IMG/VR virus record: IMGVR_UViG_3300026382_000001
Reading direction: 5' to 3' (one strand)
DNA: 64,000 nt
Source of the DNA: a virus
Lineage: Duplodnaviria; Heunggongvirae; Uroviricota; Caudoviricetes
Part shown: positions 1 through 64,000 of the stretch, one piece after another
Layout of the letters: each line of letters starts with the position of its first letter
Numbering within the stretch: the stretch's first letter is position 1
Position numbers and translations under genes: made by a program
The notes under the pieces: generated by a model
Told to the model about the DNA's origin: nothing
The model's input: the letters and a program-made list of their open reading frames with translations, nothing else
Databases searched by the model: none

Positions 1-108
1 ATTAATTTCCGAATCTGTATTTACTAATGGTCCCAAAGAGATTTTTTTAATTTCTTCTAAAAAACCATTTACCAATTTACGTTTTTGTTGTATCATTTGA
101 TTTGCCAT
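1..108 (-). CDS. 5' part of a hypothetical protein running off the window edge
   Basis: ATG at 108 with AAAGGA RBS; open frame MANQMIQQKRK... to position 1. Confidence 0.6.
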   Translation of the reverse strand, partial: MANQMIQQKRKLVNGFLEEIKKISLGPLVNTDSEIN

Positions 109-130
109 TTAATTTCCTTTTACTTATTTT

Positions 131-556
131 CTACCACGAACTAAAAGTATCGTTTAGTGCCTCCGTTTGAGGAGAAGCTGCTGGAATACCAGTTGATACA
201 GGTTGAGCGTTTTGAGCAGGTTGTTGCATCATCGAACCTTGAGAAGCTAGTGATTCTGCTTCCTGCAATTCTTCTCTAATTTCTTCTGGAGCTTTTACTT
301 TAAAAAATGATCCATAAAGAGGATCATTTTTAAGATTTTTAATACTAAGAATTACAAACGCATTTCTTAATTCTGGAGAAATACTATCTATAATTTCTTT
401 AGTTTCTCCATCCGCTTCTAAAGTATATCTAGTTCCAGAAAGAGATGGAACTATCGTATTGAATTTATCTTCTGGTTGTTCATAAGCGATTGTTTGTTGT
501 GTTTGTTGAACCTGTTGAGGTCGTTGAGGTGGATTTTCATAACCTTGAGCTATCAT
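131..556 (-). CDS. Putative ParR-like adaptor / ribbon-helix-helix protein
   Basis: Directly downstream of the actin-like gene; strand-helix-helix-like core TRYTLEADGETKEIIDSISPELRNAFVILSIK with Q/P-rich flexible ends. Confidence 0.45.
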   Translation of the reverse strand: MIAQGYENPPQRPQQVQQTQQTIAYEQPEDKFNTIVPSLSGTRYTLEADGETKEIIDSISPELRNAFVILSIKNLKNDPLYGSFFKVKAPEEIREELQEAESLASQGSMMQQPAQNAQPVSTGIPAASPQTEALNDTFSSW

Positions 557-594
557 ATTTTTTCCTTATTTAATAATTATTAGAAGTTTTTGGA

Positions 595-1647
595 TTATGC
601 CAGCATAAATCCTCTGATATTTGAGTAAAGTCTTTCTGGTTCTACAAAATCTACATTTGGTGGAAATGTCGTACCATATAATAAGTTAGCGCCACCACCA
701 GCAAATATTACTTTTTCAGAAGTACTTAATAATTTTCTTTCACGTACCAAAATACTATTTTTTAGTTTTTTAAGAAAGTTATTTTTTAATTCAAAAATAA
801 TGGCTTTTACTTTTTCTTGATCTACCCCATTATAAATAAATTTATTTTTTAGGAATATTTGTAAAGCTTCTGCATCCGAGAAGGACATACCATATTCATT
901 TTCTAAGAAATCGGAAAATGATTTAATAATAGAACTTACTCCATGACCTGGAAAACTTCTAGAATTATTTCTTTGTGGAACACCATTATCAAAATAAAGA
1001 ACATTGATAGTATTATATCCAATATCAAGAAGCATTGCTGTATCTGGATGAGGAATCTGTTTAGTACTAATATAATCTATATACGCACCAGCACCCTGAG
1101 GAATAATTTTAATATTATTAAATTTAAATATTCTGCCATCTACTTCAAATTCAGATAAACGTTTGACGTATTCATCTTTATTTTTCCAATCAGCTAACGA
1201 TAAACCAACCCGAAGTTCAATATGAGTTTGATCTTCTTGATTAAAATTAATAGCTTTTAATTTAAAAAGAATACTAAAAAGAATAAGTGGATCATATTTA
1301 TGTTTAAAATTGTAATCAAGAGTACTAAATGATTCTTGAACATTTTCTCCTACTAAAAGATCTTCGTTTTCATAAATAAACGAAGAATTTGTACCATAAC
1401 TCAATCCTGTATCAATATTAAAATTAATTGCGGTTGGTTCGGTACTTAAATTTCCTAAAAAACTTATTTTACTAGAACTATAACCAAGATCAACCCCAAT
1501 TGGAGTAATTACCTTTGGATCAATACTCATAGCATAATCTTGATATTTATCATAGTTTATTTTTCTTGCTGGTTGAGCAGGACTTGTTTGTTTTTGTACC
1601 TTAACTGGTTCGCCAGTCATTGGTGCAGCAGATGCTTTTTTAGCCAT
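595..1647 (-). CDS. parM: ParM/StbA-family actin-like ATPase
   Basis: Actin-fold motifs: GVDLGYSSSK (phosphate 1), IIPQGAGA (connect 1), LLDIGYNTIN (phosphate 2), FAGGGA (adenosine), SNIRGF (connect 2). Confidence 0.88.
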   Translation of the reverse strand: MAKKASAAPMTGEPVKVQKQTSPAQPARKINYDKYQDYAMSIDPKVITPIGVDLGYSSSKISFLGNLSTEPTAINFNIDTGLSYGTNSSFIYENEDLLVGENVQESFSTLDYNFKHKYDPLILFSILFKLKAINFNQEDQTHIELRVGLSLADWKNKDEYVKRLSEFEVDGRIFKFNNIKIIPQGAGAYIDYISTKQIPHPDTAMLLDIGYNTINVLYFDNGVPQRNNSRSFPGHGVSSIIKSFSDFLENEYGMSFSDAEALQIFLKNKFIYNGVDQEKVKAIIFELKNNFLKKLKNSILVRERKLLSTSEKVIFAGGGANLLYGTTFPPNVDFVEPERLYSNIRGFMLA

Positions 1648-1796
1648 TTTGTCTCCTTTAAAATACTTTTAGATACTTATAATATCTAAAAGGTAATTGT
1701 GGTAAAATATATAATAAATTAATATATTTATTATTAGAATAAACTCCATTCATATAACCAATCGAAGTAATAGTGAACCATTTTATATCATTGTAT

Positions 1797-2447
1797 CTAT
1801 CTTTTATTGACATATGTTCTCCTTTTCAATCTCTTTGGAATTTTATTTAAATTCTTAAATATATCTATATCAACTATATGAAAGTTCTCACGATAAGAAT
1901 ATAAAAAAGATTGAAATTCACCGAATGTAAAATAATCATCATTCTTACTATATTCGTATACTAAATATAATATTTTTTTTAATTTTTCTATATGTTTAAT
2001 ATCATTCTGATATATAAAAGAAATTAATGGATAATTTTTATTCGAATCTAATATATCCAATTGTATATTTAAAAAATATTCTAATTTTGTAAGGTTAACA
2101 GTTTCTTCATTTAGATATAATGCTCTGTTAATAATATTTAAATATCGGATATATAATTTTTTTTCGAAGGAGTTTAATTCCTTTTCAGTTACGCCTTTTG
2201 TTGGTAAATCATGTTTATTTACTCCTTGATATGAATCAACGTAAATATCTAATAATTTTCTTTCTTCTTCGGAAATAACTTTAAATGTCATATAAACATA
2301 TAAATCTTTAGTAAATGTATATAAATCATTTTTTAAATTTTCTTTTTTATTCATTAATGAAGCATTAAATAACCATTTTTGAATAAAATTAATATTTAAA
2401 AATTTCAAACATATTACTATTTTTAAGAATTGATATCCTTGGTACAT
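1797..2447 (-). CDS. Hypothetical protein (start uncertain)
   Basis: 216-aa ORF in a co-directional run. Confidence 0.55.
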   Translation of the reverse strand: MYQGYQFLKIVICLKFLNINFIQKWLFNASLMNKKENLKNDLYTFTKDLYVYMTFKVISEEERKLLDIYVDSYQGVNKHDLPTKGVTEKELNSFEKKLYIRYLNIINRALYLNEETVNLTKLEYFLNIQLDILDSNKNYPLISFIYQNDIKHIEKLKKILYLVYEYSKNDDYFTFGEFQSFLYSYRENFHIVDIDIFKNLNKIPKRLKRRTYVNKR

Positions 2448-2611
2448 GATTTTCCTTTGATTTTAATATAAAATTCTTTTAATTTTTTAAAAGAGTATTT
2501 AAAAAATACTCCAACGTAACCTATTTCCATTATTTCCAATTCTTTTTTAGAAATTCCGCCACATTGATAGTCGTAGTCTTCTGGAGTATATTTTTTAATG
2601 TTTTCGATCAT
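2423..2611 (-). CDS. Hypothetical protein
   Basis: 62-aa ORF abutting the helicase stop, with RBS. Confidence 0.55.
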   Translation of the reverse strand: MIENIKKYTPEDYDYQCGGISKKELEIMEIGYVGVFFKYSFKKLKEFYIKIKGKSCTKDINS

Positions 2612-4366
2612 TTAAAATCCTTTATATTCAAATTCAGATTCATCAAACTCACTCGTAATATTATTTTTTAAAATCATATTTGCGTTTGGTTGATATTTTA
2701 AAAAGGTACTAGTAAAAAAGAACTGCACTAACGGAAATTGTTTATTTTCAGCTACCCTTACGATCCTACCAATACTTTGGAGAACAGTAACCTTTCCAAT
2801 AATAGGACTACCAAAAATAATATGGCTGAGATCTTCTTTATCAAACCCAGCGCTTAATAAACCATAATTAGATACAAGAACTTTACTAGACTTAATCTTT
2901 TGTTCGTAAATCTCTAACGCATGTTCTAAATTTTGAGCCTGCTCTTCTTTCACAGTTACCGAACGTTCTTTATATAATTCATTTGCTTCTTTTCTTTTGA
3001 TTTCTTTATCTTTTACTCGTTGATTTAATATTTCTTTATATGTTTTAAGTTCCGCTCTAAGTTCTCTGTTTTTAGTTTTAGCTAAATTCTGGGAATCTAT
3101 TTTAGAGTTTCCTATAAGTTTTAAAGGTTTTTCATCTTCTGGTAAATTCGCGTATTCTTCTTCAGTGAATTGATTTATATATCGTTCTATAAATTTATCA
3201 ATCATTTTAATAGTAGTAAAAAGAATAACTGACACATGCCCAAGACTTCGTTGATACTTAGTCCATTTAGCTAGATAATCAAAATAAAAATCTCTATTAT
3301 AAAGAAACATATTATAAAAAGTTAGAAATTTAATATAATCATTTTTTGCAGCCCATCCAAGAGTTTGTATCTCTTTCTTAGAAAATTCTAAAGGAGTATT
3401 TTCTTCTGAGTTTAAATTAAATATTTCTATTTTTGGGTGATAGTTTTTATGATCTGATTTAAAGATTACGTCACCAATACTATTTTGTAAGAGAAAATCT
3501 GATAGTCCTCTTCTATATGGAGTTGCGGTCAATCCTAAAACATTATTAGTTTTAAAAACGCTTGATACTTTCCCATATCCCTGTGCTCCAGAACCATGTG
3601 CCTCATCAAATATAAATAAATCAATATCCTCGTAAATTTTATATAATTCGTTATATGGAATTCTTTTTAATTGAGAAAGAATAGATTGAACTTTAGCTAT
3701 AATTACTTTAGAATTTTTAATACCATTTATAATTGTTTCTGGATCTGAACCTTCCAAACAATATATGTCTCCATCAGAAAGATCTGAAAATCCTAAGAAA
3801 GCATCCTTCCATTGTTTAACTAAAATATCTTTTGGTACAATAATAATAGGTTTCCGAAAATTTAATAAATGGATTAAATGAACCGCTAGAACGGTTTTAC
3901 CAAATCCAGGAGTAGCTTGAATAATACCATTAAATAATTCATTTTTATTATAACGAAGTTCTTCAAGTATTTCAAAAGCTGGTATTTGCTCATCCCGAGG
4001 AATTATTTTAGATTGATAAATTCTTGGTTTTTGATTAATAACTTCTTTATCGTAATCTTTAATTTCTTTTTGAAATTGTTTTAATTTAGGTTCTAAATCC
4101 AAATAAGCATTTAAATCTTTTAATTTTTCAATATTTCTAATCCAGAAGAATTTTGGTACCAGTACCCAATCAGGAACAATTACTTCAAATTCTTCAATCT
4201 TTTGCATATCTAAGTACTTGAGATTTTTATCATAACAGTTTACTAATAAATTAACTTCATCTGAATTAAAATTTTGAATACCTCTTGATATATCAGCTCT
4301 ATTTAAAATATCTAACCATACTTGATACGGAATAAAATTTTGATATGATATTTCGGTTTCTTCCAT
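2612..4366 (-). CDS. Superfamily 2 DEAH-box helicase (UvsW/Rad25-like)
   Basis: ATPGFGKT (Walker A), FDEAH, LTAT, GFD, QSIGRIVR motifs. Confidence 0.9.
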   Translation of the reverse strand: MEETEISYQNFIPYQVWLDILNRADISRGIQNFNSDEVNLLVNCYDKNLKYLDMQKIEEFEVIVPDWVLVPKFFWIRNIEKLKDLNAYLDLEPKLKQFQKEIKDYDKEVINQKPRIYQSKIIPRDEQIPAFEILEELRYNKNELFNGIIQATPGFGKTVLAVHLIHLLNFRKPIIIVPKDILVKQWKDAFLGFSDLSDGDIYCLEGSDPETIINGIKNSKVIIAKVQSILSQLKRIPYNELYKIYEDIDLFIFDEAHGSGAQGYGKVSSVFKTNNVLGLTATPYRRGLSDFLLQNSIGDVIFKSDHKNYHPKIEIFNLNSEENTPLEFSKKEIQTLGWAAKNDYIKFLTFYNMFLYNRDFYFDYLAKWTKYQRSLGHVSVILFTTIKMIDKFIERYINQFTEEEYANLPEDEKPLKLIGNSKIDSQNLAKTKNRELRAELKTYKEILNQRVKDKEIKRKEANELYKERSVTVKEEQAQNLEHALEIYEQKIKSSKVLVSNYGLLSAGFDKEDLSHIIFGSPIIGKVTVLQSIGRIVRVAENKQFPLVQFFFTSTFLKYQPNANMILKNNITSEFDESEFEYKGF

Positions 4367-4436
4367 ATCTTCTCCTTTATGTTTCTTTAGTGATATGTCT
4401 TATTATATCTATATAATCTTTATGTAGATACTTAGT

Positions 4437-4665
4437 TAACTATTCATAGTGTGTGGTATTGATAGTTAACTATCAATAGTTGTTCGTTTTTAAAATATCC
4501 TAGCTAACAGATTTTAAAATAAACTTAAAATCAAAAACCAAGTCCCCTATTTTCCAGTGTTATAAAGGATTGAAAATTTAACTATTTCTTAAATTTTAAG
4601 TTTTAAATTTTTTGTCTTTTTGAAATAACTGGCTATAGTATGTTAGTTGACACTATCCATAGTTA
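4437..4665 (+). repeat. 229-bp intergenic repeat, copy A, with imperfect 15-bp terminal inverted repeats
   Basis: Near-identical to 38160-38388 and to the reverse complement of 50187-50398; ends TAACTATTCATAGTG / CACTATCCATAGTTA. Confidence 0.93.
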
Positions 4666-4691
4666 ACTATTAATAAAAACTCGTAATAAAA

Positions 4692-4731
4692 TACTTTAAA
4701 ATAAGTTATTTTTTATATAGATATCTTATAA
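4692..4731 (+). promoter_or_regulatory. Phage promoter TACTTTAAAATAA-N11-TATAGATATCTTATAA (probably early)
   Basis: Five copies with identical boxes and spacing, each upstream of + strand small genes. Confidence 0.85.
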
Positions 4732-4774
4732 ACAGTAAGGAGTTGAATCATCCGTTGGATGGTTTATTTTTTAT

Positions 4775-4828
4775 AGCATAATCCTAATGCTGGATATACC
4801 CCTTTGAACAAGGGAAGAAGGATTCAAA
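4775..4828 (+). promoter_or_regulatory. Conserved two-hairpin 5' leader motif, copy 1
   Basis: AGCAT-AATCCTA-ATGCT and CCCTT-TGAAC-AAGGG hairpins, then AAGAAGG RBS; covaries with three other copies. Confidence 0.7.
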
Positions 4829-5074
4829 ATGAAAGATTTAAATATTGAAATAGTAGCAATGAATGAAGATACAGGTGATTACGAAGTTCATGTTTGCTGT
4901 TTATGTGATACTGAGTTTGAAGTAGGAAAGCATTTTTTAACAGGTGAAGAGGTGATAATATCTCCATGTATGTGTTATAATTGTGAAGAAGGGTATACTG
5001 AAGATGAAACATATGATATTGTTGACAAAATCGACGTTGTTTGTGACGTTTATTATACTCGTTGTCGAATATGA
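4829..5074 (+). CDS. Small acidic Cys-rich protein (possible zinc ribbon)
   Basis: CCLC...CYNC pairs; follows promoter and leader motif. Confidence 0.7.
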   Translation: MKDLNIEIVAMNEDTGDYEVHVCCLCDTEFEVGKHFLTGEEVIISPCMCYNCEEGYTEDETYDIVDKIDVVCDVYYTRCRI

Positions 5075-5199
5075 GTAAATAAATCAAATAGCTGAAGAGC
5101 TTTAATGCTTCGTCTAGCTGGACGTTAAACGAAGCGTTTTTGTTGCTCGAGAACGAGCTTATTATAAGTTAATAGACTTATTTCGAAAAGGAGATAAAA

Positions 5200-5553
5200 A
5201 TGAAAGTAAAATGGATAAACGATAGTGAAGTAGAAAAATCTTTGTATTTAACAACGGTTGTAATTAGCTCTAAAAGAGCTGGTCACTGTATGCAAGCTTT
5301 AGCAAGAATCCAAGAACTAGCTAAAGCTAGTGGGAGGATTATTGCTTTCACAAAACTATATGATGATGTTTACTTGGATCGTTTTGGGAAGTTTCCTAAA
5401 GGAATTTCTCCAAATAAAGGTTCTGGAAGATTTCATCAGTTTGTATTAAAGTCTAATTATACTTTGGAAGAGTTAAAGGTGATCCTAGATCCATTAAACT
5501 TTCCGGATTACAGTTACTATAGTGAGTTGTCTATAGTACCAATTAGTCTTTAA
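5200..5553 (+). CDS. Hypothetical protein
   Basis: AAGGAG RBS; followed by terminator. Confidence 0.75.
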   Translation: MKVKWINDSEVEKSLYLTTVVISSKRAGHCMQALARIQELAKASGRIIAFTKLYDDVYLDRFGKFPKGISPNKGSGRFHQFVLKSNYTLEELKVILDPLNFPDYSYYSELSIVPISL

Positions 5554-5557
5554 TTCT

Positions 5558-5582
5558 GAAGCTCTTCGGAGCTTCTTTATTT
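5558..5582 (+). terminator. Intrinsic terminator
   Basis: GAAGCTC-TTCG-GAGCTTC hairpin followed by T-rich tail. Confidence 0.8.
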
Positions 5583-5610
5583 ATAAATTTAAATTTAAAA
5601 AGGATAAAAA

Positions 5611-6093
5611 ATGGAGAATCATTTTGGTAAAGAAGAAAAGTTAGTACTTGTTTTATTTTCTCTTCTTAGTGTTTTGGGTTTGGATATTTACGTTCATGAA
5701 ATTCCTAAAAATGTAATTATCTTTTTAAGCGTAATTACTATGTTTTCGTTATATGATTTAAGTAAATTAGATCATTTTAAAAAAATGGGTTTAATTGCAT
5801 TAAGTGCGAGTACTTCTTTAGGTTTTGCTATAGTATGGGTTATTGGAGAAATTATCAATAACGAAATACAGGATTATAAAAAACATAAAAAAGAATTAGA
5901 GTATAAAGAACATTTAGAATCTTTAGCTAAAATTCTTCCTTATAATGGATATATTTTTAGATTAACTTCTAATTATAACTTACGAAGTTATAAAAAAGAT
6001 AATCCAAAATACAAACAAGAATCCGATAAGGATTATAAAAATAGAATTAAATTAGCTAAAAAAGAAGCTAAAGAAATTTTTAAAATAAAGTAA
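5611..6093 (+). CDS. Membrane protein
   Basis: Three hydrophobic N-terminal segments; RBS. Confidence 0.75.
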   Translation: MENHFGKEEKLVLVLFSLLSVLGLDIYVHEIPKNVIIFLSVITMFSLYDLSKLDHFKKMGLIALSASTSLGFAIVWVIGEIINNEIQDYKKHKKELEYKEHLESLAKILPYNGYIFRLTSNYNLRSYKKDNPKYKQESDKDYKNRIKLAKKEAKEIFKIK

Positions 6094-6109
6094 AATAACT
6101 ACGTTATTT

Positions 6110-6149
6110 TACTTTAAAATAACGTATTCTAAGTATAGATATCTTATAA
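6110..6149 (+). promoter_or_regulatory. Phage promoter (same consensus as 4692)
   Basis: TACTTTAAAATAA-N11-TATAGATATCTTATAA. Confidence 0.85.
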
Positions 6150-6246
6150 ACAGAGAGATATAATTAACATGCAATTGTTAAATATCTTTTATTAAATTTA
6201 TAGTTTTCTATGGATTTGGTAAGGGATATCTATATTATTTCTAAGG

Positions 6247-6324
6247 TGCTAGAAATAGCTTTTAGTATAACTCTAATACTGAGTTAATTAATACCTCCGA
6301 TAATGGAGAAGAAAGGTTATTATG
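6247..6324 (+). repeat. 78-bp leader repeat (leader motif copy 2)
   Basis: Near-identical direct repeat of 6958-7035. Confidence 0.85.
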
Positions 6325-6789
6325 AAAAGAATTAACCATATTATAGAGAACTTTGTTCTCTGGTTGGTAGTTAGTGTTGTAATTATTCTCGGAATTGCTT
6401 TTACATTCCGTTCGTATGGAATGATCAATTATGATCTCTTTATGGATGTAGTAAATGCTAGTATGTTTTTACTAGCAATGACAGTAATTCCATTAGTAAG
6501 AATGGGATTGGAACTTTGGCCATACCGTCCAGAAGTTCTCAGAGTGTGGGCAGCTTTGGTTTCGATTATATTAATATGGGTAGCAATAGTGCATCCATAC
6601 CTAGTAATAGTAGTAATTGCTTTAACATTATCTGTAGTATTACAGTTAATGATTTTATCATCTCTGTTCCGTAGTACAACAATAAGACCATTAATTAAAT
6701 ACTTATTGTTAGTACTTTCCTTACTGTTTACACCGGTATATTTATCTTGGGCTATTTATGAAGCGTGGGTAACCCGTCCTTATAAATAA
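6322..6789 (+). CDS. Polytopic membrane protein
   Basis: Four to five hydrophobic helices. Confidence 0.8.
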   Translation: MKRINHIIENFVLWLVVSVVIILGIAFTFRSYGMINYDLFMDVVNASMFLLAMTVIPLVRMGLELWPYRPEVLRVWAALVSIILIWVAIVHPYLVIVVIALTLSVVLQLMILSSLFRSTTIRPLIKYLLLVLSLLFTPVYLSWAIYEAWVTRPYK

Positions 6790-6791
6790 TC

Positions 6792-6945
6792 CCAGCGGTG
6801 GGAACCGCTATATAAATATCTACTACCTCGTAGCCTCCCGACGGGGAGGCCTTTAAACCTTAATAAAAGCTAACCTAAATGTTCGAGTCATCTAGATGAT
6901 GTGACTCTCAGATAAAAGAACGGTTAGCTTTTATTAGGGTTTTAG
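6792..6945 (+). ncRNA. Candidate structured RNA (three hairpins)
   Basis: AGCGGT/ACCGCT and GCCTCCC/GGGAGGC hairpins plus a 21-bp stem 6855-6875/6922-6942 enclosing GAGTCA/TGACTC. Confidence 0.45.
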
Positions 6946-6957
6946 TTTAACCCAAGT

Positions 6958-7035
6958 TGCTAGAAATAGCGTTTAGTATAACTCTAATACTGAGTTAATT
7001 ATTACCTCCGATAATGGAGAAGAAAGGTTATTATG
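6958..7035 (+). repeat. 78-bp leader repeat (leader motif copy 3)
   Basis: Near-identical direct repeat of 6247-6324. Confidence 0.85.
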
Positions 7036-7206
7036 GATATTTTAATTAATAGTGAAGAGGAAATAAAGGTTTGTAAAGCATTTATTGAACAATCTTTGGT
7101 TGCTGGATATTCAGTTAATATAGAATTTCTAGGTACTGATTCTAAAAAATTAGCAGATGCTTACGATTACTTAATTGACTTAGGTGATTGTATTCTCGGT
7201 TATTAA
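7033..7206 (+). CDS. 57-aa acidic protein (not in the ORF track)
   Basis: MDILINSEEEIKVC...DCILGY*; preceded by the conserved leader and RBS. Confidence 0.7.
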   Translation: MDILINSEEEIKVCKAFIEQSLVAGYSVNIEFLGTDSKKLADAYDYLIDLGDCILGY

Positions 7207-7289
7207 AATGGCAAGTTAGACTTCTCGTCCGTGATGACGTTAAACATCTTTTAAAAAATAAAAATAAAATACAATACAAAGGATAAGTT

Positions 7290-7586
7290 ATGAAAACTTT
7301 TCAAAAAATGTTAATGTTAGTAGGTATAGTAGTTGCTCTTATGAGCTTTAGTGGTTGTTCAAGTAAACAAGATATGGTTACACCAAGAGCATTTAACATG
7401 GGAGTTCAAGGAGAACAACATGCTACTAATTTTGGAGGTATACGTAAACTATGTACCGATGGAGTCATGTACATAGTTTCGTATAATGGCATGACGCCAG
7501 CAATCGATAGAAAAAATGGTCTGTTCATTTCATGTTCAGTTGACGAATATGGTCGAGTTATAGCACTCGGTACGTTTGGAAAATAA
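7290..7586 (+). CDS. Lipoprotein
   Basis: Signal peptide with lipobox FSG-C. Confidence 0.8.
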   Translation: MKTFQKMLMLVGIVVALMSFSGCSSKQDMVTPRAFNMGVQGEQHATNFGGIRKLCTDGVMYIVSYNGMTPAIDRKNGLFISCSVDEYGRVIALGTFGK

Positions 7587-7607
7587 GAACTTCGGTTCTT
7601 ATTTTTT
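7581..7607 (+). terminator. Intrinsic terminator
   Basis: AAATAAGAAC-TTCG-GTTCTTATTT followed by T run. Confidence 0.8.
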
Positions 7608-7644
7608 GCGTAAAAAAATATTTAAATTTAAAAAAGGATAATAA

Positions 7645-8241
7645 ATGATTAAGTTAGATTACGTTGCTCAAAATATTTTAAACAATATTATGCCTCATAC
7701 AGCGGATGGAATAACAGAAGGAAAAGCCATAATTATTAATTTTGATTATAGCTTTTCAGAATGGTTTCAAAATGGAGAAATTTCCAAAAACAAACAAAAA
7801 CTTTTACAAAAATCTTTTCCTGATTTAGAAATAACAGATGAAAATGTTTCTAAAAAATTATTTCTAAATTTTCTTTTTATAGATCGTGGTAACTATTATT
7901 CATGTTTCTTTAACGAAGGAAAGTATAAACCACAAGATACAATAGAAGAAAGTATTTGGGAATTTACAACTAATCACGATAGTTGTTGGAGAACTAATGC
8001 ATTTGAAAAAGCTAATCAAATGATTAGTAAAGTGCGTGATAATATTTCAAAACTTTCAAAAATTCAAAAATTGGAACATATAGATATTCCAAAACACGTT
8101 ATTCCAAATTTTTCAAATGTCGAAAATTCTGAGTTATTTGAATTTTTAGAATCTGAAACTAGCGAAGGTTATGAAAAAAATAATCATCTTTTCAATAGAA
8201 CTAAAGAAGGATTTTTCTTTAAAACAATTTTTGGAGGATAG
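7645..8241 (+). CDS. Hypothetical protein
   Basis: 198-aa ORF with RBS. Confidence 0.75.
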   Translation: MIKLDYVAQNILNNIMPHTADGITEGKAIIINFDYSFSEWFQNGEISKNKQKLLQKSFPDLEITDENVSKKLFLNFLFIDRGNYYSCFFNEGKYKPQDTIEESIWEFTTNHDSCWRTNAFEKANQMISKVRDNISKLSKIQKLEHIDIPKHVIPNFSNVENSELFEFLESETSEGYEKNNHLFNRTKEGFFFKTIFGG

Positions 8242-8242
8242 A

Positions 8243-8404
8243 ATGAAACGTTTAAAAAATAAAGTTAATAATTTTTTAGCTCTTAGAAAAGTTAAAAAGT
8301 TAGTAAAAGATTTAAATAAAAAAGGTGTATGTATTATGGAAATTAAGTACATACTAAAACATGGGTGTAGATACCCATGTAATATCAATAAAGAACTATT
8401 CTAA
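8243..8404 (+). CDS. Small basic protein (start moved to the ATG after GGAGG)
   Basis: RBS GGAGG before 8243. Confidence 0.55.
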   Translation: MKRLKNKVNNFLALRKVKKLVKDLNKKGVCIMEIKYILKHGCRYPCNINKELF

Positions 8405-8415
8405 AGGAGAATATT

Positions 8416-8940
8416 GTGGACAAATTAAATGTAATAAAAAGAAAAAAAATTATTGAAGATAATCTTAAATTAATTATCGAAACAGGTGAAACTTTAGAAG
8501 GTTTTCCATATAAAATTAGGATGGGTCCTACTGGATGCGTAAATGGTTATATTGGTATTCCTCCTGGTCATCCAGCTCTCGAGGATAAATATTGTATAGA
8601 AGTCGAATTAAAAGTTCACGGTGGAGTAACCTTTGAGCAATCTGGGAAATATCCAGAAGGTAAACTAATAATGAATTCACAGGGTAATATTAAAATGATT
8701 AATATTCCAGTTCTTTTTGAAGCTCCATACTATTGGGTTGGTTTCGATACTGCCCATCTCGGTGATGGTATTAATATAGAATTAGCTGAAAAGTATCATA
8801 CTAAAAAAAGTATGTTCTCATTAAAAATAATGGCAGATTCTTTTACTGGTAAAATTTGGCAACCAGATGATGTTTTAGAAGAAATTTTAAATATGTCCAA
8901 ACAATTAAAAGAATTAGAAAAGGAGGGGGAAGATGCATAA
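8416..8940 (+). CDS. Conserved-type phage protein (HGGxTF...WxGFDxAH family)
   Basis: Motifs NGYIG, VHGGVTF, WVGFDTAH. Confidence 0.75.
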   Translation: MDKLNVIKRKKIIEDNLKLIIETGETLEGFPYKIRMGPTGCVNGYIGIPPGHPALEDKYCIEVELKVHGGVTFEQSGKYPEGKLIMNSQGNIKMINIPVLFEAPYYWVGFDTAHLGDGINIELAEKYHTKKSMFSLKIMADSFTGKIWQPDDVLEEILNMSKQLKELEKEGEDA

Positions 8941-9211
8941 CGAGACAAAATGGTCAATAAATATTCAATGGCCAAGTTTAGGTAAATTATTATTCTTTAT
9001 TGGAATTTTAATGGTGATTCAATATACTCTAAATCAATTTAATATTGGCTTTGATAATTCGGATAATTCTATTGCTCACCAAAGAAGTAATTTAGTTATT
9101 TATACTGATTATAAAACCGGATGTCAATATTTACAAGGTGGTTTTTTTGGAGATAATATTACTCCAAGAATGGATGAAAATGGCAAACAAATTTGCCAAA
9201 AAAATAATTAA
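8933..9211 (+). CDS. Membrane-anchored small protein
   Basis: N-terminal TM helix; DYKTGCQYL...ITPRMDENGK motif. Confidence 0.7.
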   Translation: MHNETKWSINIQWPSLGKLLFFIGILMVIQYTLNQFNIGFDNSDNSIAHQRSNLVIYTDYKTGCQYLQGGFFGDNITPRMDENGKQICQKNN

Positions 9212-9227
9212 ATAAAAAGGAGGATTT

Positions 9228-9539
9228 ATGGGATTTTATATTAATCCAATAGATGGAAATAGTAAAGAGTACTGGTTAAATCATTACGGTACCCCAATTG
9301 AGGAACCAAAAAATTATAATTTTACTGGTAAATTCTTTCCAGTATGTTTAGTAGATAATGGGTTATTTACTGCTGCTGGAATAGTTTATGATCAAAGAGA
9401 ACTTGAATGTTTTTCGAATCCGGAAGATACTAGATTTAAGCAATGGTTCGAGGTAAATTTAGAATTTATTATCGATCCGGAAAGAGGTGCTTTAACTGGG
9501 GACGAGTTAAAAAATTTTTTAGAATATATTAAAAAATAA
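9228..9539 (+). CDS. Hypothetical phage protein
   Basis: Strong RBS AAGGAGG; PVCLVDNGLFTAAGI motif. Confidence 0.75.
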   Translation: MGFYINPIDGNSKEYWLNHYGTPIEEPKNYNFTGKFFPVCLVDNGLFTAAGIVYDQRELECFSNPEDTRFKQWFEVNLEFIIDPERGALTGDELKNFLEYIKK

Positions 9540-9548
9540 GGCTGATAA

Positions 9549-9857
9549 ATGCGTATAGTTCTTACCCGATTACAAAAGAAAAAGATTCAGCAATATATTT
9601 CTAAAGTTCATCGTCCTGGTTCAATACGCCAAGAAGAGCTTTTAACATTTACGGAAGTTTCGGTAAGTAATGAAGCTAAAGGTAAAATAAAATTTCTCAC
9701 TGAAGTTGGTTTCGTAAAAGTGTACCAAGGAGCACACGGAAGTACTTTTGTACATGAAATATGTTTAGAGGAATATTTTTTAAATCTGCCTCCAAAAGAG
9801 AACGATTTAAAAAAGAAATATAAAACTTTAAAAGATGTATTATCTTTTGATGAATAA
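9549..9857 (+). CDS. Hypothetical protein
   Basis: ORF in operon. Confidence 0.65.
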   Translation: MRIVLTRLQKKKIQQYISKVHRPGSIRQEELLTFTEVSVSNEAKGKIKFLTEVGFVKVYQGAHGSTFVHEICLEEYFLNLPPKENDLKKKYKTLKDVLSFDE

Positions 9858-9866
9858 GGAATATTT

Positions 9867-10154
9867 ATGGAACAAGAATTTAGAACAGTGAAACAATTAA
9901 GGGATTACTTAAATATTTTATTAAATGAAAATGAAGATTTGGATATTATTCTTTGGAATGATTCTGGTGAAGATACAATATTTCCAACTTTATTAAAATC
10001 TAATAATCTTAAAGTATCTTCTAATAATGATATCGAGGATGAATGTATTACTGGAAGTATAGATAGAAGATATATTAGATATCCAAAAAGTCTAAATATA
10101 TTCCCAGTCGATAGTCATTTAGAAGATGAAGAATCTTTAGAAGACGATTTTTAA
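9867..10154 (+). CDS. Hypothetical acidic protein
   Basis: ORF in operon. Confidence 0.65.
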   Translation: MEQEFRTVKQLRDYLNILLNENEDLDIILWNDSGEDTIFPTLLKSNNLKVSSNNDIEDECITGSIDRRYIRYPKSLNIFPVDSHLEDEESLEDDF

Positions 10155-10303
10155 AGGAGATAACATGTTACAGAAACATAGACAAAGTACGATAGATGAT
10201 TTCTGTTCAACGGTTATCGATTGTACTTATATAGAAAAAAAGATAAAAAAAGTTCGGTTGAAGTTCGCGCGAAAACCAAAAAAGGTTCAATTGTTGTTAA
10301 ATT

Positions 10304-10354
10304 TAACGACAGGAGAATCAGAGAAATAATTGTATAGATAATACAATTATTTCT
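10304..10354 (-). terminator. Hairpin plus TCCTGTCGTTA motif between convergent units
   Basis: 13-bp stem AGAAATAATTGTA/TACAATTATTTCT; motif downstream on the - strand. Confidence 0.6.
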
Positions 10355-10368
10355 TCCGACAATTTTTA

Positions 10369-12063
10369 TTAAATTTTTGTAGCATAGACTCCGTTACCAC
10401 AATCCCACTGAATCATATAATCGTTTGCTAAAATACATTCCTGAGCTGTTAAATTTTTATCGTAAACAAAACCAGGTATTTTTTCCAGTTTATGTTTTTG
10501 AAAAGTATTTCTTGGATACATTCTCGAACAATCTTTTGGGATTACGCTAAAGTTTGGGGAACTTTCATTAATATATACTAGACCTAATTGTTTATATAGA
10601 TTAGAATCATTTAAAGCACTCCAACGTCTATTAGCATAGGTTATAATTTTAGGATTATTTAATTCCTTTAAAACATATTTATATAATTTAGAAACTCCTC
10701 CATGAACTATAGTATATTTTTTAGTACATATTCTATGAATTTCATAATCGTATCGTCCATTATATCTAGATGCTCCCAAAGTAAATAATTGAACTAGTTC
10801 ATCCTGATAATATAATCCGTAGTGTTTTAATGAATTAATACTACCTTGTAAATGATTAAGTTCTTGAAATTCTCTAGATTCTTTTTTTGGAACTTCTTTT
10901 ATAATACATTTTCTACCTGGTATTTTATTAGGTATTTTTCCTATTTTTAAAAGTATTTTGCTTAACCAAATATCTTTTTTAATTGGATCTTTCCATTCTA
11001 ATTCATTAATTTGAAATAAATGAATTCCTAATTGAGTACAAGCTTCAAACTTTTTCAAATGTCTTTTCTTATTATAATAAGCGTCCGTTTGATTTTTAGA
11101 AGTAGCCATTTTCACATTAGTTAATGAATGCCAATATACCCCATTATATTCTATTGCAAATTTATAATCAGGGAAATAAAGATCTAATTCCATTCTACCA
11201 AATTTATGATTTTGGATAATTTTTATATCTGGAAAAGCATCTTTTATAAAATTATAAATTTCTTCTTCTGCTTTGGAACGAGTACTAGTGCATTTTGGAC
11301 AACCATGACCGGAACTCAAATGATTATTTGGACTTTGAAAAAAACTTCCATGTTCCGGACATATTATTTCTACTTTTTTCATAGCATTTGTATAATTAAC
11401 TTTACTATAATCATATTTATTAGAATGAACCTTTTTAAAATCTTGAATTGCTTCTTCAGTCGTTTTTAAAAAAGTACCGGCGCATTTTTTACAACCATGT
11501 TTAAAATGCTCTCCAACTGTTGTTTTAAATTCTCCATGTTCTGGACAAATTACTTTTATTTTGGTTAATGTATCGCTATTTTCTGGTAATTCATATTGGT
11601 ATTTATTTCCATAAATACTATAAAATCTTTTTAATATTTCTAAATTTCCTAGAAATTTTTTTGAATGGGCGCATTTCGGACAACCATGTCCTGAAGAGTG
11701 ATCAATTGGAGTCTGAAAAAAACTTCCATGTTTTGGACATATTATTTCTACTTTAGTATTCTTATTAACATACCCAACATTATTGTAATTATATTTATCC
11801 CCATGAACTTTTTTAAAATGGTTTATAATTTCTTCTTGTGTTAATAATTTTTTATTCGAACAAATTTGACAACCACCCATTGGTTTTTTAGTTCTAGATG
11901 AAATTTTTAAATGGTTATTTGGAGTTACTAAAAAACTCCCATGTTCTGGACAGATAATTTCTACCTTAGTATTTTTATTAATATAGTTAACTTTTGAATA
12001 ATCGTATTTATTACCATGTTTTTCTTTTGCCAAATTTATAAATTCTTCTTGTGTTATTGCCAT
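10369..12063 (-). CDS. Hef-like homing-type endonuclease with four CPxHG...CxxC repeats
   Basis: Repeats HGxKYDYSKVxY...IICPEHG...GCPKC; nuclease motif ELDLY...AIEYNGVYWHS; C-terminal NHLQG...WDCG domain. Confidence 0.85.
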   Translation of the reverse strand: MAITQEEFINLAKEKHGNKYDYSKVNYINKNTKVEIICPEHGSFLVTPNNHLKISSRTKKPMGGCQICSNKKLLTQEEIINHFKKVHGDKYNYNNVGYVNKNTKVEIICPKHGSFFQTPIDHSSGHGCPKCAHSKKFLGNLEILKRFYSIYGNKYQYELPENSDTLTKIKVICPEHGEFKTTVGEHFKHGCKKCAGTFLKTTEEAIQDFKKVHSNKYDYSKVNYTNAMKKVEIICPEHGSFFQSPNNHLSSGHGCPKCTSTRSKAEEEIYNFIKDAFPDIKIIQNHKFGRMELDLYFPDYKFAIEYNGVYWHSLTNVKMATSKNQTDAYYNKKRHLKKFEACTQLGIHLFQINELEWKDPIKKDIWLSKILLKIGKIPNKIPGRKCIIKEVPKKESREFQELNHLQGSINSLKHYGLYYQDELVQLFTLGASRYNGRYDYEIHRICTKKYTIVHGGVSKLYKYVLKELNNPKIITYANRRWSALNDSNLYKQLGLVYINESSPNFSVIPKDCSRMYPRNTFQKHKLEKIPGFVYDKNLTAQECILANDYMIQWDCGNGVYATKI

Positions 12064-12113
12064 TTATAATCCTTTTTAGTAAATAATATATCTATGTATA
12101 ATACATATAGATA

Positions 12114-14135
12114 TTAAAATATTTTATAATCTTCCATATAGTATTCGTCGTCTTCATCCATTATAGACGTAAAACCAGGAATTTCAAATTCTTTTAGAAT
12201 TTCTCTTCTTCTTTGTTTTTCCTCATCTTTATCCGTAAAATGATTTCCTACTTCTTGAATGTTTTCAAAACTTTTTTGTTTATTAATAAGTTTAGCTTCA
12301 TTTTTAAAATCATGTTCCATAGTGCTAAAAGTAACATTCAGATAAGAATTAATCTCACCTTGAGTTATTTTTAATCCTTCCGGAGTATCTTCCGTAAGTA
12401 AATCTCCTTCCTGGATCATTTCATGTCTTAACCATAATGTGAAATTAAAAGCCATAATAATATCATCATGTTGTCCAGAACTTGCTTCAAATCTTCCGTT
12501 AGTTTTTTGCTCAAGAGTTCTTAATTCATTTTGTAAATATTTACCCTGCGCCAATGCTGGGTCAGTATTTAATGCACTTAGTAAAAGATTGAACATTTGC
12601 TCACGATTTGTTTTATTAGTCATAATACCTGGAACTCTATCACCAGTACTTTTAGTCTTAGTAAAATGCAAGAATTCTTCAAATTCAAATTTAATTTTAT
12701 CTGGAGCTTCTGAAAATAATATTTCCTCAATGATACCAATACCAAAACTATTTCGCTCTATAATTACACTTAGTGTTTTAGGAGTTAATCCACAAATCAG
12801 TTGTAATTGTAAAATGGCCGATTTAACAACGGCTGCGTATCTTTTAATAACATTAAATTTGCCTCTGTACTCTGCGACCTGTCTACCAGTTTCGGCATCT
12901 GTTAAAACCATTGTACTAAAATCCGATTTAGCTGCAGTACTGGCAGCATTATCCACACCCATTAGATATAATTTATTTGGATCAAGATCTTCAAATACAT
13001 CCATTTTTTCACCGTATGCTAAATCTAATTGAAATTTAGGTGGAGTTGGTTTAAAATGTTCCAGTACCTCATCTGGGAATACGGCATTATTAGAACCTAA
13101 GAAAACAAGGTTAAGCTCTTGGTTAACTCTTCTCATATTAAAGTTAAGTTCTTTTTGTTGCTTTTTATACCATTCTTCATCTTTGCCAGTCTCTGACCAA
13201 TGTAATTCTAACTTAACGAAGTTATTTCGGAAATCAGAGCTATTAAGAACCTTTTCATTATCAAGAACTGGTTTATTCGTTTTCTCATCCCATATTTCAG
13301 AATAGTCCCAAGAGTTTTGCCAAAGGTCATAAAAGAAGTTACCATTAGATCCATTTGGAGTAGTGGTCATAATAACATTCGTAGGGAAATTATTTTGTTT
13401 AGCAAGTACCCTCGCTTTTGAAACAACTGGTTGCAATGAACCCCAAACCACATCCATATGTGGGATAAAGGCAGCCTCATCTATGTAGATTACCGGAGCT
13501 GTCATACCACGTCCCACGGTATCCGGATTAATAGCTCCGGAAACATAATTCGAGTTTAATCTAGAACCATTTGCTAATTCTAGATAAGTTTGTTTTTCAC
13601 CTTTATTACTTTTAGGAACTTCTAACCATTTTGGAAGCATTGATAACATACTGTACATACGTTCAACGAAATCCAAAGCCGATTTTTGTTTTAGAGTTAA
13701 GAACTCTATTTTAACTTTTGGATGAAAAAGCATTACCCATAACAAATATTGTCCAACGGTGGTGGTCTTATAATGTTGCCTCGACGCCATCATATTAACA
13801 TTATCAGTGTATTGGATAAGTTTAATAAATTGTGAATATTTTGGAGTCTCTAACCACTCAGCAGATTCACCGACTTTAATAATTCCACCTGGTACCTGAA
13901 CTCTAATATAGTTTTTAATAAAATAAAGAGCACTCATTTTACATTTTAAATATTCTCTCATTCTCCATTGTTTATCTTGTTCTTGTTGTCTCATAATCGT
14001 TGGAGCATTTGGACTAGCATATTTAGCCATAAGATTTTGATCGGTTAAATTTTTTACTTGTTGAGCTTCTTCTGGAGAAACTTCTGTAATAATTTTATTA
14101 TCATTAATAATAATATTTTTTATATCTAAATTCAT
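12114..14135 (-). CDS. terL: Terminase large subunit
   Basis: ASRQHYKTT (Walker A), GRG...IYIDEAAF (Walker B), TTTPNG (motif III), nuclease GVD...DFS...HDDIIMA. Confidence 0.9.
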   Translation of the reverse strand: MNLDIKNIIINDNKIITEVSPEEAQQVKNLTDQNLMAKYASPNAPTIMRQQEQDKQWRMREYLKCKMSALYFIKNYIRVQVPGGIIKVGESAEWLETPKYSQFIKLIQYTDNVNMMASRQHYKTTTVGQYLLWVMLFHPKVKIEFLTLKQKSALDFVERMYSMLSMLPKWLEVPKSNKGEKQTYLELANGSRLNSNYVSGAINPDTVGRGMTAPVIYIDEAAFIPHMDVVWGSLQPVVSKARVLAKQNNFPTNVIMTTTPNGSNGNFFYDLWQNSWDYSEIWDEKTNKPVLDNEKVLNSSDFRNNFVKLELHWSETGKDEEWYKKQQKELNFNMRRVNQELNLVFLGSNNAVFPDEVLEHFKPTPPKFQLDLAYGEKMDVFEDLDPNKLYLMGVDNAASTAAKSDFSTMVLTDAETGRQVAEYRGKFNVIKRYAAVVKSAILQLQLICGLTPKTLSVIIERNSFGIGIIEEILFSEAPDKIKFEFEEFLHFTKTKSTGDRVPGIMTNKTNREQMFNLLLSALNTDPALAQGKYLQNELRTLEQKTNGRFEASSGQHDDIIMAFNFTLWLRHEMIQEGDLLTEDTPEGLKITQGEINSYLNVTFSTMEHDFKNEAKLINKQKSFENIQEVGNHFTDKDEEKQRRREILKEFEIPGFTSIMDEDDEYYMEDYKIF

Positions 14136-14160
14136 TAAAATCCTTTATTTCTATCTTTAG

Positions 14161-15255
14161 TTAACTATTGATAGTTAACTCGTTTAAAACTTCTTCAATG
14201 TCTTCAAAATATCCTATTCGAATAATTCTTATATCGTTTTTAATACAATATTCTGTTTTAATTTTATCACGTTCTTGAGTTTTTAAGAATCCTTCTAAAC
14301 CACCAAAATATGGTACTGGTTCAAAATGTTGTTTACCATCATACTCTATAACCGTATTTAAATCTTTTATATAAAAATCAAATCTATAATTATCAAATAG
14401 TTTAACTTCTTGAGAATATTTAATATTATTCTCTTCTAGAAATTCTCTAACTCTTCTTTCACCTTTAGATTCAGAATTTTTTTGAGCACATATTGGACAA
14501 CCAGATCCATTTTTATGATCGTTTGGTTTTTGAAAAAAACTTCCATGTTCTAGACAAATTATTTCTACTTTAGTCATAGTATTTATATAGTGTACTTTTG
14601 AATAATCGTATTTATTTCTATGAATTTCTTTAAAATCGTATATTATTTTATCCTGCGAATATGTATTTTTATTAATATAGCAATTTGGACAAAATGAATT
14701 ATCAGGGTTATTTTTTAAATGATTATTTGGTATACACCAAAACGATTTATTACAATTTTTACAAATTACTTCTATTTTTTCAAATCGATTTATATATTTA
14801 ACTTTACGGTAATCGTATTTATTGAAATGTTCTATTGGTAAAGATTTTAAAAAATTTTCTAATTTACCTGATTGTTTTTCTTTGGAACATTCCGGACAAC
14901 CATTTCCAGATTTATGAGACATCGGTGTTTGAAAAAAACTCCCATGTTTTGGACAAATAATCTCTATTTTAGTCATAGTATTTATATAGTGTACTTTTGA
15001 ATAGTTGTATTTATTATTATGAACTTTTTTAAAATCTTTTATATGTTTTTTTATTGGTTTTTTTAAAATAGAACATTTTGGACATTTATATTTTAAATGA
15101 TTATTTGGTGTTTGTAAAAATTCTCCATGTTCTGGACAGATTATAATAACTTTAGATTTAGATTTATGGTAAATTACTTTACTATAATCATATTTATCTC
15201 CATGAACTTCTTTAAATCTTTTTATAACTTCTTCTTGTGTTAATTTTTTACCCAT
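14161..15255 (-). CDS. Zinc-repeat homing-type endonuclease (Vsr/DUF559-like C-terminus)
   Basis: Four ~60-aa repeats; FDFY...IEYDGKQH nuclease motif. Confidence 0.85.
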   Translation of the reverse strand: MGKKLTQEEVIKRFKEVHGDKYDYSKVIYHKSKSKVIIICPEHGEFLQTPNNHLKYKCPKCSILKKPIKKHIKDFKKVHNNKYNYSKVHYINTMTKIEIICPKHGSFFQTPMSHKSGNGCPECSKEKQSGKLENFLKSLPIEHFNKYDYRKVKYINRFEKIEVICKNCNKSFWCIPNNHLKNNPDNSFCPNCYINKNTYSQDKIIYDFKEIHRNKYDYSKVHYINTMTKVEIICLEHGSFFQKPNDHKNGSGCPICAQKNSESKGERRVREFLEENNIKYSQEVKLFDNYRFDFYIKDLNTVIEYDGKQHFEPVPYFGGLEGFLKTQERDKIKTEYCIKNDIRIIRIGYFEDIEEVLNELTINS

Positions 15256-15294
15256 AAAAATCCTTTATTTCTATCTTTAGTTAACTAAAGATAG

Positions 15295-16380
15295 TTAACT
15301 ATTGATAGTTAACTCGTTTAAAACTTCCCCAACGTCTTCAAAATATCCTATACGAATAATTCTTATATCGTTTTTAATACAATAATCTGTTTTAATTTTA
15401 TCCCGTTCTTGAGTCTTTAAGAATCCTTCTAAACCACCAAAATATTCAACTGGTTCGTAATGCTGTTTACCATCATACTCAATGACAGTATTTAAATCTT
15501 TTAAATAAAAATCAAATCTATAATTCTCAAAGAGTTTAACTTCTTGAGAATATTTAATATTATTCTCTTCTAGAAATTCTCTAACTTTTCTTTCGCCCTT
15601 AGATTCAGAATTTTCTTGAGCGCATTTTGGACATATAGAACCTCTATAATGATTAAATGGGAGTTGCCAGAAACTCTCATGTTCTGGACAAATAATTTCA
15701 ATTTTTTCCATACTATGTATATAATTAACTTTAGAATAATTATAATTAGTTCCATGAATTTTTACAAATTTTTTAATAATTTCATTAGTGTTTGTAAAAT
15801 TTTGTTTTATAGAGCATTTTGGACAACCATGTCCTTTAAGATGGGAACTTGGAGTTTGTAAAAATTTTCCATGCTCTGGGCATATTATAATAACTTTATT
15901 ATTATTATTTTTATAATTAACTTTGGAATAGTTGTATTTATTACCATGAATTTTTTTAAAATCTTTTAATAATTTTTCAATTGGAGTTTTTAAATTATTA
16001 TAAAAACATTGTTTGCAACTTTGACCTCGTAAATGATTACTTGGTGTTTGAAAAAAACTTCCATGTTCTGGACAAATAATTTCTACCTTAGTCATATTAT
16101 TTTTATAATCGACTTTACTGTAATCATATTTATCCTCATGAAGTTCTCGAAATCTTTTAATAACTTCTTCTTGAGTTAATTTTAAATTTCCGGCACATTT
16201 GGAACAACCATAACCACTTAAATGATTATTTGGAGTTTGCAAAAATTCTCCATGCTCTGGACAGATTATAATAACCTTATCATTTATTCCAGAATATTGA
16301 ATTTTAGAATAATCGTATTTATCTCCATGAACTTTCCTAAATCTTTTTATAACTTCTTCTTGCGTTAGTTTTTTACCCAT
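15295..16380 (-). CDS. Zinc-repeat homing-type endonuclease, tandem paralog
   Basis: Same architecture; C-terminal ~105 aa nearly identical to 14161..15255. Confidence 0.85.
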   Translation of the reverse strand: MGKKLTQEEVIKRFRKVHGDKYDYSKIQYSGINDKVIIICPEHGEFLQTPNNHLSGYGCSKCAGNLKLTQEEVIKRFRELHEDKYDYSKVDYKNNMTKVEIICPEHGSFFQTPSNHLRGQSCKQCFYNNLKTPIEKLLKDFKKIHGNKYNYSKVNYKNNNNKVIIICPEHGKFLQTPSSHLKGHGCPKCSIKQNFTNTNEIIKKFVKIHGTNYNYSKVNYIHSMEKIEIICPEHESFWQLPFNHYRGSICPKCAQENSESKGERKVREFLEENNIKYSQEVKLFENYRFDFYLKDLNTVIEYDGKQHYEPVEYFGGLEGFLKTQERDKIKTDYCIKNDIRIIRIGYFEDVGEVLNELTINS

Positions 16381-16430
16381 AAAATTTTCCTTATTGATAA
16401 AATATCTATTTAAACTAGAAATAATGTATA

Positions 16431-16557
16431 TAACTATTAATAGTTAACTATTTATAGTATGTGTACCAAATAGTTAACTATTAATAGTTATTCAGTATAG
16501 TTATCTATAATATCTATTTTGGAGATAACTATTAATAGTTAACTATTAATAGTTAAC
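16431..16557. repeat. Cluster of 14-bp-period palindromes (TAGTTAACTA core)
   Basis: TAACTATTAATAGTTAACTA arrays at 16431, 16471 and 16527. Confidence 0.85.
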
Positions 16558-16585
16558 CTGTTTTAAATATATTTATATTCTTATA

Positions 16586-16621
16586 TAACGACAGGAATAA
16601 ATGAGGCCGAAGCCTCATTTA
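16586..16621 (-). terminator. Terminator after HU, followed by TTCCTGTCGTTA
   Basis: On the - strand TAAATGAGGC-TTCG-GCCTCATTTA then TTCCTGTCGTTA. Confidence 0.8.
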
Positions 16622-16882
16622 TTAAAGTTCTTTACCAAATTTAGATAAACTAAATTTAATAGTTTTGTGAGCAGGTTTAGTCCATTTCACACCATTCATT
16701 TCACCGGAACGTTCTTTAACGTCTACGTATTTGAACTTACCAATCTTTCCGAATGGAACCTCACCAGTCTCTTTAACACCAGCTACTACAGTATTAACAA
16801 CAGCTTCTAGAATTCTTTCCGCTTCTTTATTACTTATTTCTAATTTAGCTGCAAGAGCTTTTTCTAATTCGATTTTTTTCAT
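16622..16882 (-). CDS. hup: HU family DNA-binding protein
   Basis: MKKIELEKALA...VPFGKIGKF...ERSG...PAHKTIKF pattern; 86 aa, basic. Confidence 0.88.
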   Translation of the reverse strand: MKKIELEKALAAKLEISNKEAERILEAVVNTVVAGVKETGEVPFGKIGKFKYVDVKERSGEMNGVKWTKPAHKTIKFSLSKFGKEL

Positions 16883-16917
16883 TTATAATTTTCCTTATTT
16901 TAATAGTTTTATTTATT

Positions 16918-18048
16918 TTAGTTTGTTAGGTATGGTTTTACTTGTGTTAAAACTTCTCTAACATCTTCAAAATATCCTATTCGAATAATTCTTATATCGT
17001 TTTTAATACAATAATCGGTTTTAATTTTATCACATTCTTGAGTTTTCAAGAACCCTTCTAAACCACCAAAATATCCAATCGGTTCATAATGTTGTTTACC
17101 ATCATACTCAATGACAGTATTTAAATCTTCTAAATAAAAATCAAATCTATAATTATCAAAGAGTTTAACTTCTTGAGAATAATTAATATTATTCTCTTCT
17201 AGAAATTCTCTAACTTTTCTTTCTCCTTTGGATTCAGAGCATTTTGGACATCCATGTCCTTGAAGGTGGTTAGATTTGGTTTGTAAAAATTCTCCATGTT
17301 TTGAACATATTATTGGAATTAAAGAATTTAAATTTGTAGTATTATTCAAAAGTGAATAATCGTATTGATTACCATGAACTTTTTTAAAATTATTTATATT
17401 TTTTTCGGGTGTATTCATATTTTTTAAAATTCCACACTTTGGACAACCATTTCCGGAATTATGACTATTTGGAAGTTGTAAGAAACTTCCATGTTCCGGA
17501 CATATAATTTCTACTTTAGTATTGGAATCTATATAATTAACTTTTGAATAATCGTATTTATCTCCATGAATTTTTTTAAAATTCATGGTAATATTTTTGG
17601 TATTATTTGTATTTTCAATTCTTTTTTTAGATGCTTCTATCTTGGAGCATTTTGGGCAACCATGTCCTTTAAGATGAGAACTAGGAATTTGATCAAATTT
17701 ATTATTACAGGAATTACAAATTATTTTAACTTTGGTACTTCTATTAATATATTTAACTTCCGAATAATTGTATTTATTTCCATGAACTTCTTTAAATCTT
17801 TTTAAAATTTCTTCTTGTGTTAAACTTTTGGTACCTTTATTACCGGTTCTAGAAATTTTTCTAGAACATGCCGGACACTCAGAACCATTTTTAAAATTAA
17901 TAACAGTTGGGTAAAATTCACCATGTTCCGAACAAATTATAATGCATTTTTCCCGCATTTTAGAATATTTAAATTTACTATAATCGTATTTTGGATATTT
18001 TTCTTTAAGTTCTTCTAAAACTTTTATTGGATCGTTATAAAATGCCAT
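16918..18048 (-). CDS. Zinc-repeat homing-type endonuclease
   Basis: Four repeats plus FDFY...IEYDGKQH. Confidence 0.85.
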   Translation of the reverse strand: MAFYNDPIKVLEELKEKYPKYDYSKFKYSKMREKCIIICSEHGEFYPTVINFKNGSECPACSRKISRTGNKGTKSLTQEEILKRFKEVHGNKYNYSEVKYINRSTKVKIICNSCNNKFDQIPSSHLKGHGCPKCSKIEASKKRIENTNNTKNITMNFKKIHGDKYDYSKVNYIDSNTKVEIICPEHGSFLQLPNSHNSGNGCPKCGILKNMNTPEKNINNFKKVHGNQYDYSLLNNTTNLNSLIPIICSKHGEFLQTKSNHLQGHGCPKCSESKGERKVREFLEENNINYSQEVKLFDNYRFDFYLEDLNTVIEYDGKQHYEPIGYFGGLEGFLKTQECDKIKTDYCIKNDIRIIRIGYFEDVREVLTQVKPYLTN

Positions 18049-18077
18049 TTAATTACCTTTTTGGAAAAATATCTATT

Positions 18078-19241
18078 TTACTTAGAATATCTTTCGATAT
18101 CTTTTGTTAAATCTACTTCTTCGCTATCTAATGATAATCCCGTATGACTCGCTTTCAATGTTATATTTACTAAACTTTCCGCTAACGATGCGACAGACAT
18201 TTGACCAACTTTACTTCCTGGATACAATTTTAAATCCTCTACTGCTTTAGGATTATAACAAGTTTTACAAATACCATCTCGAGCCTGACAATAAAGAGGG
18301 CTTCTTAATTTAACGTTTTTACCTAAATAACTTTCGTCCTCATGATCTATAGTATTACCATTATCAAGAATCCTACCTTTAAGATTAAATAAGATTTTTT
18401 TACCATCTTTACCTTTTGGTATTTTAAATTCAAAATATTTTTTAGTACCACAGTCATTTAATTTAGATAAGTTCAGTGTTTCCATAATAGTATAAAGTTG
18501 TCTAATTAAATAACCAGGTTTAGCAGTATTCATTGATTTAGAATATAATGATACAATACCTTGAGAACTATAATTAAAGAATTGAGTTTTATCTAATCCT
18601 TCCGAATGAGCTTTAAGAATAACATCATTAATTTCTCCTTTAGCATTGATACTTAAACCAACTCCTAAAAGAAGTTTACGTATATCAGATACCGAACCTT
18701 TTGAACCAGAATCGATTAAATCGGAGACAGATATATTATTTTTACGAAAATATTCCATAACTTTTTCAGCAAGTTTATCTAATTCTTTATTGGCCTTAAT
18801 AATATCTTTTTCTTTTTTAGGAGAATTTTCATATTGTAATTTAATACGTTCTTTTTCTTTTTTAAATTCTTCTGGAAGTATCATACTCTCTGGAGAAAAG
18901 GAACTAGGTTTTAAAGTACTTAAAAAGAATCCAATTTCATAAACTAATTGATATTTCCAAATAAAAACGTCATCTTCAAAAACATCAAACATATCAGCAT
19001 ACAATTTTCCAATATTATCTTTATTTAAAGGAAATTTAATTTTAACTTTATTTTCGAGAACTTCGTTAAGCATTTTACGTACCAATTCTTTATCTAAGAA
19101 TCCATTCTTTTTAATACTTTCAAGTATTTCTTTTCTAAATATATCTTTAGTTTTAAAAAACCATTCTGGTGGTCTAAAAGCATTTGGTATAATTATTTTA
19201 GAGTTATATAATCTTGTACTATTTTCTATATTAATTGCCAT
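18078..19241 (-). CDS. rpoC: RNA polymerase beta' C-terminal subunit (putative virion RNAP)
   Basis: DSGSKGS; EGLDKTQFF...TAKPGYLIRQL (bridge helix); DCGT; LRSPLYC...GICKTCY; trigger-loop-like ITLKASHTG. Confidence 0.88.
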   Translation of the reverse strand: MAINIENSTRLYNSKIIIPNAFRPPEWFFKTKDIFRKEILESIKKNGFLDKELVRKMLNEVLENKVKIKFPLNKDNIGKLYADMFDVFEDDVFIWKYQLVYEIGFFLSTLKPSSFSPESMILPEEFKKEKERIKLQYENSPKKEKDIIKANKELDKLAEKVMEYFRKNNISVSDLIDSGSKGSVSDIRKLLLGVGLSINAKGEINDVILKAHSEGLDKTQFFNYSSQGIVSLYSKSMNTAKPGYLIRQLYTIMETLNLSKLNDCGTKKYFEFKIPKGKDGKKILFNLKGRILDNGNTIDHEDESYLGKNVKLRSPLYCQARDGICKTCYNPKAVEDLKLYPGSKVGQMSVASLAESLVNITLKASHTGLSLDSEEVDLTKDIERYSK

Positions 19242-19483
19242 TATATTCTCCTAATTCCAGCAGTTGCCATAAACGCTTCAAAATCATCTTCGTTAATTAT
19301 TTTTGAAGAATTCATTTTTAAATTTTGTACTAATGAAAAACTATTATATATTTTTTGCACTTTATTTTTAGAACCAGTAGTATCATTTGGTAATGATACT
19401 ATAAAATCATCATTTTCCAAAATAATATTATTTTGAGCAGCCTCGGATAAATCATCTTTAATAATATAATTACTAGAGAAGCT
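19241..19483 (-). mobile_element. Putative split intein, N-fragment
   Basis: Starts with Ser (SFSSNYII, block-A-like) exactly where beta' homology breaks. Confidence 0.7.
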
Positions 19484-20680
19484 ATCTCCACCGATTGGAG
19501 CATAAATTAAACTAGGTACTATAAGTTGGTACTGTACTCCAGTTAGTATTAATGGTTTAAAAGCCCACCAAGATACTGGAGTCCAACCAGGATCCCTTTT
19601 AGTAATTACCCTAATTTCTGAATTATCATTAAATATATCGGTAAGTAACTGAATCCATAATTCTTCGTGATGTGGATAAGTATTTAAGTACTCTTCTGTA
19701 TTTCTATAAATATATTCTAATTGTTTTCCAATATCATCTATAAGTAATTCTTTCATTCCTAATTTTTTAGAAACTTCCTCATATTCTGGTTTATTTAAAT
19801 AAGCTATTACAAAAACATCAAACATTATTAAAAGACCTTGCCAAGGAAAAGCGGCACTATCAGCTGGAATATCTGGCTGAGCATTTGCAACATATCTAGC
19901 TACATTATCAACACGCTTACCAAACAGAGAGGCATTAAAGAAACCATCTTTAGAATTTAATTTATCTAAAAAATATTCATAAAGTGTTTGAATATATCTT
20001 TGAACATATTCTTTTTTAGAAGTATTTTTATAAATACTTTGAATTACTTGTTCGAATTCATTTTGTTCATTTTTATCTAAATCTTTAATCCAATCCTTAC
20101 TTTCATTAATATTTACAATTTTTTTATAAATATCCGTAATTTCATCTTCTTCTACCATTCCATGTTTATTAGAATAATTTCTATATCCTATTGGAATTAC
20201 TGGTATTTTATCTATAATAATTAATTTTTTATCTTGTTGTAATAAATCAACAAAGTCTTTATTTTTATCATTTTTGTATTTATTAAAGTTAATCTTGTCC
20301 CAATTATTAATAAGAAAACTAACACCGTTTCCTCCAGAAGAACCTTTAGAAGCATCAGCATCTTCTAATACTCCATTGACAATATTACATTTAATTGCTT
20401 TATTAACACATTTGTTAAATAATCCTCCGAGGGAACCTATATTTTTATATACGAATGGGTGAAGAACTGGTTCCTCTAATTTTATATAAGCAAATTGATC
20501 AAAAATTTCTCTTGAACTAAAACCGAATATACTGGCATCGTAAAAACTTCCAGAATTTGGAATTAATTCATTATTAGCATCTCTTGTAAATGTTTTAGCT
20601 GTTTTTATAGCTCTGGTTTGATTTGGACCAGATTCCGGAGAGTTTACAAACTTCTCCATATTTAATAATTTCATTGGCAT
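19241..20680 (-). CDS. rpoC: RNA polymerase beta' N-terminal subunit (putative virion RNAP) ending in an 80-aa intein-N-like tail
   Basis: YDASIFG, IPVIPIGYR, LFGKRVD..ARYV, KRDPGW; homology stops at YAPIGGD, the first Asp of DxDGD. Confidence 0.87.
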   Translation of the reverse strand: MPMKLLNMEKFVNSPESGPNQTRAIKTAKTFTRDANNELIPNSGSFYDASIFGFSSREIFDQFAYIKLEEPVLHPFVYKNIGSLGGLFNKCVNKAIKCNIVNGVLEDADASKGSSGGNGVSFLINNWDKINFNKYKNDKNKDFVDLLQQDKKLIIIDKIPVIPIGYRNYSNKHGMVEEDEITDIYKKIVNINESKDWIKDLDKNEQNEFEQVIQSIYKNTSKKEYVQRYIQTLYEYFLDKLNSKDGFFNASLFGKRVDNVARYVANAQPDIPADSAAFPWQGLLIMFDVFVIAYLNKPEYEEVSKKLGMKELLIDDIGKQLEYIYRNTEEYLNTYPHHEELWIQLLTDIFNDNSEIRVITKRDPGWTPVSWWAFKPLILTGVQYQLIVPSLIYAPIGGDSFSSNYIIKDDLSEAAQNNIILENDDFIVSLPNDTTGSKNKVQKIYNSFSLVQNLKMNSSKIINEDDFEAFMATAGIRRI

Positions 20681-20706
20681 TGGATTGTTTCCTTTTGTAT
20701 TTTCTT

Positions 20707-21603
20707 TTATTTAGAAGCTAAATATTTAGTATAATTATAATTATTTTCATTTTCCGGACGAATATGAATATCTTTGATAGGTGTTTTAAAAACACTAGTA
20801 GCATTTCGAATCGTTTGGGCATCTGGATTAGTATGATGCATTTTATAATAATTCTGTTTTAATTGAGCGTCGGTATCACCTTCTGGTATATTATGAAATT
20901 GATATTTTCCATTACCTTGTCCAATTTGATGAGCTAGAGATAAATTGGTCATTTCTGGTCTACTTAATTTAGATACATCTACATCGCTAACATATTTACC
21001 AAGTTCTTTATTATAATGTAAATTTTTGGTTGCATTCTCTACCCACGGCATAGTTTCTTTATGAAGTACTCCATCACGTAATCCACGTTTTAAATCAGTC
21101 GTAGCAGTATCATTTGTAAATTGATACAACCCTTGAGCAGTGGTTGGTTTAACTCCATTTATAGGAATATTTCCACCATGTGTGTATCCAGAATTTTCAG
21201 TTTGTCCTAATCGAACCTGCCAATCATGTGTATTTTGAACGCCTTGCTCTAAAGTTCCTTTACTTATTCGAAATGGTTGATTATGTAAACCAACGTCTCC
21301 GTTCATACCATTTCGAATAATTTCTACCGAATCATTATCGAAGTATGGATAACGTTCTGGAATTACGTTATTTTCTGGATGATCTGCACTCGGAATAGGT
21401 TTAATTGGTGGAAATGGTTCTCCTTGAATATCTGGATCTTTATCAAGTATTCTTTCATTTTGAATATAATGTTTTAACGGAGTTCCAGCTTTTTTAACTT
21501 TTTCAAAAGCGGCATCATTATCAACATCATTCTCAGACCAATGGTCCATCATGTATTGCATATAATCTTCTAATAATAATTTTTTATTTAATTCTAATTT
21601 CAT
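20707..21603 (-). CDS. Putative internal virion protein with a lysozyme/transglycosylase-like motif
   Basis: N-terminal MKLELNKKLLLE propeptide-like motif; TTAQGLYQF resembles the SAxGxYQF lysozyme-fold signature. Confidence 0.55.
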   Translation of the reverse strand: MKLELNKKLLLEDYMQYMMDHWSENDVDNDAAFEKVKKAGTPLKHYIQNERILDKDPDIQGEPFPPIKPIPSADHPENNVIPERYPYFDNDSVEIIRNGMNGDVGLHNQPFRISKGTLEQGVQNTHDWQVRLGQTENSGYTHGGNIPINGVKPTTAQGLYQFTNDTATTDLKRGLRDGVLHKETMPWVENATKNLHYNKELGKYVSDVDVSKLSRPEMTNLSLAHQIGQGNGKYQFHNIPEGDTDAQLKQNYYKMHHTNPDAQTIRNATSVFKTPIKDIHIRPENENNYNYTKYLASK

Positions 21604-21665
21604 TTTAATCTCTTTTGATTTTATATAAGAATTAGTTCTTTTAATTAAAATTTGCTCCTTTAAAA

Positions 21666-21705
21666 TACTTTAAAATAAGTTATTTATTATATAGATATCT
21701 TATAA
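21666..21705 (+). promoter_or_regulatory. Phage promoter (same consensus as 4692)
   Basis: TACTTTAAAATAA-N11-TATAGATATCTTATAA. Confidence 0.85.
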
Positions 21706-21747
21706 TCAGTAAAGAGTTGAATCATTAGCAAAATGATTTATTTTTAT

Positions 21748-21800
21748 AGCATAATCCTAATGCTGGATATACCTCCGATAAAGGAGAAGAAGGAGTTATT
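21748..21800 (+). promoter_or_regulatory. Leader motif copy 4
   Basis: AGCATAATCCTAATGCT...CTCC-GATAAA-GGAG-AAGAAGG. Confidence 0.7.
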
Positions 21801-22037
21801 ATGGCAAGTAATCAAAATATTAAAAATCATAAAAATCATAAAAATGGGAATCGTCCTCAAAGACGAAACCCATATTCGCGATTAAGTGTAATAGCGATAG
21901 CCAATGCTATCGCATTTACTCAAAGTCGTTTGGAGAACGAATATTCTCCAAACGTAGTACGAGCTTACCATCAAGATCTTAGAGATCTTGGTTATGCTCT
22001 TATAGAGATTGCTAATGATGGTTTATACCAAAATTAG
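21801..22037 (+). CDS. Small protein with a basic Asn/Arg-rich N-terminus
   Basis: Has its own promoter, leader and terminator. Confidence 0.8.
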   Translation: MASNQNIKNHKNHKNGNRPQRRNPYSRLSVIAIANAIAFTQSRLENEYSPNVVRAYHQDLRDLGYALIEIANDGLYQN

Positions 22038-22045
22038 CAATCTCT

Positions 22046-22075
22046 AGGAAAGGATAGATATATCCTTTCCTTTCT
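22046..22075 (+). terminator. Intrinsic terminator
   Basis: GGAAAGGATA-GATA-TATCCTTTCC then TTTCT. Confidence 0.7.
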
Positions 22076-22127
22076 CTCGACAAAATAAAATAATTTTTAG
22101 AACATTCAGTGGAATTAAACGACATGA

Positions 22128-22172
22128 AAACTATTCATGGTGGTACCATGAATAGTTAACTATTAATAGTTA
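22128..22172. repeat. REP-like palindrome AACTATTCATGGT-GGT-ACCATGAATAGTT plus a 14-bp unit
   Basis: Covarying copy at 60988-61023. Confidence 0.8.
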
Positions 22173-22184
22173 TCTAGTTTATTA

Positions 22185-25181
22185 TTAATCTATATTTTTT
22201 AATTTTGGAGGTTCCGGAATACTTTGGGAAAGATTATTTTTCTCTTCTTCGTAATGAACTTCTTCCTCTGCTATTAAATTTTCACCTGCGCTTAACGTAT
22301 CTAAAGGATTCATCTTTTTAATTTTAGTTTGAACTCTTTTAATTTTTTTCGTAATTTCTGGAATTTCTTCTAAAATAATATTAGAAGAACTTAGAGATTT
22401 TTCAAGTTTCTTTTTATTAATAACTAAAACAACTTCGCTATTTTTTATTTCAATACTAATTCCAAAAAATTCTAAATTATTATTAGCTAAGAATCTTTGA
22501 ACACTCGTACTTACTTTAAAATTAAGACTTTGTAAATATCTATTAATAAGAGTTAATGAAATATTACCACTCTTTGAAAATTGATCCTTAATTTGATCCA
22601 GTAATTCAAGATTGTTTTTCATCATAATTGGATCAGATACATTTTCATTAAGCTGTAGTCCAATATCTTTCCATTCCCCTTTTAACATTAAAAGTACTAA
22701 TTCCCCAAATGGATGCATTTTAAGTACTTGGGTATAAAAAGTGGCATTCTTAAGATTTGTCATAGCTTTTGGTTTATCTAATTTATTATTTAAAATAATT
22801 GCCCAAAAAGTTTCTAATTCTTCCTTTACATTACTTACGAATTGCTCTATACTTAATCCAAGAGATTCCGTTAATTCTAATAAAGTAATTTCCGAATTAA
22901 AATAAACCATACGTCTATCTGAACTTGGATGTCTTGCTGGTACTTGACCATTACTAAACATCATTATATTTAATTTCTTAGTTTTAGATTGTGTGTCGAC
23001 TCCTTTCTTTTCAATAAGAAGTTTATCGGAACCAGTAATAAGTTTTAATGCATCGTTACTTTTTTGAGTACTAAAATCTCCTTCATCTAGAACCATTAAA
23101 GAACAACTTTCTAAAATACTATTAAAGTTTGACATAAGTCTATCCGTACTAAGAATTTTAGTAAACTCTGAATTTATATACCATTCTAAAATAGTACTTA
23201 CGAATAAGTTTTTACCAGCTCCAGGAACACCAAAGAATACCGGAATAGTTGGGAGTACATAATGATTAGCTGTAGCAGTTAACCAGTTAATAAACCACCC
23301 TAAATCACCTCTTTGTACTAACTGTAATATATATTTATATGTCCAAGGTGTTTTCTCTTTAAGCATAATAATGGTATCGTTTACTTCTAATTGCTCTGGA
23401 AATTCTTCTTTTAAAGTATCGTTAGCCGAATGAGCTTTTTCGTAATTTTTACTTGGTACCCAAAGATTTACAAACTTAATAAAGTTTCTTTGAAAGACAG
23501 TTGGTTTACCTGGTTGAAATTCTTCAAAAGCTTCTATAAGAATTTTTCTTTCAAAAGCTCTAGCAAATTCTTTTTGAAATTCAAAATCAATATCAGTAAC
23601 ATTTAATTGATTACTAAGGACATGATTTGCTAACATTACCATACCATCAAATGAATAAACTTCTCCAGAATCAATATGTCTAATAATACAAGCTCTATTT
23701 TTATTAGCTAATCTATAATAAACATAATCATCCTGATTAATTTTATCAATAAGAACTTCGATTAGTTCATCCATTTCCATTTTTTCAAATTCTTTACGAT
23801 CAGCCTTCTTGAATTTAATTCCGGCTAAATCAGCAATTTTATTAATTGCGTCACCTTTATTAAGTTCATGAACTTTCATAAATGCTTCAACTATACTATA
23901 TGATTGATTATCGTGGAAATCTTCGAATTTTAAAGAATTTTTATAAATTGCCATACTTGGTTTAGTCTCTTCGTGAAATAGACAATTAATTTTCCAATAA
24001 CTACCATGATCTTCGAAATTAACATCTGGGAACAGAGCTGCTAAATTAAAAATACCATCCTGAATCTTTTGTTTAAGATTTTGTACTAATTCGTACTCAA
24101 GTGGATTAGTATTTAAAATATTTAAATTATTTTTATTCTGAGCTAAATCAATTCGCGCATCTTCAGCTAAAATATCTTTTGGAAACATTAAAGCTTGTGT
24201 ATTTTCGCTAAGCTTTTGAAAACTTTTAATAATACCAATATAGTAATCTTCGTAACTTTTCTTTTGAATATCCGTATATCCGCTAGCTAAAATTTCATTA
24301 TCTATCTCAGTAATGATTTTATTGAACTCTAATTTTAAAGGATCTTGATTAAAGAAATCAAATATCCCAGTGGTTCCAATAGTATGGAATGTTGGAATAT
24401 TTCCATACTTTTGGTGAACGATACCAGCAGCTCTTTGAGTATGAGAAATATCTTTAAATGATGCATCAAAATCCATAATAATTTCAGAGAAATTACCCAT
24501 AATATCTTTAACGAGAACTCCAAAAGTTTTCTTACCAAGAATAGCACCAAGTCTATTAAAAATTAACTTTGCATCCCCAGCATATAAATCTTGGTCAAAA
24601 TCAAAAGCTATTTGAATTCCCCCACCAGTTACCATACTGAATGAAGGAATTATTGATTCAAAACCATGTCCTTTCAATAAAGAAAATAATTCTAAATAAC
24701 TTCTAATAATTACCATCTTTTGATAATTTTCTTCTAAAGAATAAACATGAAATCTTTCTTTAGTTCCTTTGATATGTGCATCAATATCAAGTACAATAGT
24801 ATTTAATTTTTTAAAAGTATTGATACTTGGTGCTTTTACATTACCTTTTTCATTAAGGTTTTTTGGATCGTATTCAAAAATTCCGGTACTTATCGAAATA
24901 CCACAATCATGATGAGGCAAAGAAACTATTTTATTTTTTAAATAGTTTATTAAATTATTTGGGTTCTTTAATTGAACATTATCTGTAATTTCAAAATCTT
25001 TTATATTTTCATATTTTCCACGAATCTCTTGTTTAACTTTAGCTTGAAAAACTATTCTAGCTGTTTCATCTTCTTTAAAATCATTAACTTTGAATATTTT
25101 ATTCCAGTAAGTTATGATATCTTGTTCGTTCATAATTTGAGTAAAATTTATTTCTTGATTATTTTGAGGTGCAGATTGCAT
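22185..25181 (-). CDS. Primase-helicase (primase-like N-terminus, CHC2-like zinc finger, SF3/D5-like helicase)
   Basis: VLDIDAH and TGGG in the N-terminal domain; CLFHEETKPS; GVPGAGKNLF (Walker A), VLDEG (Walker B), MFSN, SDRR. Confidence 0.85.
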   Translation of the reverse strand: MQSAPQNNQEINFTQIMNEQDIITYWNKIFKVNDFKEDETARIVFQAKVKQEIRGKYENIKDFEITDNVQLKNPNNLINYLKNKIVSLPHHDCGISISTGIFEYDPKNLNEKGNVKAPSINTFKKLNTIVLDIDAHIKGTKERFHVYSLEENYQKMVIIRSYLELFSLLKGHGFESIIPSFSMVTGGGIQIAFDFDQDLYAGDAKLIFNRLGAILGKKTFGVLVKDIMGNFSEIIMDFDASFKDISHTQRAAGIVHQKYGNIPTFHTIGTTGIFDFFNQDPLKLEFNKIITEIDNEILASGYTDIQKKSYEDYYIGIIKSFQKLSENTQALMFPKDILAEDARIDLAQNKNNLNILNTNPLEYELVQNLKQKIQDGIFNLAALFPDVNFEDHGSYWKINCLFHEETKPSMAIYKNSLKFEDFHDNQSYSIVEAFMKVHELNKGDAINKIADLAGIKFKKADRKEFEKMEMDELIEVLIDKINQDDYVYYRLANKNRACIIRHIDSGEVYSFDGMVMLANHVLSNQLNVTDIDFEFQKEFARAFERKILIEAFEEFQPGKPTVFQRNFIKFVNLWVPSKNYEKAHSANDTLKEEFPEQLEVNDTIIMLKEKTPWTYKYILQLVQRGDLGWFINWLTATANHYVLPTIPVFFGVPGAGKNLFVSTILEWYINSEFTKILSTDRLMSNFNSILESCSLMVLDEGDFSTQKSNDALKLITGSDKLLIEKKGVDTQSKTKKLNIMMFSNGQVPARHPSSDRRMVYFNSEITLLELTESLGLSIEQFVSNVKEELETFWAIILNNKLDKPKAMTNLKNATFYTQVLKMHPFGELVLLMLKGEWKDIGLQLNENVSDPIMMKNNLELLDQIKDQFSKSGNISLTLINRYLQSLNFKVSTSVQRFLANNNLEFFGISIEIKNSEVVLVINKKKLEKSLSSSNIILEEIPEITKKIKRVQTKIKKMNPLDTLSAGENLIAEEEVHYEEEKNNLSQSIPEPPKLKNID

Positions 25182-25213
25182 TATTGTTTTCCTTATCTTA
25201 TTAATATTTATAT

Positions 25214-26101
25214 CTATAATTTGTATTCTAAGAATTCCTCTATATTATTAAAATAATATTGTGGTATTCTTATAAGTTTTATATTGTTCTTTCTACAATA
25301 TTCATTTTTTATAAAATCTCTTTTTTGAATAATTTTAAAAGTTTTTTCTCCGCCAAAATATTTTATTGGTTTAAAATGTTGTTCTCCATCGAATTCAATA
25401 ATTACGTTTAAATTTGGTAAATAAAAATCAAATGGTAAAACTTTTTTAAATTTACAATCTTTAAAAATTTTTTCCTGAATATAATTTATATTATTTTCTT
25501 CTAAATAATTTCTTATTTTATTTTCACCAAACGAATTTTTGCATTTCGGACAACCATTTCCATTTCTATGATTCATCGGCATTTGAAAGAATTTCCCATG
25601 TTCCGGACAGATAATTTCTACTTTAGTCGTAGTATTTTCATATTGTACTTTTGAATAATCGTATTTATTCCCATGAACTTTTCTAAAATCTTTTATAACT
25701 TTATCTAAGTTTTTTCTAGATTTATCATTAGAACATTTTTGACAACCATACGATAAATGTCCATTTGGTTGTTGAAAAAAACTTCCATGTATCGTACAAA
25801 TTATTTCGATCGGTGTTTTGGAATCTTTATAAATTACTTTCGAGTAATCGTATTTATTCCCATGAACATTTTTAAAATCTTCTATAACTTTATCTAAGTT
25901 TTTAAATTTATTAATTTTGGCACATTCTTGACATCCATTTCCATACATATGATCTTTAGCCGTTTGTAAAAATTCGCCATGTATTGGACATATTATAATT
26001 AATTTATTAAAAATTCCAGTATATTTAGATTTTGAATAATTATATTTATCTCCATGTTTATTTATAGAACGTTTTATAAATATTTTAGTATTTAAAGCCA
26101 T
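25214..26101 (-). CDS. Zinc-repeat homing-type endonuclease directly downstream of the intein-C gene
   Basis: Three repeats plus LPFDFY...IEFDGEQH. Confidence 0.85.
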   Translation of the reverse strand: MALNTKIFIKRSINKHGDKYNYSKSKYTGIFNKLIIICPIHGEFLQTAKDHMYGNGCQECAKINKFKNLDKVIEDFKNVHGNKYDYSKVIYKDSKTPIEIICTIHGSFFQQPNGHLSYGCQKCSNDKSRKNLDKVIKDFRKVHGNKYDYSKVQYENTTTKVEIICPEHGKFFQMPMNHRNGNGCPKCKNSFGENKIRNYLEENNINYIQEKIFKDCKFKKVLPFDFYLPNLNVIIEFDGEQHFKPIKYFGGEKTFKIIQKRDFIKNEYCRKNNIKLIRIPQYYFNNIEEFLEYKL

Positions 26102-26110
26102 ACCAGTATC

Positions 26111-27325
26111 CTATTTAGTAGCGTTATATAACCCTAATTGACTGTCAGTCTTTACACCCCAATTTTGTATATTTAAATTAGCAGGATTAACGAATTTCGT
26201 TTTATTAGTAGCACTAAAATTTTCAGAAGCTTCTTTAGCTGCTTCTTTAGAAAATAATGCCATTGCCGCTAGGATATCACCATCAGAGTTTTTCAATAAT
26301 GGTAATCCGTCCAAATAAAAGTTATGAGCATTATCATTTTCCATAACTAAATCAACCATTTTTAAATTATCTTGATTTACCTGAACTTTTTCAAATACTA
26401 TATCAGTACACGGAATTAATTCAATTTCCCCAGAGTTTATACCAACTGGATCTAAATTATTTTCCATACTTCTAATATCATTTATATCATTATAAAATTT
26501 TAAGTACCTGGTTTTAATTTGACCATTTATTATAAAATATTTTAAATTTCTAAATTTAAATTGTAAATCTTTTAAAATATCTAACTCATTTTCTTTTATT
26601 AATAATTTATATAAGTATGAACTGAACTTATATCTTACTATAAAATTTTCATCTTTTTTACGAATACTATAACTAGCTTCCAAAAGATTAAAAATTAAAC
26701 CAACGCTATATAAATTGATATTTTCTGGTATAATTCCAGAATTTTTAAATAATTCTGTTAACCCTAATAAAAATTTATAATTTGAATTTACTAAAATACC
26801 TTTGTTAAAACTAACTTTATTATTTTTAAAAGTTATAAAATTACTTATGAATATTTTTTCAGTCTCGGTAAAATTTTTAGAAAATTGAAATGATTCATCA
26901 GAATAAAGTAAATGTATAATAATTTCTTTAGCAAAAGAATATGTTAATTTAATTTGAAATTCTTTATTATTATTTTTATCTTTAATAATTAAAATTTCAT
27001 TATTTCTTTTTTGAAACGAGTACTTCCAAAATAAAAAATAATTATCTGGATCACGTTGTATTTCTGTAACCGTTGGGGCCTGTAATTCTAAGGTTTCTTT
27101 ATTAAGAGTGATTATAGATTCTTTTTCAGAAATTCTAAAATCGGTTTTTTTATTAAAGAGACCTAAGTTAATTCTATTCTTATGAATTCCAAAATCATTC
27201 TTACTTAGGATTCGGTATTGTATTGGTACTTCGTGGATACTAGTACCAATAATTTCTTGAGTTATATTTTTAGTTTCATGTACTTTATTAATTGTTTCTG
27301 TACTTATGACTTTTTTAAAAGACAT
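26111..27325 (-). CDS. rpoC: Intein-C fragment fused to the 58-aa RNAP beta' catalytic-loop segment (SDGD...LGLYNATK)
   Basis: Block F/G MVDLVMENDNAHNFYLDGLPLLKN|S; extein aligns with bacterial beta' DGDQMAV...EAQLEA...SPAN...VLGLYYMT. Confidence 0.85.
   Translation of the reverse strand: MSFKKVISTETINKVHETKNITQEIIGTSIHEVPIQYRILSKNDFGIHKNRINLGLFNKKTDFRISEKESIITLNKETLELQAPTVTEIQRDPDNYFLFWKYSFQKRNNEILIIKDKNNNKEFQIKLTYSFAKEIIIHLLYSDESFQFSKNFTETEKIFISNFITFKNNKVSFNKGILVNSNYKFLLGLTELFKNSGIIPENINLYSVGLIFNLLEASYSIRKKDENFIVRYKFSSYLYKLLIKENELDILKDLQFKFRNLKYFIINGQIKTRYLKFYNDINDIRSMENNLDPVGINSGEIELIPCTDIVFEKVQVNQDNLKMVDLVMENDNAHNFYLDGLPLLKNSDGDILAAMALFSKEAAKEASENFSATNKTKFVNPANLNIQNWGVKTDSQLGLYNATK
26288..27325 (-). 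mobile_element. Putative split intein, C-fragment (~346 aa)
   Basis: Terminal Asn followed by Ser+1; block F; degenerate block-B-like FRISEKESII and endonuclease-like FLLGL segment. Confidence 0.8.
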
Positions 27326-27383
27326 TTTTGTTTCCTTTATTTCGTTGTAAAATCTTCTTGTTTCTTATTCATTAATATATCTA

Positions 27384-28277
27384 TTAAGCTGTATATCTAC
27401 TAGCAGCTACTTGATTATTATTTCCATGTAGTATATGTTGACCCTGTCCACCAATAAGTCCAGAAGCTTTCCATAATGATTGATCATTATTTCCAAATAC
27501 TTTTAAATCATTTCTACGTTTATTAATACTTTGATTTACTTCTTGAGCGTTTTGTGATTTATAATCAGCTAACCCCACATTTTGTCCATTATTGAAATTA
27601 TCTACTTCTCTTTGAGTATATAAATTTGCATCTACCTGTGCTTGTTGAACAGTCGGAGAATTTAATTTTTCCGTCATTGGATTAAATTTTTTATCTTTAT
27701 TAGCATTTAATAAATTTTTTCTTTGATCATTTGGCATACTTTCAAAAGATTTTACTCTTTCATTTGTAATTCTGGTATTTGGATCAATTCCTTCTGGTAT
27801 TTTCTTACCTTGTATTTCGGCATACTTTTTAGCTGGAATATCAATTGAATTTGAGTATTGTTGTGTTTTCAGAAGTTTTCTTTTTGTATCCTCAATATTT
27901 CTATATTTTTCAATATTTTCGCTATGGTCATCTATTTTAGATTGGATACCTTTCAATACCTTTTCTTTTCTTTTAGAATTTTCGATATTATAAGTTTCGT
28001 AATTTTTATTATCTTTACTATATACTGGATCATAAGAACTATTTTTTCTAATATTATATTGAGTTTGAATTTTTTTCATATTTTGTTCTGAACTTTTTCT
28101 TAATTTCTTTGTACTTAATAAAGATTTAAAACCACTTGATAAAGTAGCAGCTAATTTAGAGCGATTTTCATTTTTCACTGGTTTAAGTTTACCTTTAGTA
28201 CCAACCGTCTTTTTAAACCAAGCTCCCGGCCGTTGAATTTCTTCAATTAATGAACTTTTATTTATATTTAATATCAT
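27384..28277 (-). CDS. Putative internal virion protein (basic)
   Basis: N-terminal MILNINKSSLIEE motif. Confidence 0.6.
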   Translation of the reverse strand: MILNINKSSLIEEIQRPGAWFKKTVGTKGKLKPVKNENRSKLAATLSSGFKSLLSTKKLRKSSEQNMKKIQTQYNIRKNSSYDPVYSKDNKNYETYNIENSKRKEKVLKGIQSKIDDHSENIEKYRNIEDTKRKLLKTQQYSNSIDIPAKKYAEIQGKKIPEGIDPNTRITNERVKSFESMPNDQRKNLLNANKDKKFNPMTEKLNSPTVQQAQVDANLYTQREVDNFNNGQNVGLADYKSQNAQEVNQSINKRRNDLKVFGNNDQSLWKASGLIGGQGQHILHGNNNQVAASRYTA

Positions 28278-28334
28278 ATTTTTTTCCTATAATTAATATC
28301 CTTTTGTTCTCGTTTTCTATTCGGTTCCTTTATT

Positions 28335-28375
28335 TAACGACAGGAAAATTTGAGGAATTAATTCCTCAAATTTTC
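28335..28375 (-). terminator. Terminator followed by TTCCTGTCGTTA
   Basis: GAAAATTTGAGGAA/TTCCTCAAATTTTC stem running directly into CTGTCGTTA on the - strand. Confidence 0.75.
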
Positions 28376-28408
28376 TATATTCCTTCAATTCCCATAATAA
28401 ATCCTTTA

Positions 28409-28900
28409 TTATGAAATGGTTGTAAATGAATTTTTAGAAAAACATATTGGACATAAGAGATCCAAATCATTATCTAAAAAATATTTGTAGGTTTTTTGAT
28501 AAGCATTTGTGTACTTATCATCCGTAACATCATCATTTCCCTGATCATCTTTTGAAACTACTTTACCATCTCTAAATGGATAGAGTTGATTAATATTTGC
28601 TTTATAAGCACATGCTTTACAAAAAATAATATCAGTATTCTCTTCTAAATCATAAGATGTTAGCCAACTATCGGGGATAGTTATATTAGTGTACATCATA
28701 TTTTCTGGAAAGAAATCAAACGAAAATTGCTGTTGAACATTTCCATCTTTGTCATAGTACTGATAAACTTTAAAATCTGTTGGAGTAATTGTTTTACCCC
28801 CGTAAGTTCTAAAGAAATTTTCTAGTCTATCTTCAATACCAGCGCTAATACCTTTAGCGTCTTGAATTAAAGTACTAGTATCTTTTAAAGTTATTTTCAT
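28409..28900 (-). CDS. Hypothetical protein with two CxxC pairs
   Basis: CKAC and CPIC. Confidence 0.7.
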   Translation of the reverse strand: MKITLKDTSTLIQDAKGISAGIEDRLENFFRTYGGKTITPTDFKVYQYYDKDGNVQQQFSFDFFPENMMYTNITIPDSWLTSYDLEENTDIIFCKACAYKANINQLYPFRDGKVVSKDDQGNDDVTDDKYTNAYQKTYKYFLDNDLDLLCPICFSKNSFTTIS

Positions 28901-28918
28901 AACACTTCCTTCGTTTTA

Positions 28919-29653
28919 TTAATTTATTAAATTTAAATAATCTTTTTCAATATATTTTCTAAATAAATTTACAAGTTTTTCTAAATCTGTATTTTGAATA
29001 ACTGATTTATAAATTTTGTAATAATTATTTTGGGTATTGACATGATCTTCAAATATATCTCTTGAATCTTCTAAAGTATTTTTCTTACTTAGTTCCATAA
29101 CTTCATCTATTATATTGATAAAATTACTCATCTTTTTAATTTTTTTATCTAATTGTTCTAAAAGTAAATCTTTTATTTTATAAATATTATCATTATCGTA
29201 ATCAAGTACTCTATATAAAATAGTTTCGCTTGGTGTATTAAAAGTATCTTCTAGTACTAATGAATCACTTGGGTTTAGTGTACTTAACGTATTATAATCT
29301 TTTAGAATAGGTTTTAAAATTTCATATGGCAGTATTTGCATAAAAAATAATATAAATTTTTTGAGAAATATTTTTTTCTCGTATTCGTTTTTATGAGTTA
29401 AATAATTTATATCTATATTTAAATAATTTTCGTTTACTTCGTTAATAAATTTTTCTATTAATTCATTAGAAGCAAATTCAAATTCATCTGGTTGTAGTTT
29501 TTCTATGTCACCTTCAAATAAATAATAGTTAAAATTTTTAATATCCGTATCTAATAAAAATTTACTTTCAGATAGAATATCCTCCAAAGTTGGAAGATAT
29601 TCTTGAGTTGGCAAATTATTATCAGACGTGTCTGTATTTGAATAAAATATCAT
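28919..29653 (-). CDS. Hypothetical acidic helical protein
   Basis: 244-aa ORF with RBS and upstream ATAGATAT core. Confidence 0.7.
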   Translation of the reverse strand: MIFYSNTDTSDNNLPTQEYLPTLEDILSESKFLLDTDIKNFNYYLFEGDIEKLQPDEFEFASNELIEKFINEVNENYLNIDINYLTHKNEYEKKIFLKKFILFFMQILPYEILKPILKDYNTLSTLNPSDSLVLEDTFNTPSETILYRVLDYDNDNIYKIKDLLLEQLDKKIKKMSNFINIIDEVMELSKKNTLEDSRDIFEDHVNTQNNYYKIYKSVIQNTDLEKLVNLFRKYIEKDYLNLIN

Positions 29654-29706
29654 AATTGTTCCTTAATTTCTTGTCTGATCATTAACTATATCTATACTTT
29701 AATACT

Positions 29707-30234
29707 TTAAGCTACGGATTTTTTTATAGTTTCTAAATCGACTTCGGTATAATTATGATGTTTATCTTTTAATTTTAAAACGCGTTTATTATTACCTTTT
29801 TGTGCTGCAACATGTACCCAACCAGTTGGAAAATATTCTCCAATAAGTTCTTTATAATTTAATTCTTTTTCAATGTATTCTAATACATCAAATAAAGAGA
29901 TACTTTTATTATATGGTTCAATATCAGCAGCTAAACCATAAGCATGATTACTATGACTATTACTTCCAATAGCCAAACATAGTTCTACACTTCTATACCC
30001 TGAATTAATTTTAATTGGACCAAATTTATCTCTAACTGGTTGAATAACCGTGTCTACCAAATATTGAATTCTTGGAAGATATTCTCTTGGTATATCGTTA
30101 TCGATACCTTTTCTAAGAGCTGTGCTACTGTACATAAATTCGCTTAATTTAAAATTTTTTGATAATTTAATAGTTAAAGCTTCACTATATTTAATAACAT
30201 CTTTAATATCTAATTCTTTTTCTATATTTACCAT
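29707..30234 (-). CDS. Peptidase M15A family endolysin
   Basis: LSKNFKLSEF, INSGYRS, SNHAYGLAADI, WVHV zinc-binding motifs. Confidence 0.88.
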   Translation of the reverse strand: MVNIEKELDIKDVIKYSEALTIKLSKNFKLSEFMYSSTALRKGIDNDIPREYLPRIQYLVDTVIQPVRDKFGPIKINSGYRSVELCLAIGSNSHSNHAYGLAADIEPYNKSISLFDVLEYIEKELNYKELIGEYFPTGWVHVAAQKGNNKRVLKLKDKHHNYTEVDLETIKKSVA

Positions 30235-30932
30235 AATGGTTCCTTTAATTCGGTATTTGTTTTATTTTTGTAAAGAGTTTTTCTATAAAAATTACATAAT
30301 TCATTGGAAATTTTATAATTTATTGGATCTTTATTAAATAATGAATTTTCATTATTTAAAAATAAATAACATTCCATATCTTTATCTAAATAAATAATAG
30401 TTTTTAAAAATTTAGTTGGAACTGCTATTTTATGTTTACCAATTCTTTTAATTGGTTCTTCAAAAAATATATAATTTTCAATTTTTAATTTTTTATAAAT
30501 TATTACCTGATATCGTACATACGCTTCTAAATATTTCCAAACTTTTCTATTAAGATTTGGTAATTGTGGAGTTATATTTGACATAATATAAACATTTTTT
30601 AATACAGTTTGATTATAATCGAATAAGGCATCTGGTGCCATATGTCCTCTATCGTAACCAGAATGCGTGTAATCCGATGTATAAGATCTATATTTTTTAG
30701 GAATTTTTTTATCTGATCTAAATCCTGGACGTTTCGTAATATTCAATTTATTTGTATTTTCATCAAATATTGTATACTGTACTTTAACTGGTTCTTTATA
30801 TTTATAGTTGTAATAAATTATATATGGATGTTCTTTAGTACTTGGGATAATTTGATCATATACTTCCGCATGTATAATAGTTCCCAAAAACATTACTGCA
30901 ACAAATGGAATAATTTTTAAATATTTTTTCAT
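30228..30932 (-). CDS. Secreted DNA/RNA non-specific endonuclease (NucA/EndA type)
   Basis: Signal peptide; SGYDRGHMAP, SNITPQ, NRKVWKYLE. Confidence 0.9.
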   Translation of the reverse strand: MKKYLKIIPFVAVMFLGTIIHAEVYDQIIPSTKEHPYIIYYNYKYKEPVKVQYTIFDENTNKLNITKRPGFRSDKKIPKKYRSYTSDYTHSGYDRGHMAPDALFDYNQTVLKNVYIMSNITPQLPNLNRKVWKYLEAYVRYQVIIYKKLKIENYIFFEEPIKRIGKHKIAVPTKFLKTIIYLDKDMECYLFLNNENSLFNKDPINYKISNELCNFYRKTLYKNKTNTELKEPLW

Positions 30933-30934
30933 AA

Positions 30935-31390
30935 TTATCCTTGAACCGATTGTTGGCCAGTTTTAGTCAATGAATAATTTTTAACAGCTTTCTCAACACT
31001 TCTACCAACTACATAACCACCAAGACCTATTTTCAGAAGTGCCCACATATCTGGCGGAATTTCTAAAGCTTGTGCGCCTACACCAAACATACTAAGATAT
31101 GGATAAATAATATAATTATTAGCGATAATAAAAACGAATGTTAACATAGTAAGTGGTCTCCAATTTCTAGCTAACCAAGATTCACTTTGGGCTTCTGCTT
31201 TAACTATACCACCTTGTTGTTTAATAATTTCAGTATGATAATTTTGCAAAGATTCCTGCATCTTTAATTGATATTGTTGAATACCTGCTTCCAACTTAGC
31301 TTTTTGCTCTGGACTTAAATCTGGGGGAAAATAAGATTTAATTAAATCACCACCAGTTTTAATAATGTCCCCAATAAATGGAATTGTCAT
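30935..31390 (-). CDS. Holin (3TM holin family)
   Basis: AEAQSESWLARNWRP...LGLGGYVVGRSVEK. Confidence 0.85.
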   Translation of the reverse strand: MTIPFIGDIIKTGGDLIKSYFPPDLSPEQKAKLEAGIQQYQLKMQESLQNYHTEIIKQQGGIVKAEAQSESWLARNWRPLTMLTFVFIIANNYIIYPYLSMFGVGAQALEIPPDMWALLKIGLGGYVVGRSVEKAVKNYSLTKTGQQSVQG

Positions 31391-31708
31391 TTTTGGTTCC
31401 TTTATTTATATTCTATTGTATTTATATGAGTTAGCTCATATCCATAAGAATGATATTCTAAGTATTTATTCTCAAATAATTCTAGAATCTTTTTTTCGGC
31501 TTCCCATATATCAAAAGATTCTACATTAATAACCAAACTTTGATTATCTTTGCTTATTAGTTTTCCTTGAAATTTCATACCATTTCCTTTTAATTAAATA
31601 AATTTGGAATATCAATTAATGGTGTTCCATCTAAATAAGCACCAAGTACCACAAGGACACTTATCGCAACTACTATTATAATTTTTGTACTAACATTCAT
31701 ATTAATCC

Positions 31709-32029
31709 TTATACCAATATATCTAGTTTTTTGTATTTTGGTTTTTCTTTTTTAGTTTTTTCTTTTATAGTTTTTTCTTTTATAATTTCTCTAGCCGAGT
31801 TAGAGATACCGGAAATAGTCTGTTTATCGAACTTAATTATTTTATCTTTTTTAGGTTTAACTTCTTTAGGAGTTCCAATATTATCATTGGTTGATAAACC
31901 TTTCATTAATTTTTTTAAATTATTTGGATTATCCCTAACTTTTGAAATAACTACTGCTTTAGTAAGAGCTTTTTCTAATCTTCTAGAAGCTTCCTCTAAA
32001 ATTATTTTTTTATCTATTTTATAAATCAT
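31709..32029 (-). CDS. Putative internal virion protein (Lys-rich)
   Basis: N-terminal MIYKIDKKIILEE motif. Confidence 0.6.
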   Translation of the reverse strand: MIYKIDKKIILEEASRRLEKALTKAVVISKVRDNPNNLKKLMKGLSTNDNIGTPKEVKPKKDKIIKFDKQTISGISNSAREIIKEKTIKEKTKKEKPKYKKLDILV

Positions 32030-32693
32030 TTAAAATTTCCTTTTCCTTTTTTGCCTTTTTTTGTTGTTGTTTTTCAGCTTTTGCTAAGGCTTTATCAGTT
32101 TCAAGATCTTTAATATCACCCATGATTCGTTGAACTTCATCATTCATATAAGTAAATTTAGGTATCTTTTTTCGTCTTGGGTATAATTCTAAATAATATT
32201 TATTTATTTTATTCTGCTCTGATTTTTTAATTTTAATACGTTTAGGTACTTCATTAGGATGAATATAATAAATATCTGTATTATCATACGTTTCCACATA
32301 ATCACCATTTTCTAAATAATCAGCAGTATTTCTTAAAAATTCTGGTAAAGATATTGGATGTTTTGATTCATCCGAACCAAAGTATCTTTTAAAAGCATTT
32401 TCCATTTTACCAGCCAAAGCATTTGCTCTAAAATCTAAAAAGGTTCTGATAGTACCTTTATTAGGTCCAGGAAAATCTGATTTCAGTTTATGTTTATGGT
32501 CTAAAACTGCCTTATCTAAGGGAATTTCTATTCCAAGAATAGGACAAATTTTATTTTGTCGTTTCCAAATTCTTTCTTTAAGTACTTTAATATCTTTCGA
32601 TTTCATATAAATTAATTTAATATCATTATCATAATCTATAATTTCATTATCTTTAAATTCCGGATTTAGTTTTTGTAATTCTTGATTTGCCAT
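32019..32693 (-). CDS. Endonuclease VII-like nuclease / Holliday junction resolvase
   Basis: QNKICPILG...AVLDHKH...GTIR...ANALAGKME His-Me finger pattern. Confidence 0.75.
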   Translation of the reverse strand: MANQELQKLNPEFKDNEIIDYDNDIKLIYMKSKDIKVLKERIWKRQNKICPILGIEIPLDKAVLDHKHKLKSDFPGPNKGTIRTFLDFRANALAGKMENAFKRYFGSDESKHPISLPEFLRNTADYLENGDYVETYDNTDIYYIHPNEVPKRIKIKKSEQNKINKYYLELYPRRKKIPKFTYMNDEVQRIMGDIKDLETDKALAKAEKQQQKKAKKEKEILNDL

Positions 32694-32723
32694 TTTATTT
32701 CCATTTAATTAATTTTTATTATT

Positions 32724-32963
32724 TTATTGGGCCTGTTTTAGTCTTGGATCGTTTAATGTTTTATATATCGAACCACCTAAAAAAGAACCAGTTATAATAC
32801 CAGGAACTGCTGTAAATGGCATATAATTACCATCATTTAATGCCATCGCTGTACCAACAGTAGCAGCTCCACCAAGTAATGCTCCACCCATATTGGAGGC
32901 CATTAAACCTTCTTTATTACCAAGTTCTTCTAAAACGACTTGTTTATTTATATCTATTTTCAT
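32724..32963 (-). CDS. Putative internal virion protein with glycine-rich hydrophobic helices (start revised)
   Basis: MKIDINKQVVLEE after AAGGA RBS; GGALLGGAA. Confidence 0.65.
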   Translation of the reverse strand: MKIDINKQVVLEELGNKEGLMASNMGGALLGGAATVGTAMALNDGNYMPFTAVPGIITGSFLGGSIYKTLNDPRLKQAQ

Positions 32964-32973
32964 ATTATTTTCC

Positions 32974-33177
32974 TTATTTCCAATTACAATCACACTTATT
33001 ATTAAATACATTATTCCAGTAAATACTTACGTATCTTTGACGTAAACGAGTATATTTATATTCATGAAAATTATTTCTATTGTTTATTTTTTCATATTTA
33101 TCTAATTCTTTTTCTAAACCATAATAAGTTCTTGGTATTTTTATAAAAATACCGTAAATCTTATTTAAAAAATTCAT
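32974..33177 (-). CDS. Hypothetical protein
   Basis: 67-aa ORF in operon. Confidence 0.5.
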   Translation of the reverse strand: MNFLNKIYGIFIKIPRTYYGLEKELDKYEKINNRNNFHEYKYTRLRQRYVSIYWNNVFNNKCDCNWK

Positions 33178-33178
33178 T

Positions 33179-33592
33179 TTAATTTCCTAGAATTGTACTA
33201 AGTTTTTCCTGAAGTACTTGTGGAGTAAAGGGTTTAACTATATAATTATTAACTCCGGCTTTAAGAGCTTGAATAACTGAAGATTTACCACCTTCCGTAG
33301 TAATCATTATAATTGGGATATTGCTGTACTGATCTGCTTTACGAATTAACTTTACTAATTCTAAACCATTTCTATTTGGCATATTCCAATCTGTCATTAT
33401 AATATCATAAGGTACTTCTTCTCCAGATGTTAAATCTAAATGAGGGTTTTGTAATAAATCCCATGCTTCTATACCATCTAAAGCTGTATCAATATTTTCT
33501 TTTGGTATACCAACTCTTATTAAAGAATTTGTAATAATTCTAAGCATCGTTTTAGAATCATCAACTACTAAAATTTTTAAATCTTTATTCAT
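33179..33592 (-). CDS. cheY: CheY chemotaxis response regulator
   Basis: LVVDDS, TDWNMP, NGLELVK, MITTEGGK, ALKAGVNNYIVKPFTPQVL; matches Campylobacterota CheY as I recall it. Confidence 0.92.
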   Translation of the reverse strand: MNKDLKILVVDDSKTMLRIITNSLIRVGIPKENIDTALDGIEAWDLLQNPHLDLTSGEEVPYDIIMTDWNMPNRNGLELVKLIRKADQYSNIPIIMITTEGGKSSVIQALKAGVNNYIVKPFTPQVLQEKLSTILGN

Positions 33593-33596
33593 TTAA

Positions 33597-34193
33597 TTAT
33601 CCTGTACTATCTATAAAATTAATTATCGATTGAGGTATTTTATCAAAGCTATCATAACTTTTAGAGCGGGCTCTATGTGTTGTTATAAAGAACTTTCCTG
33701 TTGGTTTACCTCGCTTAAGTTCTTCTTTACAACTAAACCCTTTCTTTTCTTTAATACCTGTACATCGTACAATTTGAGACTTTTCTGGTTTACTTTCAGA
33801 AGCTTCTGTTAAAACTGTTTTATTTTCGTTTGGTTTTTTAGAAAATACTTCTTTAAATTTTTCTTTATTTTTAATGGTTGTTGGATGATTATCACCTAAT
33901 CTTTTATTTTGATTATCCACTGCTTTAATAAGTTTTCTAGAAATTTTAAAAACTTTAGAAGCTTCTGTAAAATATTTTTTAGATTTATATACTCCTGCAG
34001 CTCCACCAAGGGCTGCTCCAACACCAGCACCACCAAAAGGATTACCTAGAACTTCACCAGTTAATGCACCAATAGTACCACCAGCTATAGTTGTACCAAG
34101 TGTTAGTCCAAGAGCTTTTCCTTGAGCATTTGGATTTTTTAGATTATTAACATACTCTAAAAAATTTTTTTTATTTAATAATATTTTTGCCAT
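33597..34193 (-). CDS. Putative internal virion protein with glycine zipper
   Basis: MAKILLNKKNFLE; GAGVGAALGGAAG; internal repeated TEAS sites. Confidence 0.65.
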   Translation of the reverse strand: MAKILLNKKNFLEYVNNLKNPNAQGKALGLTLGTTIAGGTIGALTGEVLGNPFGGAGVGAALGGAAGVYKSKKYFTEASKVFKISRKLIKAVDNQNKRLGDNHPTTIKNKEKFKEVFSKKPNENKTVLTEASESKPEKSQIVRCTGIKEKKGFSCKEELKRGKPTGKFFITTHRARSKSYDSFDKIPQSIINFIDSTG

Positions 34194-34202
34194 AATTTTA
34201 CC

Positions 34203-34625
34203 TTATTTATATATACTGTTTTTTTCACCAATTACTTTTTTATGAAGATTTGGTAAATGTTTATTAGCCTTATCCGACGTATACCAAGCAGTAGCAATTG
34301 CTGGAATAGATGCCGCTAACTTAGAACTATCACTATCTATATCCATATCCATACCATTATCAACTGCTATATCCTGAGCTCCTCTGGCTACTCCGTATGC
34401 TAAACCACCTAAAGTTAATTTAGTCAAGGCTTGAGTTCCCATACGTAATCCAAGATCTTGGGCAATTGCTATATCATCTTTACTATATTTTGGCTTTAAA
34501 GTTCCTAAATCGCTGTAACTTTTTACGGCAAATGTTGGTAAAGGACTTTCGTGAAATCCTTTATTGACTCCTATCATAAAACCAGAACTTTCAAGAAGTT
34601 CTTTTTTATTTATATTTATTTTCAT
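34203..34625 (-). CDS. Putative internal virion protein (start revised)
   Basis: MKININKKELLES; hydrophobic Gly/Ala helices. Confidence 0.65.
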   Translation of the reverse strand: MKININKKELLESSGFMIGVNKGFHESPLPTFAVKSYSDLGTLKPKYSKDDIAIAQDLGLRMGTQALTKLTLGGLAYGVARGAQDIAVDNGMDMDIDSDSSKLAASIPAIATAWYTSDKANKHLPNLHKKVIGEKNSIYK

Positions 34626-34953
34626 GGAAAACCTTTGTACGTTTTCTTGATTCAATTAACATGTTTTCTCTAGAAAGAGTTTCTAAACTCTTTCTATCAG
34701 GTGAAGAAATACTTACTAAATTTGGCTTTTCTAGAGAATATTTTTGTAATTTAGAAAATGATATTCTTTTAGCTTTATATTTTTCTTTTTTAGAATTAAT
34801 TTTATTATCTATATAATCAATACCATAATTTAATTCAAAAACCATTTCTAATTCTTCTTCTAAACTTTTATTATTATATTTATCTAAATCTAAAATATCT
34901 TCCTTTTTAGCCATTTTTAACATAAATGTTAAACTATCTTCAATTTTTTTCAT
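34606..34953 (-). CDS. Hypothetical protein
   Basis: 115-aa ORF with RBS. Confidence 0.6.
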   Translation of the reverse strand: MKKIEDSLTFMLKMAKKEDILDLDKYNNKSLEEELEMVFELNYGIDYIDNKINSKKEKYKAKRISFSKLQKYSLEKPNLVSISSPDRKSLETLSRENMLIESRKRTKVFHENKYK

Positions 34954-34969
34954 TATTTTCCTTTAATTT

Positions 34970-37900
34970 TTATAAGTTTGGTTTTAACATAGCGCCGTAA
35001 AAATACGTTTCTATAAGTTTTTTAGTTTTAGATAATTTTTCTGTTTCCTCATCTAATTCTAAATCATCTTGACTAGGAACTTTACCAGTTTTTAGAATAC
35101 TATTATTTAATTTATTAGTAGCCACGGCATTATCTGATTTCATAAAATGCATTTCTTTTAAAAGAGCTGTACTTTTTCTATAACTTAAACCAAACATATC
35201 GTATAATCCAATACGAACTGCCCCATTACCTTCTTTAGTACCAGAACGTCCCTGTCCAGTTACAGCAGATTTTTTAATATTTACGGAACCACGAACGTTT
35301 GCCATAAATTGTGGAATATGTTCTAATAACGCAATTGGGGCAATACCAACTGGTACTTCTCTTTCGGAAACTGTTCCATCTTCTTCTCGAATAATTACTT
35401 TTTCATTTAAAGGTATTTTTAAAAAGGCAGCTGCTTTTTTAATATCTTCCATAAGTAATTTATTTTTAAATGGAGTTACTAGTATTGGAAAAGCCGGTTT
35501 TTGTAAAGGATCGGATTGTTTTACCATAGTAATAATTTCTTTTGGCGAATTTTGAAAATAATCTTTTACATATCCAATTAATTCTTTATCTTTAGTTTTA
35601 TCAAGGAAATACAATGTTTCTAATAATAATTTTTCAGCCTCTTTCAATCTAGAACTTTCTATAAGTTCTTTTAATTTTTTATTTAAAAAATAAGATATTT
35701 TTCCAGTGTACATACTAAGAACTACTGAAATATTTTTACGAGATATATTTGAAATAGGAGTTGGTAAAAATTCTATTTTTAAACCGGTTTTTTCTGCAAT
35801 CGGTTCTTTTCCTTCTGGGATCATATATTGAACGGTCCCTTTACCACCAGAACTTCCAAGTAATGTAAACTTAGAACCATTTTGAATAGGATTTGGATAC
35901 TCGATATACATTTCTATAATTGTTCCATCGAATACGTCGTTATTTAATTTATGTCCACCAACAACGGTCGATTTAAGATTATTTATCTGATCTTGACAAT
36001 TCATTTGTTTTACTGGATCTAATAATTCTTTACAATTTTTAATTTTTTTCTGTAATTCTTTATTAAGTAATTTCCATTCACTAAGTAATTTTGAATCAAT
36101 ACTTTGAGAATTAATTAAAATATTAACCGTTTTAATTTTTCCACCTGGTGAATTATATCTAATATTTCCTTGATGAAAGTTACGTCCAATACTTACATCA
36201 AAACCATCTGTAGCTTCCCCATCCATACTTTCGGTAGCCGATTGAACTAATGCTTCAACTGATTCATTACCTTTAGTACTAGAATATTCTATTAATACAT
36301 CACCTGGTTTAGTTTCTTGACCGACTTTTATTTTATATTCTAAAATATTTGATTCTCTATCAATAGGAATTAAAATACGTTTTAATAAAGTATTTTTAAA
36401 TTTTTTACCTATGCTTTCTGAAACAGCCCAACCATCTTCATAGTTCATACCACGATAGGACATTAAAGCAATTACTAGATTTTTACCAACCGCTAACTTA
36501 CCAGTTTTTAAAGAAGAAGTTGTAGCAAGTACCTGACCTTTTCTAACTTTTTCACCATTCTTTACTAAAGGGGTTAATTTAAGTGGTAAGTAAACACCAC
36601 GTGAAGTTCTAGACATTACATCATCTAAATTAAAATAATCTTTTGAACCAGATTTATATTTTAATTCCATTTCATGATCTAAACGGATTACTTTACCATC
36701 TTCCTTAGCTTTAATAGCAAATCTATCTGAAACCAGATGTGGTACAATAGCTTCCATTCCAGTTTGTACTAAAGGTTCGTCTGGGGATTCTATTTGAGTA
36801 AATTGGGAAACTTGTTGATTACCCATAATACGTCTAGTTGTATCATCGTACTCAAAAAATGGACTAAGACTATCAGTAGCACTAAGTAAATCTAAACCAT
36901 TAATATCATTATCAAATGGACGAACTAAAATATTTCCAAATCTATCTTTAATAATAGCTTTATTACTAAGAGTTTGATTAAGTCCAATTCCACTGTACTC
37001 ATTAGTAGTACTTGGAGAAATAGTTCCAAAATAAGATTTATTTAAATCGCGACGCTGCATATTAATCTGTTCTTGTTTAGGATTTCCAACACCTGTTTTA
37101 GTAATTTTATTACTAAGAGTAAGTTCTGCTAATGGATTAATATTTTGAGAGTACTGTAACATACCACTAGCTTGTAATTCTTTTGAAATAAAATTTGGAT
37201 CAATATCTAATTTAATATTATATTGTCCTTTATTATTTTTCATGTATCCAATACCTTGTTGAAGTACTTTATAAGCAAGATGGGTAATACTTTCAGACAT
37301 ACGAATTCTTAAATTACTTAAATCAGAAATATCTTCTATTTTACCATTAATAAGTTTATCCGGCATAAACTTACCAAATACTTCCATAAAATCACTTGGA
37401 TCTCCTTTAGAAGCAAGAACCTTTTTAGTAGTAATATCTATAAAATTTGTTTTCGAATTTTTAAGATTTAGGTACTTATTTAAAGAATAATATTTACTAA
37501 AATATTTTTCCATAGTTTTAGGATTATCTAAATCTTTATCCGAAATCATATGTTCTCCGGATGGAAATAATCTTGTAGCTTCTTTACGAATACCGTTTAC
37601 TAAGTATTCATCAAATAAAGAATTAGTAAATATATTTAAAAATCCTGGTTCATTCCCTTGTTTTATACGAACGCTTAAAAAAGCCGTTCTATCTTTGGTT
37701 TTACTTTTAGAATATTTTAATCCATAATATCTTAATGTTCCAAGAATACCTTTATGAATAAATAATAAAAGAACTAAAGGAAAATTACTAGCAAACATAC
37801 GAAGACTAAAATAAACAACACTTGTTTTATTTTTTTTATCCACTCGATTATGTTTCGTTTTTTCGTCTGAAATGTTATTATATAATCCAATAATAAAACT

Positions 37901-38083
37901 ATTTAATTGAGATTTTGGAAAAGTTTTTATATCCTGATCTTGGGTATAATATTGAATATCATCATTACCTGGGGTAATAAAAGCATATTCTAATAATTCC
38001 CCACTTTCACTAAACTTTTCGTAAAATCTTAATTTACCATCTTTTTCATTCTCAAAATTTATTTTAATTTTTGATTTTGGCAT
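34970..38083 (-). CDS. rpoB: RNA polymerase beta subunit, central and C-terminal part (putative virion RNAP)
   Basis: INPLAEL, SYFGTISPSTT, DDTTRRIMGNQQVSQ, GKNLVIALMSYRGMNYEDG, GSKF...GGKGTV, GAVRIG. Confidence 0.92.
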   Translation of the reverse strand: MPKSKIKINFENEKDGKLRFYEKFSESGELLEYAFITPGNDDIQYYTQDQDIKTFPKSQLNSFIIGLYNNISDEKTKHNRVDKKNKTSVVYFSLRMFASNFPLVLLLFIHKGILGTLRYYGLKYSKSKTKDRTAFLSVRIKQGNEPGFLNIFTNSLFDEYLVNGIRKEATRLFPSGEHMISDKDLDNPKTMEKYFSKYYSLNKYLNLKNSKTNFIDITTKKVLASKGDPSDFMEVFGKFMPDKLINGKIEDISDLSNLRIRMSESITHLAYKVLQQGIGYMKNNKGQYNIKLDIDPNFISKELQASGMLQYSQNINPLAELTLSNKITKTGVGNPKQEQINMQRRDLNKSYFGTISPSTTNEYSGIGLNQTLSNKAIIKDRFGNILVRPFDNDINGLDLLSATDSLSPFFEYDDTTRRIMGNQQVSQFTQIESPDEPLVQTGMEAIVPHLVSDRFAIKAKEDGKVIRLDHEMELKYKSGSKDYFNLDDVMSRTSRGVYLPLKLTPLVKNGEKVRKGQVLATTSSLKTGKLAVGKNLVIALMSYRGMNYEDGWAVSESIGKKFKNTLLKRILIPIDRESNILEYKIKVGQETKPGDVLIEYSSTKGNESVEALVQSATESMDGEATDGFDVSIGRNFHQGNIRYNSPGGKIKTVNILINSQSIDSKLLSEWKLLNKELQKKIKNCKELLDPVKQMNCQDQINNLKSTVVGGHKLNNDVFDGTIIEMYIEYPNPIQNGSKFTLLGSSGGKGTVQYMIPEGKEPIAEKTGLKIEFLPTPISNISRKNISVVLSMYTGKISYFLNKKLKELIESSRLKEAEKLLLETLYFLDKTKDKELIGYVKDYFQNSPKEIITMVKQSDPLQKPAFPILVTPFKNKLLMEDIKKAAAFLKIPLNEKVIIREEDGTVSEREVPVGIAPIALLEHIPQFMANVRGSVNIKKSAVTGQGRSGTKEGNGAVRIGLYDMFGLSYRKSTALLKEMHFMKSDNAVATNKLNNSILKTGKVPSQDDLELDEETEKLSKTKKLIETYFYGAMLKPNL

Positions 38084-38159
38084 AGATATTTCCTTTATAT
38101 TTTTAATATTATTTAGTTAATTTTTAATAATTTAGATTTTATTTTTGGAGATGAATTAA

Positions 38160-38388
38160 TAACTATTCATAGTGCGTGGTATTAATAGTTAACTATTAAT
38201 AGTTGTTTGTTTTTAAAATCTCTAGCTAACAGATTTTAAAATAAACTTAAAATCAAAAACCAAGTCCCCTATTTTCCGGTGTTATAAAGGATTGAAAATT
38301 TAACTATTTCTTAAATTTTAGGTTTTAAAATTTTTTGTCTTTTTGAAATAACTGGCTATAGTAGGTTAGTTGACACTATGACTAGTTA
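38160..38388 (+). repeat. 229-bp intergenic repeat, copy B
   Basis: Matches copies A and C; ends TAACTATTCATAGTG / CACTATGACTAGTTA. Confidence 0.93.
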
Positions 38389-38445
38389 TTTCATAGTTAT
38401 AGTTCCATAGATATTATTACTATTAAAATAAATTAGGAAAAAAAT

Positions 38446-39144
38446 ATGAAGAAGTCAGTATCAGAACATATAAAAGATTTTAAAAATGTTCATGGTGATA
38501 AATACGACTATAGTAAAGTTCAATATAAAAATACTATGACTAAGATAGAAATTATTTGTCCAGAACATGGAAGTTTTTTCCAGAAACCAAATACTCATAA
38601 ACAAGGACATGGATGTAAAAAATACCAATATAAAAAATTAAGAAATCCTTTAGAAAAGATAATAAAAGAATTAGAATTAATATATGGAGATAAATATAAT
38701 TATTCAAAAATAAATTATAAAAATTCTAGATCATCCATTATTATTGGATGTCCAATACATGATGATTTTAGAACAACCTTTGACTATTTTCGTCTTGGTT
38801 ATGGTTGCCCAATATGTAATACTTCAAAAGGGGAAATAAAAATAGCTAAATTTTTAAAAAATAACACTCTTAATTTTTTATCAGAATATACTTTTAAAAA
38901 TTGTAAAAAAAACGGAATTTTAAGATTTGATTTTTATTTACCGGATCATAATATATTAATAGAATTTGATGGAGAACAACATTATAAACCTATAAAATTT
39001 TTTGGTGGAGAAAAAGAATTTAAAAAATTACAAGAACGTGATAAAATTAAAACAGAATATTGTAAAAAAAATAATATTAAACTTATACGAATTCCATACA
39101 CGGAATTTAATAATATAGAAAAAATACTAAAGGAAGAAATATGA
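38446..39144 (+). CDS. Zinc-repeat homing-type endonuclease (two repeats)
   Basis: CPEHG repeats; FDFY...IEFDGEQH. Confidence 0.85.
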   Translation: MKKSVSEHIKDFKNVHGDKYDYSKVQYKNTMTKIEIICPEHGSFFQKPNTHKQGHGCKKYQYKKLRNPLEKIIKELELIYGDKYNYSKINYKNSRSSIIIGCPIHDDFRTTFDYFRLGYGCPICNTSKGEIKIAKFLKNNTLNFLSEYTFKNCKKNGILRFDFYLPDHNILIEFDGEQHYKPIKFFGGEKEFKKLQERDKIKTEYCKKNNIKLIRIPYTEFNNIEKILKEEI

Positions 39145-40892
39145 ACGAGATAGAAAAAATAAATAATTTACCAAAATTTGAAACTTTTGAAGAAATAGAA
39201 AAAATTCTACAATCTAAATTAGATAATTATCCTCAAATAAATTCAGAGGAAGAATTCTTTAATTTTTCACATTGGGATTTTAAAGATATGAAAAAGGGTA
39301 TTGATTTAATGGTAAATACTATGTCACAGGGTAAAAAAATATTTTTTATCCACGATTGTGATGCGGATGGAATGTTTACATATTATTTAACGTATAGATT
39401 TTTTTCAAAGCATTTCAATTATCAAAATATTGAATTAGTATTAACCAAAAGAGCTGATGGGTATGGTTTTTTACCAGTTCATGTATCTGAAAGAGATGTT
39501 CAAGAAGGTGATTTATTTATAACAACCGATAATGGAATTACTGCTAAAGAGGCTACAGAATATGCTTTACGTGCTGGTGCAAATGTAATTATCAATGATC
39601 ACCATACTCCAGATTATGATAAGGCTTGGCCACTTTGGCAGTCTAATAAACCAGAAGAAGAATCTAGAGTAGCTGTTATAGATCCTTGTCAAACTGATTG
39701 TGAGTTTGGTAAAAAGGATATGAATATTTCTGGAACAGTTGTACTTTACTATATGTTCCAAGCTTTAGCAGAAACTTATAAATTATCGATTGCTGGAAAA
39801 GATTTATACGAGGATTTTTTACCAGGTTTAGCTATTACTACTATTTCAGACGTAATGAAATTAAATCAAGGTATTAGTAGATACTTAGTAAAAGACTTCT
39901 TTAATAATGGTAAGTACTTAAATGTTCAAGATCAGTTCTTTAAAACTTTTTTAAAAGAAAAAGAAATTGATGGGGAAATAGTTAAAGGAGTTGCTGAAGA
40001 TATTGGTTTTGGTTTTAGTCCATTATTAAATGCTTGTAATAGATTAACTTCTGCTAATGACGCGTGTAACTTTTTAGTTCAGGAAACCGAAGAATTTTCT
40101 AAACAGTGGTGGGATTATATCAGCCAAATTAATGATTCTCGTAAAGAAAAACAACAAAAACTATTGGATTATGTCGAATATAGATTTAAAGATTATATGC
40201 CTACTAAAAAAAATGGTTATAAGTTAATTATGATTCCTGGTCAATTTAATCAAGAAGCTAAAGGTCTTTTAGGAATCGTTGCTGGAAGATTATCCGATAA
40301 ATATAAGGTTCCATGTATAGTACTTAATTTGAACGAAGAAAAGACTAGTTATTCTGGAAGTGGAAGAAGTGTTGGAACTATAGATATACTAGGTCAATTC
40401 CGTAAAGAACATATTCTTAAATTCTTAACACATGTTGGTGGTCATAAACAAGCTCTTGGTCTTGGAGTAAAAGCGGACGATTTAGAAGAGTTCTTTTTAA
40501 CAATTCAGGAAGAATTTAAGAAGATTCCAGATCATCAATTCATGAGTGATAAAAAAGCTACTGGATATATTGATCTTAAAAATATCAATGAAGATTTAAT
40601 ACATACTCTAGATAAATTTGAACCATTCGGACATTATTTCTATAAACCTAATTTTGTAACTAAAGCAATTGTTAAAACAAGTACTGAAATTGGTAAACAA
40701 AAGAATCATTTAAGCATGACTATTATAGATGAAAATAATATGTTATCATTCAAAGCTCTTAATTTTTTCCATGAATATACTCCTAAAAAAGGTGATAATA
40801 TTTATATTCATTTTAAACCAGAATTAGAAACATTTAGAGGAAATACAAAAATCGTTTTAAAAGTATCCAGAATTATTCCTATTTTAGAATAG
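39141..40892 (+). CDS. recJ: Single-stranded DNA exonuclease RecJ
   Basis: DCDADG, TTDNG, NDHH, TISDVM, GSGRS, GGHKQALG, EPFG and C-terminal OB fold. Confidence 0.92.
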   Translation: MNEIEKINNLPKFETFEEIEKILQSKLDNYPQINSEEEFFNFSHWDFKDMKKGIDLMVNTMSQGKKIFFIHDCDADGMFTYYLTYRFFSKHFNYQNIELVLTKRADGYGFLPVHVSERDVQEGDLFITTDNGITAKEATEYALRAGANVIINDHHTPDYDKAWPLWQSNKPEEESRVAVIDPCQTDCEFGKKDMNISGTVVLYYMFQALAETYKLSIAGKDLYEDFLPGLAITTISDVMKLNQGISRYLVKDFFNNGKYLNVQDQFFKTFLKEKEIDGEIVKGVAEDIGFGFSPLLNACNRLTSANDACNFLVQETEEFSKQWWDYISQINDSRKEKQQKLLDYVEYRFKDYMPTKKNGYKLIMIPGQFNQEAKGLLGIVAGRLSDKYKVPCIVLNLNEEKTSYSGSGRSVGTIDILGQFRKEHILKFLTHVGGHKQALGLGVKADDLEEFFLTIQEEFKKIPDHQFMSDKKATGYIDLKNINEDLIHTLDKFEPFGHYFYKPNFVTKAIVKTSTEIGKQKNHLSMTIIDENNMLSFKALNFFHEYTPKKGDNIYIHFKPELETFRGNTKIVLKVSRIIPILE

Positions 40893-40900
40893 GAATAATC

Positions 40901-41599
40901 GTGCCTAGAAAATTAAAACTAGAAGAGGTTTTAAACTGGTTTAAAGAAGTTCATGGGGATAAATATGACTATTCGAAAGTTAATTATATTAATAATAATA
41001 CTAAGATAGAAATAATATGTCCAGAACATGGAAGTTTTTTAGTATATCCAAAATATCATAAAATGGGTAAGAGATGCCGGGAATGTTTTTATAAAGATAA
41101 TACCTTAACCCAATTGGAAATTATAAAAGATTTTAAAAATGTTCATGGAAATAAATACGATTACAGTAAGGTTAATTACATAAATAATAAAACAAAAGTA
41201 GAAATTATTTGTCCAGAACACGGTAGTTTTTTTCAAAAACCAAATGATCACAAACAAGGGAATGGTTGTCCAATTTGTGGTAAAAAAAGCAAAGGGGAAG
41301 AAAGAATTAAAGAATTTTTAGAAGAAAATAATATAGAATATTTAAGAGAATATAATTTATTTAAAAAATATCGTTTTGATTTTTATTTAAAAGATTTGGA
41401 TACCGTTATTGAGTACGATGGTATCCAACATTTTAAACCAATAAATTATTTTGGTGGTGAAAAGGGATTTAAAGAAACCTGTTTTAGAGATAAAGAGAAA
41501 GATATATATTGTAAAAAAAACAATATTAATCTTATTAGAATTTCATATAAAGATTTTAATAAAATAGAAAAAATTCTGAGTAAGAGTACTTTAAAATAA
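40901..41599 (+). CDS. Zinc-repeat homing-type endonuclease (two repeats)
   Basis: CPEHG repeats; FDFY...IEYDGIQH. Confidence 0.85.
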   Translation: MPRKLKLEEVLNWFKEVHGDKYDYSKVNYINNNTKIEIICPEHGSFLVYPKYHKMGKRCRECFYKDNTLTQLEIIKDFKNVHGNKYDYSKVNYINNKTKVEIICPEHGSFFQKPNDHKQGNGCPICGKKSKGEERIKEFLEENNIEYLREYNLFKKYRFDFYLKDLDTVIEYDGIQHFKPINYFGGEKGFKETCFRDKEKDIYCKKNNINLIRISYKDFNKIEKILSKSTLK

Positions 41600-41626
41600 C
41601 TATCGTTAAGTATAGATATCTTATAA
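41587..41626 (+). promoter_or_regulatory. Phage promoter (same consensus as 4692)
   Basis: TACTTTAAAATAA-N11-TATAGATATCTTATAA, followed by a hairpin. Confidence 0.85.
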
Positions 41627-41830
41627 TCGAGAAGATAAATAAATACCGAATATGTATTTATTTTTATCTTCGTGTTTTCTTGTCGTTATTGAGGACGTAA
41701 GAAAACAAGGATAATCTCAAATTTAAATAAAAATGGAGGTGTTTTATGGGAACAGATATTACACCAGGATGCTAATCAAGAAGAGATTATAATCTCTTCT
41801 TTTTTTTCTTAAAAATTAAAAAGGATAAAA

Positions 41831-42061
41831 ATGGTAATACCGTTTAAATTTGGAAAGTTTTTAGAAGTTTTTCAACCAGGAATATTAAAAAAAACTGTAA
41901 TCGAAATAAAAGGTTTACGATGTGATAATCCAAAATGCGATTACGTAAATGATGATATTTTATTCGAGAATTATGTAGTTGGACAACCATGTCCTAAATG
42001 TGGAGATAATCTTTTAACACAAGAAGATTATGATTTATGCAAACAAGCTTTGGAGGCTTAA
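41831..42061 (+). CDS. Small zinc-ribbon protein
   Basis: CDNPKC...CPKCG. Confidence 0.75.
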   Translation: MVIPFKFGKFLEVFQPGILKKTVIEIKGLRCDNPKCDYVNDDILFENYVVGQPCPKCGDNLLTQEDYDLCKQALEA

Positions 42062-42062
42062 T

Positions 42063-43037
42063 ATGAAAACGTTAAAAACATTAGTAGTATATCATAAAAA
42101 TTGCGTGGATGGCCTCGGGGCAGCCGCTTCTTATAGTATGTTAGAAGAACTTGGCGTTAACATGATATATAAAGCCATTCAACATGGTGAACCAGCTAAA
42201 GAAGAGTTCATGAAAAATTTAACAGAAGATGAAAAAAAATGCACTGACTTAGTCTTTCTGGATTTTAGCTTAGATAAAACTCAAATTTTAGAAGTTTGTG
42301 ATTGGTTTGAAAATGTTATGATTATAGATCATCATAAAACTTCCGAAGCTGATCTTCAAGGTTTAGAAAATATTACCAATTTAGATCTTATCTTCGATAT
42401 GTCTAAATCAGGAGCAATGCTAACTTGGGAACACGTTAGAACAGAATTAGATGAAATTGGGGATATTATTCCATTTGAATTTATTCAATATATTCAGGAT
42501 CGTGATCTTTGGGAATGGAAACTTTCACAATCGAAAGAATTTTCGGAAGGGTTACGAATGGCAATAGATCGTCAAAAAAATAAAATTTATAAGAAAAATA
42601 TTTATTATTCTTCCGAAGAAGTAGAAATAAATGCTTTCTTAACGGTTTGCCAATATCTAGAATTAGAGAATATTATTGAAATTGGTAAAATTCTTTTGGA
42701 GAAAACAGAAAGTATGGTTAATTCCAAAATTAAAATAGACAAATTAAAATCTGTTTGGTTTGGAGATATAGAAGTACTTATGTTAAATGCTACTGAAAAT
42801 ATTTCCGAAATTGGAAATAATATATGTCTTAAATATCAAAAACCAGCATGTATGTATTTTATTCTAGAAACCGGTGAAGTAGTTTTTAGCCTTCGCAGCA
42901 TAAACGATTTACCAGACGTTTCATTAATTGCCAAAGCTTATGGTGGTGGGGGTCATAGAAACGCATGCGGATTTAAAGGTGATTTAAATCTGTTAAGTAC
43001 TTTATTATTAAACAAAGACTCAGTAAATGAAAACTAA
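42063..43037 (+). CDS. DHH/DHHA1 phosphoesterase (start revised)
   Basis: YHKNCVDG, FLDFS, IDHHKT, SGAMLTW, DRDLW, SLRS, GGGGHRNACG. Confidence 0.88.
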   Translation: MKTLKTLVVYHKNCVDGLGAAASYSMLEELGVNMIYKAIQHGEPAKEEFMKNLTEDEKKCTDLVFLDFSLDKTQILEVCDWFENVMIIDHHKTSEADLQGLENITNLDLIFDMSKSGAMLTWEHVRTELDEIGDIIPFEFIQYIQDRDLWEWKLSQSKEFSEGLRMAIDRQKNKIYKKNIYYSSEEVEINAFLTVCQYLELENIIEIGKILLEKTESMVNSKIKIDKLKSVWFGDIEVLMLNATENISEIGNNICLKYQKPACMYFILETGEVVFSLRSINDLPDVSLIAKAYGGGGHRNACGFKGDLNLLSTLLLNKDSVNEN

Positions 43038-43260
43038 ATTTACCGAGGATGGGTTAATTATCAAACCAGATAAAATTATTAAAAAAAGATTTTATATTGG
43101 TGATGGGGTAGATAATGAAAAAGATTTCGCTAATCATGGATATGTACACGAAATAAAAAATAAGGAAGAAAAAAAACTTTTAAAAAAAAGAGGTTATATT
43201 TTCTTTAAAACTTACAAACGTGCTCAAAATTATAGATTAGCTGATATACTAGGAGGTTAA
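43027..43260 (+). CDS. Hypothetical protein
   Basis: ORF in operon. Confidence 0.6.
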   Translation: MKTKFTEDGLIIKPDKIIKKRFYIGDGVDNEKDFANHGYVHEIKNKEEKKLLKKRGYIFFKTYKRAQNYRLADILGG

Positions 43261-43261
43261 A

Positions 43262-43549
43262 ATGACAATATCCGAAATAACTCTTAAAGATTTGCGTCGA
43301 ATTAAAGGAAGATATTGGTATTCTTCTTTTAATGGAGTTAAAAATATTTTTTATATTATTCTTGATTGGAGAGATAATATTAAAGAAATAGAACCAGTAG
43401 ATTTAAGAGAAATGTTAATTGATTTAAGTGATAAAGTACCATTTGGAAATAACTTTGTTTCCATAGTAGAATGTTTAAATTTAAATTATTCATTTGAATA
43501 CGAAGCTAAATTACTTGATGAAGAATTAATGTATTCTTTTACATCTTAA
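43262..43549 (+). CDS. Hypothetical protein
   Basis: RBS AGGAGG. Confidence 0.65.
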   Translation: MTISEITLKDLRRIKGRYWYSSFNGVKNIFYIILDWRDNIKEIEPVDLREMLIDLSDKVPFGNNFVSIVECLNLNYSFEYEAKLLDEELMYSFTS

Positions 43550-43562
43550 TTAAAGGAAAAAT

Positions 43563-43835
43563 ATGAAAAAAATATTGGTATTATGTTTATTAGTGGTTTC
43601 TACTTTTGCAGAAACTTCGTATGTTAAAGAAGTTACTTTAATAAATAAGAATATCGTTGACAGTTTTGGTTTGTGGTCAAGCACTGCGTATATATACACT
43701 TATTGTATTGATGGTTATGTTTGGCAAAGATACTCTCAAGGACGAGCTGGAAATTTAGTTCAGGTTTTTGAAAATAAGACATATAAAATAAATGATAAAA
43801 CACTGATAATTTCTAAGGTAAAAACATGTCAATAG
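43563..43835 (+). CDS. Small exported protein
   Basis: Signal peptide MKKILVLCLLVVSTFA; CIDG motif like CTDG in the 7290 lipoprotein. Confidence 0.7.
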   Translation: MKKILVLCLLVVSTFAETSYVKEVTLINKNIVDSFGLWSSTAYIYTYCIDGYVWQRYSQGRAGNLVQVFENKTYKINDKTLIISKVKTCQ

Positions 43836-44007
43836 AAAAGGAAATAACGAAAAAAGAATTCGATATTTTAGTTGCTAAATATAACATAGCTGTTGAAAAC
43901 AAAGAGAAATCTTTTATTTTTTTCGGAAATGAATTAGTAGTTGATTATGCTAAGTACTTAATAGAATACTTAGCGACAAAAAATTTAAAATAAAAAAAGG
44001 AAATGAA

Positions 44008-44313
44008 ATGATATTCGAATTATATTTTGAAAGTACTTCAGAAGCAGAGAAAGCACAAATGTACCAAAAGCTTAGTAATCTTATTACGGAGTACATAACC
44101 GGAGAAAACTGGATAAAAATTGAATTACCAGATCTTGGTAAAAGTCCAGAGGATACATTAGGATCACTGATCGAGAACATTTGGGATGGTGATGATAAAG
44201 TTGTTTTCGATTTCGTTAGTCCTAGAATGATGACTCATATAACAATGTCTTTAAATTATCCAATTAAATTTACTGTATGGGATACGGATAAATTTAAAAA
44301 AATAGAATTATAA
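44008..44313 (+). CDS. Hypothetical protein
   Basis: ORF with RBS. Confidence 0.65.
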   Translation: MIFELYFESTSEAEKAQMYQKLSNLITEYITGENWIKIELPDLGKSPEDTLGSLIENIWDGDDKVVFDFVSPRMMTHITMSLNYPIKFTVWDTDKFKKIEL

Positions 44314-44322
44314 GGAAGTAAA

Positions 44323-45795
44323 ATGTGTCAAATTATAGTAAAAGAATATACTAAACTTTTCAACGATAGTACCCAAATATTCAAATTTGAAGATGATTAT
44401 TTAAATAATTTGGATGAGTTTGAAAAACTTTTAAGTATTAAAGGTGGTAATATTGGGTCAGATGAGGGTTATAGTGTTTTAATAATAATTCAGGGAGTTG
44501 ATAAATTTAACTCTTCTAGATCACAAAATGTTTCTTACGATTTTAGTGCCAGTACATTTAAGGAAATTAAAAAAGATATTTTGAAAAATTTTAATAGTTT
44601 GTATCGTATTATTAATCCTCATAAAATTGTTTTCGGATTATTTAGTCGACAGCGTCCAGAAATGGAAGCAGGTGATGTAAATATAAGCCCATATTTTAAT
44701 AATACCTTAGATAAAATATTTTTCGTACATGGAACTATTTCGAACGATACTGAAATAGTTAAAGAAATTGGTCAAATTATTACAGTAGATACCGAAATTT
44801 TTTCTTTTCTTAAAAAAAAAGATTTTAAAAAATTAGAAGGCTTATATAGTTACATTGAAATAGATCAGAATACTTTAGAAGTAAAAATGGTCGATAAAGG
44901 TATGGGTAAATATATTGGGTATCATAACGGTATTAAAACTTATAGCACTACTAATATTTTTACAAAGAGTGGTAGAAATTTAGCTATGGTTCCAAAAAAG
45001 AAAGCTTTAAAGAACAAGACCATTAGTCTTAAGATAGCTTTTAGTGGAGGAATGGATTCCGTTTTAAACGCGTATAAGATATTTTCTGATTTGGAAAAGA
45101 AATTAAATCGTGTCATTATGGATGATAATGATTACCAAATAGAAACCGAGTTAACTTATTTTGAGTACGGATGTAACGCTGAAAACGAAGAAATAACTTC
45201 AGCTAATAATTTTTTAGATTATTTAAAAGATAAAAAAATATTTAGAAGTTTAAATATTGATTTATATAGAGAAAATATTTCTGGAATTATAAATAATATT
45301 TCTGAAGTAGCTGGAGAAAAATCTAAATTATTAGATAAAGATGCTGTTGGAGATAAAGCCGAAACCGAAGATACTTTAGCTTATGTACCATTTAGAAATA
45401 CCTTAATGGCTCAAATTTTAGTAGCTCAATCACAGAAAGAATTTGATTATTTGGAAGAGTATCCAAAAGATTATTTAATTATGGTTGGCCTTGGGTTAAA
45501 TCTTAGTGATGGTCAAGTATATGGTGATAATAATATCGCTTGGTTAGAAAGTACTGAGAATATGTTAAAGTACGGTGGTAAACAATTCAATAATGTTAAA
45601 TTACTTAGTCCATATATTAATCGCACTAAGATTAATATGTTAAAAGAATTTAAAAAAGAATTTGGAGAAGATACCCTTCGCGAATTACTTAATATTTCTT
45701 TTAGTTGTTATTATCCAGTTAATGGGGAAGCGTGTGGGGAATGTGGTAGTTGCTTACTTCGAAAAGAAGCGATACATCAAAATATAAAGGATTGA
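44323..45795 (+). CDS. queC: QueC (7-cyano-7-deazaguanine synthase) fused to an N-terminal class II glutamine amidotransferase-like domain
   Basis: Met-Cys start, SRQRPEME, VHGTISND, VDTE; FSGGMDS PP-loop, YVPFRN, SCY...CGECGSCLLR. Confidence 0.85.
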   Translation: MCQIIVKEYTKLFNDSTQIFKFEDDYLNNLDEFEKLLSIKGGNIGSDEGYSVLIIIQGVDKFNSSRSQNVSYDFSASTFKEIKKDILKNFNSLYRIINPHKIVFGLFSRQRPEMEAGDVNISPYFNNTLDKIFFVHGTISNDTEIVKEIGQIITVDTEIFSFLKKKDFKKLEGLYSYIEIDQNTLEVKMVDKGMGKYIGYHNGIKTYSTTNIFTKSGRNLAMVPKKKALKNKTISLKIAFSGGMDSVLNAYKIFSDLEKKLNRVIMDDNDYQIETELTYFEYGCNAENEEITSANNFLDYLKDKKIFRSLNIDLYRENISGIINNISEVAGEKSKLLDKDAVGDKAETEDTLAYVPFRNTLMAQILVAQSQKEFDYLEEYPKDYLIMVGLGLNLSDGQVYGDNNIAWLESTENMLKYGGKQFNNVKLLSPYINRTKINMLKEFKKEFGEDTLRELLNISFSCYYPVNGEACGECGSCLLRKEAIHQNIKD

Positions 45796-45796
45796 T

Positions 45797-46210
45797 ATGA
45801 GAGAATTAAAAATTCATAAAGTTGGTATTAGATTTGGTGATAATGATTTCAGCAAAACTTTTATAGCTTTTTTAAAAGCCGTTGGTTATTATCCAGATTT
45901 TAAAGAAGATACTACCGAAGGAATTAAGGACGCTCTCAATCATATTTATAATCTTTCTATTCTTGGTATGTATATAGCTGGACAAAATAGATTACAATAT
46001 TCCAATGGATTGTCAATGTCAGAACATTTAGAGGAAGTTGAAAAGTATTTGGTTAAGGATGAAAAAAATCAAAAGCTTTTTTATATTAATGAAGAAGTGG
46101 ATGAATTCTTAGAAAAATGCGAAGGAAATGATAATGGTGAATTTCATTATGTGGAAATTCTTTTAAATGATTTAGGTGAAGTTCAAGAACCTAAAGTTTA
46201 TTCAATATAA
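45797..46210 (+). CDS. Hypothetical protein
   Basis: ORF in operon. Confidence 0.65.
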   Translation: MRELKIHKVGIRFGDNDFSKTFIAFLKAVGYYPDFKEDTTEGIKDALNHIYNLSILGMYIAGQNRLQYSNGLSMSEHLEEVEKYLVKDEKNQKLFYINEEVDEFLEKCEGNDNGEFHYVEILLNDLGEVQEPKVYSI

Positions 46211-46219
46211 GGAAAATAA

Positions 46220-46483
46220 ATGTGTAAAAAAATAAAGACAGATAAGAAGGTAAAAACAAACGAAGATCGTTTATTACGTATACAACAGTTATGTGAAGAT
46301 CATATTGGATCGGTTAGAAGCGTATCTTTAAAACTTAAAGGTACTGCTTGGACATGTACTTTAAAAATGGATCCAGATCAACATTTCGATATTATAGCTA
46401 GTACTGATGATGATCCAACAGTGGCTTGTAAAATGATTAAGAAACGATTAAAAAAAATAATTAATCGTTACAGCATCGTATAA
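46220..46483 (+). CDS. Hypothetical protein
   Basis: ORF with RBS. Confidence 0.65.
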   Translation: MCKKIKTDKKVKTNEDRLLRIQQLCEDHIGSVRSVSLKLKGTAWTCTLKMDPDQHFDIIASTDDDPTVACKMIKKRLKKIINRYSIV

Positions 46484-46500
46484 TAAATAAAAGGAAAAAA

Positions 46501-46992
46501 ATGTCTAAAAATTTAATTAAAGAAATTAGATTTCTGTGTAAAGTAAAAAAATTTGATAAAATCAAAGCAAAGGATTATTTTCATAAAGTGGTTTGGTATT
46601 TTGATAAATATAAAATTACTAAGATAAATTCTCATGAGGGCAATCGTTATTATAAAACACTTTCTAAATTTTATGGTAAATCTGTAAAAGAAAATGAGTT
46701 CATTGATAAATCGGATGCCTTAAATGCTTTAGAAACTTGGGATCGTTTATGCGAATTTAAGATGTTTATTTATGCTAAACTTCCAAAAGTAAATGATCGT
46801 AAACTTTATTTGGAGCAAATAAAACTCATTCCAAAAAAAGGAAAAGAGGTTATTTTCTTTAGTACAGAAGCCGAAACAGAAGAACAATTAAAAGATAAAG
46901 ACCTTTTAAATGAAATCGATGGAGTTAAGGTAATTAAAGAACTTGGTGAAGTTTCTTTATATGATATAGCAAAAGAAAAATTATATAAATAA
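46501..46992 (+). CDS. Hypothetical protein
   Basis: ORF with RBS. Confidence 0.65.
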   Translation: MSKNLIKEIRFLCKVKKFDKIKAKDYFHKVVWYFDKYKITKINSHEGNRYYKTLSKFYGKSVKENEFIDKSDALNALETWDRLCEFKMFIYAKLPKVNDRKLYLEQIKLIPKKGKEVIFFSTEAETEEQLKDKDLLNEIDGVKVIKELGEVSLYDIAKEKLYK

Positions 46993-47001
46993 GGACAATA
47001 A

Positions 47002-47214
47002 ATGTTTCAATTTAGATATTCATTTAAAGAACAGGTTCGAGCAGTATTTTCCAATAAGATTAAATATTTAGATATTTGGGTTGGTCGTTTAGAAGACTTT
47101 GATAAAATAGAATTTTTCTTCTTTTGGTTAAAAATTACAATTCAAAAAAATAAAAATAAAAATAAAGAGACCAATCGTAAATGTACTTTTGGTCCAGATG
47201 GGAGTTATGTATGA
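47002..47214 (+). CDS. Hypothetical protein
   Basis: ORF with RBS. Confidence 0.55.
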   Translation: MFQFRYSFKEQVRAVFSNKIKYLDIWVGRLEDFDKIEFFFFWLKITIQKNKNKNKETNRKCTFGPDGSYV

Positions 47215-48242
47215 TAGATAACAGAGCATGGTTTATGAAATATAAGCCTAATAATATAGAGGAATTAGTATTTCCAAATACCTTAAATGGTAGTCCAGCA
47301 AAACCGGAAGATATCAAAGCAATGTTTTCAAATGCAGTAACTAATCAATTTATTCCAGGTAACGTGTTAAGCTATGGTCCTGGTGGTTTTGGGAAGAGTT
47401 CACTTGCTGATGTACTTGTTAAAAGTATTATCAAAGAACCAAAAGATTTTCATAGACTTGGTAAAGGTGTTGATGCTGTAGAGGAATTAAAAGCTTGGTT
47501 AGTTTCTAAACCTGGTAGAAGTAATCAAAAGATTGTTCTTATTGAGGAAGCTGATAAATTAAGTCCACAAGCACAGAATATGCTTAAAGACGGACTTATG
47601 GAAAAATATCAAAGTTATGTTTCTTTCATAGCAAATACAAACCACCCTCATAAATTAGATCCAGCATTAAGAACTCGTTTTAATATGCAGTTAAACTTTA
47701 AAGAAATTCAAGCCGAACAAGCATTTTATTATATTATTGGAGTTCTTGATAAAGAAGAAATTCAATATAATAGAGATTATGTTTGGGAATTTGTAAATAA
47801 ACATATTCAAAAAGGGTTGAGAGTTCTTCTTAACAATATTGAAATAAATGTTAAAGATAAAGTACTTATGAATATTGGAGAATTAGAAAGTTCTAGTAAT
47901 CACGAAGATTATATTTTTGATTTATTAAAATATCTTATAGGGTATGCCGAAGCTCAACCAAAAGAAAATCTTGCTAAAATTTTAGAAAATGTTGATAACG
48001 ATCCACAATTTGCTCAATATTATAAGGCAATTCTTGATACGACTAAAAGCGATCTTAATTTAGATTACGATTATATTTTTAATATGTTACTAGATGAAAA
48101 TTTTAGCATAGATATCAAAAACGTTATCATAGAGAACTATCAAGATATAGATAATAAAAAGTTCCCGAACTTACATTTAGTAAGTACTATTGGAAAACTT
48201 TTATTAAATATTTATCAACGTAAGGGAGGTATTCCGGAATAA
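47211..48242 (+). CDS. Clamp loader AAA+ subunit (RFC/gp44-like; start revised)
   Basis: WFMKYKP, GPGGFGKSS, IEEADKLS.QAQ, ALRTRF. Confidence 0.88.
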   Translation: MIDNRAWFMKYKPNNIEELVFPNTLNGSPAKPEDIKAMFSNAVTNQFIPGNVLSYGPGGFGKSSLADVLVKSIIKEPKDFHRLGKGVDAVEELKAWLVSKPGRSNQKIVLIEEADKLSPQAQNMLKDGLMEKYQSYVSFIANTNHPHKLDPALRTRFNMQLNFKEIQAEQAFYYIIGVLDKEEIQYNRDYVWEFVNKHIQKGLRVLLNNIEINVKDKVLMNIGELESSSNHEDYIFDLLKYLIGYAEAQPKENLAKILENVDNDPQFAQYYKAILDTTKSDLNLDYDYIFNMLLDENFSIDIKNVIIENYQDIDNKKFPNLHLVSTIGKLLLNIYQRKGGIPE

Positions 48243-48267
48243 GTTCCGGAATCATTTCCTGTCGTTA
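48231..48267 (+). terminator. Hairpin followed by TTCCTGTCGTTA
   Basis: ATTCCGGAA-TAAG-TTCCGGAAT then CAT-TTCCTGTCGTTA. Confidence 0.7.
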
Positions 48268-48288
48268 AAAAGAGGTAAAAGAGACGAT

Positions 48289-48699
48289 ATGAGAAGAAAA
48301 ATAAAAAATGAAATAGATTTTATTTTAAATAGCTCTAAAAAAAATAATATAGTGTTTATGGAATTTATTGATTTATACCCAGAATTAAAAATGGAAGAAT
48401 TTGAAAAATTCTTCAATGTTTATAAAAATAGAAACTATAAATATACAGAACATTTAAAAACCGATGTCGGAGCAATTTTTGATTTTTTCAGACGTGCTGA
48501 AACGAATAAAATTTTTAATATACAAAGATTTTTTAATATAGATACGAATGATTGGGATGATTCTGATTATGGGGAGTATTTTTTTAATCTCAGACACAAT
48601 TGGAATAGTGTTTATGATAAAATTGGTGCTAAAAATATAAACTTATTTTGCAATATAAAAGATGTTCCAAAAATAAAAATTAAATTCGAAGGAGAATAG
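48289..48699 (+). CDS. Hypothetical protein with C-terminal KIKIKFEGE
   Basis: Trp-motif paralog family. Confidence 0.7.
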   Translation: MRRKIKNEIDFILNSSKKNNIVFMEFIDLYPELKMEEFEKFFNVYKNRNYKYTEHLKTDVGAIFDFFRRAETNKIFNIQRFFNIDTNDWDDSDYGEYFFNLRHNWNSVYDKIGAKNINLFCNIKDVPKIKIKFEGE

Positions 48700-48906
48700 A
48701 TGTGTTTTTTTACAGAACGTTTTGGTATTTATTTAAGTAGATGGCTACTCAGTGCATTCGTAATGATGATACCATTAGTATTAATAAATAAATATAGTTT
48801 AACCAAAAAGTTTGGAAAATATAAAGAATATATTGATTTGGTAATAGTTTCTATTATAGGAGCTTTTATATTTTACAACATCGATCAATACATATTTAAA
48901 CATTAA
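48700..48906 (+). CDS. Small two-TM membrane protein
   Basis: Two hydrophobic segments. Confidence 0.65.
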   Translation: MCFFTERFGIYLSRWLLSAFVMMIPLVLINKYSLTKKFGKYKEYIDLVIVSIIGAFIFYNIDQYIFKH

Positions 48907-48925
48907 AATAAAAAAGGAAAAAGCC

Positions 48926-49132
48926 GTGTTAAAGAAAAAAATAAATGAAAGTATAGATAAAGCAGAGGAAATGTTCAATTCTATTATTAAAGATATTGAA
49001 GAAAATAAACCAGAAATTTATTTAAAATTAGTAAGTCAAAATAGACATACTTATAGACCAGTATGGCGAGATGAAGTAATGGTTAACCGATCTCACGAAA
49101 AGGTTCTAGTTAAATTATTAAACTGGAAATAA
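48926..49132 (+). CDS. Hypothetical protein
   Basis: GTG start with RBS. Confidence 0.6.
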   Translation: MLKKKINESIDKAEEMFNSIIKDIEENKPEIYLKLVSQNRHTYRPVWRDEVMVNRSHEKVLVKLLNWK

Positions 49133-49184
49133 AGTAAAGATATAAATAAATAAAGAAAAGTTTAAGAATAAAATATTGCACATT

Positions 49185-49224
49185 TACTTTAAAATAACTA
49201 TATATGTGTATAGATATCTTATAA
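49185..49224 (+). promoter_or_regulatory. Phage promoter (same consensus as 4692)
   Basis: TACTTTAAAATAA-N11-TATAGATATCTTATAA. Confidence 0.85.
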
Positions 49225-49264
49225 TCAGAAAAGATACAATAAGATGAAAGAAGCTTATTATATC

Positions 49265-49440
49265 GGGTTACCGGTCAGGCATAGAGCAGTATGGCAGGTG
49301 GTATTAGGATTAATACATTATCAATAGTATATTGGTACAAGGGATTGTACTAGCGTAAAAGCAAGATATACAATAGATTGATAATGGGATTAATACTTAG
49401 TACTACTTGGCTTACTACCTCGAAGCAAGGCGCGGGACCA
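49265..49440 (+). ncRNA. Candidate ~175-nt rod-shaped ncRNA
   Basis: Nested stems CAGGTGGTATTAGG/CTTAGTACTACTTG (many G-U pairs), ATTAAT/ATTAAT, CATTATCAAT/ATTGATAATG, GTATAT/ATATAC, GGTACAA/TTGTACT; no ORF; GC-richer than its flanks. Confidence 0.6.
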
Positions 49441-49474
49441 TTTTATGCTTACTTAAATTAAAAAAGGAAAATAA

Positions 49475-49846
49475 ATGAATTTAGAAAAACCATACTTAAA
49501 TGAAGAAATTTGTTTTTTAGAATGGTTAATTATTTTTTCTGAAAAAACAGAAGGATACGAATTAGCTTATAAAAATTTTTTACATAATATTTCTTTATTA
49601 TCCTCATATAAAAAAAAGAGATTATATAATAAAAATTTACACCCAACCCAATATATAAATTTACATGCTCATTGGAGTAAAACTCAGGAAGGATATAATT
49701 ATTGGAAAATAGTAAATGATGAATGGAAAACTGTTTTATACGATATTGAAAATTATGAAGATCACCCGGAATATAACGTAAAAAAAATATTCTTTAATCA
49801 TTTACCAAATACTAAAAAATTAAAAGTTAAATTCGAAGGAGATTAG
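49475..49846 (+). CDS. Trp-motif family protein (WxxTxEGxxYW) with C-terminal KLKVKFEGD
   Basis: HWSKTQEGYNYW. Confidence 0.75.
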   Translation: MNLEKPYLNEEICFLEWLIIFSEKTEGYELAYKNFLHNISLLSSYKKKRLYNKNLHPTQYINLHAHWSKTQEGYNYWKIVNDEWKTVLYDIENYEDHPEYNVKKIFFNHLPNTKKLKVKFEGD

Positions 49847-50185
49847 GTGAGAGTAAATATAATAGAATGGTTAACTGATAAGTATAATTTTAATATTAAT
49901 TTATTAAAAAAAGAAATAAAATTTTCACATATGCATAAAAATCTTGGCAATTATTCCAATAAAAAAAATTGTTCTGAGATTAATGGTCTAACGAGAAATA
50001 AGAACATAATTGACAGATTGTTTATATGGAATCATTCTGATAAAACGTTTTCTAGTAAATTTTTTATTATTGATCAAGATTGGAGATGTTTTTCTGAAAT
50101 TAATAAATTGTTAGATGAGGATGTATATTACGATTTTAATTTTTTTAAAAAAGAAAAATTAAAAATCAAATTCGAAGGGAATTAA
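49847..50185 (+). CDS. Trp-motif family protein with C-terminal KLKIKFEGN
   Basis: IIEWL...FIWNHS...DQDW. Confidence 0.7.
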   Translation: MRVNIIEWLTDKYNFNINLLKKEIKFSHMHKNLGNYSNKKNCSEINGLTRNKNIIDRLFIWNHSDKTFSSKFFIIDQDWRCFSEINKLLDEDVYYDFNFFKKEKLKIKFEGN

Positions 50186-50186
50186 A

Positions 50187-50398
50187 TAACTATTCATAGT
50201 GTCAACTAACCTACTATAGCCAGTTATTTCAAAAAGACAAAAAATTTTAAAACCTAAAATTTAAGAAATAGTTAAATTTTCAATCCTTTATAACACCGGA
50301 AAATAGGGGACTTGGTTTTTGATTTTAAGTTTATTTTAAAATCTGTTAGCTAGAGATTTTAAAAACAAACAACTATTAATAGTTAACTATTGATAGTT
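50187..50398 (-). repeat. Intergenic repeat, copy C (inverted, one end truncated)
   Basis: Reverse complement of copy B. Confidence 0.93.
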
Positions 50399-50442
50399 GT
50401 TTGAAATAAAAAGATATTAAATTTGATAAATAAAGGAAAATT

Positions 50443-50787
50443 ATGAAAAGAAAAATAATAACATTATACGAATGGTTAATACAAAATTATTCGTATGATA
50501 TAGCCAAAAGATTTACTTCGAATTTAAAGTATCGTAACTTTTGTTCCAAACTAGACATACCAGGTGGTGATAGTGTGGAATATATTAATTATTCTTTTGA
50601 GTGGGAAAGTACTCCAGAAGGCTATAATTTTTGGTCGTATGTTAATGAATCGTGGCTGAATTATATTAGTAGTTTAGAACGCTTAAAATTAGTTTTAGGA
50701 GTTAATTATGAAATTAGTTATGGTAAATTACCATTAAATAAAGAAACTAGTGGTTTAAATAATATAACCACTATTGTATTTAATTAA
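50443..50787 (+). CDS. Trp-motif family protein
   Basis: FEWESTPEGYNFW. Confidence 0.75.
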   Translation: MKRKIITLYEWLIQNYSYDIAKRFTSNLKYRNFCSKLDIPGGDSVEYINYSFEWESTPEGYNFWSYVNESWLNYISSLERLKLVLGVNYEISYGKLPLNKETSGLNNITTIVFN

Positions 50788-50804
50788 ATAAAAAAGGAAA
50801 TAAA

Positions 50805-51533
50805 ATGTCTGAAAAAAAATATATATTTGTACTCCCAAGAGAAGTAGAAGATGGTTTAATGAAATTTGAGGAAGTAACTTTTAAAGGTATTGTTTATCAA
50901 CAAAAATATTTAGAAATTACTAATTCTAGAATTGATCATGATTCGATGATGGAACTCCTTCGAAAAGGATATCCAGAGGACTGTTTTGAAGAATTTTTAG
51001 ACCCAAAGGAAAAATTCAAAAAAAAAATTACTAAGTATGTTAATAATATTTTTGAAGCTCAAGAAACATACAAAAATATTATTATAAAAGTGTTTGGTAA
51101 TAATAAAGAATTTTATTTACTTTATGATAAAAAAGATAAAGTTTTTTACAAGTATACTAATCTTAATCCAGTCCGAACCGGATTAGGTACTGGAAATGAA
51201 GAGGGATATCTATACAATTTTTTAAATAATCAGTATAATATTTTTGGTGAACATTTAGATATTAATGTATTTATACAACCAAAAGAAAATATGAAATTAA
51301 TATTTACGAAAAAATATAAGTATTATATTACTTCTAAAAAATGCGTTTGTAAAACAACTGGTTCTGGGGCTGGACAAATTACCGGTTGGATTGATAAATT
51401 ATCCGATGATAATAAATCAATTAATAAAAAATATAAAAAAATTGATTCGGTTAGATGTATAATTCCGGAAGTTATTAAAGAATTAACTACTGAGAAACAT
51501 CCAATTAATCATTTAATTAAATCGGAGTATTAA
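50805..51533 (+). CDS. Hypothetical protein
   Basis: 242-aa ORF with RBS. Confidence 0.7.
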   Translation: MSEKKYIFVLPREVEDGLMKFEEVTFKGIVYQQKYLEITNSRIDHDSMMELLRKGYPEDCFEEFLDPKEKFKKKITKYVNNIFEAQETYKNIIIKVFGNNKEFYLLYDKKDKVFYKYTNLNPVRTGLGTGNEEGYLYNFLNNQYNIFGEHLDINVFIQPKENMKLIFTKKYKYYITSKKCVCKTTGSGAGQITGWIDKLSDDNKSINKKYKKIDSVRCIIPEVIKELTTEKHPINHLIKSEY

Positions 51534-51534
51534 G

Positions 51535-52356
51535 ATGCTAGAAAGAAAAGATTTAGAAATATTAAAAGAGATTAATGGAAATACTCGTATAATATCGGAT
51601 ACTCATTTTTTTCATGATAGAGTTTTTCTTTTTGAAAGATCTAGATTAGATTTAGTTCTCGAACATCCAGAACTTCCAGAAAAGTTTATTAAAGTAATAA
51701 AAGATTTCTTGTATCAGGATACAGGAAGAACTCATAAAAAGTTAGAAAATATTTCTAAAGAATTAATTGAATATCATAATGATATGATAATTAGAAAATG
51801 GAATGATGTAATTAAAGACGAGGATCTTATTATATGTATGGGTGATTTTGCCTGGAAAGGTATCCAGGAAATTATACCAAAACTTAATGGTAAAAAAATA
51901 TTAATTCTGGGTAATCATGATAGAAGTGGTTCAAATTCTTATCCAAATTTTACTGTAATTCGGGGACTGGTTAAAGTTCTATTTTTAGAAAATGGTAAAA
52001 TGATTATAAGAGAAGTTCCTGGAAAAGATAAAGACGATTTATTCAGCACTTTAATTATTAATAATTCTATATTTAGTCATTATCCAATTTCGGAGTACGA
52101 AAAAGAAGTTTCTAGACGAGGAAAAAATGAAAATATAAATCTAAGAATCGATAAGTTAATTCATATTGTAAATAATGATAATACTATTAAATTTAATTTT
52201 CATGGTCATACACATTCTAGAAATATAAATCCGTTTGGAGAAAAATTTAATTTGAAATATTTTAATTGTTCATGTGAAAGAGTAAATTTTACTCCTAAAA
52301 AATTATCGGATTTTTTTATAGATAAAGACGATTTAGAAATATTCGAAGGAAATTAA
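51535..52356 (+). CDS. Calcineurin-like metallophosphoesterase
   Basis: SDTHF, MGDF, GNHD, SHYP, HGHTH. Confidence 0.9.
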   Translation: MLERKDLEILKEINGNTRIISDTHFFHDRVFLFERSRLDLVLEHPELPEKFIKVIKDFLYQDTGRTHKKLENISKELIEYHNDMIIRKWNDVIKDEDLIICMGDFAWKGIQEIIPKLNGKKILILGNHDRSGSNSYPNFTVIRGLVKVLFLENGKMIIREVPGKDKDDLFSTLIINNSIFSHYPISEYEKEVSRRGKNENINLRIDKLIHIVNNDNTIKFNFHGHTHSRNINPFGEKFNLKYFNCSCERVNFTPKKLSDFFIDKDDLEIFEGN

Positions 52357-52357
52357 T

Positions 52358-52738
52358 ATGGGAATTGTGAAAATATTTGTATATGGTTCTTTAAAAAATA
52401 ATTTTGAAAATAATGATATTTTAAAGAAAATTGGTACATATAAGACAAAGGCTAAAACAGTTAAAAAATTTCCAATGGTTATTAATGATAAAAATGGTTT
52501 TGTAAAATTTCCATATTTACTAGATCAGGAAAACACTGGTTTATTTATTAATGGAGAAGTTTGGGAAATTCATCATACTAAATTAAAAGTATTGGATGAT
52601 TTTGAATCTGAATTATTTAAACGTGGTATAATAAGCGTTATAGATGAAAATGATAAAATATATACAACACAAGTATATTTTAAGAACAAAATTATCGATT
52701 TTAAATATGAGGATTTAATTTATGAATGGACAGAATAA
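52358..52738 (+). CDS. Gamma-glutamylcyclotransferase (AIG2-like)
   Basis: IFVYGSLK, GEVW, LDDFE. Confidence 0.85.
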   Translation: MGIVKIFVYGSLKNNFENNDILKKIGTYKTKAKTVKKFPMVINDKNGFVKFPYLLDQENTGLFINGEVWEIHHTKLKVLDDFESELFKRGIISVIDENDKIYTTQVYFKNKIIDFKYEDLIYEWTE

Positions 52739-52753
52739 AAAAAAGGAAGAAAA

Positions 52754-53155
52754 ATGTTAAAAGCACATGAGTTAATGTCTGGTAATGTTGATCATAATAT
52801 GAGCGTAATCAAACTTATAAAATCTCGTAATTTTGATCAGGAAAGTAAACAGCTAATTATTAAAAGTTCCGGTACTACTATGAAAAAGAAGTACGGTGGG
52901 CCACAATTATATACTGTTAAAGTAGAGGGTCGAAATGGCGTACCAATAATTACACCAGATACCGAAGTACGGGTGTATTGCAATTGCCATGATTTTATTT
53001 TTAGAAGAGCGTATTGTTTAAATCAAGAAGGTTCTTTATTTATACCAGAAGGATTTGTAGACGCTCCACCAGAAACTACTAATCCAGATTGCCATAAAAA
53101 ATATTGTAAACATATATCAGCAGCTTTAAAGTATCTTATCCAAACAGGTAGATAG
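52754..53155 (+). CDS. SWIM zinc-finger protein
   Basis: VYCNCHDF...CKHI. Confidence 0.75.
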   Translation: MLKAHELMSGNVDHNMSVIKLIKSRNFDQESKQLIIKSSGTTMKKKYGGPQLYTVKVEGRNGVPIITPDTEVRVYCNCHDFIFRRAYCLNQEGSLFIPEGFVDAPPETTNPDCHKKYCKHISAALKYLIQTGR

Positions 53156-53908
53156 ATGATCAACGTGGATGGAGATTTACGAGGCCTAGTTGGAGAAAGA
53201 GAACACACGAACAATTTAAATGAATGGAAATTAAACTATAAATATAACCAAGTTAAAAAATGGTTTGCTTTAAGTTTCCCGACCTTTATAAAAATTTTTT
53301 CATTATTTAAATTATCATTTGTATATATAGCAGATTTTTTAAAATTATATCCACTATATATTTATTATAAATATTTTAAATATGGAATATTTCCAATATT
53401 TTATAAACCTTCGGGTGCCTTTAAGTATATTCATTTTTTCAAAGTTTTTCGAAATATATTTAAACTTAATCCGGTGCCAAGAGACGACTGGTTATTTTAT
53501 ACTCATTCTAATATTTATTTTTTTAAGATAGAATGGAATAATTTATCTAGATTAAACCAAATATCAATATTGTTGAATTATAATATAAGAAAAAAATTTA
53601 AAAATGAATTAATAGAAGACTATAAATATTTTCTTCATCGAGAAGATGGTCCAGCTAAAATTTCAAAAAAATTTTGTAAAATCTGGGCAATATTTGGAGA
53701 ATATCACCGAGAAGATGGTCCAGCCGTCGAATGTAAATATCTAGGTTACCGCCAGTATTTTGTGCATGATAAATTGCACCGAGAAGATGGACCAGCATTG
53801 GAATATACAAACAATGTAAAAAAAAATCAATATTGGATAAATGGAAAAAAATTAAACAAAAGAGAATTTATATCAAAAACATTTAAATTAAATATTAAAT
53901 TCGATTAA
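53156..53908 (+). CDS. HREDGPA-repeat protein with C-terminal KLNIKFD
   Basis: Three (L/Y)HREDGPA repeats. Confidence 0.75.
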   Translation: MINVDGDLRGLVGEREHTNNLNEWKLNYKYNQVKKWFALSFPTFIKIFSLFKLSFVYIADFLKLYPLYIYYKYFKYGIFPIFYKPSGAFKYIHFFKVFRNIFKLNPVPRDDWLFYTHSNIYFFKIEWNNLSRLNQISILLNYNIRKKFKNELIEDYKYFLHREDGPAKISKKFCKIWAIFGEYHREDGPAVECKYLGYRQYFVHDKLHREDGPALEYTNNVKKNQYWINGKKLNKREFISKTFKLNIKFD

Positions 53909-54100
53909 ATTAAAAGGAATAAAATAAATAAGAAAGAATTAATATAGTAATATTAATATTTGAAGAATATTATATAAATTTAATATTAAAAAGTATTTAT
54001 TTTAATTTTAGATTAGTCGATAAACCATAAAATAAAAACTAAATGTAGAGAAACAGTATTATAGATATAATAAATACAGTCTAAAATTCAAAGGAATTAA

Positions 54101-55642
54101 ATGATTACATTAAATTTTAAAGAGTACGAGAGAGTGGATGAGTTACCCGAAGTAACCAATCCGGCAATATACACAAGTAATAAACACAATATCTTTAGCA
54201 AAGATTCATTATATTCCGAACAGATATTTGGACCATTGAAAAATTATAAATGCCAATGCGAAAAATTATTTGGAAGAATTAATGCTGGGGAAGTTTGTGA
54301 TCTTTGTGGAGTTGAATGTGGATTAAGCGATAAACGTAATTCCCAATTTGCTAAAATATTATTACCCGAAGGTATATATATTATAAACCCAGATTTTAAA
54401 AATGCTTTGCAAGAGGTATTTGGTTTTAACGCTATAAAAAATTTATTAAATAAATTTCAATATAACGCTAATAAAGAAAATCCATATATTTATAGTCTCA
54501 GTAAAGAAAAATTATTGAGAACCTCAAAAATATCAGAAAAGGAAATTGGTAATTGTTTAGTTGATTTTCCAGTATTTGATATTAATTCATTAAGATTATT
54601 ATTTAATTTTCTTAAAGATGAATTAAAATCTGAGTATTACTCGATAAATGAAGAAACCGGAGAAGTAATTGAACATCCAGTTACCGAAGAAGAAAAATTA
54701 GAGGAACGTTATAAATTTAGACATTTAATAACTGATAAAATTAATTATAAATATATCAAACATATTTTTATTAATTATATTTTAGTAACTCCTCCTGGTT
54801 CAAGACAGGTTATTAAAATTTCAAACGTAAAAATTATACCACATCCTATTTCAAAAGCTTATATAGAAATACTTAAAAATATTTCTAGAGGTACTAGTAT
54901 TATGGATAATCTTTATAACGCTAATTCAGATTTCTTTGGAAATACGGTATATAAATACCAGCAATCAGTTGACGCTATTTATGATGAAATTCTTCAATTT
55001 AACTTTCAAAAAACTAAGAATTATGTTAGGGAATCATTGACTGGTAAAACAATTGAATTCTCTCAGAGAGCTGTAATTGTTCCTAATCCAGTTCTTAAAC
55101 CTTATCAAATTGGTCTTCCGGAAGAAAGCGTTAAGAAATTATTCTTACCTGAGTTACTTAGATATTTATTTCTTAAGTATGAAGAAAACGAAATTGAAAT
55201 TATAGAAAAAGAGGGGGAAGTTAAATTATTTAGTATAGTTGAATACATTCAATATGTATATGATAGTTTTGATAAAAACTTTGAAATAGCTATACCAGAA
55301 GATGATTTAAGTGATTTTCTTAAAAATTATATTTCTGATTTTAAAATGATTGTTGAAAGACAACCAAACTTATATAAGTGGAGTATGTCTGGATATATGT
55401 TAGCAAGAGCCTATGGGGATTCTAAAAACGAAATTATAGAAATACCGGAATTAGATGGATTATCGGATGATGAAAGATTATTGTATTTTGAAGCACTGCA
55501 AGAAGCTCCAGAATATGTTCGAAAAGGTATTTTAGAGAATAGACCAATGATGAAAATATTTCAAAATAATATGAAATTAGCAGTTACAAAAATTTATAGG
55601 GATAAGATAAAGGATATTTATGGAGAAACAACTAATTCTTAA
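54101..55642 (+). CDS. rpoC: RNA polymerase beta' N-terminal subunit (putative non-virion RNAP)
   Basis: LYSEQIFGP, CQC...CDLC zinc finger, VTPPGSR, SLTGKTIEFSQRAVIVP, ERQPNL. Confidence 0.9.
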   Translation: MITLNFKEYERVDELPEVTNPAIYTSNKHNIFSKDSLYSEQIFGPLKNYKCQCEKLFGRINAGEVCDLCGVECGLSDKRNSQFAKILLPEGIYIINPDFKNALQEVFGFNAIKNLLNKFQYNANKENPYIYSLSKEKLLRTSKISEKEIGNCLVDFPVFDINSLRLLFNFLKDELKSEYYSINEETGEVIEHPVTEEEKLEERYKFRHLITDKINYKYIKHIFINYILVTPPGSRQVIKISNVKIIPHPISKAYIEILKNISRGTSIMDNLYNANSDFFGNTVYKYQQSVDAIYDEILQFNFQKTKNYVRESLTGKTIEFSQRAVIVPNPVLKPYQIGLPEESVKKLFLPELLRYLFLKYEENEIEIIEKEGEVKLFSIVEYIQYVYDSFDKNFEIAIPEDDLSDFLKNYISDFKMIVERQPNLYKWSMSGYMLARAYGDSKNEIIEIPELDGLSDDERLLYFEALQEAPEYVRKGILENRPMMKIFQNNMKLAVTKIYRDKIKDIYGETTNS

Positions 55643-55702
55643 AAAAATATCAAAATACCGATATCGTGGTAAAAATGGTAAGAAAAAAATTTATGAATAT
55701 GA

Positions 55703-55915
55703 ATGGGAGGAAAAAGAATGAAATTAATAGTTCTTGAAAAAATAAGTCCAACTGAAGTAAATCCATGTTTGGAAGAGATTGATTTTCCAAATATGGAATC
55801 ATTTGAATCAAATATAGATGATTCTTGTCCGGATACTTATCTAAATATAAAAGAAGCTAAAGAACTTCGAGATGCATTGGATAAATTAATATCCGATATT
55901 GAATTGGTAGAATAA
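55703..55915 (+). CDS. Hypothetical protein
   Basis: Small ORF in operon. Confidence 0.55.
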   Translation: MGGKRMKLIVLEKISPTEVNPCLEEIDFPNMESFESNIDDSCPDTYLNIKEAKELRDALDKLISDIELVE

Positions 55916-56136
55916 TGAATATCGAGACCAAAAAATATTTTATAGAGACTTTTTCAAATGGAGATGGTATAACCATAACGGTTGATAAAAAATGGGCACT
56001 TGATAAAAAACATGATTTTTATTGGAATCCAATTACTAATATTCTTTTAATAGAATATATTTTTGGTAATAAAAGTAAAACAATAAAAACAACCTGTGAA
56101 AATTTTGGTTGTATAAATATAAAAGGAATAACATGA
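55915..56136 (+). CDS. Hypothetical protein
   Basis: Translationally coupled (TAATG). Confidence 0.6.
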   Translation: MNIETKKYFIETFSNGDGITITVDKKWALDKKHDFYWNPITNILLIEYIFGNKSKTIKTTCENFGCINIKGIT

Positions 56137-56381
56137 CAGATGCTATTTATGTAATAGATGGAAAAGAATATCCATTTAGTATTAGAGAAAATCTCGAATT
56201 AAAATCAGGTCATTTATATTTAAATGATAAAAAAGTATTTGATACATTTAGACGAGGTAGTAATATTATAAACAATATTGTTACTTTTAATGATGTTGAT
56301 ATAACAAGTTACGGAAGAGAATTATTTAATATCCCAGAGGATTATAATAATCACTTCGTTAGAGTGAGTATAAGAGCTTAA
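56133..56381 (+). CDS. Hypothetical protein (start revised)
   Basis: ATGA overlap and AAGGA RBS. Confidence 0.6.
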   Translation: MTDAIYVIDGKEYPFSIRENLELKSGHLYLNDKKVFDTFRRGSNIINNIVTFNDVDITSYGRELFNIPEDYNNHFVRVSIRA

Positions 56382-56382
56382 T

Positions 56383-56877
56383 ATGAAACAGGACAATACT
56401 TTAAATAAATGGACACGCGAATTTATTTCGTGGAGTTTTATAATACTGGTCATTTATTTTTGGACGGTATCGTTGGCTATTTTATTTGGTTTAGTGATTA
56501 TTTTTGGTATTCTTTTTTATGGAATATATAAATTATTCAATCATATTTTAAACTTCCAAAATTTTGAATTAGCCAGAAAAAATAAACCAAAATGGTTTAT
56601 TTTTGGAAATAAACTCTATAATAAAATAGTGGATTATATAGAGCAAAAAGTTAAAGAAAAATCAAAAATTTCAAAAAATGAAATTATTTCGGCTATGGAG
56701 TTTTATGATTTTTATGAAATAGAAGAAGTTACTAAATATGAAATAAAATATAGATGGAAAGAAGTACAAAAAATATGCCATCCCGATTCTGGAATTAGAC
56801 CAAACGTTGAGAAAAGTCAATTGGCTAATAAGTATAAAGATATATTATTAGAGGCGGTAAAACAACGAAATGATTAA
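56383..56877 (+). CDS. Membrane-anchored J-domain-like protein
   Basis: N-terminal TM; C-terminal EIKYRW...KICHPD. Confidence 0.65.
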   Translation: MKQDNTLNKWTREFISWSFIILVIYFWTVSLAILFGLVIIFGILFYGIYKLFNHILNFQNFELARKNKPKWFIFGNKLYNKIVDYIEQKVKEKSKISKNEIISAMEFYDFYEIEEVTKYEIKYRWKEVQKICHPDSGIRPNVEKSQLANKYKDILLEAVKQRND

Positions 56878-57241
56878 CAATATAAACCATAATAAAAAAA
56901 GATTGTTGAATTTAATACCTGATGATAAATTAGAAAATTTTATTAAATTTACAGATCGTAATGGGGACTTTGTTCCACGATATTTAAAATTAATTAAAAA
57001 TGATTGTGATTTAGTTCAGGAAATTAAATTATATTGGGATGAAAATATTAGTTGGTTAGATGATGAAATATTTAATAATATATATAATGATCTTTTTCAA
57101 TTGAAATGTATATGTTATTTTTTTGAGTACTCGTTAGACGATTTACAATGTAATAATAAAATATGTGAAAATTTAGTTTGGCTTAAACATAATATTCCTG
57201 AGAGTTATTGTTCTAGTAATTGTAGAAAAGTGATGAGATAA
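56870..57241 (+). CDS. Cys-cluster protein paralogous to the N-terminus of the next gene
   Basis: DDLQC...C...YCSSNC versus DDLQC...C...FCSLNC. Confidence 0.65.
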   Translation: MINNINHNKKRLLNLIPDDKLENFIKFTDRNGDFVPRYLKLIKNDCDLVQEIKLYWDENISWLDDEIFNNIYNDLFQLKCICYFFEYSLDDLQCNNKICENLVWLKHNIPESYCSSNCRKVMR

Positions 57242-57253
57242 AAAGGAGAGTAA

Positions 57254-58711
57254 GTGAACTACACCTTTGAAAAATATTTTGATAAACGTGGAATATTAAA
57301 TTCCAGTTTATTAAAAAATATAACAATTGAGGAAAAAGAAACGGTTGAAAATTATTTTACCGAATTAAAATTAAATGAAATTCAAGATATAAAAACTGAT
57401 ATCCGTTCAAAAGTTTCATTTTATTTAAATCAATATTCTAAAGATGATTTACAATGTAAAGGAGACAATTGTAATAAAATGGTAAATTTAGCTAATTCTC
57501 GTCCTGGAAGTTTCTGTAGTTTAAATTGCAAAAAGGGAAGTTCTTATTTAGCTAATATTGGTAAAGAAAAATTCTCAGATGCAAGTAGATATAAACAAAC
57601 CGAGACTAAGTTAAAAAAACTCTATGGAGAAAATGCCAAGTATCTATTAAATAAGGAATTATTTATAAAAGAATTTTTAATAGAAAAGGATGGGACTAAT
57701 GAGTGCGATTATACAAAAATAGAAAATATTCTTGGTATAAAAAAAGGAACTGCTCAAAAATATATAAGAAGGTTTGGGTTGGATGTAAAGACAACCCTTG
57801 GTAATCCTGGAACAACCGAACAAGTAATACAGGATATTTTAAATAATAGTATAAAAGCAACTATTTTAAAAAATAGTCGCAAAATACTTTCTAATGGAAC
57901 TGAATTAGATTTTTACTTACCAGATTATAATTTTGCTATAGAAACTAATGGAGTATATTGGCATAGTTATGGAGGAGAAGATAATAAACAACATCAGTTA
58001 TCAAGACATTCTATTAAGGTAGAGGAATCTTATAAAAAAAATATTCATTTATTTCAAATAAATGAAAATGAATTATCAGATGAAAATTTAAAAAGTATAT
58101 GGGAATCTAAAATATTATTAAAATTAGGTTTATTTTCAAGAAAAATATTTGCTCGAAAATGTAAAATAAAAGAAATTTCCTCTAAAATAGCCAAACAATT
58201 TTTAGAGGAAAATCATTTACAAGGGTATGCATATTCTAATATTAAATTAGGATTATATTTTGAAAACGAATTAGTTTCCATTATGACGTTTGGAAAACCT
58301 CGATTTAATAAGAAAATTGATTGGGAATTAATTCGGTCAGCTTCTTTAAAAAATACCTTAATTGTTGGTGGAGCTAGTAAACTATTTAAATATTTTATTA
58401 GACACTATAATCCTAGAAATATATTAACATATGGTAATTGTAGATGGGTAAATAAAAATAATATTTATGATATCCTTAATTTTTCTTTTATTGAAAAAAC
58501 TAAACCAAGTTATTATTATTTTAAACCATCCGATTGGAAATTACATATGATACATAGGAGTCAGTTTCAAAAACATAAACTAAAAAACTTGGAAGAATTT
58601 AAAGAAAATTATTCGGATGATTTGACGGAAGAAGAAATTGTTTTAAATAGCGGCTATAGAAAAATCTGGGATGCAGGACATCTTAAATATATTTGGACAA
58701 AGGAAAATTAA
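57254..58711 (+). CDS. Hef-like homing-type endonuclease between the two non-virion beta' genes
   Basis: ELDFYLPDYNFAIETNGVYWHS; ENHLQG; IVGGASKLF; IWDAG. Confidence 0.85.
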   Translation: MNYTFEKYFDKRGILNSSLLKNITIEEKETVENYFTELKLNEIQDIKTDIRSKVSFYLNQYSKDDLQCKGDNCNKMVNLANSRPGSFCSLNCKKGSSYLANIGKEKFSDASRYKQTETKLKKLYGENAKYLLNKELFIKEFLIEKDGTNECDYTKIENILGIKKGTAQKYIRRFGLDVKTTLGNPGTTEQVIQDILNNSIKATILKNSRKILSNGTELDFYLPDYNFAIETNGVYWHSYGGEDNKQHQLSRHSIKVEESYKKNIHLFQINENELSDENLKSIWESKILLKLGLFSRKIFARKCKIKEISSKIAKQFLEENHLQGYAYSNIKLGLYFENELVSIMTFGKPRFNKKIDWELIRSASLKNTLIVGGASKLFKYFIRHYNPRNILTYGNCRWVNKNNIYDILNFSFIEKTKPSYYYFKPSDWKLHMIHRSQFQKHKLKNLEEFKENYSDDLTEEEIVLNSGYRKIWDAGHLKYIWTKEN

Positions 58712-60759
58712 TGGAAATACGAAAAAATAGAGTAATGGAGTTATCTAACTTAACATCAGTGCTTCACAACCATGATTATGATGGTGATAATGTTATTGCA
58801 GCGGCTTTACATTCCGAAGAAGCAAAGCACGATTTTGCACATATGTTTGTAAATAACAATATTGAATTTGAACAAAGAGATTCGTTATTATTTGATTTCG
58901 AACATGAAGCTATATATGCTAGTTATATGTATACAAAAGTGGCATATCAAAATATAGGATATAATTTTGATACTGATTTTGGAGAAAATGCTTTAGCTTT
59001 GGGAGAAATAGAAGTAATTGTAAAAGACTTCGCTGAACTTAGAGAAAAATATATAAATTTCGATAGTATTAAAGAAAATAATTTAGTAATATCAATTGAT
59101 AATTTAGATATAACTCTTACTTTATCTGATTGGTTAATTAATAGATGTTTACATCCTGCCGATTGGGACGAAACCTCAGATGACTTTATCATTTACCATA
59201 GTTTTGAAATTTTAAATAAAAAAAATCTTACTAAATTACTGTGGAGATTTTATAAAGATTTGAAAGCGAATGGTAGATCAGACGAATTATGGAATCTTGG
59301 ACATGAATTAGATAAATTTTTAATGGAGATTGGGACAACTATAGATTATTGTAACCCTAGTTTTAATTTAAATGACTTTGCTGTAAATTCTGAAAAAATT
59401 ACAGAATATAAAAAGAATCTTATTCAGAACGAACCGTATTTAGCTTTTCATCAAAATATGGTACTATTCGAAGATTATGTTGGACCAGAAGTTAAAAAGA
59501 ATCCAGATAATATTCTTCATCGTGTTTCAGATTCTGGAGCAAGATTGAAATCAGTTCAATTATTAAAAGCAGCGAGTAATACGGGAATTCCTACCAATAT
59601 CTATGGTAAAGCTATTCCAAGAAATATCGAGCATTCCTTGCTTGATGGTTTAACTCAAAAAGAATATTATGAAACTGGAGATAGTGCAAGATTAGCATTA
59701 ATGCAGAGACAAGATAGTATTCCTAGAGGTGGCGAACTTCAAAGAAAATTTTTCTTCAGTACTGGTATTTTACATTTTGAATATGATATTGAAGATTGTC
59801 AAGCTGAAGTTCCAATAGATGAACGTAAAACAATAGATATCGAAATTAAAGATAAGGATCATCTTAAATCATTAAATCATCGTTGGTTTATAAATGAAGA
59901 AACAAAAAAAGATTTTTATATCGATATAGAAACAGAGTGTAAAGATTGGAGAGATTATTTTAGTGAAATGATTGGACAAAGTTGGAGAATGTATTCACCG
60001 CGAAAATGTCAAGTACCGACATTCGGTATTTGTAAAAAATGTTTTGGTAAGAAAACTCCTACTTCTAAACATGTTGGAGCAAGTCTTGGTAGTTATATAG
60101 CAGAGGGTATTATTCAATCTGTTCTTAGAGCGCACCACTTTGGTGGAGCTTTTATTACGGAATTAAATTATAAAGTTTTAGATATTTTAAAAGATTCTAA
60201 AATTATAGCTAAACCAGATGAAACCATAATTGAAACAGCTAAGGAAAATACAGAAGTACTTATAGAATATTTATTTACTAAATATAACGAAAGTGATTTA
60301 GAAATAACTACAACTGATTATAAAGATACTGAAAAAGGAGAATATACTTCGTTAGTATTAAAAGTAATTAACTTACCATATAATGATGACTCTGTAAAAA
60401 TTCTTACCAGTATTGTATCACTTATAGATAAAAATAGAAAAGATGACAAATTTATAGTTCCTAGTGAAATCTATAATTCTTTAGTAGAAGTAATTACACA
60501 AAATGATTTACTTAGTGTTTATTTTGAAATGATTCTTAGTCTTATTTTTTATGACGAAGATGGTAATATATGTAAGTATTCTGATAAACCAGCAACTACA
60601 CAAATTGCTTTAAAAAATATTATTGAAAAACTTGATCCAAAATTATCAATATTTTATAATTTTAGTAATAGAGCCATTGCTAATGTTTATAAAAATGAAA
60701 ATTCTAGTACTGATGGAACCGGACATATGTACAATGAACTACTAGAGATGTATTATTAG
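58711..60759 (+). CDS. rpoC: RNA polymerase beta' catalytic/C-terminal subunit (putative non-virion RNAP; start revised)
   Basis: HNHDYDGD catalytic motif, DSGAR, DGLTQKEYY, GGELQRK, SPRKC...ICKKCFG, QSVLRAHHFGG. Confidence 0.92.
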   Translation: MEIRKNRVMELSNLTSVLHNHDYDGDNVIAAALHSEEAKHDFAHMFVNNNIEFEQRDSLLFDFEHEAIYASYMYTKVAYQNIGYNFDTDFGENALALGEIEVIVKDFAELREKYINFDSIKENNLVISIDNLDITLTLSDWLINRCLHPADWDETSDDFIIYHSFEILNKKNLTKLLWRFYKDLKANGRSDELWNLGHELDKFLMEIGTTIDYCNPSFNLNDFAVNSEKITEYKKNLIQNEPYLAFHQNMVLFEDYVGPEVKKNPDNILHRVSDSGARLKSVQLLKAASNTGIPTNIYGKAIPRNIEHSLLDGLTQKEYYETGDSARLALMQRQDSIPRGGELQRKFFFSTGILHFEYDIEDCQAEVPIDERKTIDIEIKDKDHLKSLNHRWFINEETKKDFYIDIETECKDWRDYFSEMIGQSWRMYSPRKCQVPTFGICKKCFGKKTPTSKHVGASLGSYIAEGIIQSVLRAHHFGGAFITELNYKVLDILKDSKIIAKPDETIIETAKENTEVLIEYLFTKYNESDLEITTTDYKDTEKGEYTSLVLKVINLPYNDDSVKILTSIVSLIDKNRKDDKFIVPSEIYNSLVEVITQNDLLSVYFEMILSLIFYDEDGNICKYSDKPATTQIALKNIIEKLDPKLSIFYNFSNRAIANVYKNENSSTDGTGHMYNELLEMYY

Positions 60760-60793
60760 TACTTCTTTCAATGATTTAGATATTCTTTTAAAA

Positions 60794-60985
60794 ATGGTAT
60801 CTCCGGAAGGTTCATTAAATGATAGAATATCGATGCTTAAAAATGTAGATATGGAACAGGCAACACAAGAACAAAGACGAATTATGCTAGATATGGCTAT
60901 TGATATAATACAAAAAGATCCAGTTTCTTTTTTAGGAAAACCTGAAATAAAAAAAGGGAAAATTGATATTAAGTTCGATAGCTAA
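60794..60985 (+). CDS. Small protein with C-terminal KIDIKFDS
   Basis: 63-aa ORF. Confidence 0.6.
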   Translation: MVSPEGSLNDRISMLKNVDMEQATQEQRRIMLDMAIDIIQKDPVSFLGKPEIKKGKIDIKFDS

Positions 60986-60987
60986 AG

Positions 60988-61023
60988 ATAGTTAACTATT
61001 CATAGTGGTACTATGAATAGTTA
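60988..61023. repeat. REP-like palindrome AACTATTCATAGT-GGT-ACTATGAATAGTT
   Basis: Matches 22128-22172 and the ends of the 229-bp repeat. Confidence 0.8.
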
Positions 61024-61046
61024 TTTAAATAAAAAAAGGATTATAT

Positions 61047-61379
61047 ATGGGAGAGAACATATATTTTATGGATTATATTATACACCATTTTTCAAATTTA
61101 GAGGTTTTAAGAAGAATTTTAATTGAAGGAGGCGATTATAATAATAATATAACATTAGAACAGATATTTGAAAAGGTTAATAATAATTCGGATATTGGTG
61201 AAATTTTTAATACTCATATAAATTGGAGTAATAAATATGAAAGATTGGGTTTTATAAAATCAATTGAATTACACGCAGTCCACAGGGAATGGAGAAGTAT
61301 TGTTGGAAAATGTAAAAACGATGGTGGTAAAATACTTTTTAAAAAAAACATATATAAGTTAAAAATTAAATTTGACTAA
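61047..61379 (+). CDS. Trp-motif family protein with C-terminal KLKIKFD
   Basis: FMDYI...INWS...HREW. Confidence 0.7.
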   Translation: MGENIYFMDYIIHHFSNLEVLRRILIEGGDYNNNITLEQIFEKVNNNSDIGEIFNTHINWSNKYERLGFIKSIELHAVHREWRSIVGKCKNDGGKILFKKNIYKLKIKFD

Positions 61380-61400
61380 TTAAAAACCAAAGGATAAGAA

Positions 61401-62327
61401 ATGGTATTTAGAATTACAAATTATTGTAATATGGGATGCATGCATTGTATGCAAGATAGCACTACTAAGGGTAAGCATGCTACAATGGAAATTATAGATA
61501 AAATGATTAGATTTGCTGAATTAGCGCCCCTAACGACTACTATTCAATTAAGTGGTGGTGAACCGACAGAACATCCGGAATTTATTAAAATTCTTAAAAA
61601 AGTTTTAAAAGCTTTTAGTCCAAGACCAATTACTATTATTACGAATGGTGATGGTTTTTATAATAAGGAACAATTAAAAAAAGTTTTAAAACTTATGCAA
61701 AAATATCCAAATCTTTTAATTCAACTTACATCAGTAAAAGGAATTTATAAAGATCATGATGAAAGAGTTAAGTTTCTAAATAAAAAATTTGATAAAATTA
61801 AAAAAAAATATGGAGATGATGTAGAAAGTCGTATGGTATTATGTGAAACTTTGGATCATGGTATTATACCAGTTGGTAGAGCTTTAAAAAATATTGATAA
61901 GATAAAAGAAGTTTCTTTTATCGCTCAGCGAAAAAGCCCCGCATGTTTTAATATGTATAATTCATTAAGTGAGTATAATGGAGAATTATTTAAAGCCATC
62001 GATTATGTTAAAACTCATAGTTTGACTAGTTTTTGTAAGCCATTGATTAAAGAGGATGGTAAAGTAGTTTTTGGAGAATATGATGCATGCAGTACTATTA
62101 TAGATTTGGCCGAAATTTCTATAGAAAATATGGAAAATATGAATAGTATGAAAGTAGATATTAGCCAAGTGCTTGGACCATGTAGAAGTTGCGTAAATAA
62201 TCAAAATATGGAATCGGTTATAGACCAATACCTATATAAATTTAAACAACCCGAAAAAATTTTAAATATTAAAGATAAAACTAAATTAGAAGCTTTGGAG
62301 GCAATTAAAAAATTAAAAGGAGATTAA
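61401..62327 (+). CDS. Radical SAM protein
   Basis: CNMGCMHC, SGGEP, ITNG; C-terminal Cys residues. Confidence 0.88.
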   Translation: MVFRITNYCNMGCMHCMQDSTTKGKHATMEIIDKMIRFAELAPLTTTIQLSGGEPTEHPEFIKILKKVLKAFSPRPITIITNGDGFYNKEQLKKVLKLMQKYPNLLIQLTSVKGIYKDHDERVKFLNKKFDKIKKKYGDDVESRMVLCETLDHGIIPVGRALKNIDKIKEVSFIAQRKSPACFNMYNSLSEYNGELFKAIDYVKTHSLTSFCKPLIKEDGKVVFGEYDACSTIIDLAEISIENMENMNSMKVDISQVLGPCRSCVNNQNMESVIDQYLYKFKQPEKILNIKDKTKLEALEAIKKLKGD

Positions 62328-62735
62328 ATGCAGGATGGTGGAATAGATCGATCCAAATTTTTTGATATTTATCAGCAATGGTCCAATCTTATAAATAATA
62401 ATGATATTGATCAAAATGGTGGGGTAATCGCTTCGAATAAAAATGGAAGAATGTATTCGGAACATACGATAAAAAAAATGATATTAAATAGTACATATGG
62501 TTCAGGTATTGGAATAAATACTAGTACCATTAGACCAACTTCTTCAATACGATCTTATAATAGAGGGTTAAGTCCAAATTTTATAGCACTAGATGAGGTT
62601 GAAATAACTCCAGAAACATCTGACTTAAATCAATTTATTTCTATCGAATTTAAATTACCCGAGAGTTTATTATCGGATAAATCAGAAAAACCAAAGAAAT
62701 TAAAAATTAATTTTGAGGAGGATGCATATGAATGA
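62328..62735 (+). CDS. Hypothetical protein with PolB-like and terminase-like motif fragments; C-terminal KLKINFEE
   Basis: KKMILNSTYG and RGLSPNFIALDE. Confidence 0.7.
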   Translation: MQDGGIDRSKFFDIYQQWSNLINNNDIDQNGGVIASNKNGRMYSEHTIKKMILNSTYGSGIGINTSTIRPTSSIRSYNRGLSPNFIALDEVEITPETSDLNQFISIEFKLPESLLSDKSEKPKKLKINFEEDAYE

Positions 62736-63000
62736 TTATACAAATTTAGATGAATCAGATACCTCTAAAATATTAGAAGGTATTATAGACAGTGTTCAAA
62801 ATAAAGTAAATTTCTTAAATTTTGAAACATATCGAGGAGAGTGGGATAATAACTGGTTTAATGAAAATAATGATTATGGTATTAAAACTATGTATTATAA
62901 AAAAATGTATTGGAAGAGCGATGAAAATAGGGTTAAAAAACCAACCAAATTAAAGGACATGATTTCACCTGGTATTAATTTTGAGGAGGATGCAATATGA
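62728..63000 (+). CDS. Hypothetical protein ending GINFEEDAI (start revised)
   Basis: GAGGAGG RBS. Confidence 0.65.
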   Translation: MNDYTNLDESDTSKILEGIIDSVQNKVNFLNFETYRGEWDNNWFNENNDYGIKTMYYKKMYWKSDENRVKKPTKLKDMISPGINFEEDAI

Positions 63001-63158
63001 ACCCGGAATATCCAGGAGAAAATTATTATGGTATAAATAGTATATCTAAAGTTATTTCTGCAAGATTAATTTCTGAAAAACAACAGATTAAAATATTAGA
63101 GGAATCTTTAAAAAAAAGAAAAAATAAAAAATTGGATGTTAAATTCGAAGGAGATTAA
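62997..63158 (+). CDS. 53-aa protein ending KLDVKFEGD (not in the ORF track)
   Basis: ATGA overlap, GAGGAGG RBS; translated by hand. Confidence 0.7.
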   Translation: MNPEYPGENYYGINSISKVISARLISEKQQIKILEESLKKRKNKKLDVKFEGD

Positions 63159-63296
63159 ATGGATGTAGGTGGTGTAGGTTTTGGAGCGTTAATTATATAC
63201 GCTTGGAGAAAAGATATAGAGGAATACCTAGTTAGAGTAGGAAGAAGAATTCTAGATAAGAATTTTAATCCAAGTATAAATAATGAGGAGAATTAA
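63159..63296 (+). CDS. 45-aa protein (not in the ORF track)
   Basis: AAGGAG RBS; MDVGGVGFGALIIYAW... Confidence 0.55.
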   Translation: MDVGGVGFGALIIYAWRKDIEEYLVRVGRRILDKNFNPSINNEEN

Positions 63297-64000
63297 TGAA
63301 CTTAGTAAGTTTCAGTAAATACGACACAAGAGAAGATAATGAAGAATTATTAATTAAAGAATTTAGAAAACATGATTTAGGTAAATTAGAGGTAATTTTA
63401 ATAGATCTATTTTCAAAGATTCACGAACTTAATCCAGATTATAATTTTACATTAACTAAGGAGGATGTTCAACCAGGGTATATAAATAAAGATAATTCGT
63501 TTATGGATAATTATATTGTCACCCAACGATATAAAGAATTCGATAATAAAATCGAAATTTATGTACCAAAGTTAATAAAAGATAATTTCTTTATTTTAAA
63601 TAATATGGTTTATGTACCATTGTTATTTTTAGAAAAAGCCCCTATTGATAGAATAGACGTTGAATCAGATAAAGAGCAAAAAATATTTGCTAATATTAAC
63701 CCAGTTTATAACTTTACTTTTATTTTTAATGATGAAAAGATAATTCAATTTAAAAATAAAAAAATAGATATGCTTTTATTTTTAAAAATATTTTTTAATA
63801 AAGATGAAGAATATTTGGAATATTTGGCAGAGCATGGATTAATACATAAGAAAACTGGAGAAAATCCATTTAGATTTACAAAAGAAGAATTAAAGAAAGT
63901 AATTGATTTCTTTGGTTTTCATAAAACCGATTTCTTTTATGAGGTCTTTGAAAAAGAAGGAACTATAACAGATTTCTTCGACAAGTTTTTAATGCTTGAA
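63296..64000 (+). CDS. rpoB: RNA polymerase beta N-terminal subunit (putative non-virion RNAP), truncated by the window end
   Basis: Hand translation gives IYVPKLIKDNFFILNNMVYVPLLFL, resembling beta IPLMTxxGTFxINGxERVIVSQL. Confidence 0.65.
   Translation, partial: MNLVSFSKYDTREDNEELLIKEFRKHDLGKLEVILIDLFSKIHELNPDYNFTLTKEDVQPGYINKDNSFMDNYIVTQRYKEFDNKIEIYVPKLIKDNFFILNNMVYVPLLFLEKAPIDRIDVESDKEQKIFANINPVYNFTFIFNDEKIIQFKNKKIDMLLFLKIFFNKDEEYLEYLAEHGLIHKKTGENPFRFTKEELKKVIDFFGFHKTDFFYEVFEKEGTITDFFDKFLMLE

Follow-up and report, generated by a model that had tools for sequence, protein, structure and literature searches.

The window analyzed here, by which we mean the whole stretch of 64,000 nt, is part of a 167-kb contig of an uncultured jumbo phage that represents a ~59% complete genome. 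On its minus strand lie two open reading frames (ORFs) of 479 aa (20680->19241) and 404 aa (27325->26111), which the original prediction had read as two permuted genes carrying the halves of a split intein that interrupts the catalytic loop of an RNA polymerase (RNAP). Both ORFs were found as described, and on re-reading them the coordinates and both boundaries matched exactly: in the beta'-N gene, Asp399 of GGD ends at 19484 and Ser400 begins at 19483, and in the 404-aa gene, Asn346 ends at 26288 and Ser347 begins at 26287. The parts delimited in this way are listed in Table 1, along with the genes around them.

Table 1. Features of the predicted split-intein locus, by position in the window.
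Feature	Position	Strand	Length	Description
beta'-C subunit, same RNAP set	18078..19241	(-)	387 aa	Rpb1 domains 4 and 5; phrog_2962, E 7e-22; start codon overlaps the beta'-N/Int-N stop codon (19241-19243)
Int-N	19244..19483	(-)	80 aa	begins with Ser1 (block A, SFSSNYII)
N-extein	19484..20680	(-)	399 aa	virion-type RNAP beta'-N residues 1-399; ends in APIGGD, the first Asp of the Mg-binding loop
298-aa gene	20707..21603	(-)	298 aa	no assigned function; between primase and beta'-N; weak transglycosylase-like match (phrog_4067, E 3e-4)
Primase-helicase	22185..25181	(-)	998 aa	CHC2 zinc finger and DUF5906
Free-standing homing-endonuclease-like gene	25214..26101	(-)	295 aa	DUF4379/DUF723 zinc-ribbon repeats and a weak Vsr-like DUF559 match; phrog_559, E 1e-73
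C-extein	26114..26287	(-)	58 aa	SDGDILAAMA... to ...LGLYNATK; contributes the second and third Asp of the catalytic triad; stop codon of the 404-aa gene (Int-C and C-extein) at 26111-26113
Int-C	26288..27325	(-)	346 aa	His31, block-B equivalent S66-S70, degenerate LAGLIDADG-like domain, block F Asp325, block G Lys345-Asn346
ATAGATAT motif	27377..27384	(-)		promoter-like; 52 nt upstream of the Int-C gene start

The order in the window is C-half, endonuclease gene, primase-helicase, 298-aa gene, and N-half, with the halves 5.4 kb apart on the same strand. The permuted arrangement of C-half, primase-helicase, N-half, and beta'-C was the same in six loci, so that the predicted position of the C-half upstream of the N-half is upheld in each of these. 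The expectation of a homing endonuclease between the halves is borne out in part: the 295-aa gene does lie there in the window, but it is a late insertion confined to the subclade of the window, and L016 and L018 lack it at this position. The gene conserved between the halves is the primase-helicase, which was found in synteny in L008, L011, L016, L017, and L018, and the 298-aa gene is not kept at this position in distant relatives.

The N-extein was similar to bacterial beta' chains in the PDB (phmmer E 3e-8, query residues 150-356), up to the strand that precedes the catalytic loop, and it matched phrog_2986 (E 5e-28). Its best phage match was gp275 of 201phi2-1, a homologue of phiKZ gp180 that is present in virions. 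The C-extein aligned with the last 53 residues of RpoC1 of Listeria phage LPJP1, with 37% identity, the same final Lys, and an E-value of 2e-5 that holds for this single comparison. Joining the 399 and 58 extein residues gives a protein of 457 aa with the loop GGD-SDGD, which aligns across the DxDGD loop with the intein-free LPJP1 RpoC1 (GADYDGD) and 201phi2-1 gp275 (TADFDGD), and ends at the final residue of the former. Removal of the intein thus restores a contiguous, conserved host protein, and the proposed rebuilding of the DxDGD loop is reproduced by intein-free homologues of beta'-N from jumbo phages. Judging from these alignments, the insertion point is between the first Asp and the next residue of the Mg-binding DxDGD loop.

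The residues expected to take part in splicing were found to be strictly conserved. Ser1 directly followed GGD in 37/37 beta'-N relatives, in which the Int-N tail measured 44-90 aa, and the N/SDGD junction (terminal Asn, Ser+1) was present in 111/111 relatives of Int-C. Asp325 of block F and Asn346 were invariant in 41/41 relatives, as were His31 and Ser70 of Int-C among the relatives compared, and for all of these residues the relatives reached down to ~30% identity. Intein-free homologues carry Phe or Tyr at the position of Ser+1, suggesting that this serine is retained for the intein rather than for the polymerase.

Other parts of the intein blocks deviate from the canonical pattern. In an alignment with contiguous (cis) alleles at the same site, block B was placed at residues 64-72, where the segment S66-E-K-E-S70 lined up with SENKS, SETNS, and SDENS, and the canonical Thr-x-x-His of block B was absent from Int-C. 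The block-B His therefore does seem to be missing, as had been proposed. T28-x-x-H31 was considered as an alternative block B and dropped, since most relatives carry Ile at position 28 and the cis alleles align block B elsewhere. As read from the alignment, the split site precedes block B, which is encoded by the C-fragment; together with the short Int-N, this agrees with the description of the split as atypical. The penultimate His is likewise absent from the window, which has Lys345, and among the 111 relatives this residue was Lys in 90 and His in 7. In 27 of 41 relatives, Thr takes the place of the block-F His. A penultimate His is also lacking from many working inteins, and departures in blocks F and G sometimes accompany slow or cleavage-prone inteins. 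His31, located at the predicted junction interface, may compensate for the missing His of block B.

Sequence searches gave little indication of an intein fold. No Hint, intein, or LAGLIDADG Pfam family was detected in either of the two window proteins, even at E <= 1, and faint PF14890 matches were seen in only a few relatives. The 404-aa protein had no match in PHROGs or among PDB chains, and the sole match of its family profile to the PDB, an ITPase, was rejected as spurious. An AF2 model of the 404-aa protein (pLDDT 79.8) was compared by structure. The best Foldseek matches were the endonuclease-bearing inteins PhoVMA, PI-PfuI, TliVMA, and PI-SceI (E 6e-6 to 8e-4, probability 0.91-1.00), and all matches up to E 5e-3 were inteins. 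VIA-align of the Int-C model likewise returned inteins or other Hint-fold domains in all of its top 33 rows (Z 7.1-11.7), including PI-SceI (Z 11.7, 257 residues aligned, rmsd 4.7) and the AceL NrdHF split intein (Z 11.5, 127 residues aligned, rmsd 2.8). The Hint fold implied by the original prediction was thus recovered by both methods. Int-C covered the VIA-align targets only from target residue 21-46 onward, leaving out the N-terminal strands of the Hint fold, and in a predicted complex these strands were supplied by the Int-N tail.

This complex, of beta'-N residues 385-479 with the 404-aa protein, scored an ipSAE of 0.90 (0.88, 0.90, and 0.91 in three runs), whereas the best of 3 controls reached 0.00. 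The mark passed here was reached by 58/80 solved complexes and 2/110 mismatched pairs, although solved split inteins exist and the score may partly reflect structures already known to the model. The pLDDT of the partners was at least 68, and contacts agreed between runs by at least 72%. The predicted interface with Int-C comprised beta'-N residues 398-457, in which junction residues 398-409 contacted Int-C residues 27-31, 60-70, 322-326, 338-341, and 344-347.

Comparison with related phages yielded both the intein-free alleles described above and cis-intein alleles at the same beta' site. One of the latter, P0175, is a contiguous protein of 915 aa that reads GGD/C ... LAGLIDADG_3 (E 7e-12) ... 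CN/SDGD; it matches PF14528, a Pfam assignment for which the window Int-C has no counterpart. Other contiguous inteins at this site were found in sister lineages, namely P0174 (632 aa) and P0173 (604 aa, a mini-intein). Position 1 of the intein is Cys in the cis alleles, as opposed to Ser in the split form. The endonuclease-like insert was kept in the relatives of Int-C (341-388 aa), but without the features of an active enzyme: no LAGLIDADG motif 1 could be recognized, and the counterpart of motif 2 (window FLLGLTELF, consensus FLLGILEGY) has Tyr, Phe, Leu, or Ile where the catalytic residue would be. Both motifs of the split Int-C are without their acidic residues.

These cis alleles bear on the question of whether the predicted intein ligates its exteins. 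In some inteins, loss of the His of block B or of the penultimate His uncouples cleavage from ligation, and with the former missing here and the latter replaced by Lys, the pair could behave like bacterial intein-like domains, freeing beta'-N(1-399) and a 58-aa peptide after docking, which would then assemble. We regard this as very improbable, as the invariant Ser+1 (111/111) is required only for trans-esterification, and thus for ligation, and as the occurrence of cis-inteins at this site makes sense only with extein ligation.

The two-gene arrangement was seen again in independent assemblies, among them contigs of 224-290 kb, with open reading frames in all copies. More than 100 family members were found in public data, all with the junction residues kept. 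No match to the 404-aa protein was found by tblastn among 50,697 phage records, and the cultured phages in this set do not carry the element. Close relatives shared 82-91% identity over the N-extein, with no differences around the junction. Across relatives, identity ranged from 28-38% for Int-C versus 32-57% for the N-extein; the similar rates of divergence indicate a long vertical co-inheritance under purifying selection. A ~59% complete contig could hide a functional copy elsewhere, in which case the two genes would be remnants of a broken beta'-N in decay, or an artefact of the assembly, but the intact frames, the strong conservation of the exteins, the independent assemblies, and the preserved junctions bring this explanation close to being refuted. 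Group I or II introns and RNA trans-splicing were dismissed as well, as each gene is a complete ORF that begins and ends with a start and stop codon of its own, and the intein signals are explicit at the protein level.

The window contains a second RNAP set (58693-60759), which resembles the non-virion enzyme. Its NHDYDGD is the sole contiguous DxDGD motif in ORFs of at least 100 aa of the 167-kb contig. Neither a second virion-type beta'-N nor a contiguous DxDGD of the virion-type set, the intact copy that the original prediction had set against its own reading, was found in this ~59% complete contig. The beta' of the non-virion type is itself broken ~20 residues upstream of NHDYDGD, with four unrelated ORFs and no intein between the parts. 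Apparently, a beta' broken near its catalytic loop can work without an intein. Non-covalent assembly near the loop thus seems to be tolerated, and combined with the non-canonical blocks B, F, and G, this would suit a splicing-dead intein that serves as a docking module, holding the beta'-N pieces together in a polymerase with a nicked catalytic loop. Such a module would have no need of Ser1, Asn346, and Ser+1, yet all three are invariant while the intein parts are only 15-38% identical, and Ser+1 replaces an aromatic residue kept by the intein-free homologues. Going by known RNAP structures, an intein of ~49 kDa on the buried catalytic loop would also clash with the active center. We consider docking alone unlikely.

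With a probability of about 0.8, we instead favor a naturally split class-1-type intein (Ser1, terminal Asn, Ser+1) in the DxDGD loop of a virion-type beta'-N, the halves of which are joined by predicted trans-splicing. The fold, the predicted pairing with its controls, the invariant junction residues, the cis alleles at the same site, and the intein-free homologues are five lines of evidence that agree on this core of the original prediction. We infer the following splicing chemistry in vivo. One gene would yield the N-extein of 399 aa fused to the 80-aa Int-N, and the second, 5.4 kb upstream on the same strand, the 346-aa Int-C with its decayed LAGLIDADG-like domain and the 58-aa C-extein. 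Int-N and Int-C would dock into a single Hint fold, in which Ser1 attacks the carbonyl of Asp399, after which the N-extein would pass to Ser+1. Cyclization of Asn346 would then release the 457-aa beta'-N with its GGD-SDGD loop, ready to assemble with beta and beta'-C.

The original prediction had further suggested that trans-splicing acts as an AND-gate or timing switch, based on a private promoter of the C-half. The ATAGATAT motif was indeed enriched, occurring 31 times in the window where 10.2 copies would be expected (0/100 shuffles reached 31), and about nine copies are located 21-52 nt before gene starts. Besides the Int-C gene, it stands ahead of a homing-endonuclease gene, the second RNAP set, and the primase gene leading into the N-half. 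Neither an AND-gate nor a timing switch from a private promoter therefore found support. It seems quite unlikely to us that trans-splicing is an obligatory, selected maturation checkpoint, in which the catalytic loop forms only after synthesis and encounter of the two half-proteins. If it were, the virion RNAP would stay inactive up to a defined point of infection or assembly, such as capsid packaging, with the endonuclease-like domain that Int-C retains and the conserved C-terminal Int-N helix recruited for control. The split form is probably not a regulatory device but an evolutionary trap. Once the 3' part of a cis-intein gene had been relocated to a site upstream of the primase, and the endonuclease had decayed, the intein could no longer be lost through one deletion.

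In a full-text literature search, we found no published intein, whether split or contiguous, at the DxDGD loop of multisubunit RNAPs or in an RNAP subunit of a jumbo phage. The original prediction, to which no described case was known, is in line with this, and no report was found that would speak against a new site and a new host protein for a split intein. For this uncultured clade of jumbo phages, no single gene contains the whole of the virion RNAP beta'-N, and annotation pipelines will give one "hypothetical protein" and one truncated beta'. The site also offers a graded natural series, from intein-free alleles, through a cis-intein with an active-looking LAGLIDADG domain and a mini-intein, to the split form with a decayed endonuclease domain and reversed order, which is useful for studying how split inteins originate and become trapped. 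For protein engineering, it adds a large natural family of cysteine-free (Ser1/Ser+1) putative split inteins with an unusual split site.

Among known systems, the cis-inteins PI-SceI, PI-PfuI, and Tli/Pho VMA are the best structural matches over the Hint and insert domains, and cis allele P0175 is of the same kind. The split form differs from these in that the polypeptide is cut after its first 44-90 residues and the acidic LAGLIDADG residues are lost. To our knowledge, and by our literature search, no natural split intein described so far keeps an endonuclease-like insert. The split inteins of cyanobacterial DnaE and Nanoarchaeum PolB are fixed and vertically inherited, with halves encoded at separate loci and a catalytic subunit that needs trans-splicing. 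The element described here shares these features, the dependence on trans-splicing being predicted. DnaE and PolB are split at the canonical site, with an Int-N of ~100-120 aa, an Int-C of ~35-40 aa, and Cys1, unlike the Ser1, Ser+1, and large Int-C found here.

Fractured genes with split inteins, such as gp41-1, NrdJ-1, and IMPDH-1, have been reported from phage and metagenome DNA (Dassa et al. 2009, PMC2677866). [quoted passage not shown] Here, however, that gene (295 aa, with its weak Vsr-like DUF559 match) is a late, subclade-specific addition, and RNAP is not among the eight enzyme types of that study, as judged by a term search of its text. In place of colinear, adjacent halves with an endonuclease, the halves are reversed around a conserved primase-helicase, and the split lies before block B rather than at the endonuclease insertion site. 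The atypical split inteins AceL-TerL, GOS-TerL, and VidaL, which have an Int-N of ~15-25 aa (PMC12707363), have in common with this element a smaller Int-N, an Int-C with most of the Hint fold, and an origin in uncultured phage-like DNA. Both fragments are longer here (44-90 and 341-388 aa), the Int-C because the endonuclease-like insert is kept. A putative Ser1/Ser+1 split intein has also been described in PolB of Pseudomonas jumbo phage MIJ3, with an HNH endonuclease gene between the halves (PMC6892783). There, too, a polymerase gene of a jumbo phage is broken by a putative split intein with Ser chemistry, but the host protein is a DNA polymerase, and its halves are colinear, with a canonical split site and block B (TEDH).

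The catalytic loop of RNA polymerase (RNAP) beta' is interrupted in the window by a real split intein, new in type, host protein and insertion site, and we infer that it acts by trans-splicing. The source contig, an IMG/VR virus of 167 kb (~59% complete by CheckV, 24-32% G+C), resembles phiKZ- and AR9-like jumbo phages in that two multisubunit RNAP gene sets are encoded within the window. The beta'-N protein of set 1, which carries the intein, is closest to gp275 of 201phi2-1, which is homologous to phiKZ gp180 and has been detected in virions by mass spectrometry; by this similarity, set 1 is the virion-type enzyme. For set 2, the best PDB match of the beta'-C piece is the AR9 non-virion RNAP chain 7S00_D (E 8e-15). 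Set 2 beta' is also broken near the catalytic loop, ~20 residues upstream of NHDYDGD and without an intein, and the preceding strand seems to be present in both pieces (as KNEIIEIP and KNRVMELS).

Features of the window (arrows give the direction of minus-strand genes)
Feature	Coordinates	Strand	Remarks
RNAP set 1, beta	38083->34970	-	
RNAP set 1, beta' piece (Int-C/C-extein gene)	27325->26111	-	404 aa
RNAP set 1, beta' piece (beta'-N/Int-N gene)	20680->19241	-	479 aa
RNAP set 1, beta' piece	19241->18078	-	
RNAP set 2, beta' piece	54101-55642	+	non-virion type
RNAP set 2, beta' piece	58693-60759	+	non-virion type
Four unrelated ORFs between set 2 beta' pieces	56109-58711		one of 485 aa, weak Mom-family match
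Endonuclease gene after Int-C gene	26101->25214	-	295 aa; DUF4379/DUF723 repeats, weak Vsr-like DUF559 match
Endonuclease-like paralogue after beta'-C	16918-18048	-	376 aa
Conserved helix motif, last ~20 residues of Int-N	19244-19300	-	
ATAGATAT, example sites	4405, 12088, 16402, 18069, 25210, 27377, 29688	-	
ATAGATAT, example sites	38407, 54061	+	
Gap in otherwise minus-strand gene block	21604-22184		580 nt
ATAGATAT copies in gap	21691, 22054	+	
Small ORF in gap	21801-22037	+	78 aa

The coordinates of both genes and their junctions in the original prediction proved exact when the ORFs were checked. The 479-aa protein is beta'-like through ...APIGGD (residue 399, ending at 19484), its alignment to bacterial beta' reaching the strand that precedes NADFDGD, and continues into an 80-aa tail with Ser as its first residue. 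In the 404-aa protein, the first 346 residues close with ...LPLLKN (ending at 26288), followed by 58 residues that begin with SDGD. Intein-free jumbo-phage beta'-N proteins have an uninterrupted motif, GADYDGD in LPJP1 RpoC1 and TADFDGD in gp275, and their C-termini lie 50-60 residues past it; the 58-aa C-extein is 37% identical to the last 53 residues of LPJP1 RpoC1 (E 2e-5), down to the same final Lys. Scripted joining of the exteins gave a 457-aa protein with the junction ...APIGGD-SDGDILAAMALFSK, which aligns with LPJP1 RpoC1 and gp275 across the loop. An intact DxDGD copy of the set 1 beta'-N, which the original prediction had named as evidence against it, was not found in a six-frame scan of the ~59%-complete 167-kb contig, in which ORFs of 100 aa or longer contain a single contiguous DxDGD, that of set 2.

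Pfam and PDB sequence searches with both proteins returned nothing that marks an intein. An AlphaFold2 model of the 404-aa protein (41 relatives as input; pLDDT 79.8, pTM 0.78) had as top Foldseek matches the endonuclease-bearing inteins PhoVMA, PI-PfuI, TliVMA, and PI-SceI (E 6e-6 to 8e-4), and the best 33 rows in VIA-align were all inteins or other Hint-fold domains, including PI-SceI (Z 11.7, 257 residues, rmsd 4.7), the AceL NrdHF split intein (Z 11.5, 127 residues, rmsd 2.8), and the fused Aes123 PolB1 split intein (Z 10.4). The Hint fold that had been anticipated is therefore present in the model, minus its N-terminal strands, as these targets were covered only from their own residue 21-46 onward. 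The missing strands correspond to the portion that a 44-90-aa Int-N would supply.

Structure prediction of the pair, which had also been proposed, lends support to binding of Int-N to Int-C. Tail residues 385-479 and the 404-aa protein gave an ipSAE of 0.90 (runs 0.88, 0.90, and 0.91), with a best value of 0.00 among three controls, a partner pLDDT of at least 68, and at least 72% of contacts shared between runs. Of 80 solved complexes, 58 attain the mark applied, as do 2 of 110 mismatched pairs; resemblance to solved split inteins may partly explain the pass. Junction residues 398-409 touch Int-C residues 27-31, 60-70, 322-326 (block F), and 338-347 (block G and Ser+1). When the whole 479-aa protein was modeled, junction residues 395-403 fell below a pLDDT of 50, and the Int-N tail formed a few short strands of middling confidence. 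The helix motif at the end of Int-N (F/W-E-x-F/Y-M/I ... G-I/L-R/K-K/R-I/L) is conserved in the subclade of the window, absent from the shorter tails of distant relatives, and lies outside the predicted interface.

Judged from sequence, split inteins of this kind occur widely within one clade of uncultured jumbo phages. Searching 5.8 billion proteins by word index yielded 74 relatives of the 404-aa protein, all of 381-458 aa, and 37 of the beta'-N protein, and more family members came from an exhaustive HMMER profile search that covered 1.84 billion cluster representatives. All 37 beta'-N relatives have GGD:S (colons mark splice junctions) and then a tail of 44-90 aa, and all 111 full-length Int-C relatives have N:SDGD. 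Asp325 (block F), Asn335, Asn346, Ser+1, the DGD motif, His31, and Ser70 are invariant in an alignment of 41 Int-C sequences that spans relatives down to ~30% identity. Since Phe or Tyr occupies the Ser+1 position in intein-free homologues, Ser is retained there for the intein.

The HMMER search also recovered cis-intein alleles at exactly the same site in three longer beta'-N proteins, so that both the cis-intein and the uninterrupted alleles (LPJP1 RpoC1, gp275) for which relatives were to be searched do exist. The longest, P0175 (915 aa), reads GGD:C ... CN:SDGD around two LAGLIDADG motifs (Pfam LAGLIDADG_3, E 7e-12); P0174 has 632 aa, and P0173 (604 aa) holds a 179-aa mini-intein. We aligned these with virtual fusions of five Int-N/Int-C pairs, each from one contig. 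Block A matches as S-F-x-S/T-N in the split family versus C-V/L-x-G-N/S in the cis alleles, and the split-family break falls ~45-50 residues past position 1, ahead of block B. The block-B-equivalent segment is S-E-K-E-S in the window versus SENKS, SETNS, and SDENS in the cis alleles; the canonical Thr-x-x-His is thus missing from the entire intein lineage, bearing out the suspected absence of the block B His. Opposite the second LAGLIDADG motif of P0175, the window has FLLGLTELF (consensus FLLGILEGY); Tyr, Phe, Leu, or Ile replaces the catalytic acid in the split family, and the first motif is unrecognizable there in the same alignment. By these motifs, the insert in the split-family Int-C is a decayed endonuclease domain.

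Both precursors would dock via Int-N and Int-C and proceed by class-1 chemistry, with an N-O shift at Ser1, trans-esterification to Ser+1, Asn346 cyclization, and an O-N shift, releasing a free 457-aa beta'-N with the loop GGD-SDGD. Docking alone would not need the nucleophiles, which are invariant. The catalytic loop is buried in known RNAP structures, leaving no room in the active enzyme for an attached intein of ~49 kDa; for both reasons, ligation is favored over docking alone. Among 111 relatives, the penultimate Int-C residue is Lys in 90 and His in only 7, in agreement with the KN end read earlier, and the block F His position is frequently Thr. Together with the missing block B His, these residues leave room for slow or unusual chemistry; His31, invariant and at the predicted junction interface, may compensate for that His.

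The window and five relatives' loci (L008; L011, a 290-kb NCBI contig; L016; L017, a 224-kb contig; L018), the most distant at ~30% Int-C identity, share one gene order: the Int-C/C-extein gene, 0-2 small or endonuclease genes, a primase-helicase gene (DUF5906), 0-5 small genes, the beta'-N/Int-N gene, and beta'-C. The permuted order with the primase gene between the halves is thus ancestral to the clade. An endonuclease gene does lie between the halves, as originally described, but its distribution marks it as a later arrival in the subclade of the window; in L016, the primase gene directly follows the Int-C gene. Both free-standing endonuclease-like paralogues in the window have repeated DUF4379/DUF723 zinc-ribbon modules, of a kind described for endonucleases of phage group II introns (PMC12350094); at its C-terminus, each paralogue weakly matches the Vsr-like DUF559. 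Across five pairs, Int-C identity (28-38%) tracks that of the N-extein (32-57%), with Int-N lower (15-26%), which fits long vertical co-inheritance. Precomputed Pfam matches place anti-defence-type genes near the RNAP cluster in L016 (11926-12256, Acb2/Tad1-hairpin and Tad2-like) and L018 (6518-7201, Acb1).

The motif ATAGATAT occurs 31 times in the window versus 10.2 expected (three-fold; a count not attained in any of 100 shuffles). Some nine copies are placed 21-52 nt ahead of gene starts on the strand of the gene, including those of the Int-C gene, the primase gene, one endonuclease gene, and the set 2 beta'-N gene, and we consider it a candidate phage promoter core. In the window scan, the beta'-N/Int-N gene had no copy immediately before it, and the primase promoter may drive its transcription. 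The 580-nt gap may hold a small gene in opposite orientation. Trans-splicing had been proposed as an AND-gate or timing switch, with a promoter core belonging to the C-half. That core does precede the C-half, but the motif precedes the primase gene as well; both halves seem to be served by one kind of signal, which gives no indication of separate timing, and the switch gains no support. A ratchet is the simpler explanation for the persistence of the split form: with the halves at separate loci and the endonuclease dead, no single deletion would remove the intein.

Full-text literature, with thin coverage of subscription journals, yielded no published intein, split or contiguous, at the DxDGD loop of a multisubunit RNAP or in any RNAP subunit of a jumbo phage. 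Among the 26 fractured loci of Dassa et al. (2009), RNA polymerase is not one of the eight enzyme types, and a search of the text did not find the term; the weak Vsr-like match of the 295-aa gene product is reminiscent of the family of Vsr-like endonucleases known from fractured genes. In typical split inteins, Int-N measures 100-120 aa and Int-C 35-40 aa, while in atypical ones Int-N measures 15-25 aa (PMC12707363); at 44-90 aa, the Int-N of this family matches neither. A putative Ser1/Ser+1 split intein interrupts PolB of jumbo phage MIJ3 (PMC6892783); that intein, however, is colinear with canonical blocks, whereas the element described here has permuted genes and non-canonical blocks.

Follow-up and report, generated by a model that had tools for sequence, protein, structure and literature searches.

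About a dozen small proteins of this uncultured giant phage, drawn from five or more unrelated sequence types, share one short C-terminal tail: Lys, Leu or Ile, any residue, Ile or Val, any residue, Phe and an acidic residue. The best explanation, to which we assign a probability of roughly 0.55, is that the tail is a selected modular C-terminal peptide held on a loose tether and most likely acting in trans. The window analysed here is a stretch of 64,000 nucleotides within a phage record of 167,008 bp.

Distribution of the C-terminal tail

Without its trailing EG(D/E/N) or EED, the tail reduces to a core, K-[LI]-x-[IV]-x-F-[EDN]. A preliminary description had listed ten C-termini, and all ten peptides are found at the ends of the genes it named, on open reading frames that public gene callers also return. 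Missing from it were two tagged genes, 50443-50787 (ITTIVFN) and 71856-72194 (KLNIIFDT, outside the window), and a remnant at 50407-50427. The features are as follows.

38051..38071, - strand: K-I-K-I-N-F-E near the N-terminus of RNAP beta (34970-38083); the sole in-gene strict match off the C-terminus
48289..48699, + strand: family A helical protein, 136 aa; tail KIKIKFEGE at 48670-48696; its TAG abuts the ATG of 48700
49475..49846, + strand: family A protein, 123 aa; tail KLKVKFEGD at 49817-49843; its TAG abuts the GTG of 49847
49847..50185, + strand: probable family A protein, 112 aa; tail KLKIKFEGN at 50156-50182
50407..50427, + strand: tail remnant K-D-I-K-F-D-K, bounded by two stops
50443..50787, + strand: family A protein, 114 aa; variant tail ITTIVFN at 50764-50784
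51535..52356, + strand: metallophosphoesterase (Pfam Metallophos); C-terminus DLEIFEGN, rejected as a tag
53156..53908, + strand: HREDGPA-repeat protein, 250 aa; tail KLNIKFD at 53885-53905; next start 193 nt downstream
60794..60985, + strand: small protein, 63 aa; tail KIDIKFDS at 60959-60982, then a hairpin; next start 62 nt downstream
61047..61379, + strand: family A protein, 110 aa; tail KLKIKFD at 61356-61376; ribosome-binding site of the radical SAM gene after the stop
61401..62327, + strand: radical SAM enzyme, 308 aa, without the tail; embedded among tagged genes and a candidate reader or modifier only
62328..62735, + strand: small protein, 135 aa; tail KLKINFEEDAYE at 62697-62732; overlaps the next gene's start at 62728
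62728..63000, + strand: small protein, 90 aa; partial tail GINFEEDAI at 62971-62997; start 62728 agrees with public gene calls
62997..63158, + strand: small protein, 53 aa; tail KLDVKFEGD at 63129-63155; its TAA abuts the ATG of 63159

Is the motif concentrated at protein ends? When all six frames of the complete 167,008-bp record were translated, a strict pattern, [ILV][KDNE][ILV][KN]F[DE], matched nine times. Eight of these matches lie in + strand genes at 48.3-63.2 kb, in frame and 0-5 residues before the stop. The ninth occupies residues 6-11 of the RNAP beta gene 34970-38083 (-), where the KIKINFE noted earlier at the start of that gene (38083) is indeed present. A looser pattern, [ILV]x[ILV]xF[DEN], was counted in the last 12 residues of proteins against an expectation drawn from its internal frequency; it occurs in 9 proteins of this record versus 0.83 expected (Poisson P = 2e-7). 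The enrichment recurs in relatives, with P about 1e-8 in L001 and 1e-22 in L011 and L013 combined, where 16 of 50 proteins are tagged. The preliminary description had held that the motif is always in frame, and in a scan of this genome alone with a DNA weight matrix of 21 nt all copies do sit in one frame, with none read in another; the C-terminal excess that the description had proposed to measure is confirmed under reading-frame control. As to composition, Lys, Ile, Leu, Asn and Phe are the most frequent residues in this 26% GC proteome, which counts against the favoured explanation.

Ribosome-binding site or peptide motif

The residues that trail the core have a simple source. At 48699, 49846, 52356, 62735, 63000 and 63158 a GGAG-type sequence lies 5-10 nt before the next start, within the EG[DEN] or EED codons, so the earlier suggestion that the next gene's ribosome-binding site explains EG(D/E) was correct, the trailing residues being a Shine-Dalgarno sequence read in frame. 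The Shine-Dalgarno sequence accounts only for the residues after Phe-Glu, not for the core. The core is retained with the ribosome-binding site beyond the stop at 61379, 53908 and 60985, at L001 14097 and at L011 2030, and its reported persistence where no gene follows closely was upheld, for example at 53908 (193 nt) and 60985 (62 nt).

Might the core nevertheless be a signal in the RNA or DNA, such as a translational coupling enhancer, a promoter or a recombination site, that is translated by chance? It is true that the next gene's GGAG lies within the final three codons of the tail, that GAAGGAGAT recurs ahead of a stop and ATG, and that TTC is over-represented among the tails of this genome. 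On inspection of the sequence, the tail DNA word also contains TAA in both other frames, leaving one frame only readable. Against this, a frame-blind DNA word predicts that upstream genes should stop inside it, and none does in about 10 copies here, nor was any seen to in about 25 tails of relatives. From the tail stop codon to the next start the distance ranges from 0 to about 260 nt among the tagged genes; the core does not sit at a set distance from the downstream start, and it is tied to the upstream reading frame. The word is not seen in generic leaders, which lack a positional signal upstream of AAAGGA, and some coupled junctions (51533, 53155, 62327) are without the core, while the core is kept where the ribosome-binding site follows the stop. 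Relatives, moreover, prefer TTT, with TTC in only 1 of 7 tails (L001) and 2 of 12 (L011). A nucleic acid signal is thus largely refuted already as the source of the core, and we regard it as very improbable.

Three relatives keep the core, with synonymous and conservative changes; orthologues retain h-x-h-x-F-[DEN], with synonymous swaps of GTT/GTA and TTC/TTT and conservative ones besides. The L001 orthologue of 62997 ends ILVKFEGD, with synonymous GTA and TTT, and L013 16229 ends KLKIQFEGE. For 62728 the L001 C-terminus is GIKFDENEDIK, for 50443 it is KIEIQFHD, and the L001 and L011 orthologues and paralogues of the HREDGPA-repeat protein end in KLDVIFN or KLNINFN. The L002 gene in the position of 60794..60985 ends NEIFKFE, and L013 16008, to be compared with 62328, ends KLEINFEGD. 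Across an alignment of 29 family A sequences just three residues are invariant, two Trp and the tail Phe (F109 in 61047), the tail Ile (I107) being near-invariant, and in fast-evolving small orthologues the tail is the best preserved part, with identities in 7 of the 12 last columns versus 15 of 140 elsewhere in one example.

Within this genome the codons tell a different story from the relatives. Phe is encoded by TTC in 7 of 10 tails, versus 15-20% genome-wide (P about 1e-4), and a 17-nt string is common to three tail junctions, which shows recent common descent or gene conversion of tail DNA and not to independent convergence. The use of synonymous codons as evidence is therefore weak within this genome but real in the relatives. 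The case for selection at the protein level, as the preliminary description had proposed, stands on the kept frame, the variable distance to the next start, the invariant Phe and near-invariant Ile, and conservation in orthologues through synonymous or conservative changes; to judge from these sequence comparisons, the core is a protein-level C-terminal peptide under purifying selection. The case is also a clean worked example of telling a ribosome-binding site read in frame from a true peptide motif in compact AT-rich genomes.

Carrier bodies and the tether

How many independent proteins carry the tail? The earlier figure of about ten unrelated proteins was an overcount, as one helical family accounts for four or five of them and 52356 is dropped, but at least five unrelated body types remain. 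For 52356, where DLEIFEGN was rejected, the L001 orthologue ends DLEILEGN (L for F) and the L011 orthologue KKLKDF. With tails removed, leave-one-out profile searches give mutual matches among 49475, 61047, 50443 and, weakly, 48289 (E = 5e-6 to 0.04; E = 5e-6 for 49475 and 0.041 for 48289). For 49847 the leave-one-out link to family A is not significant; its orthologue clusters P0014, P0035 and P0051 align with family A and retain the tail, and P0049, the orthologue cluster of 48289, retains KIKIKFEGD. The carrier bodies comprise the family A helical domain, the HREDGPA-repeat family and at least three small orphan proteins, and when stripped of their tails the carriers fall into several groups without BLAST links between them. 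Since many carriers are paralogues or orthologues, independent acquisitions are few, about five or six, and the independent carriers are likewise about five or six body types, not ten. Some 25 of 71 representatives of the family A domain have the tail and the remainder, tandem-repeat proteins included, are without it; the clade carrying the tail consists of AT-rich jumbo phages. On this pattern of sequences, attachment of the tail to protein bodies is modular.

The linkers that precede the tail in the family A alignment are 4-16 residues long and rich in K, P, N and E, and the L001 orthologue of 62328 has a (PEK)6 run ahead of its tail, KLKINFEGDPNE. An AF2 model of 61047 built from 29 sequences has an overall mean pLDDT of 90.5, with ten-residue blocks across 1-100 averaging 89-96, and its last ten residues are coil with pLDDT about 65; for 49475 the tail pLDDT is <50. 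Given the variable linkers, the (PEK)6 run and the unpacked tail in AF2, the tail behaves like a tethered extended peptide. As for the family A body, the top rows from VIA-align are death-fold domains (DED/PYD/CARD) at Z 3.3-5.1, under the tool's meaningful level for helical bundles, the top five with rmsd 3.1-3.9 A over 74-82 residues; a Foldseek search with the body gave no match.

We suggest that the tail is probably a tethered interaction motif. Its residues alternate between buried and exposed, as in an extended strand, and a variable Lys/Pro/Glu-rich linker joins the core to several sequence-unrelated bodies. Because the tail appears not to be part of the body's own fold, action in trans as a short linear motif is most likely, and the tail may add a strand to a partner or fill a hydrophobic groove of the partner.

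A different view is that the tail is an inherited end-piece without a common reader, forming the final strand of a small hairpin module (h-h-F, loop, K-L-x-I-x-F). Duplication, gene conversion and junction recombination would have carried it from one small gene to its neighbours, and it would serve each protein in cis through fold completion and stability, or through homo-oligomerisation. Four or five of the carriers are paralogues, and the tail DNA is unusually uniform here, as the TTC count and the common 17-nt string attest. In a relative, tandem arrays have identical 21-nt junctions on three consecutive genes. In this genome a 215-nt inverted-repeat arm begins at 50181, inside the final codons of 49847..50185, and the remnant at 50407..50427 adjoins the arm, 12 nt past it and immediately upstream of the ribosome-binding site of 50443; a stop-bounded remnant in that position shows junction rearrangement. 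In the AF2 models of family A the linker is preceded by a short strand that pairs with the N-terminal strand, and the tail could complete this small sheet in cis. Yet the tail is unpacked in AF2 despite its invariant Phe and near-invariant Ile, and the hairpin loop would vary from 4 to 16 residues and include the (PEK)6 spacer. The carriers of 53-63 residues, their sequences judged by eye, have mostly helix-favouring residues and no obvious partner strand, homologues of the domain exist without the tail, and the amino-acid pattern is kept in relatives despite codon drift. All told, we think an inherited end-piece of this kind unlikely.

Candidate partners of the tail

What might a tethered interaction motif of this kind bind? 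Candidate partners are a shared protein of the phage or host (a sliding clamp, a protease or chaperone, RNA polymerase) and other tagged proteins. It is a tentative possibility that one hub reads the tail as an address label and so handles unrelated small phage proteins together; such a hub could be a sliding clamp (the tail mimicking the h-x-h-x-F-acid peptide of Pol III alpha), a protease/chaperone adaptor or the phage RNA polymerase.

The closest analogue in pattern appears to be the hexameric sliding-clamp-binding motif. Bacterial clamp-binding motifs are a pentamer, QLxLF, and a hexamer, QLxLxL (PMC4564189), and Pol III alpha of E. coli binds the beta clamp through its C-terminal peptide SEQVELEFD (cited in PMC4976356). 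The Pol III alpha QVELEFD and the phage KLKIKFD both have an acidic residue after Phe at the very C-terminus. Clamp motif and tail are each a short extended peptide with alternate hydrophobics and Phe last; the clamp motif brings many different proteins to one hub and usually lies at a protein end, and the tail lies at the ends of many different carriers. In 52 tails aligned on Phe as position 0, L or I stands at -4 in 44 and I or V at -2 in 48, and the tails are, as clamp motifs are, alternate-hydrophobic, Phe-ended peptides that are linker-tethered or terminal. The tagged cluster also begins directly after the phage clamp-loader gene. The likeness has limits, however. The clamp motif starts with a characteristic Gln, whereas the tail starts with Lys or Arg in 41 of 52, Gln being absent from the residues listed at -5 (K 37/52, R 4/52). 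The carriers of clamp motifs are DNA enzymes, those of the tail small proteins without assigned function; searches of the phage record, which is 59% complete, recognised no clamp gene, and the phage's own DNA polymerase fragment has a different tail, LAAFDKLFPKGV.

Other terminal peptides invite comparison. In T4 the proteins gp43, gp33 and gp55 reach the gp45 clamp through hydrophobic-acidic C-terminal tails, and in T7 gp2.5 and gp4 dock on polymerase through tails that are acidic and F-terminated. There too several unlike phage proteins share one terminal peptide and one partner, with an aromatic and acidic end as in the present tail. The T4 and T7 tails are, however, acidic overall and borne by known replication or transcription proteins, whereas this tail is Lys-rich before Phe, is found mostly on orphan proteins and may have up to seven residues after Phe. 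Encapsulin C-terminal targeting peptides and microcompartment encapsulation peptides are short terminal cargo-loading peptides. Encapsulation peptides resemble the tail as short terminal peptides past a flexible linker that are common to unrelated proteins, but the tagged genes lie in a replication and transcription block and not beside shell or capsid genes. The number of residues after Phe varies from 0 to 7, with one residue in 20 of the 52 tails and three in another 20. An ssrA-type or other carboxy-terminal degron and a PDZ ligand were rejected, the distance from Phe to the carboxylate not being fixed.

In the window, as in each of the three relatives, a radical SAM gene lies among tagged genes, and one may ask whether the tail is a recognition or modification site of the enzyme encoded at 61401-62327. 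The order family A gene, radical SAM gene, run of tagged small genes is common to the window, L001 and L013; L002 likewise has its radical SAM gene behind a tagged family A gene, yet the subsequent small genes are without the tail. The best named relative of the enzyme is the peptide maturase HxsC (E = 1.6e-14), although this best NCBIfam match, at 53.5 bits, is far under the cut-off of 267.9, and Pfam reports Radical_SAM and Fer4_12 only, with no SPASM domain. The linkage, moreover, is synteny in close relatives and not independent co-occurrence, half of the tagged genes are separated from the radical SAM gene by 8-13 kb, and the same record has many further radical SAM genes. A role of this enzyme as reader or modifier of the tail seems to us quite unlikely.

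Most small genes of jumbo phages are without known function. If a selected terminal peptide is common to a sixth to a third of the genes of one block, a common interaction of those genes is probable. If there is a single hub, the tail would represent a sorting or timing system specific to this phage clade, added to pre-existing domains that are found elsewhere tail-less. Finding the partner of the tail could then assign a dozen orphan proteins to one pathway, and could bring to light a hub of the phage or a target in the host, for instance the replication clamp.

Occurrence of the C-terminal motif

The observation of a C-terminal motif K-[LI]-x-[IV]-x-F-[EDN], here called the tail or core, on small proteins of this phage is real and is extended here. 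All ten C-termini listed in the preliminary description are present at the ends of their genes, and the open reading frames, including the 62728 start of a 90-aa gene, are identical in public gene calls on near-identical contigs. Translated in all six frames, the complete record has nine matches to the strict pattern [ILV][KDNE][ILV][KN]F[DE], eight of them in frame in plus-strand genes between 48.3 and 63.2 kb, 0-5 residues ahead of the stop; the remaining match falls at the N-terminus of RNAP beta (34970-38083, minus strand). C-terminal enrichment also holds for a looser pattern, which nine proteins have among their final 12 residues versus 0.83 expected from its internal frequency in proteins (P = 2e-7). 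As a reading-frame control, a 21-nt weight matrix derived from the sites found zero out-of-frame copies; beyond the sites themselves it matches only a variant tail in the gene 71856-72194, outside the window, a remnant at 50407-50427, one antisense site and a few weak N-terminal ones. In a logo of 52 tails, with the Phe as position 0, there is K at -5 in 37, L or I at -4 in 44, I or V at -2 in 48, and E, D or N at +1 in 48; 0 to 7 residues follow the Phe. One of the ten proteins does not belong. The metallophosphoesterase (51535-52356) ends DLEIFEGN, a tail that its relatives do not keep, and we have removed it from the tagged set.

RNAP beta opens M-P-K-S-K-I-K-I-N-F-E-N-E, with the tail-like strand at 38051-38071 on the minus strand. 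About 39.6 kb before the start of the window, M-K-I-K-F-E is found ~30 codons into ORF -40709 to -39534 (extended window coordinates, G000 minus strand), and this site may be the true start of that ORF.

The ribosome-binding site and the core

How much of the tail does the ribosome-binding site (RBS) of the next gene explain? Start codons here are preceded by AAAGGA(A/G) at about 7-12 nt. Where a tagged gene's stop codon touches or overlaps the start of the following gene (48699, 49846, 62735, 63000 and 63158), the codons after the Phe are GAAGGAGAT or GAGGAGGAT, which translate as EG(D/E) or EED, and where the RBS lies beyond the stop (53908, 60985 and 61379) the proteins finish directly after F-D. 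Because the codons after the Phe vary in this way with the position of the RBS relative to the stop, the earlier account of the last residues as an RBS read in frame holds. The gene ending at 50185 has an FEGN end, yet no gene follows. Since an inverted-repeat arm begins in its last codons, its downstream start has probably been displaced. The repeat, 215 nt long and 99% complementary, pairs 38180-38394 with 50181-50395 and flanks an 11.8-kb block; its right arm opens within the last codons of 49847-50185. The remnant tail at 50407-50427, bounded by stops and 12 nt past the right arm, suggests that a rearrangement removed a small tagged gene. The same hairpin, of the AACTATTCATAGTG ... ACTATGAATAGTT type, is found after each of two tagged genes (50186-50230 and 60986-61030). 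Many genes, on either strand, are preceded by ATAGATAT-type words that have the look of a promoter element.

The core also persists without a close downstream gene, and its end lies between 0 and about 260 nt from the next start. One might think that the core is simply part of a generic leader, an origin that we reject: leaders aligned on GGA show A-richness only, with no positional word upstream. At the coupled junctions at 51533, 53155 and 62327 the core is absent. The DNA word of the tail holds TAA in both other frames, so that a frame-blind signal should sometimes end the upstream gene inside the word; an upstream gene terminating there was never found in this genome.

Relatives, conservation and carriers

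The window corresponds to bases 25256-89255, reverse-complemented, of a 167,008-bp IMG/VR virus record with 26% GC and a rated completeness of 59%. The record's RNA polymerase genes are multisubunit and split, and are distant kin of the AR9/PBS1 and phiR1-37 genes; a RecJ-like exonuclease, a QueC-like protein and a split family B DNA polymerase are also encoded. No DNA-level similarity of this record to deposited phages was found, a word-indexed protein search with 61047 as the query returned the self-match only, and in the viral contigs scanned the exact tail-plus-junction DNA word was absent outside the phage's own record. A metagenome scan returned only two contigs, both already recovered. 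Three relatives were recovered as contigs:

L001: RNAP beta' with ~85% amino-acid identity to the window
L002: RNAP beta' with ~72% amino-acid identity to the window
L011 and L013: parts of a 204-kb scaffold, more distant from the window and syntenic

Orthologue tails retain the pattern with altered residues and codons. One orthologue set reads KLKIKFD, KLKINFN and AEINFEGD, another KLNIKFD, KLDVIFN and KLNINFN; between KLDVKFEGD and its orthologue ILVKFEGD, GTT is replaced by GTA and TTC by TTT. Among small orthologues that evolve quickly, the tail is conserved better than any other segment. Within about 29 kb of the 204-kb relative, the tail occurs on 16 of 50 proteins (P about 1e-22); among them are the products of four consecutive small genes, mutually dissimilar by BLAST without the tail, which precede RNAP beta. 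The proposal of protein-level selection on the core is supported, since the frame is kept and orthologues hold the pattern while codons change. Is there a nucleotide-level constraint as well? The tail Phe codon is TTC in 7 of 10 cases here, against 15-20% expected (P about 1e-4). Relatives prefer TTT in their tails (TTC in 1 of 7 in L001 and 2 of 12 in L011), so the bias is lineage-specific; we reject such a constraint, and the bias points to recent common descent or gene conversion of the tail DNA.

The preliminary description spoke of ten unrelated proteins. There are indeed several body types, but not all the proteins are unrelated. Leave-one-out profile searches without the tail link 49475, 50443 and 61047 (E = 5e-6 to 4e-3), members of the helical-domain family A, and weakly link 48289 to them (E = 0.04). 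The leave-one-out link of 49847 itself is not significant; its orthologue clusters align with family A. The variant-tail protein 71856 groups with family A members of L011. A second carrier type is the HREDGPA-repeat family, comprising 53156 and five paralogues in L011, and 62328, 62728, 62997, 60794 and the L013 singles show no detectable similarity to each other or to the other carrier types. Given these kinship links among tail-less bodies, the carriers as judged by sequence total about a dozen, with at least five body types. The tagged proteins 62328-62735 (135 aa) and L013 16008-16226 (72 aa) have in common only the tail and a K-x-I-L-N-S-x-Y-G word, which resembles family B polymerase motif B. 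The two are probably orthologues that differ greatly in length.

In Pfam none of the tagged proteins, the phosphoesterase excepted, passes a family cut-off, and nothing was found for the broader family A homologues or the HREDGPA-repeat protein. The membrane protein 56383-56877, whose helical C-terminal part holds an H-P-D tripeptide, was suspected by eye of being a J-domain protein, and was rejected with no DnaJ match in Pfam and NCBIfam. A full-text literature search found no description of a Lys-rich h-x-h-x-F-acid tail, its carriers or the clade, all of which are, as far as could be found, undescribed.

The tail, the fold and candidate readers

A 1.8-billion-protein library yields 71 representatives of family A. 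Most of them have a helical domain of the W..T.EG..FW...W type, in many cases as tandem copies, with no tail at the end; about 25 are single-domain proteins of 100-136 residues in which a short strand is followed by a K/P-rich linker of 4-16 residues and the tail. In a 29-sequence alignment of the family only two Trp and the tail Phe are invariant, with the tail Ile nearly so. The AlphaFold2 model from this alignment (overall mean pLDDT 90.5; each ten-residue block of residues 1-100 averaging 89-96) has a body consisting of a helical bundle and a two-stranded mini-sheet (5-6 pairing 96-97), and the final ten residues are coil with pLDDT 65. The 49475 model, from a shallower alignment, gives the same picture, and one 62328 orthologue has a (PEK)6 spacer ahead of the tail. 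A serious rival explanation is that the tail is an inherited hairpin end-piece with a role in cis or in oligomerisation. Invariant residues, in a loosely tethered and unpacked end, on a domain that also exists without the tail, are characteristic of short linear motifs that mediate interactions. We regard the core as a selected, modular, tethered peptide that would most likely act in trans, and we infer that it binds as an extended strand or a groove-filling motif.

What might read such a peptide? Terminal peptides common to several proteins and serving one partner are in principle already known, as clamp-binding motifs, the T4 and T7 tails and cargo-loading peptides show. That a single hub reads the tail is unproven and seems to us doubtful, with a probability of about 0.3. 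Two loci are referred to below:

47181-48242: clamp loader
72646-73623 and 73624-74706 (extended coordinates): polymerase gene pair, equal to L014 10381-11355 and 9298-10377, minus strand

In pattern, the closest analogue of the tail is the hexameric clamp-binding motif QLxLxL (PMC4564189), along with the clamp peptide SEQVELEFD at the C-terminus of Pol III alpha (cited in PMC4976356). The tagged cluster begins right after the phage clamp-loader gene; however, the Gln of the motif is missing from the phage tail, and the phage's own polymerase fragment carries another tail. With Pfam models for gp45 and DnaN, no phage clamp gene was recognised in the 59%-complete record. Beyond the window, two adjacent genes in swapped order, C-terminal part first, encode the family B DNA polymerase, and the C-terminal fragment ends LAAFDKLFPKGV, which resembles T4-type clamp-binding tails. 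A second candidate reader is the radical SAM enzyme (61401-62327), which has a weak HxsC likeness and whose gene stands amid tagged genes in all relatives, although its linkage to the tail is one of synteny only. A prohead-protease cleavage site was set aside: sites of the T4 type require Leu or Ile at the second position ahead of the Glu, and the tail has Lys or Asn there.

With the family A model of 61047-61379, Foldseek found nothing in the PDB at E <= 0.001, and VIA-align gave only Z <= 5.1, the matches being mostly death-fold domains; the top ones (vFLIP DED, AIM2 PYD and CARD) have Z 3.3-5.1, which is too weak for an assignment. If the death-fold likeness is real, the family A bodies could serve the phage as decoys of death-fold immune signalling in the host.
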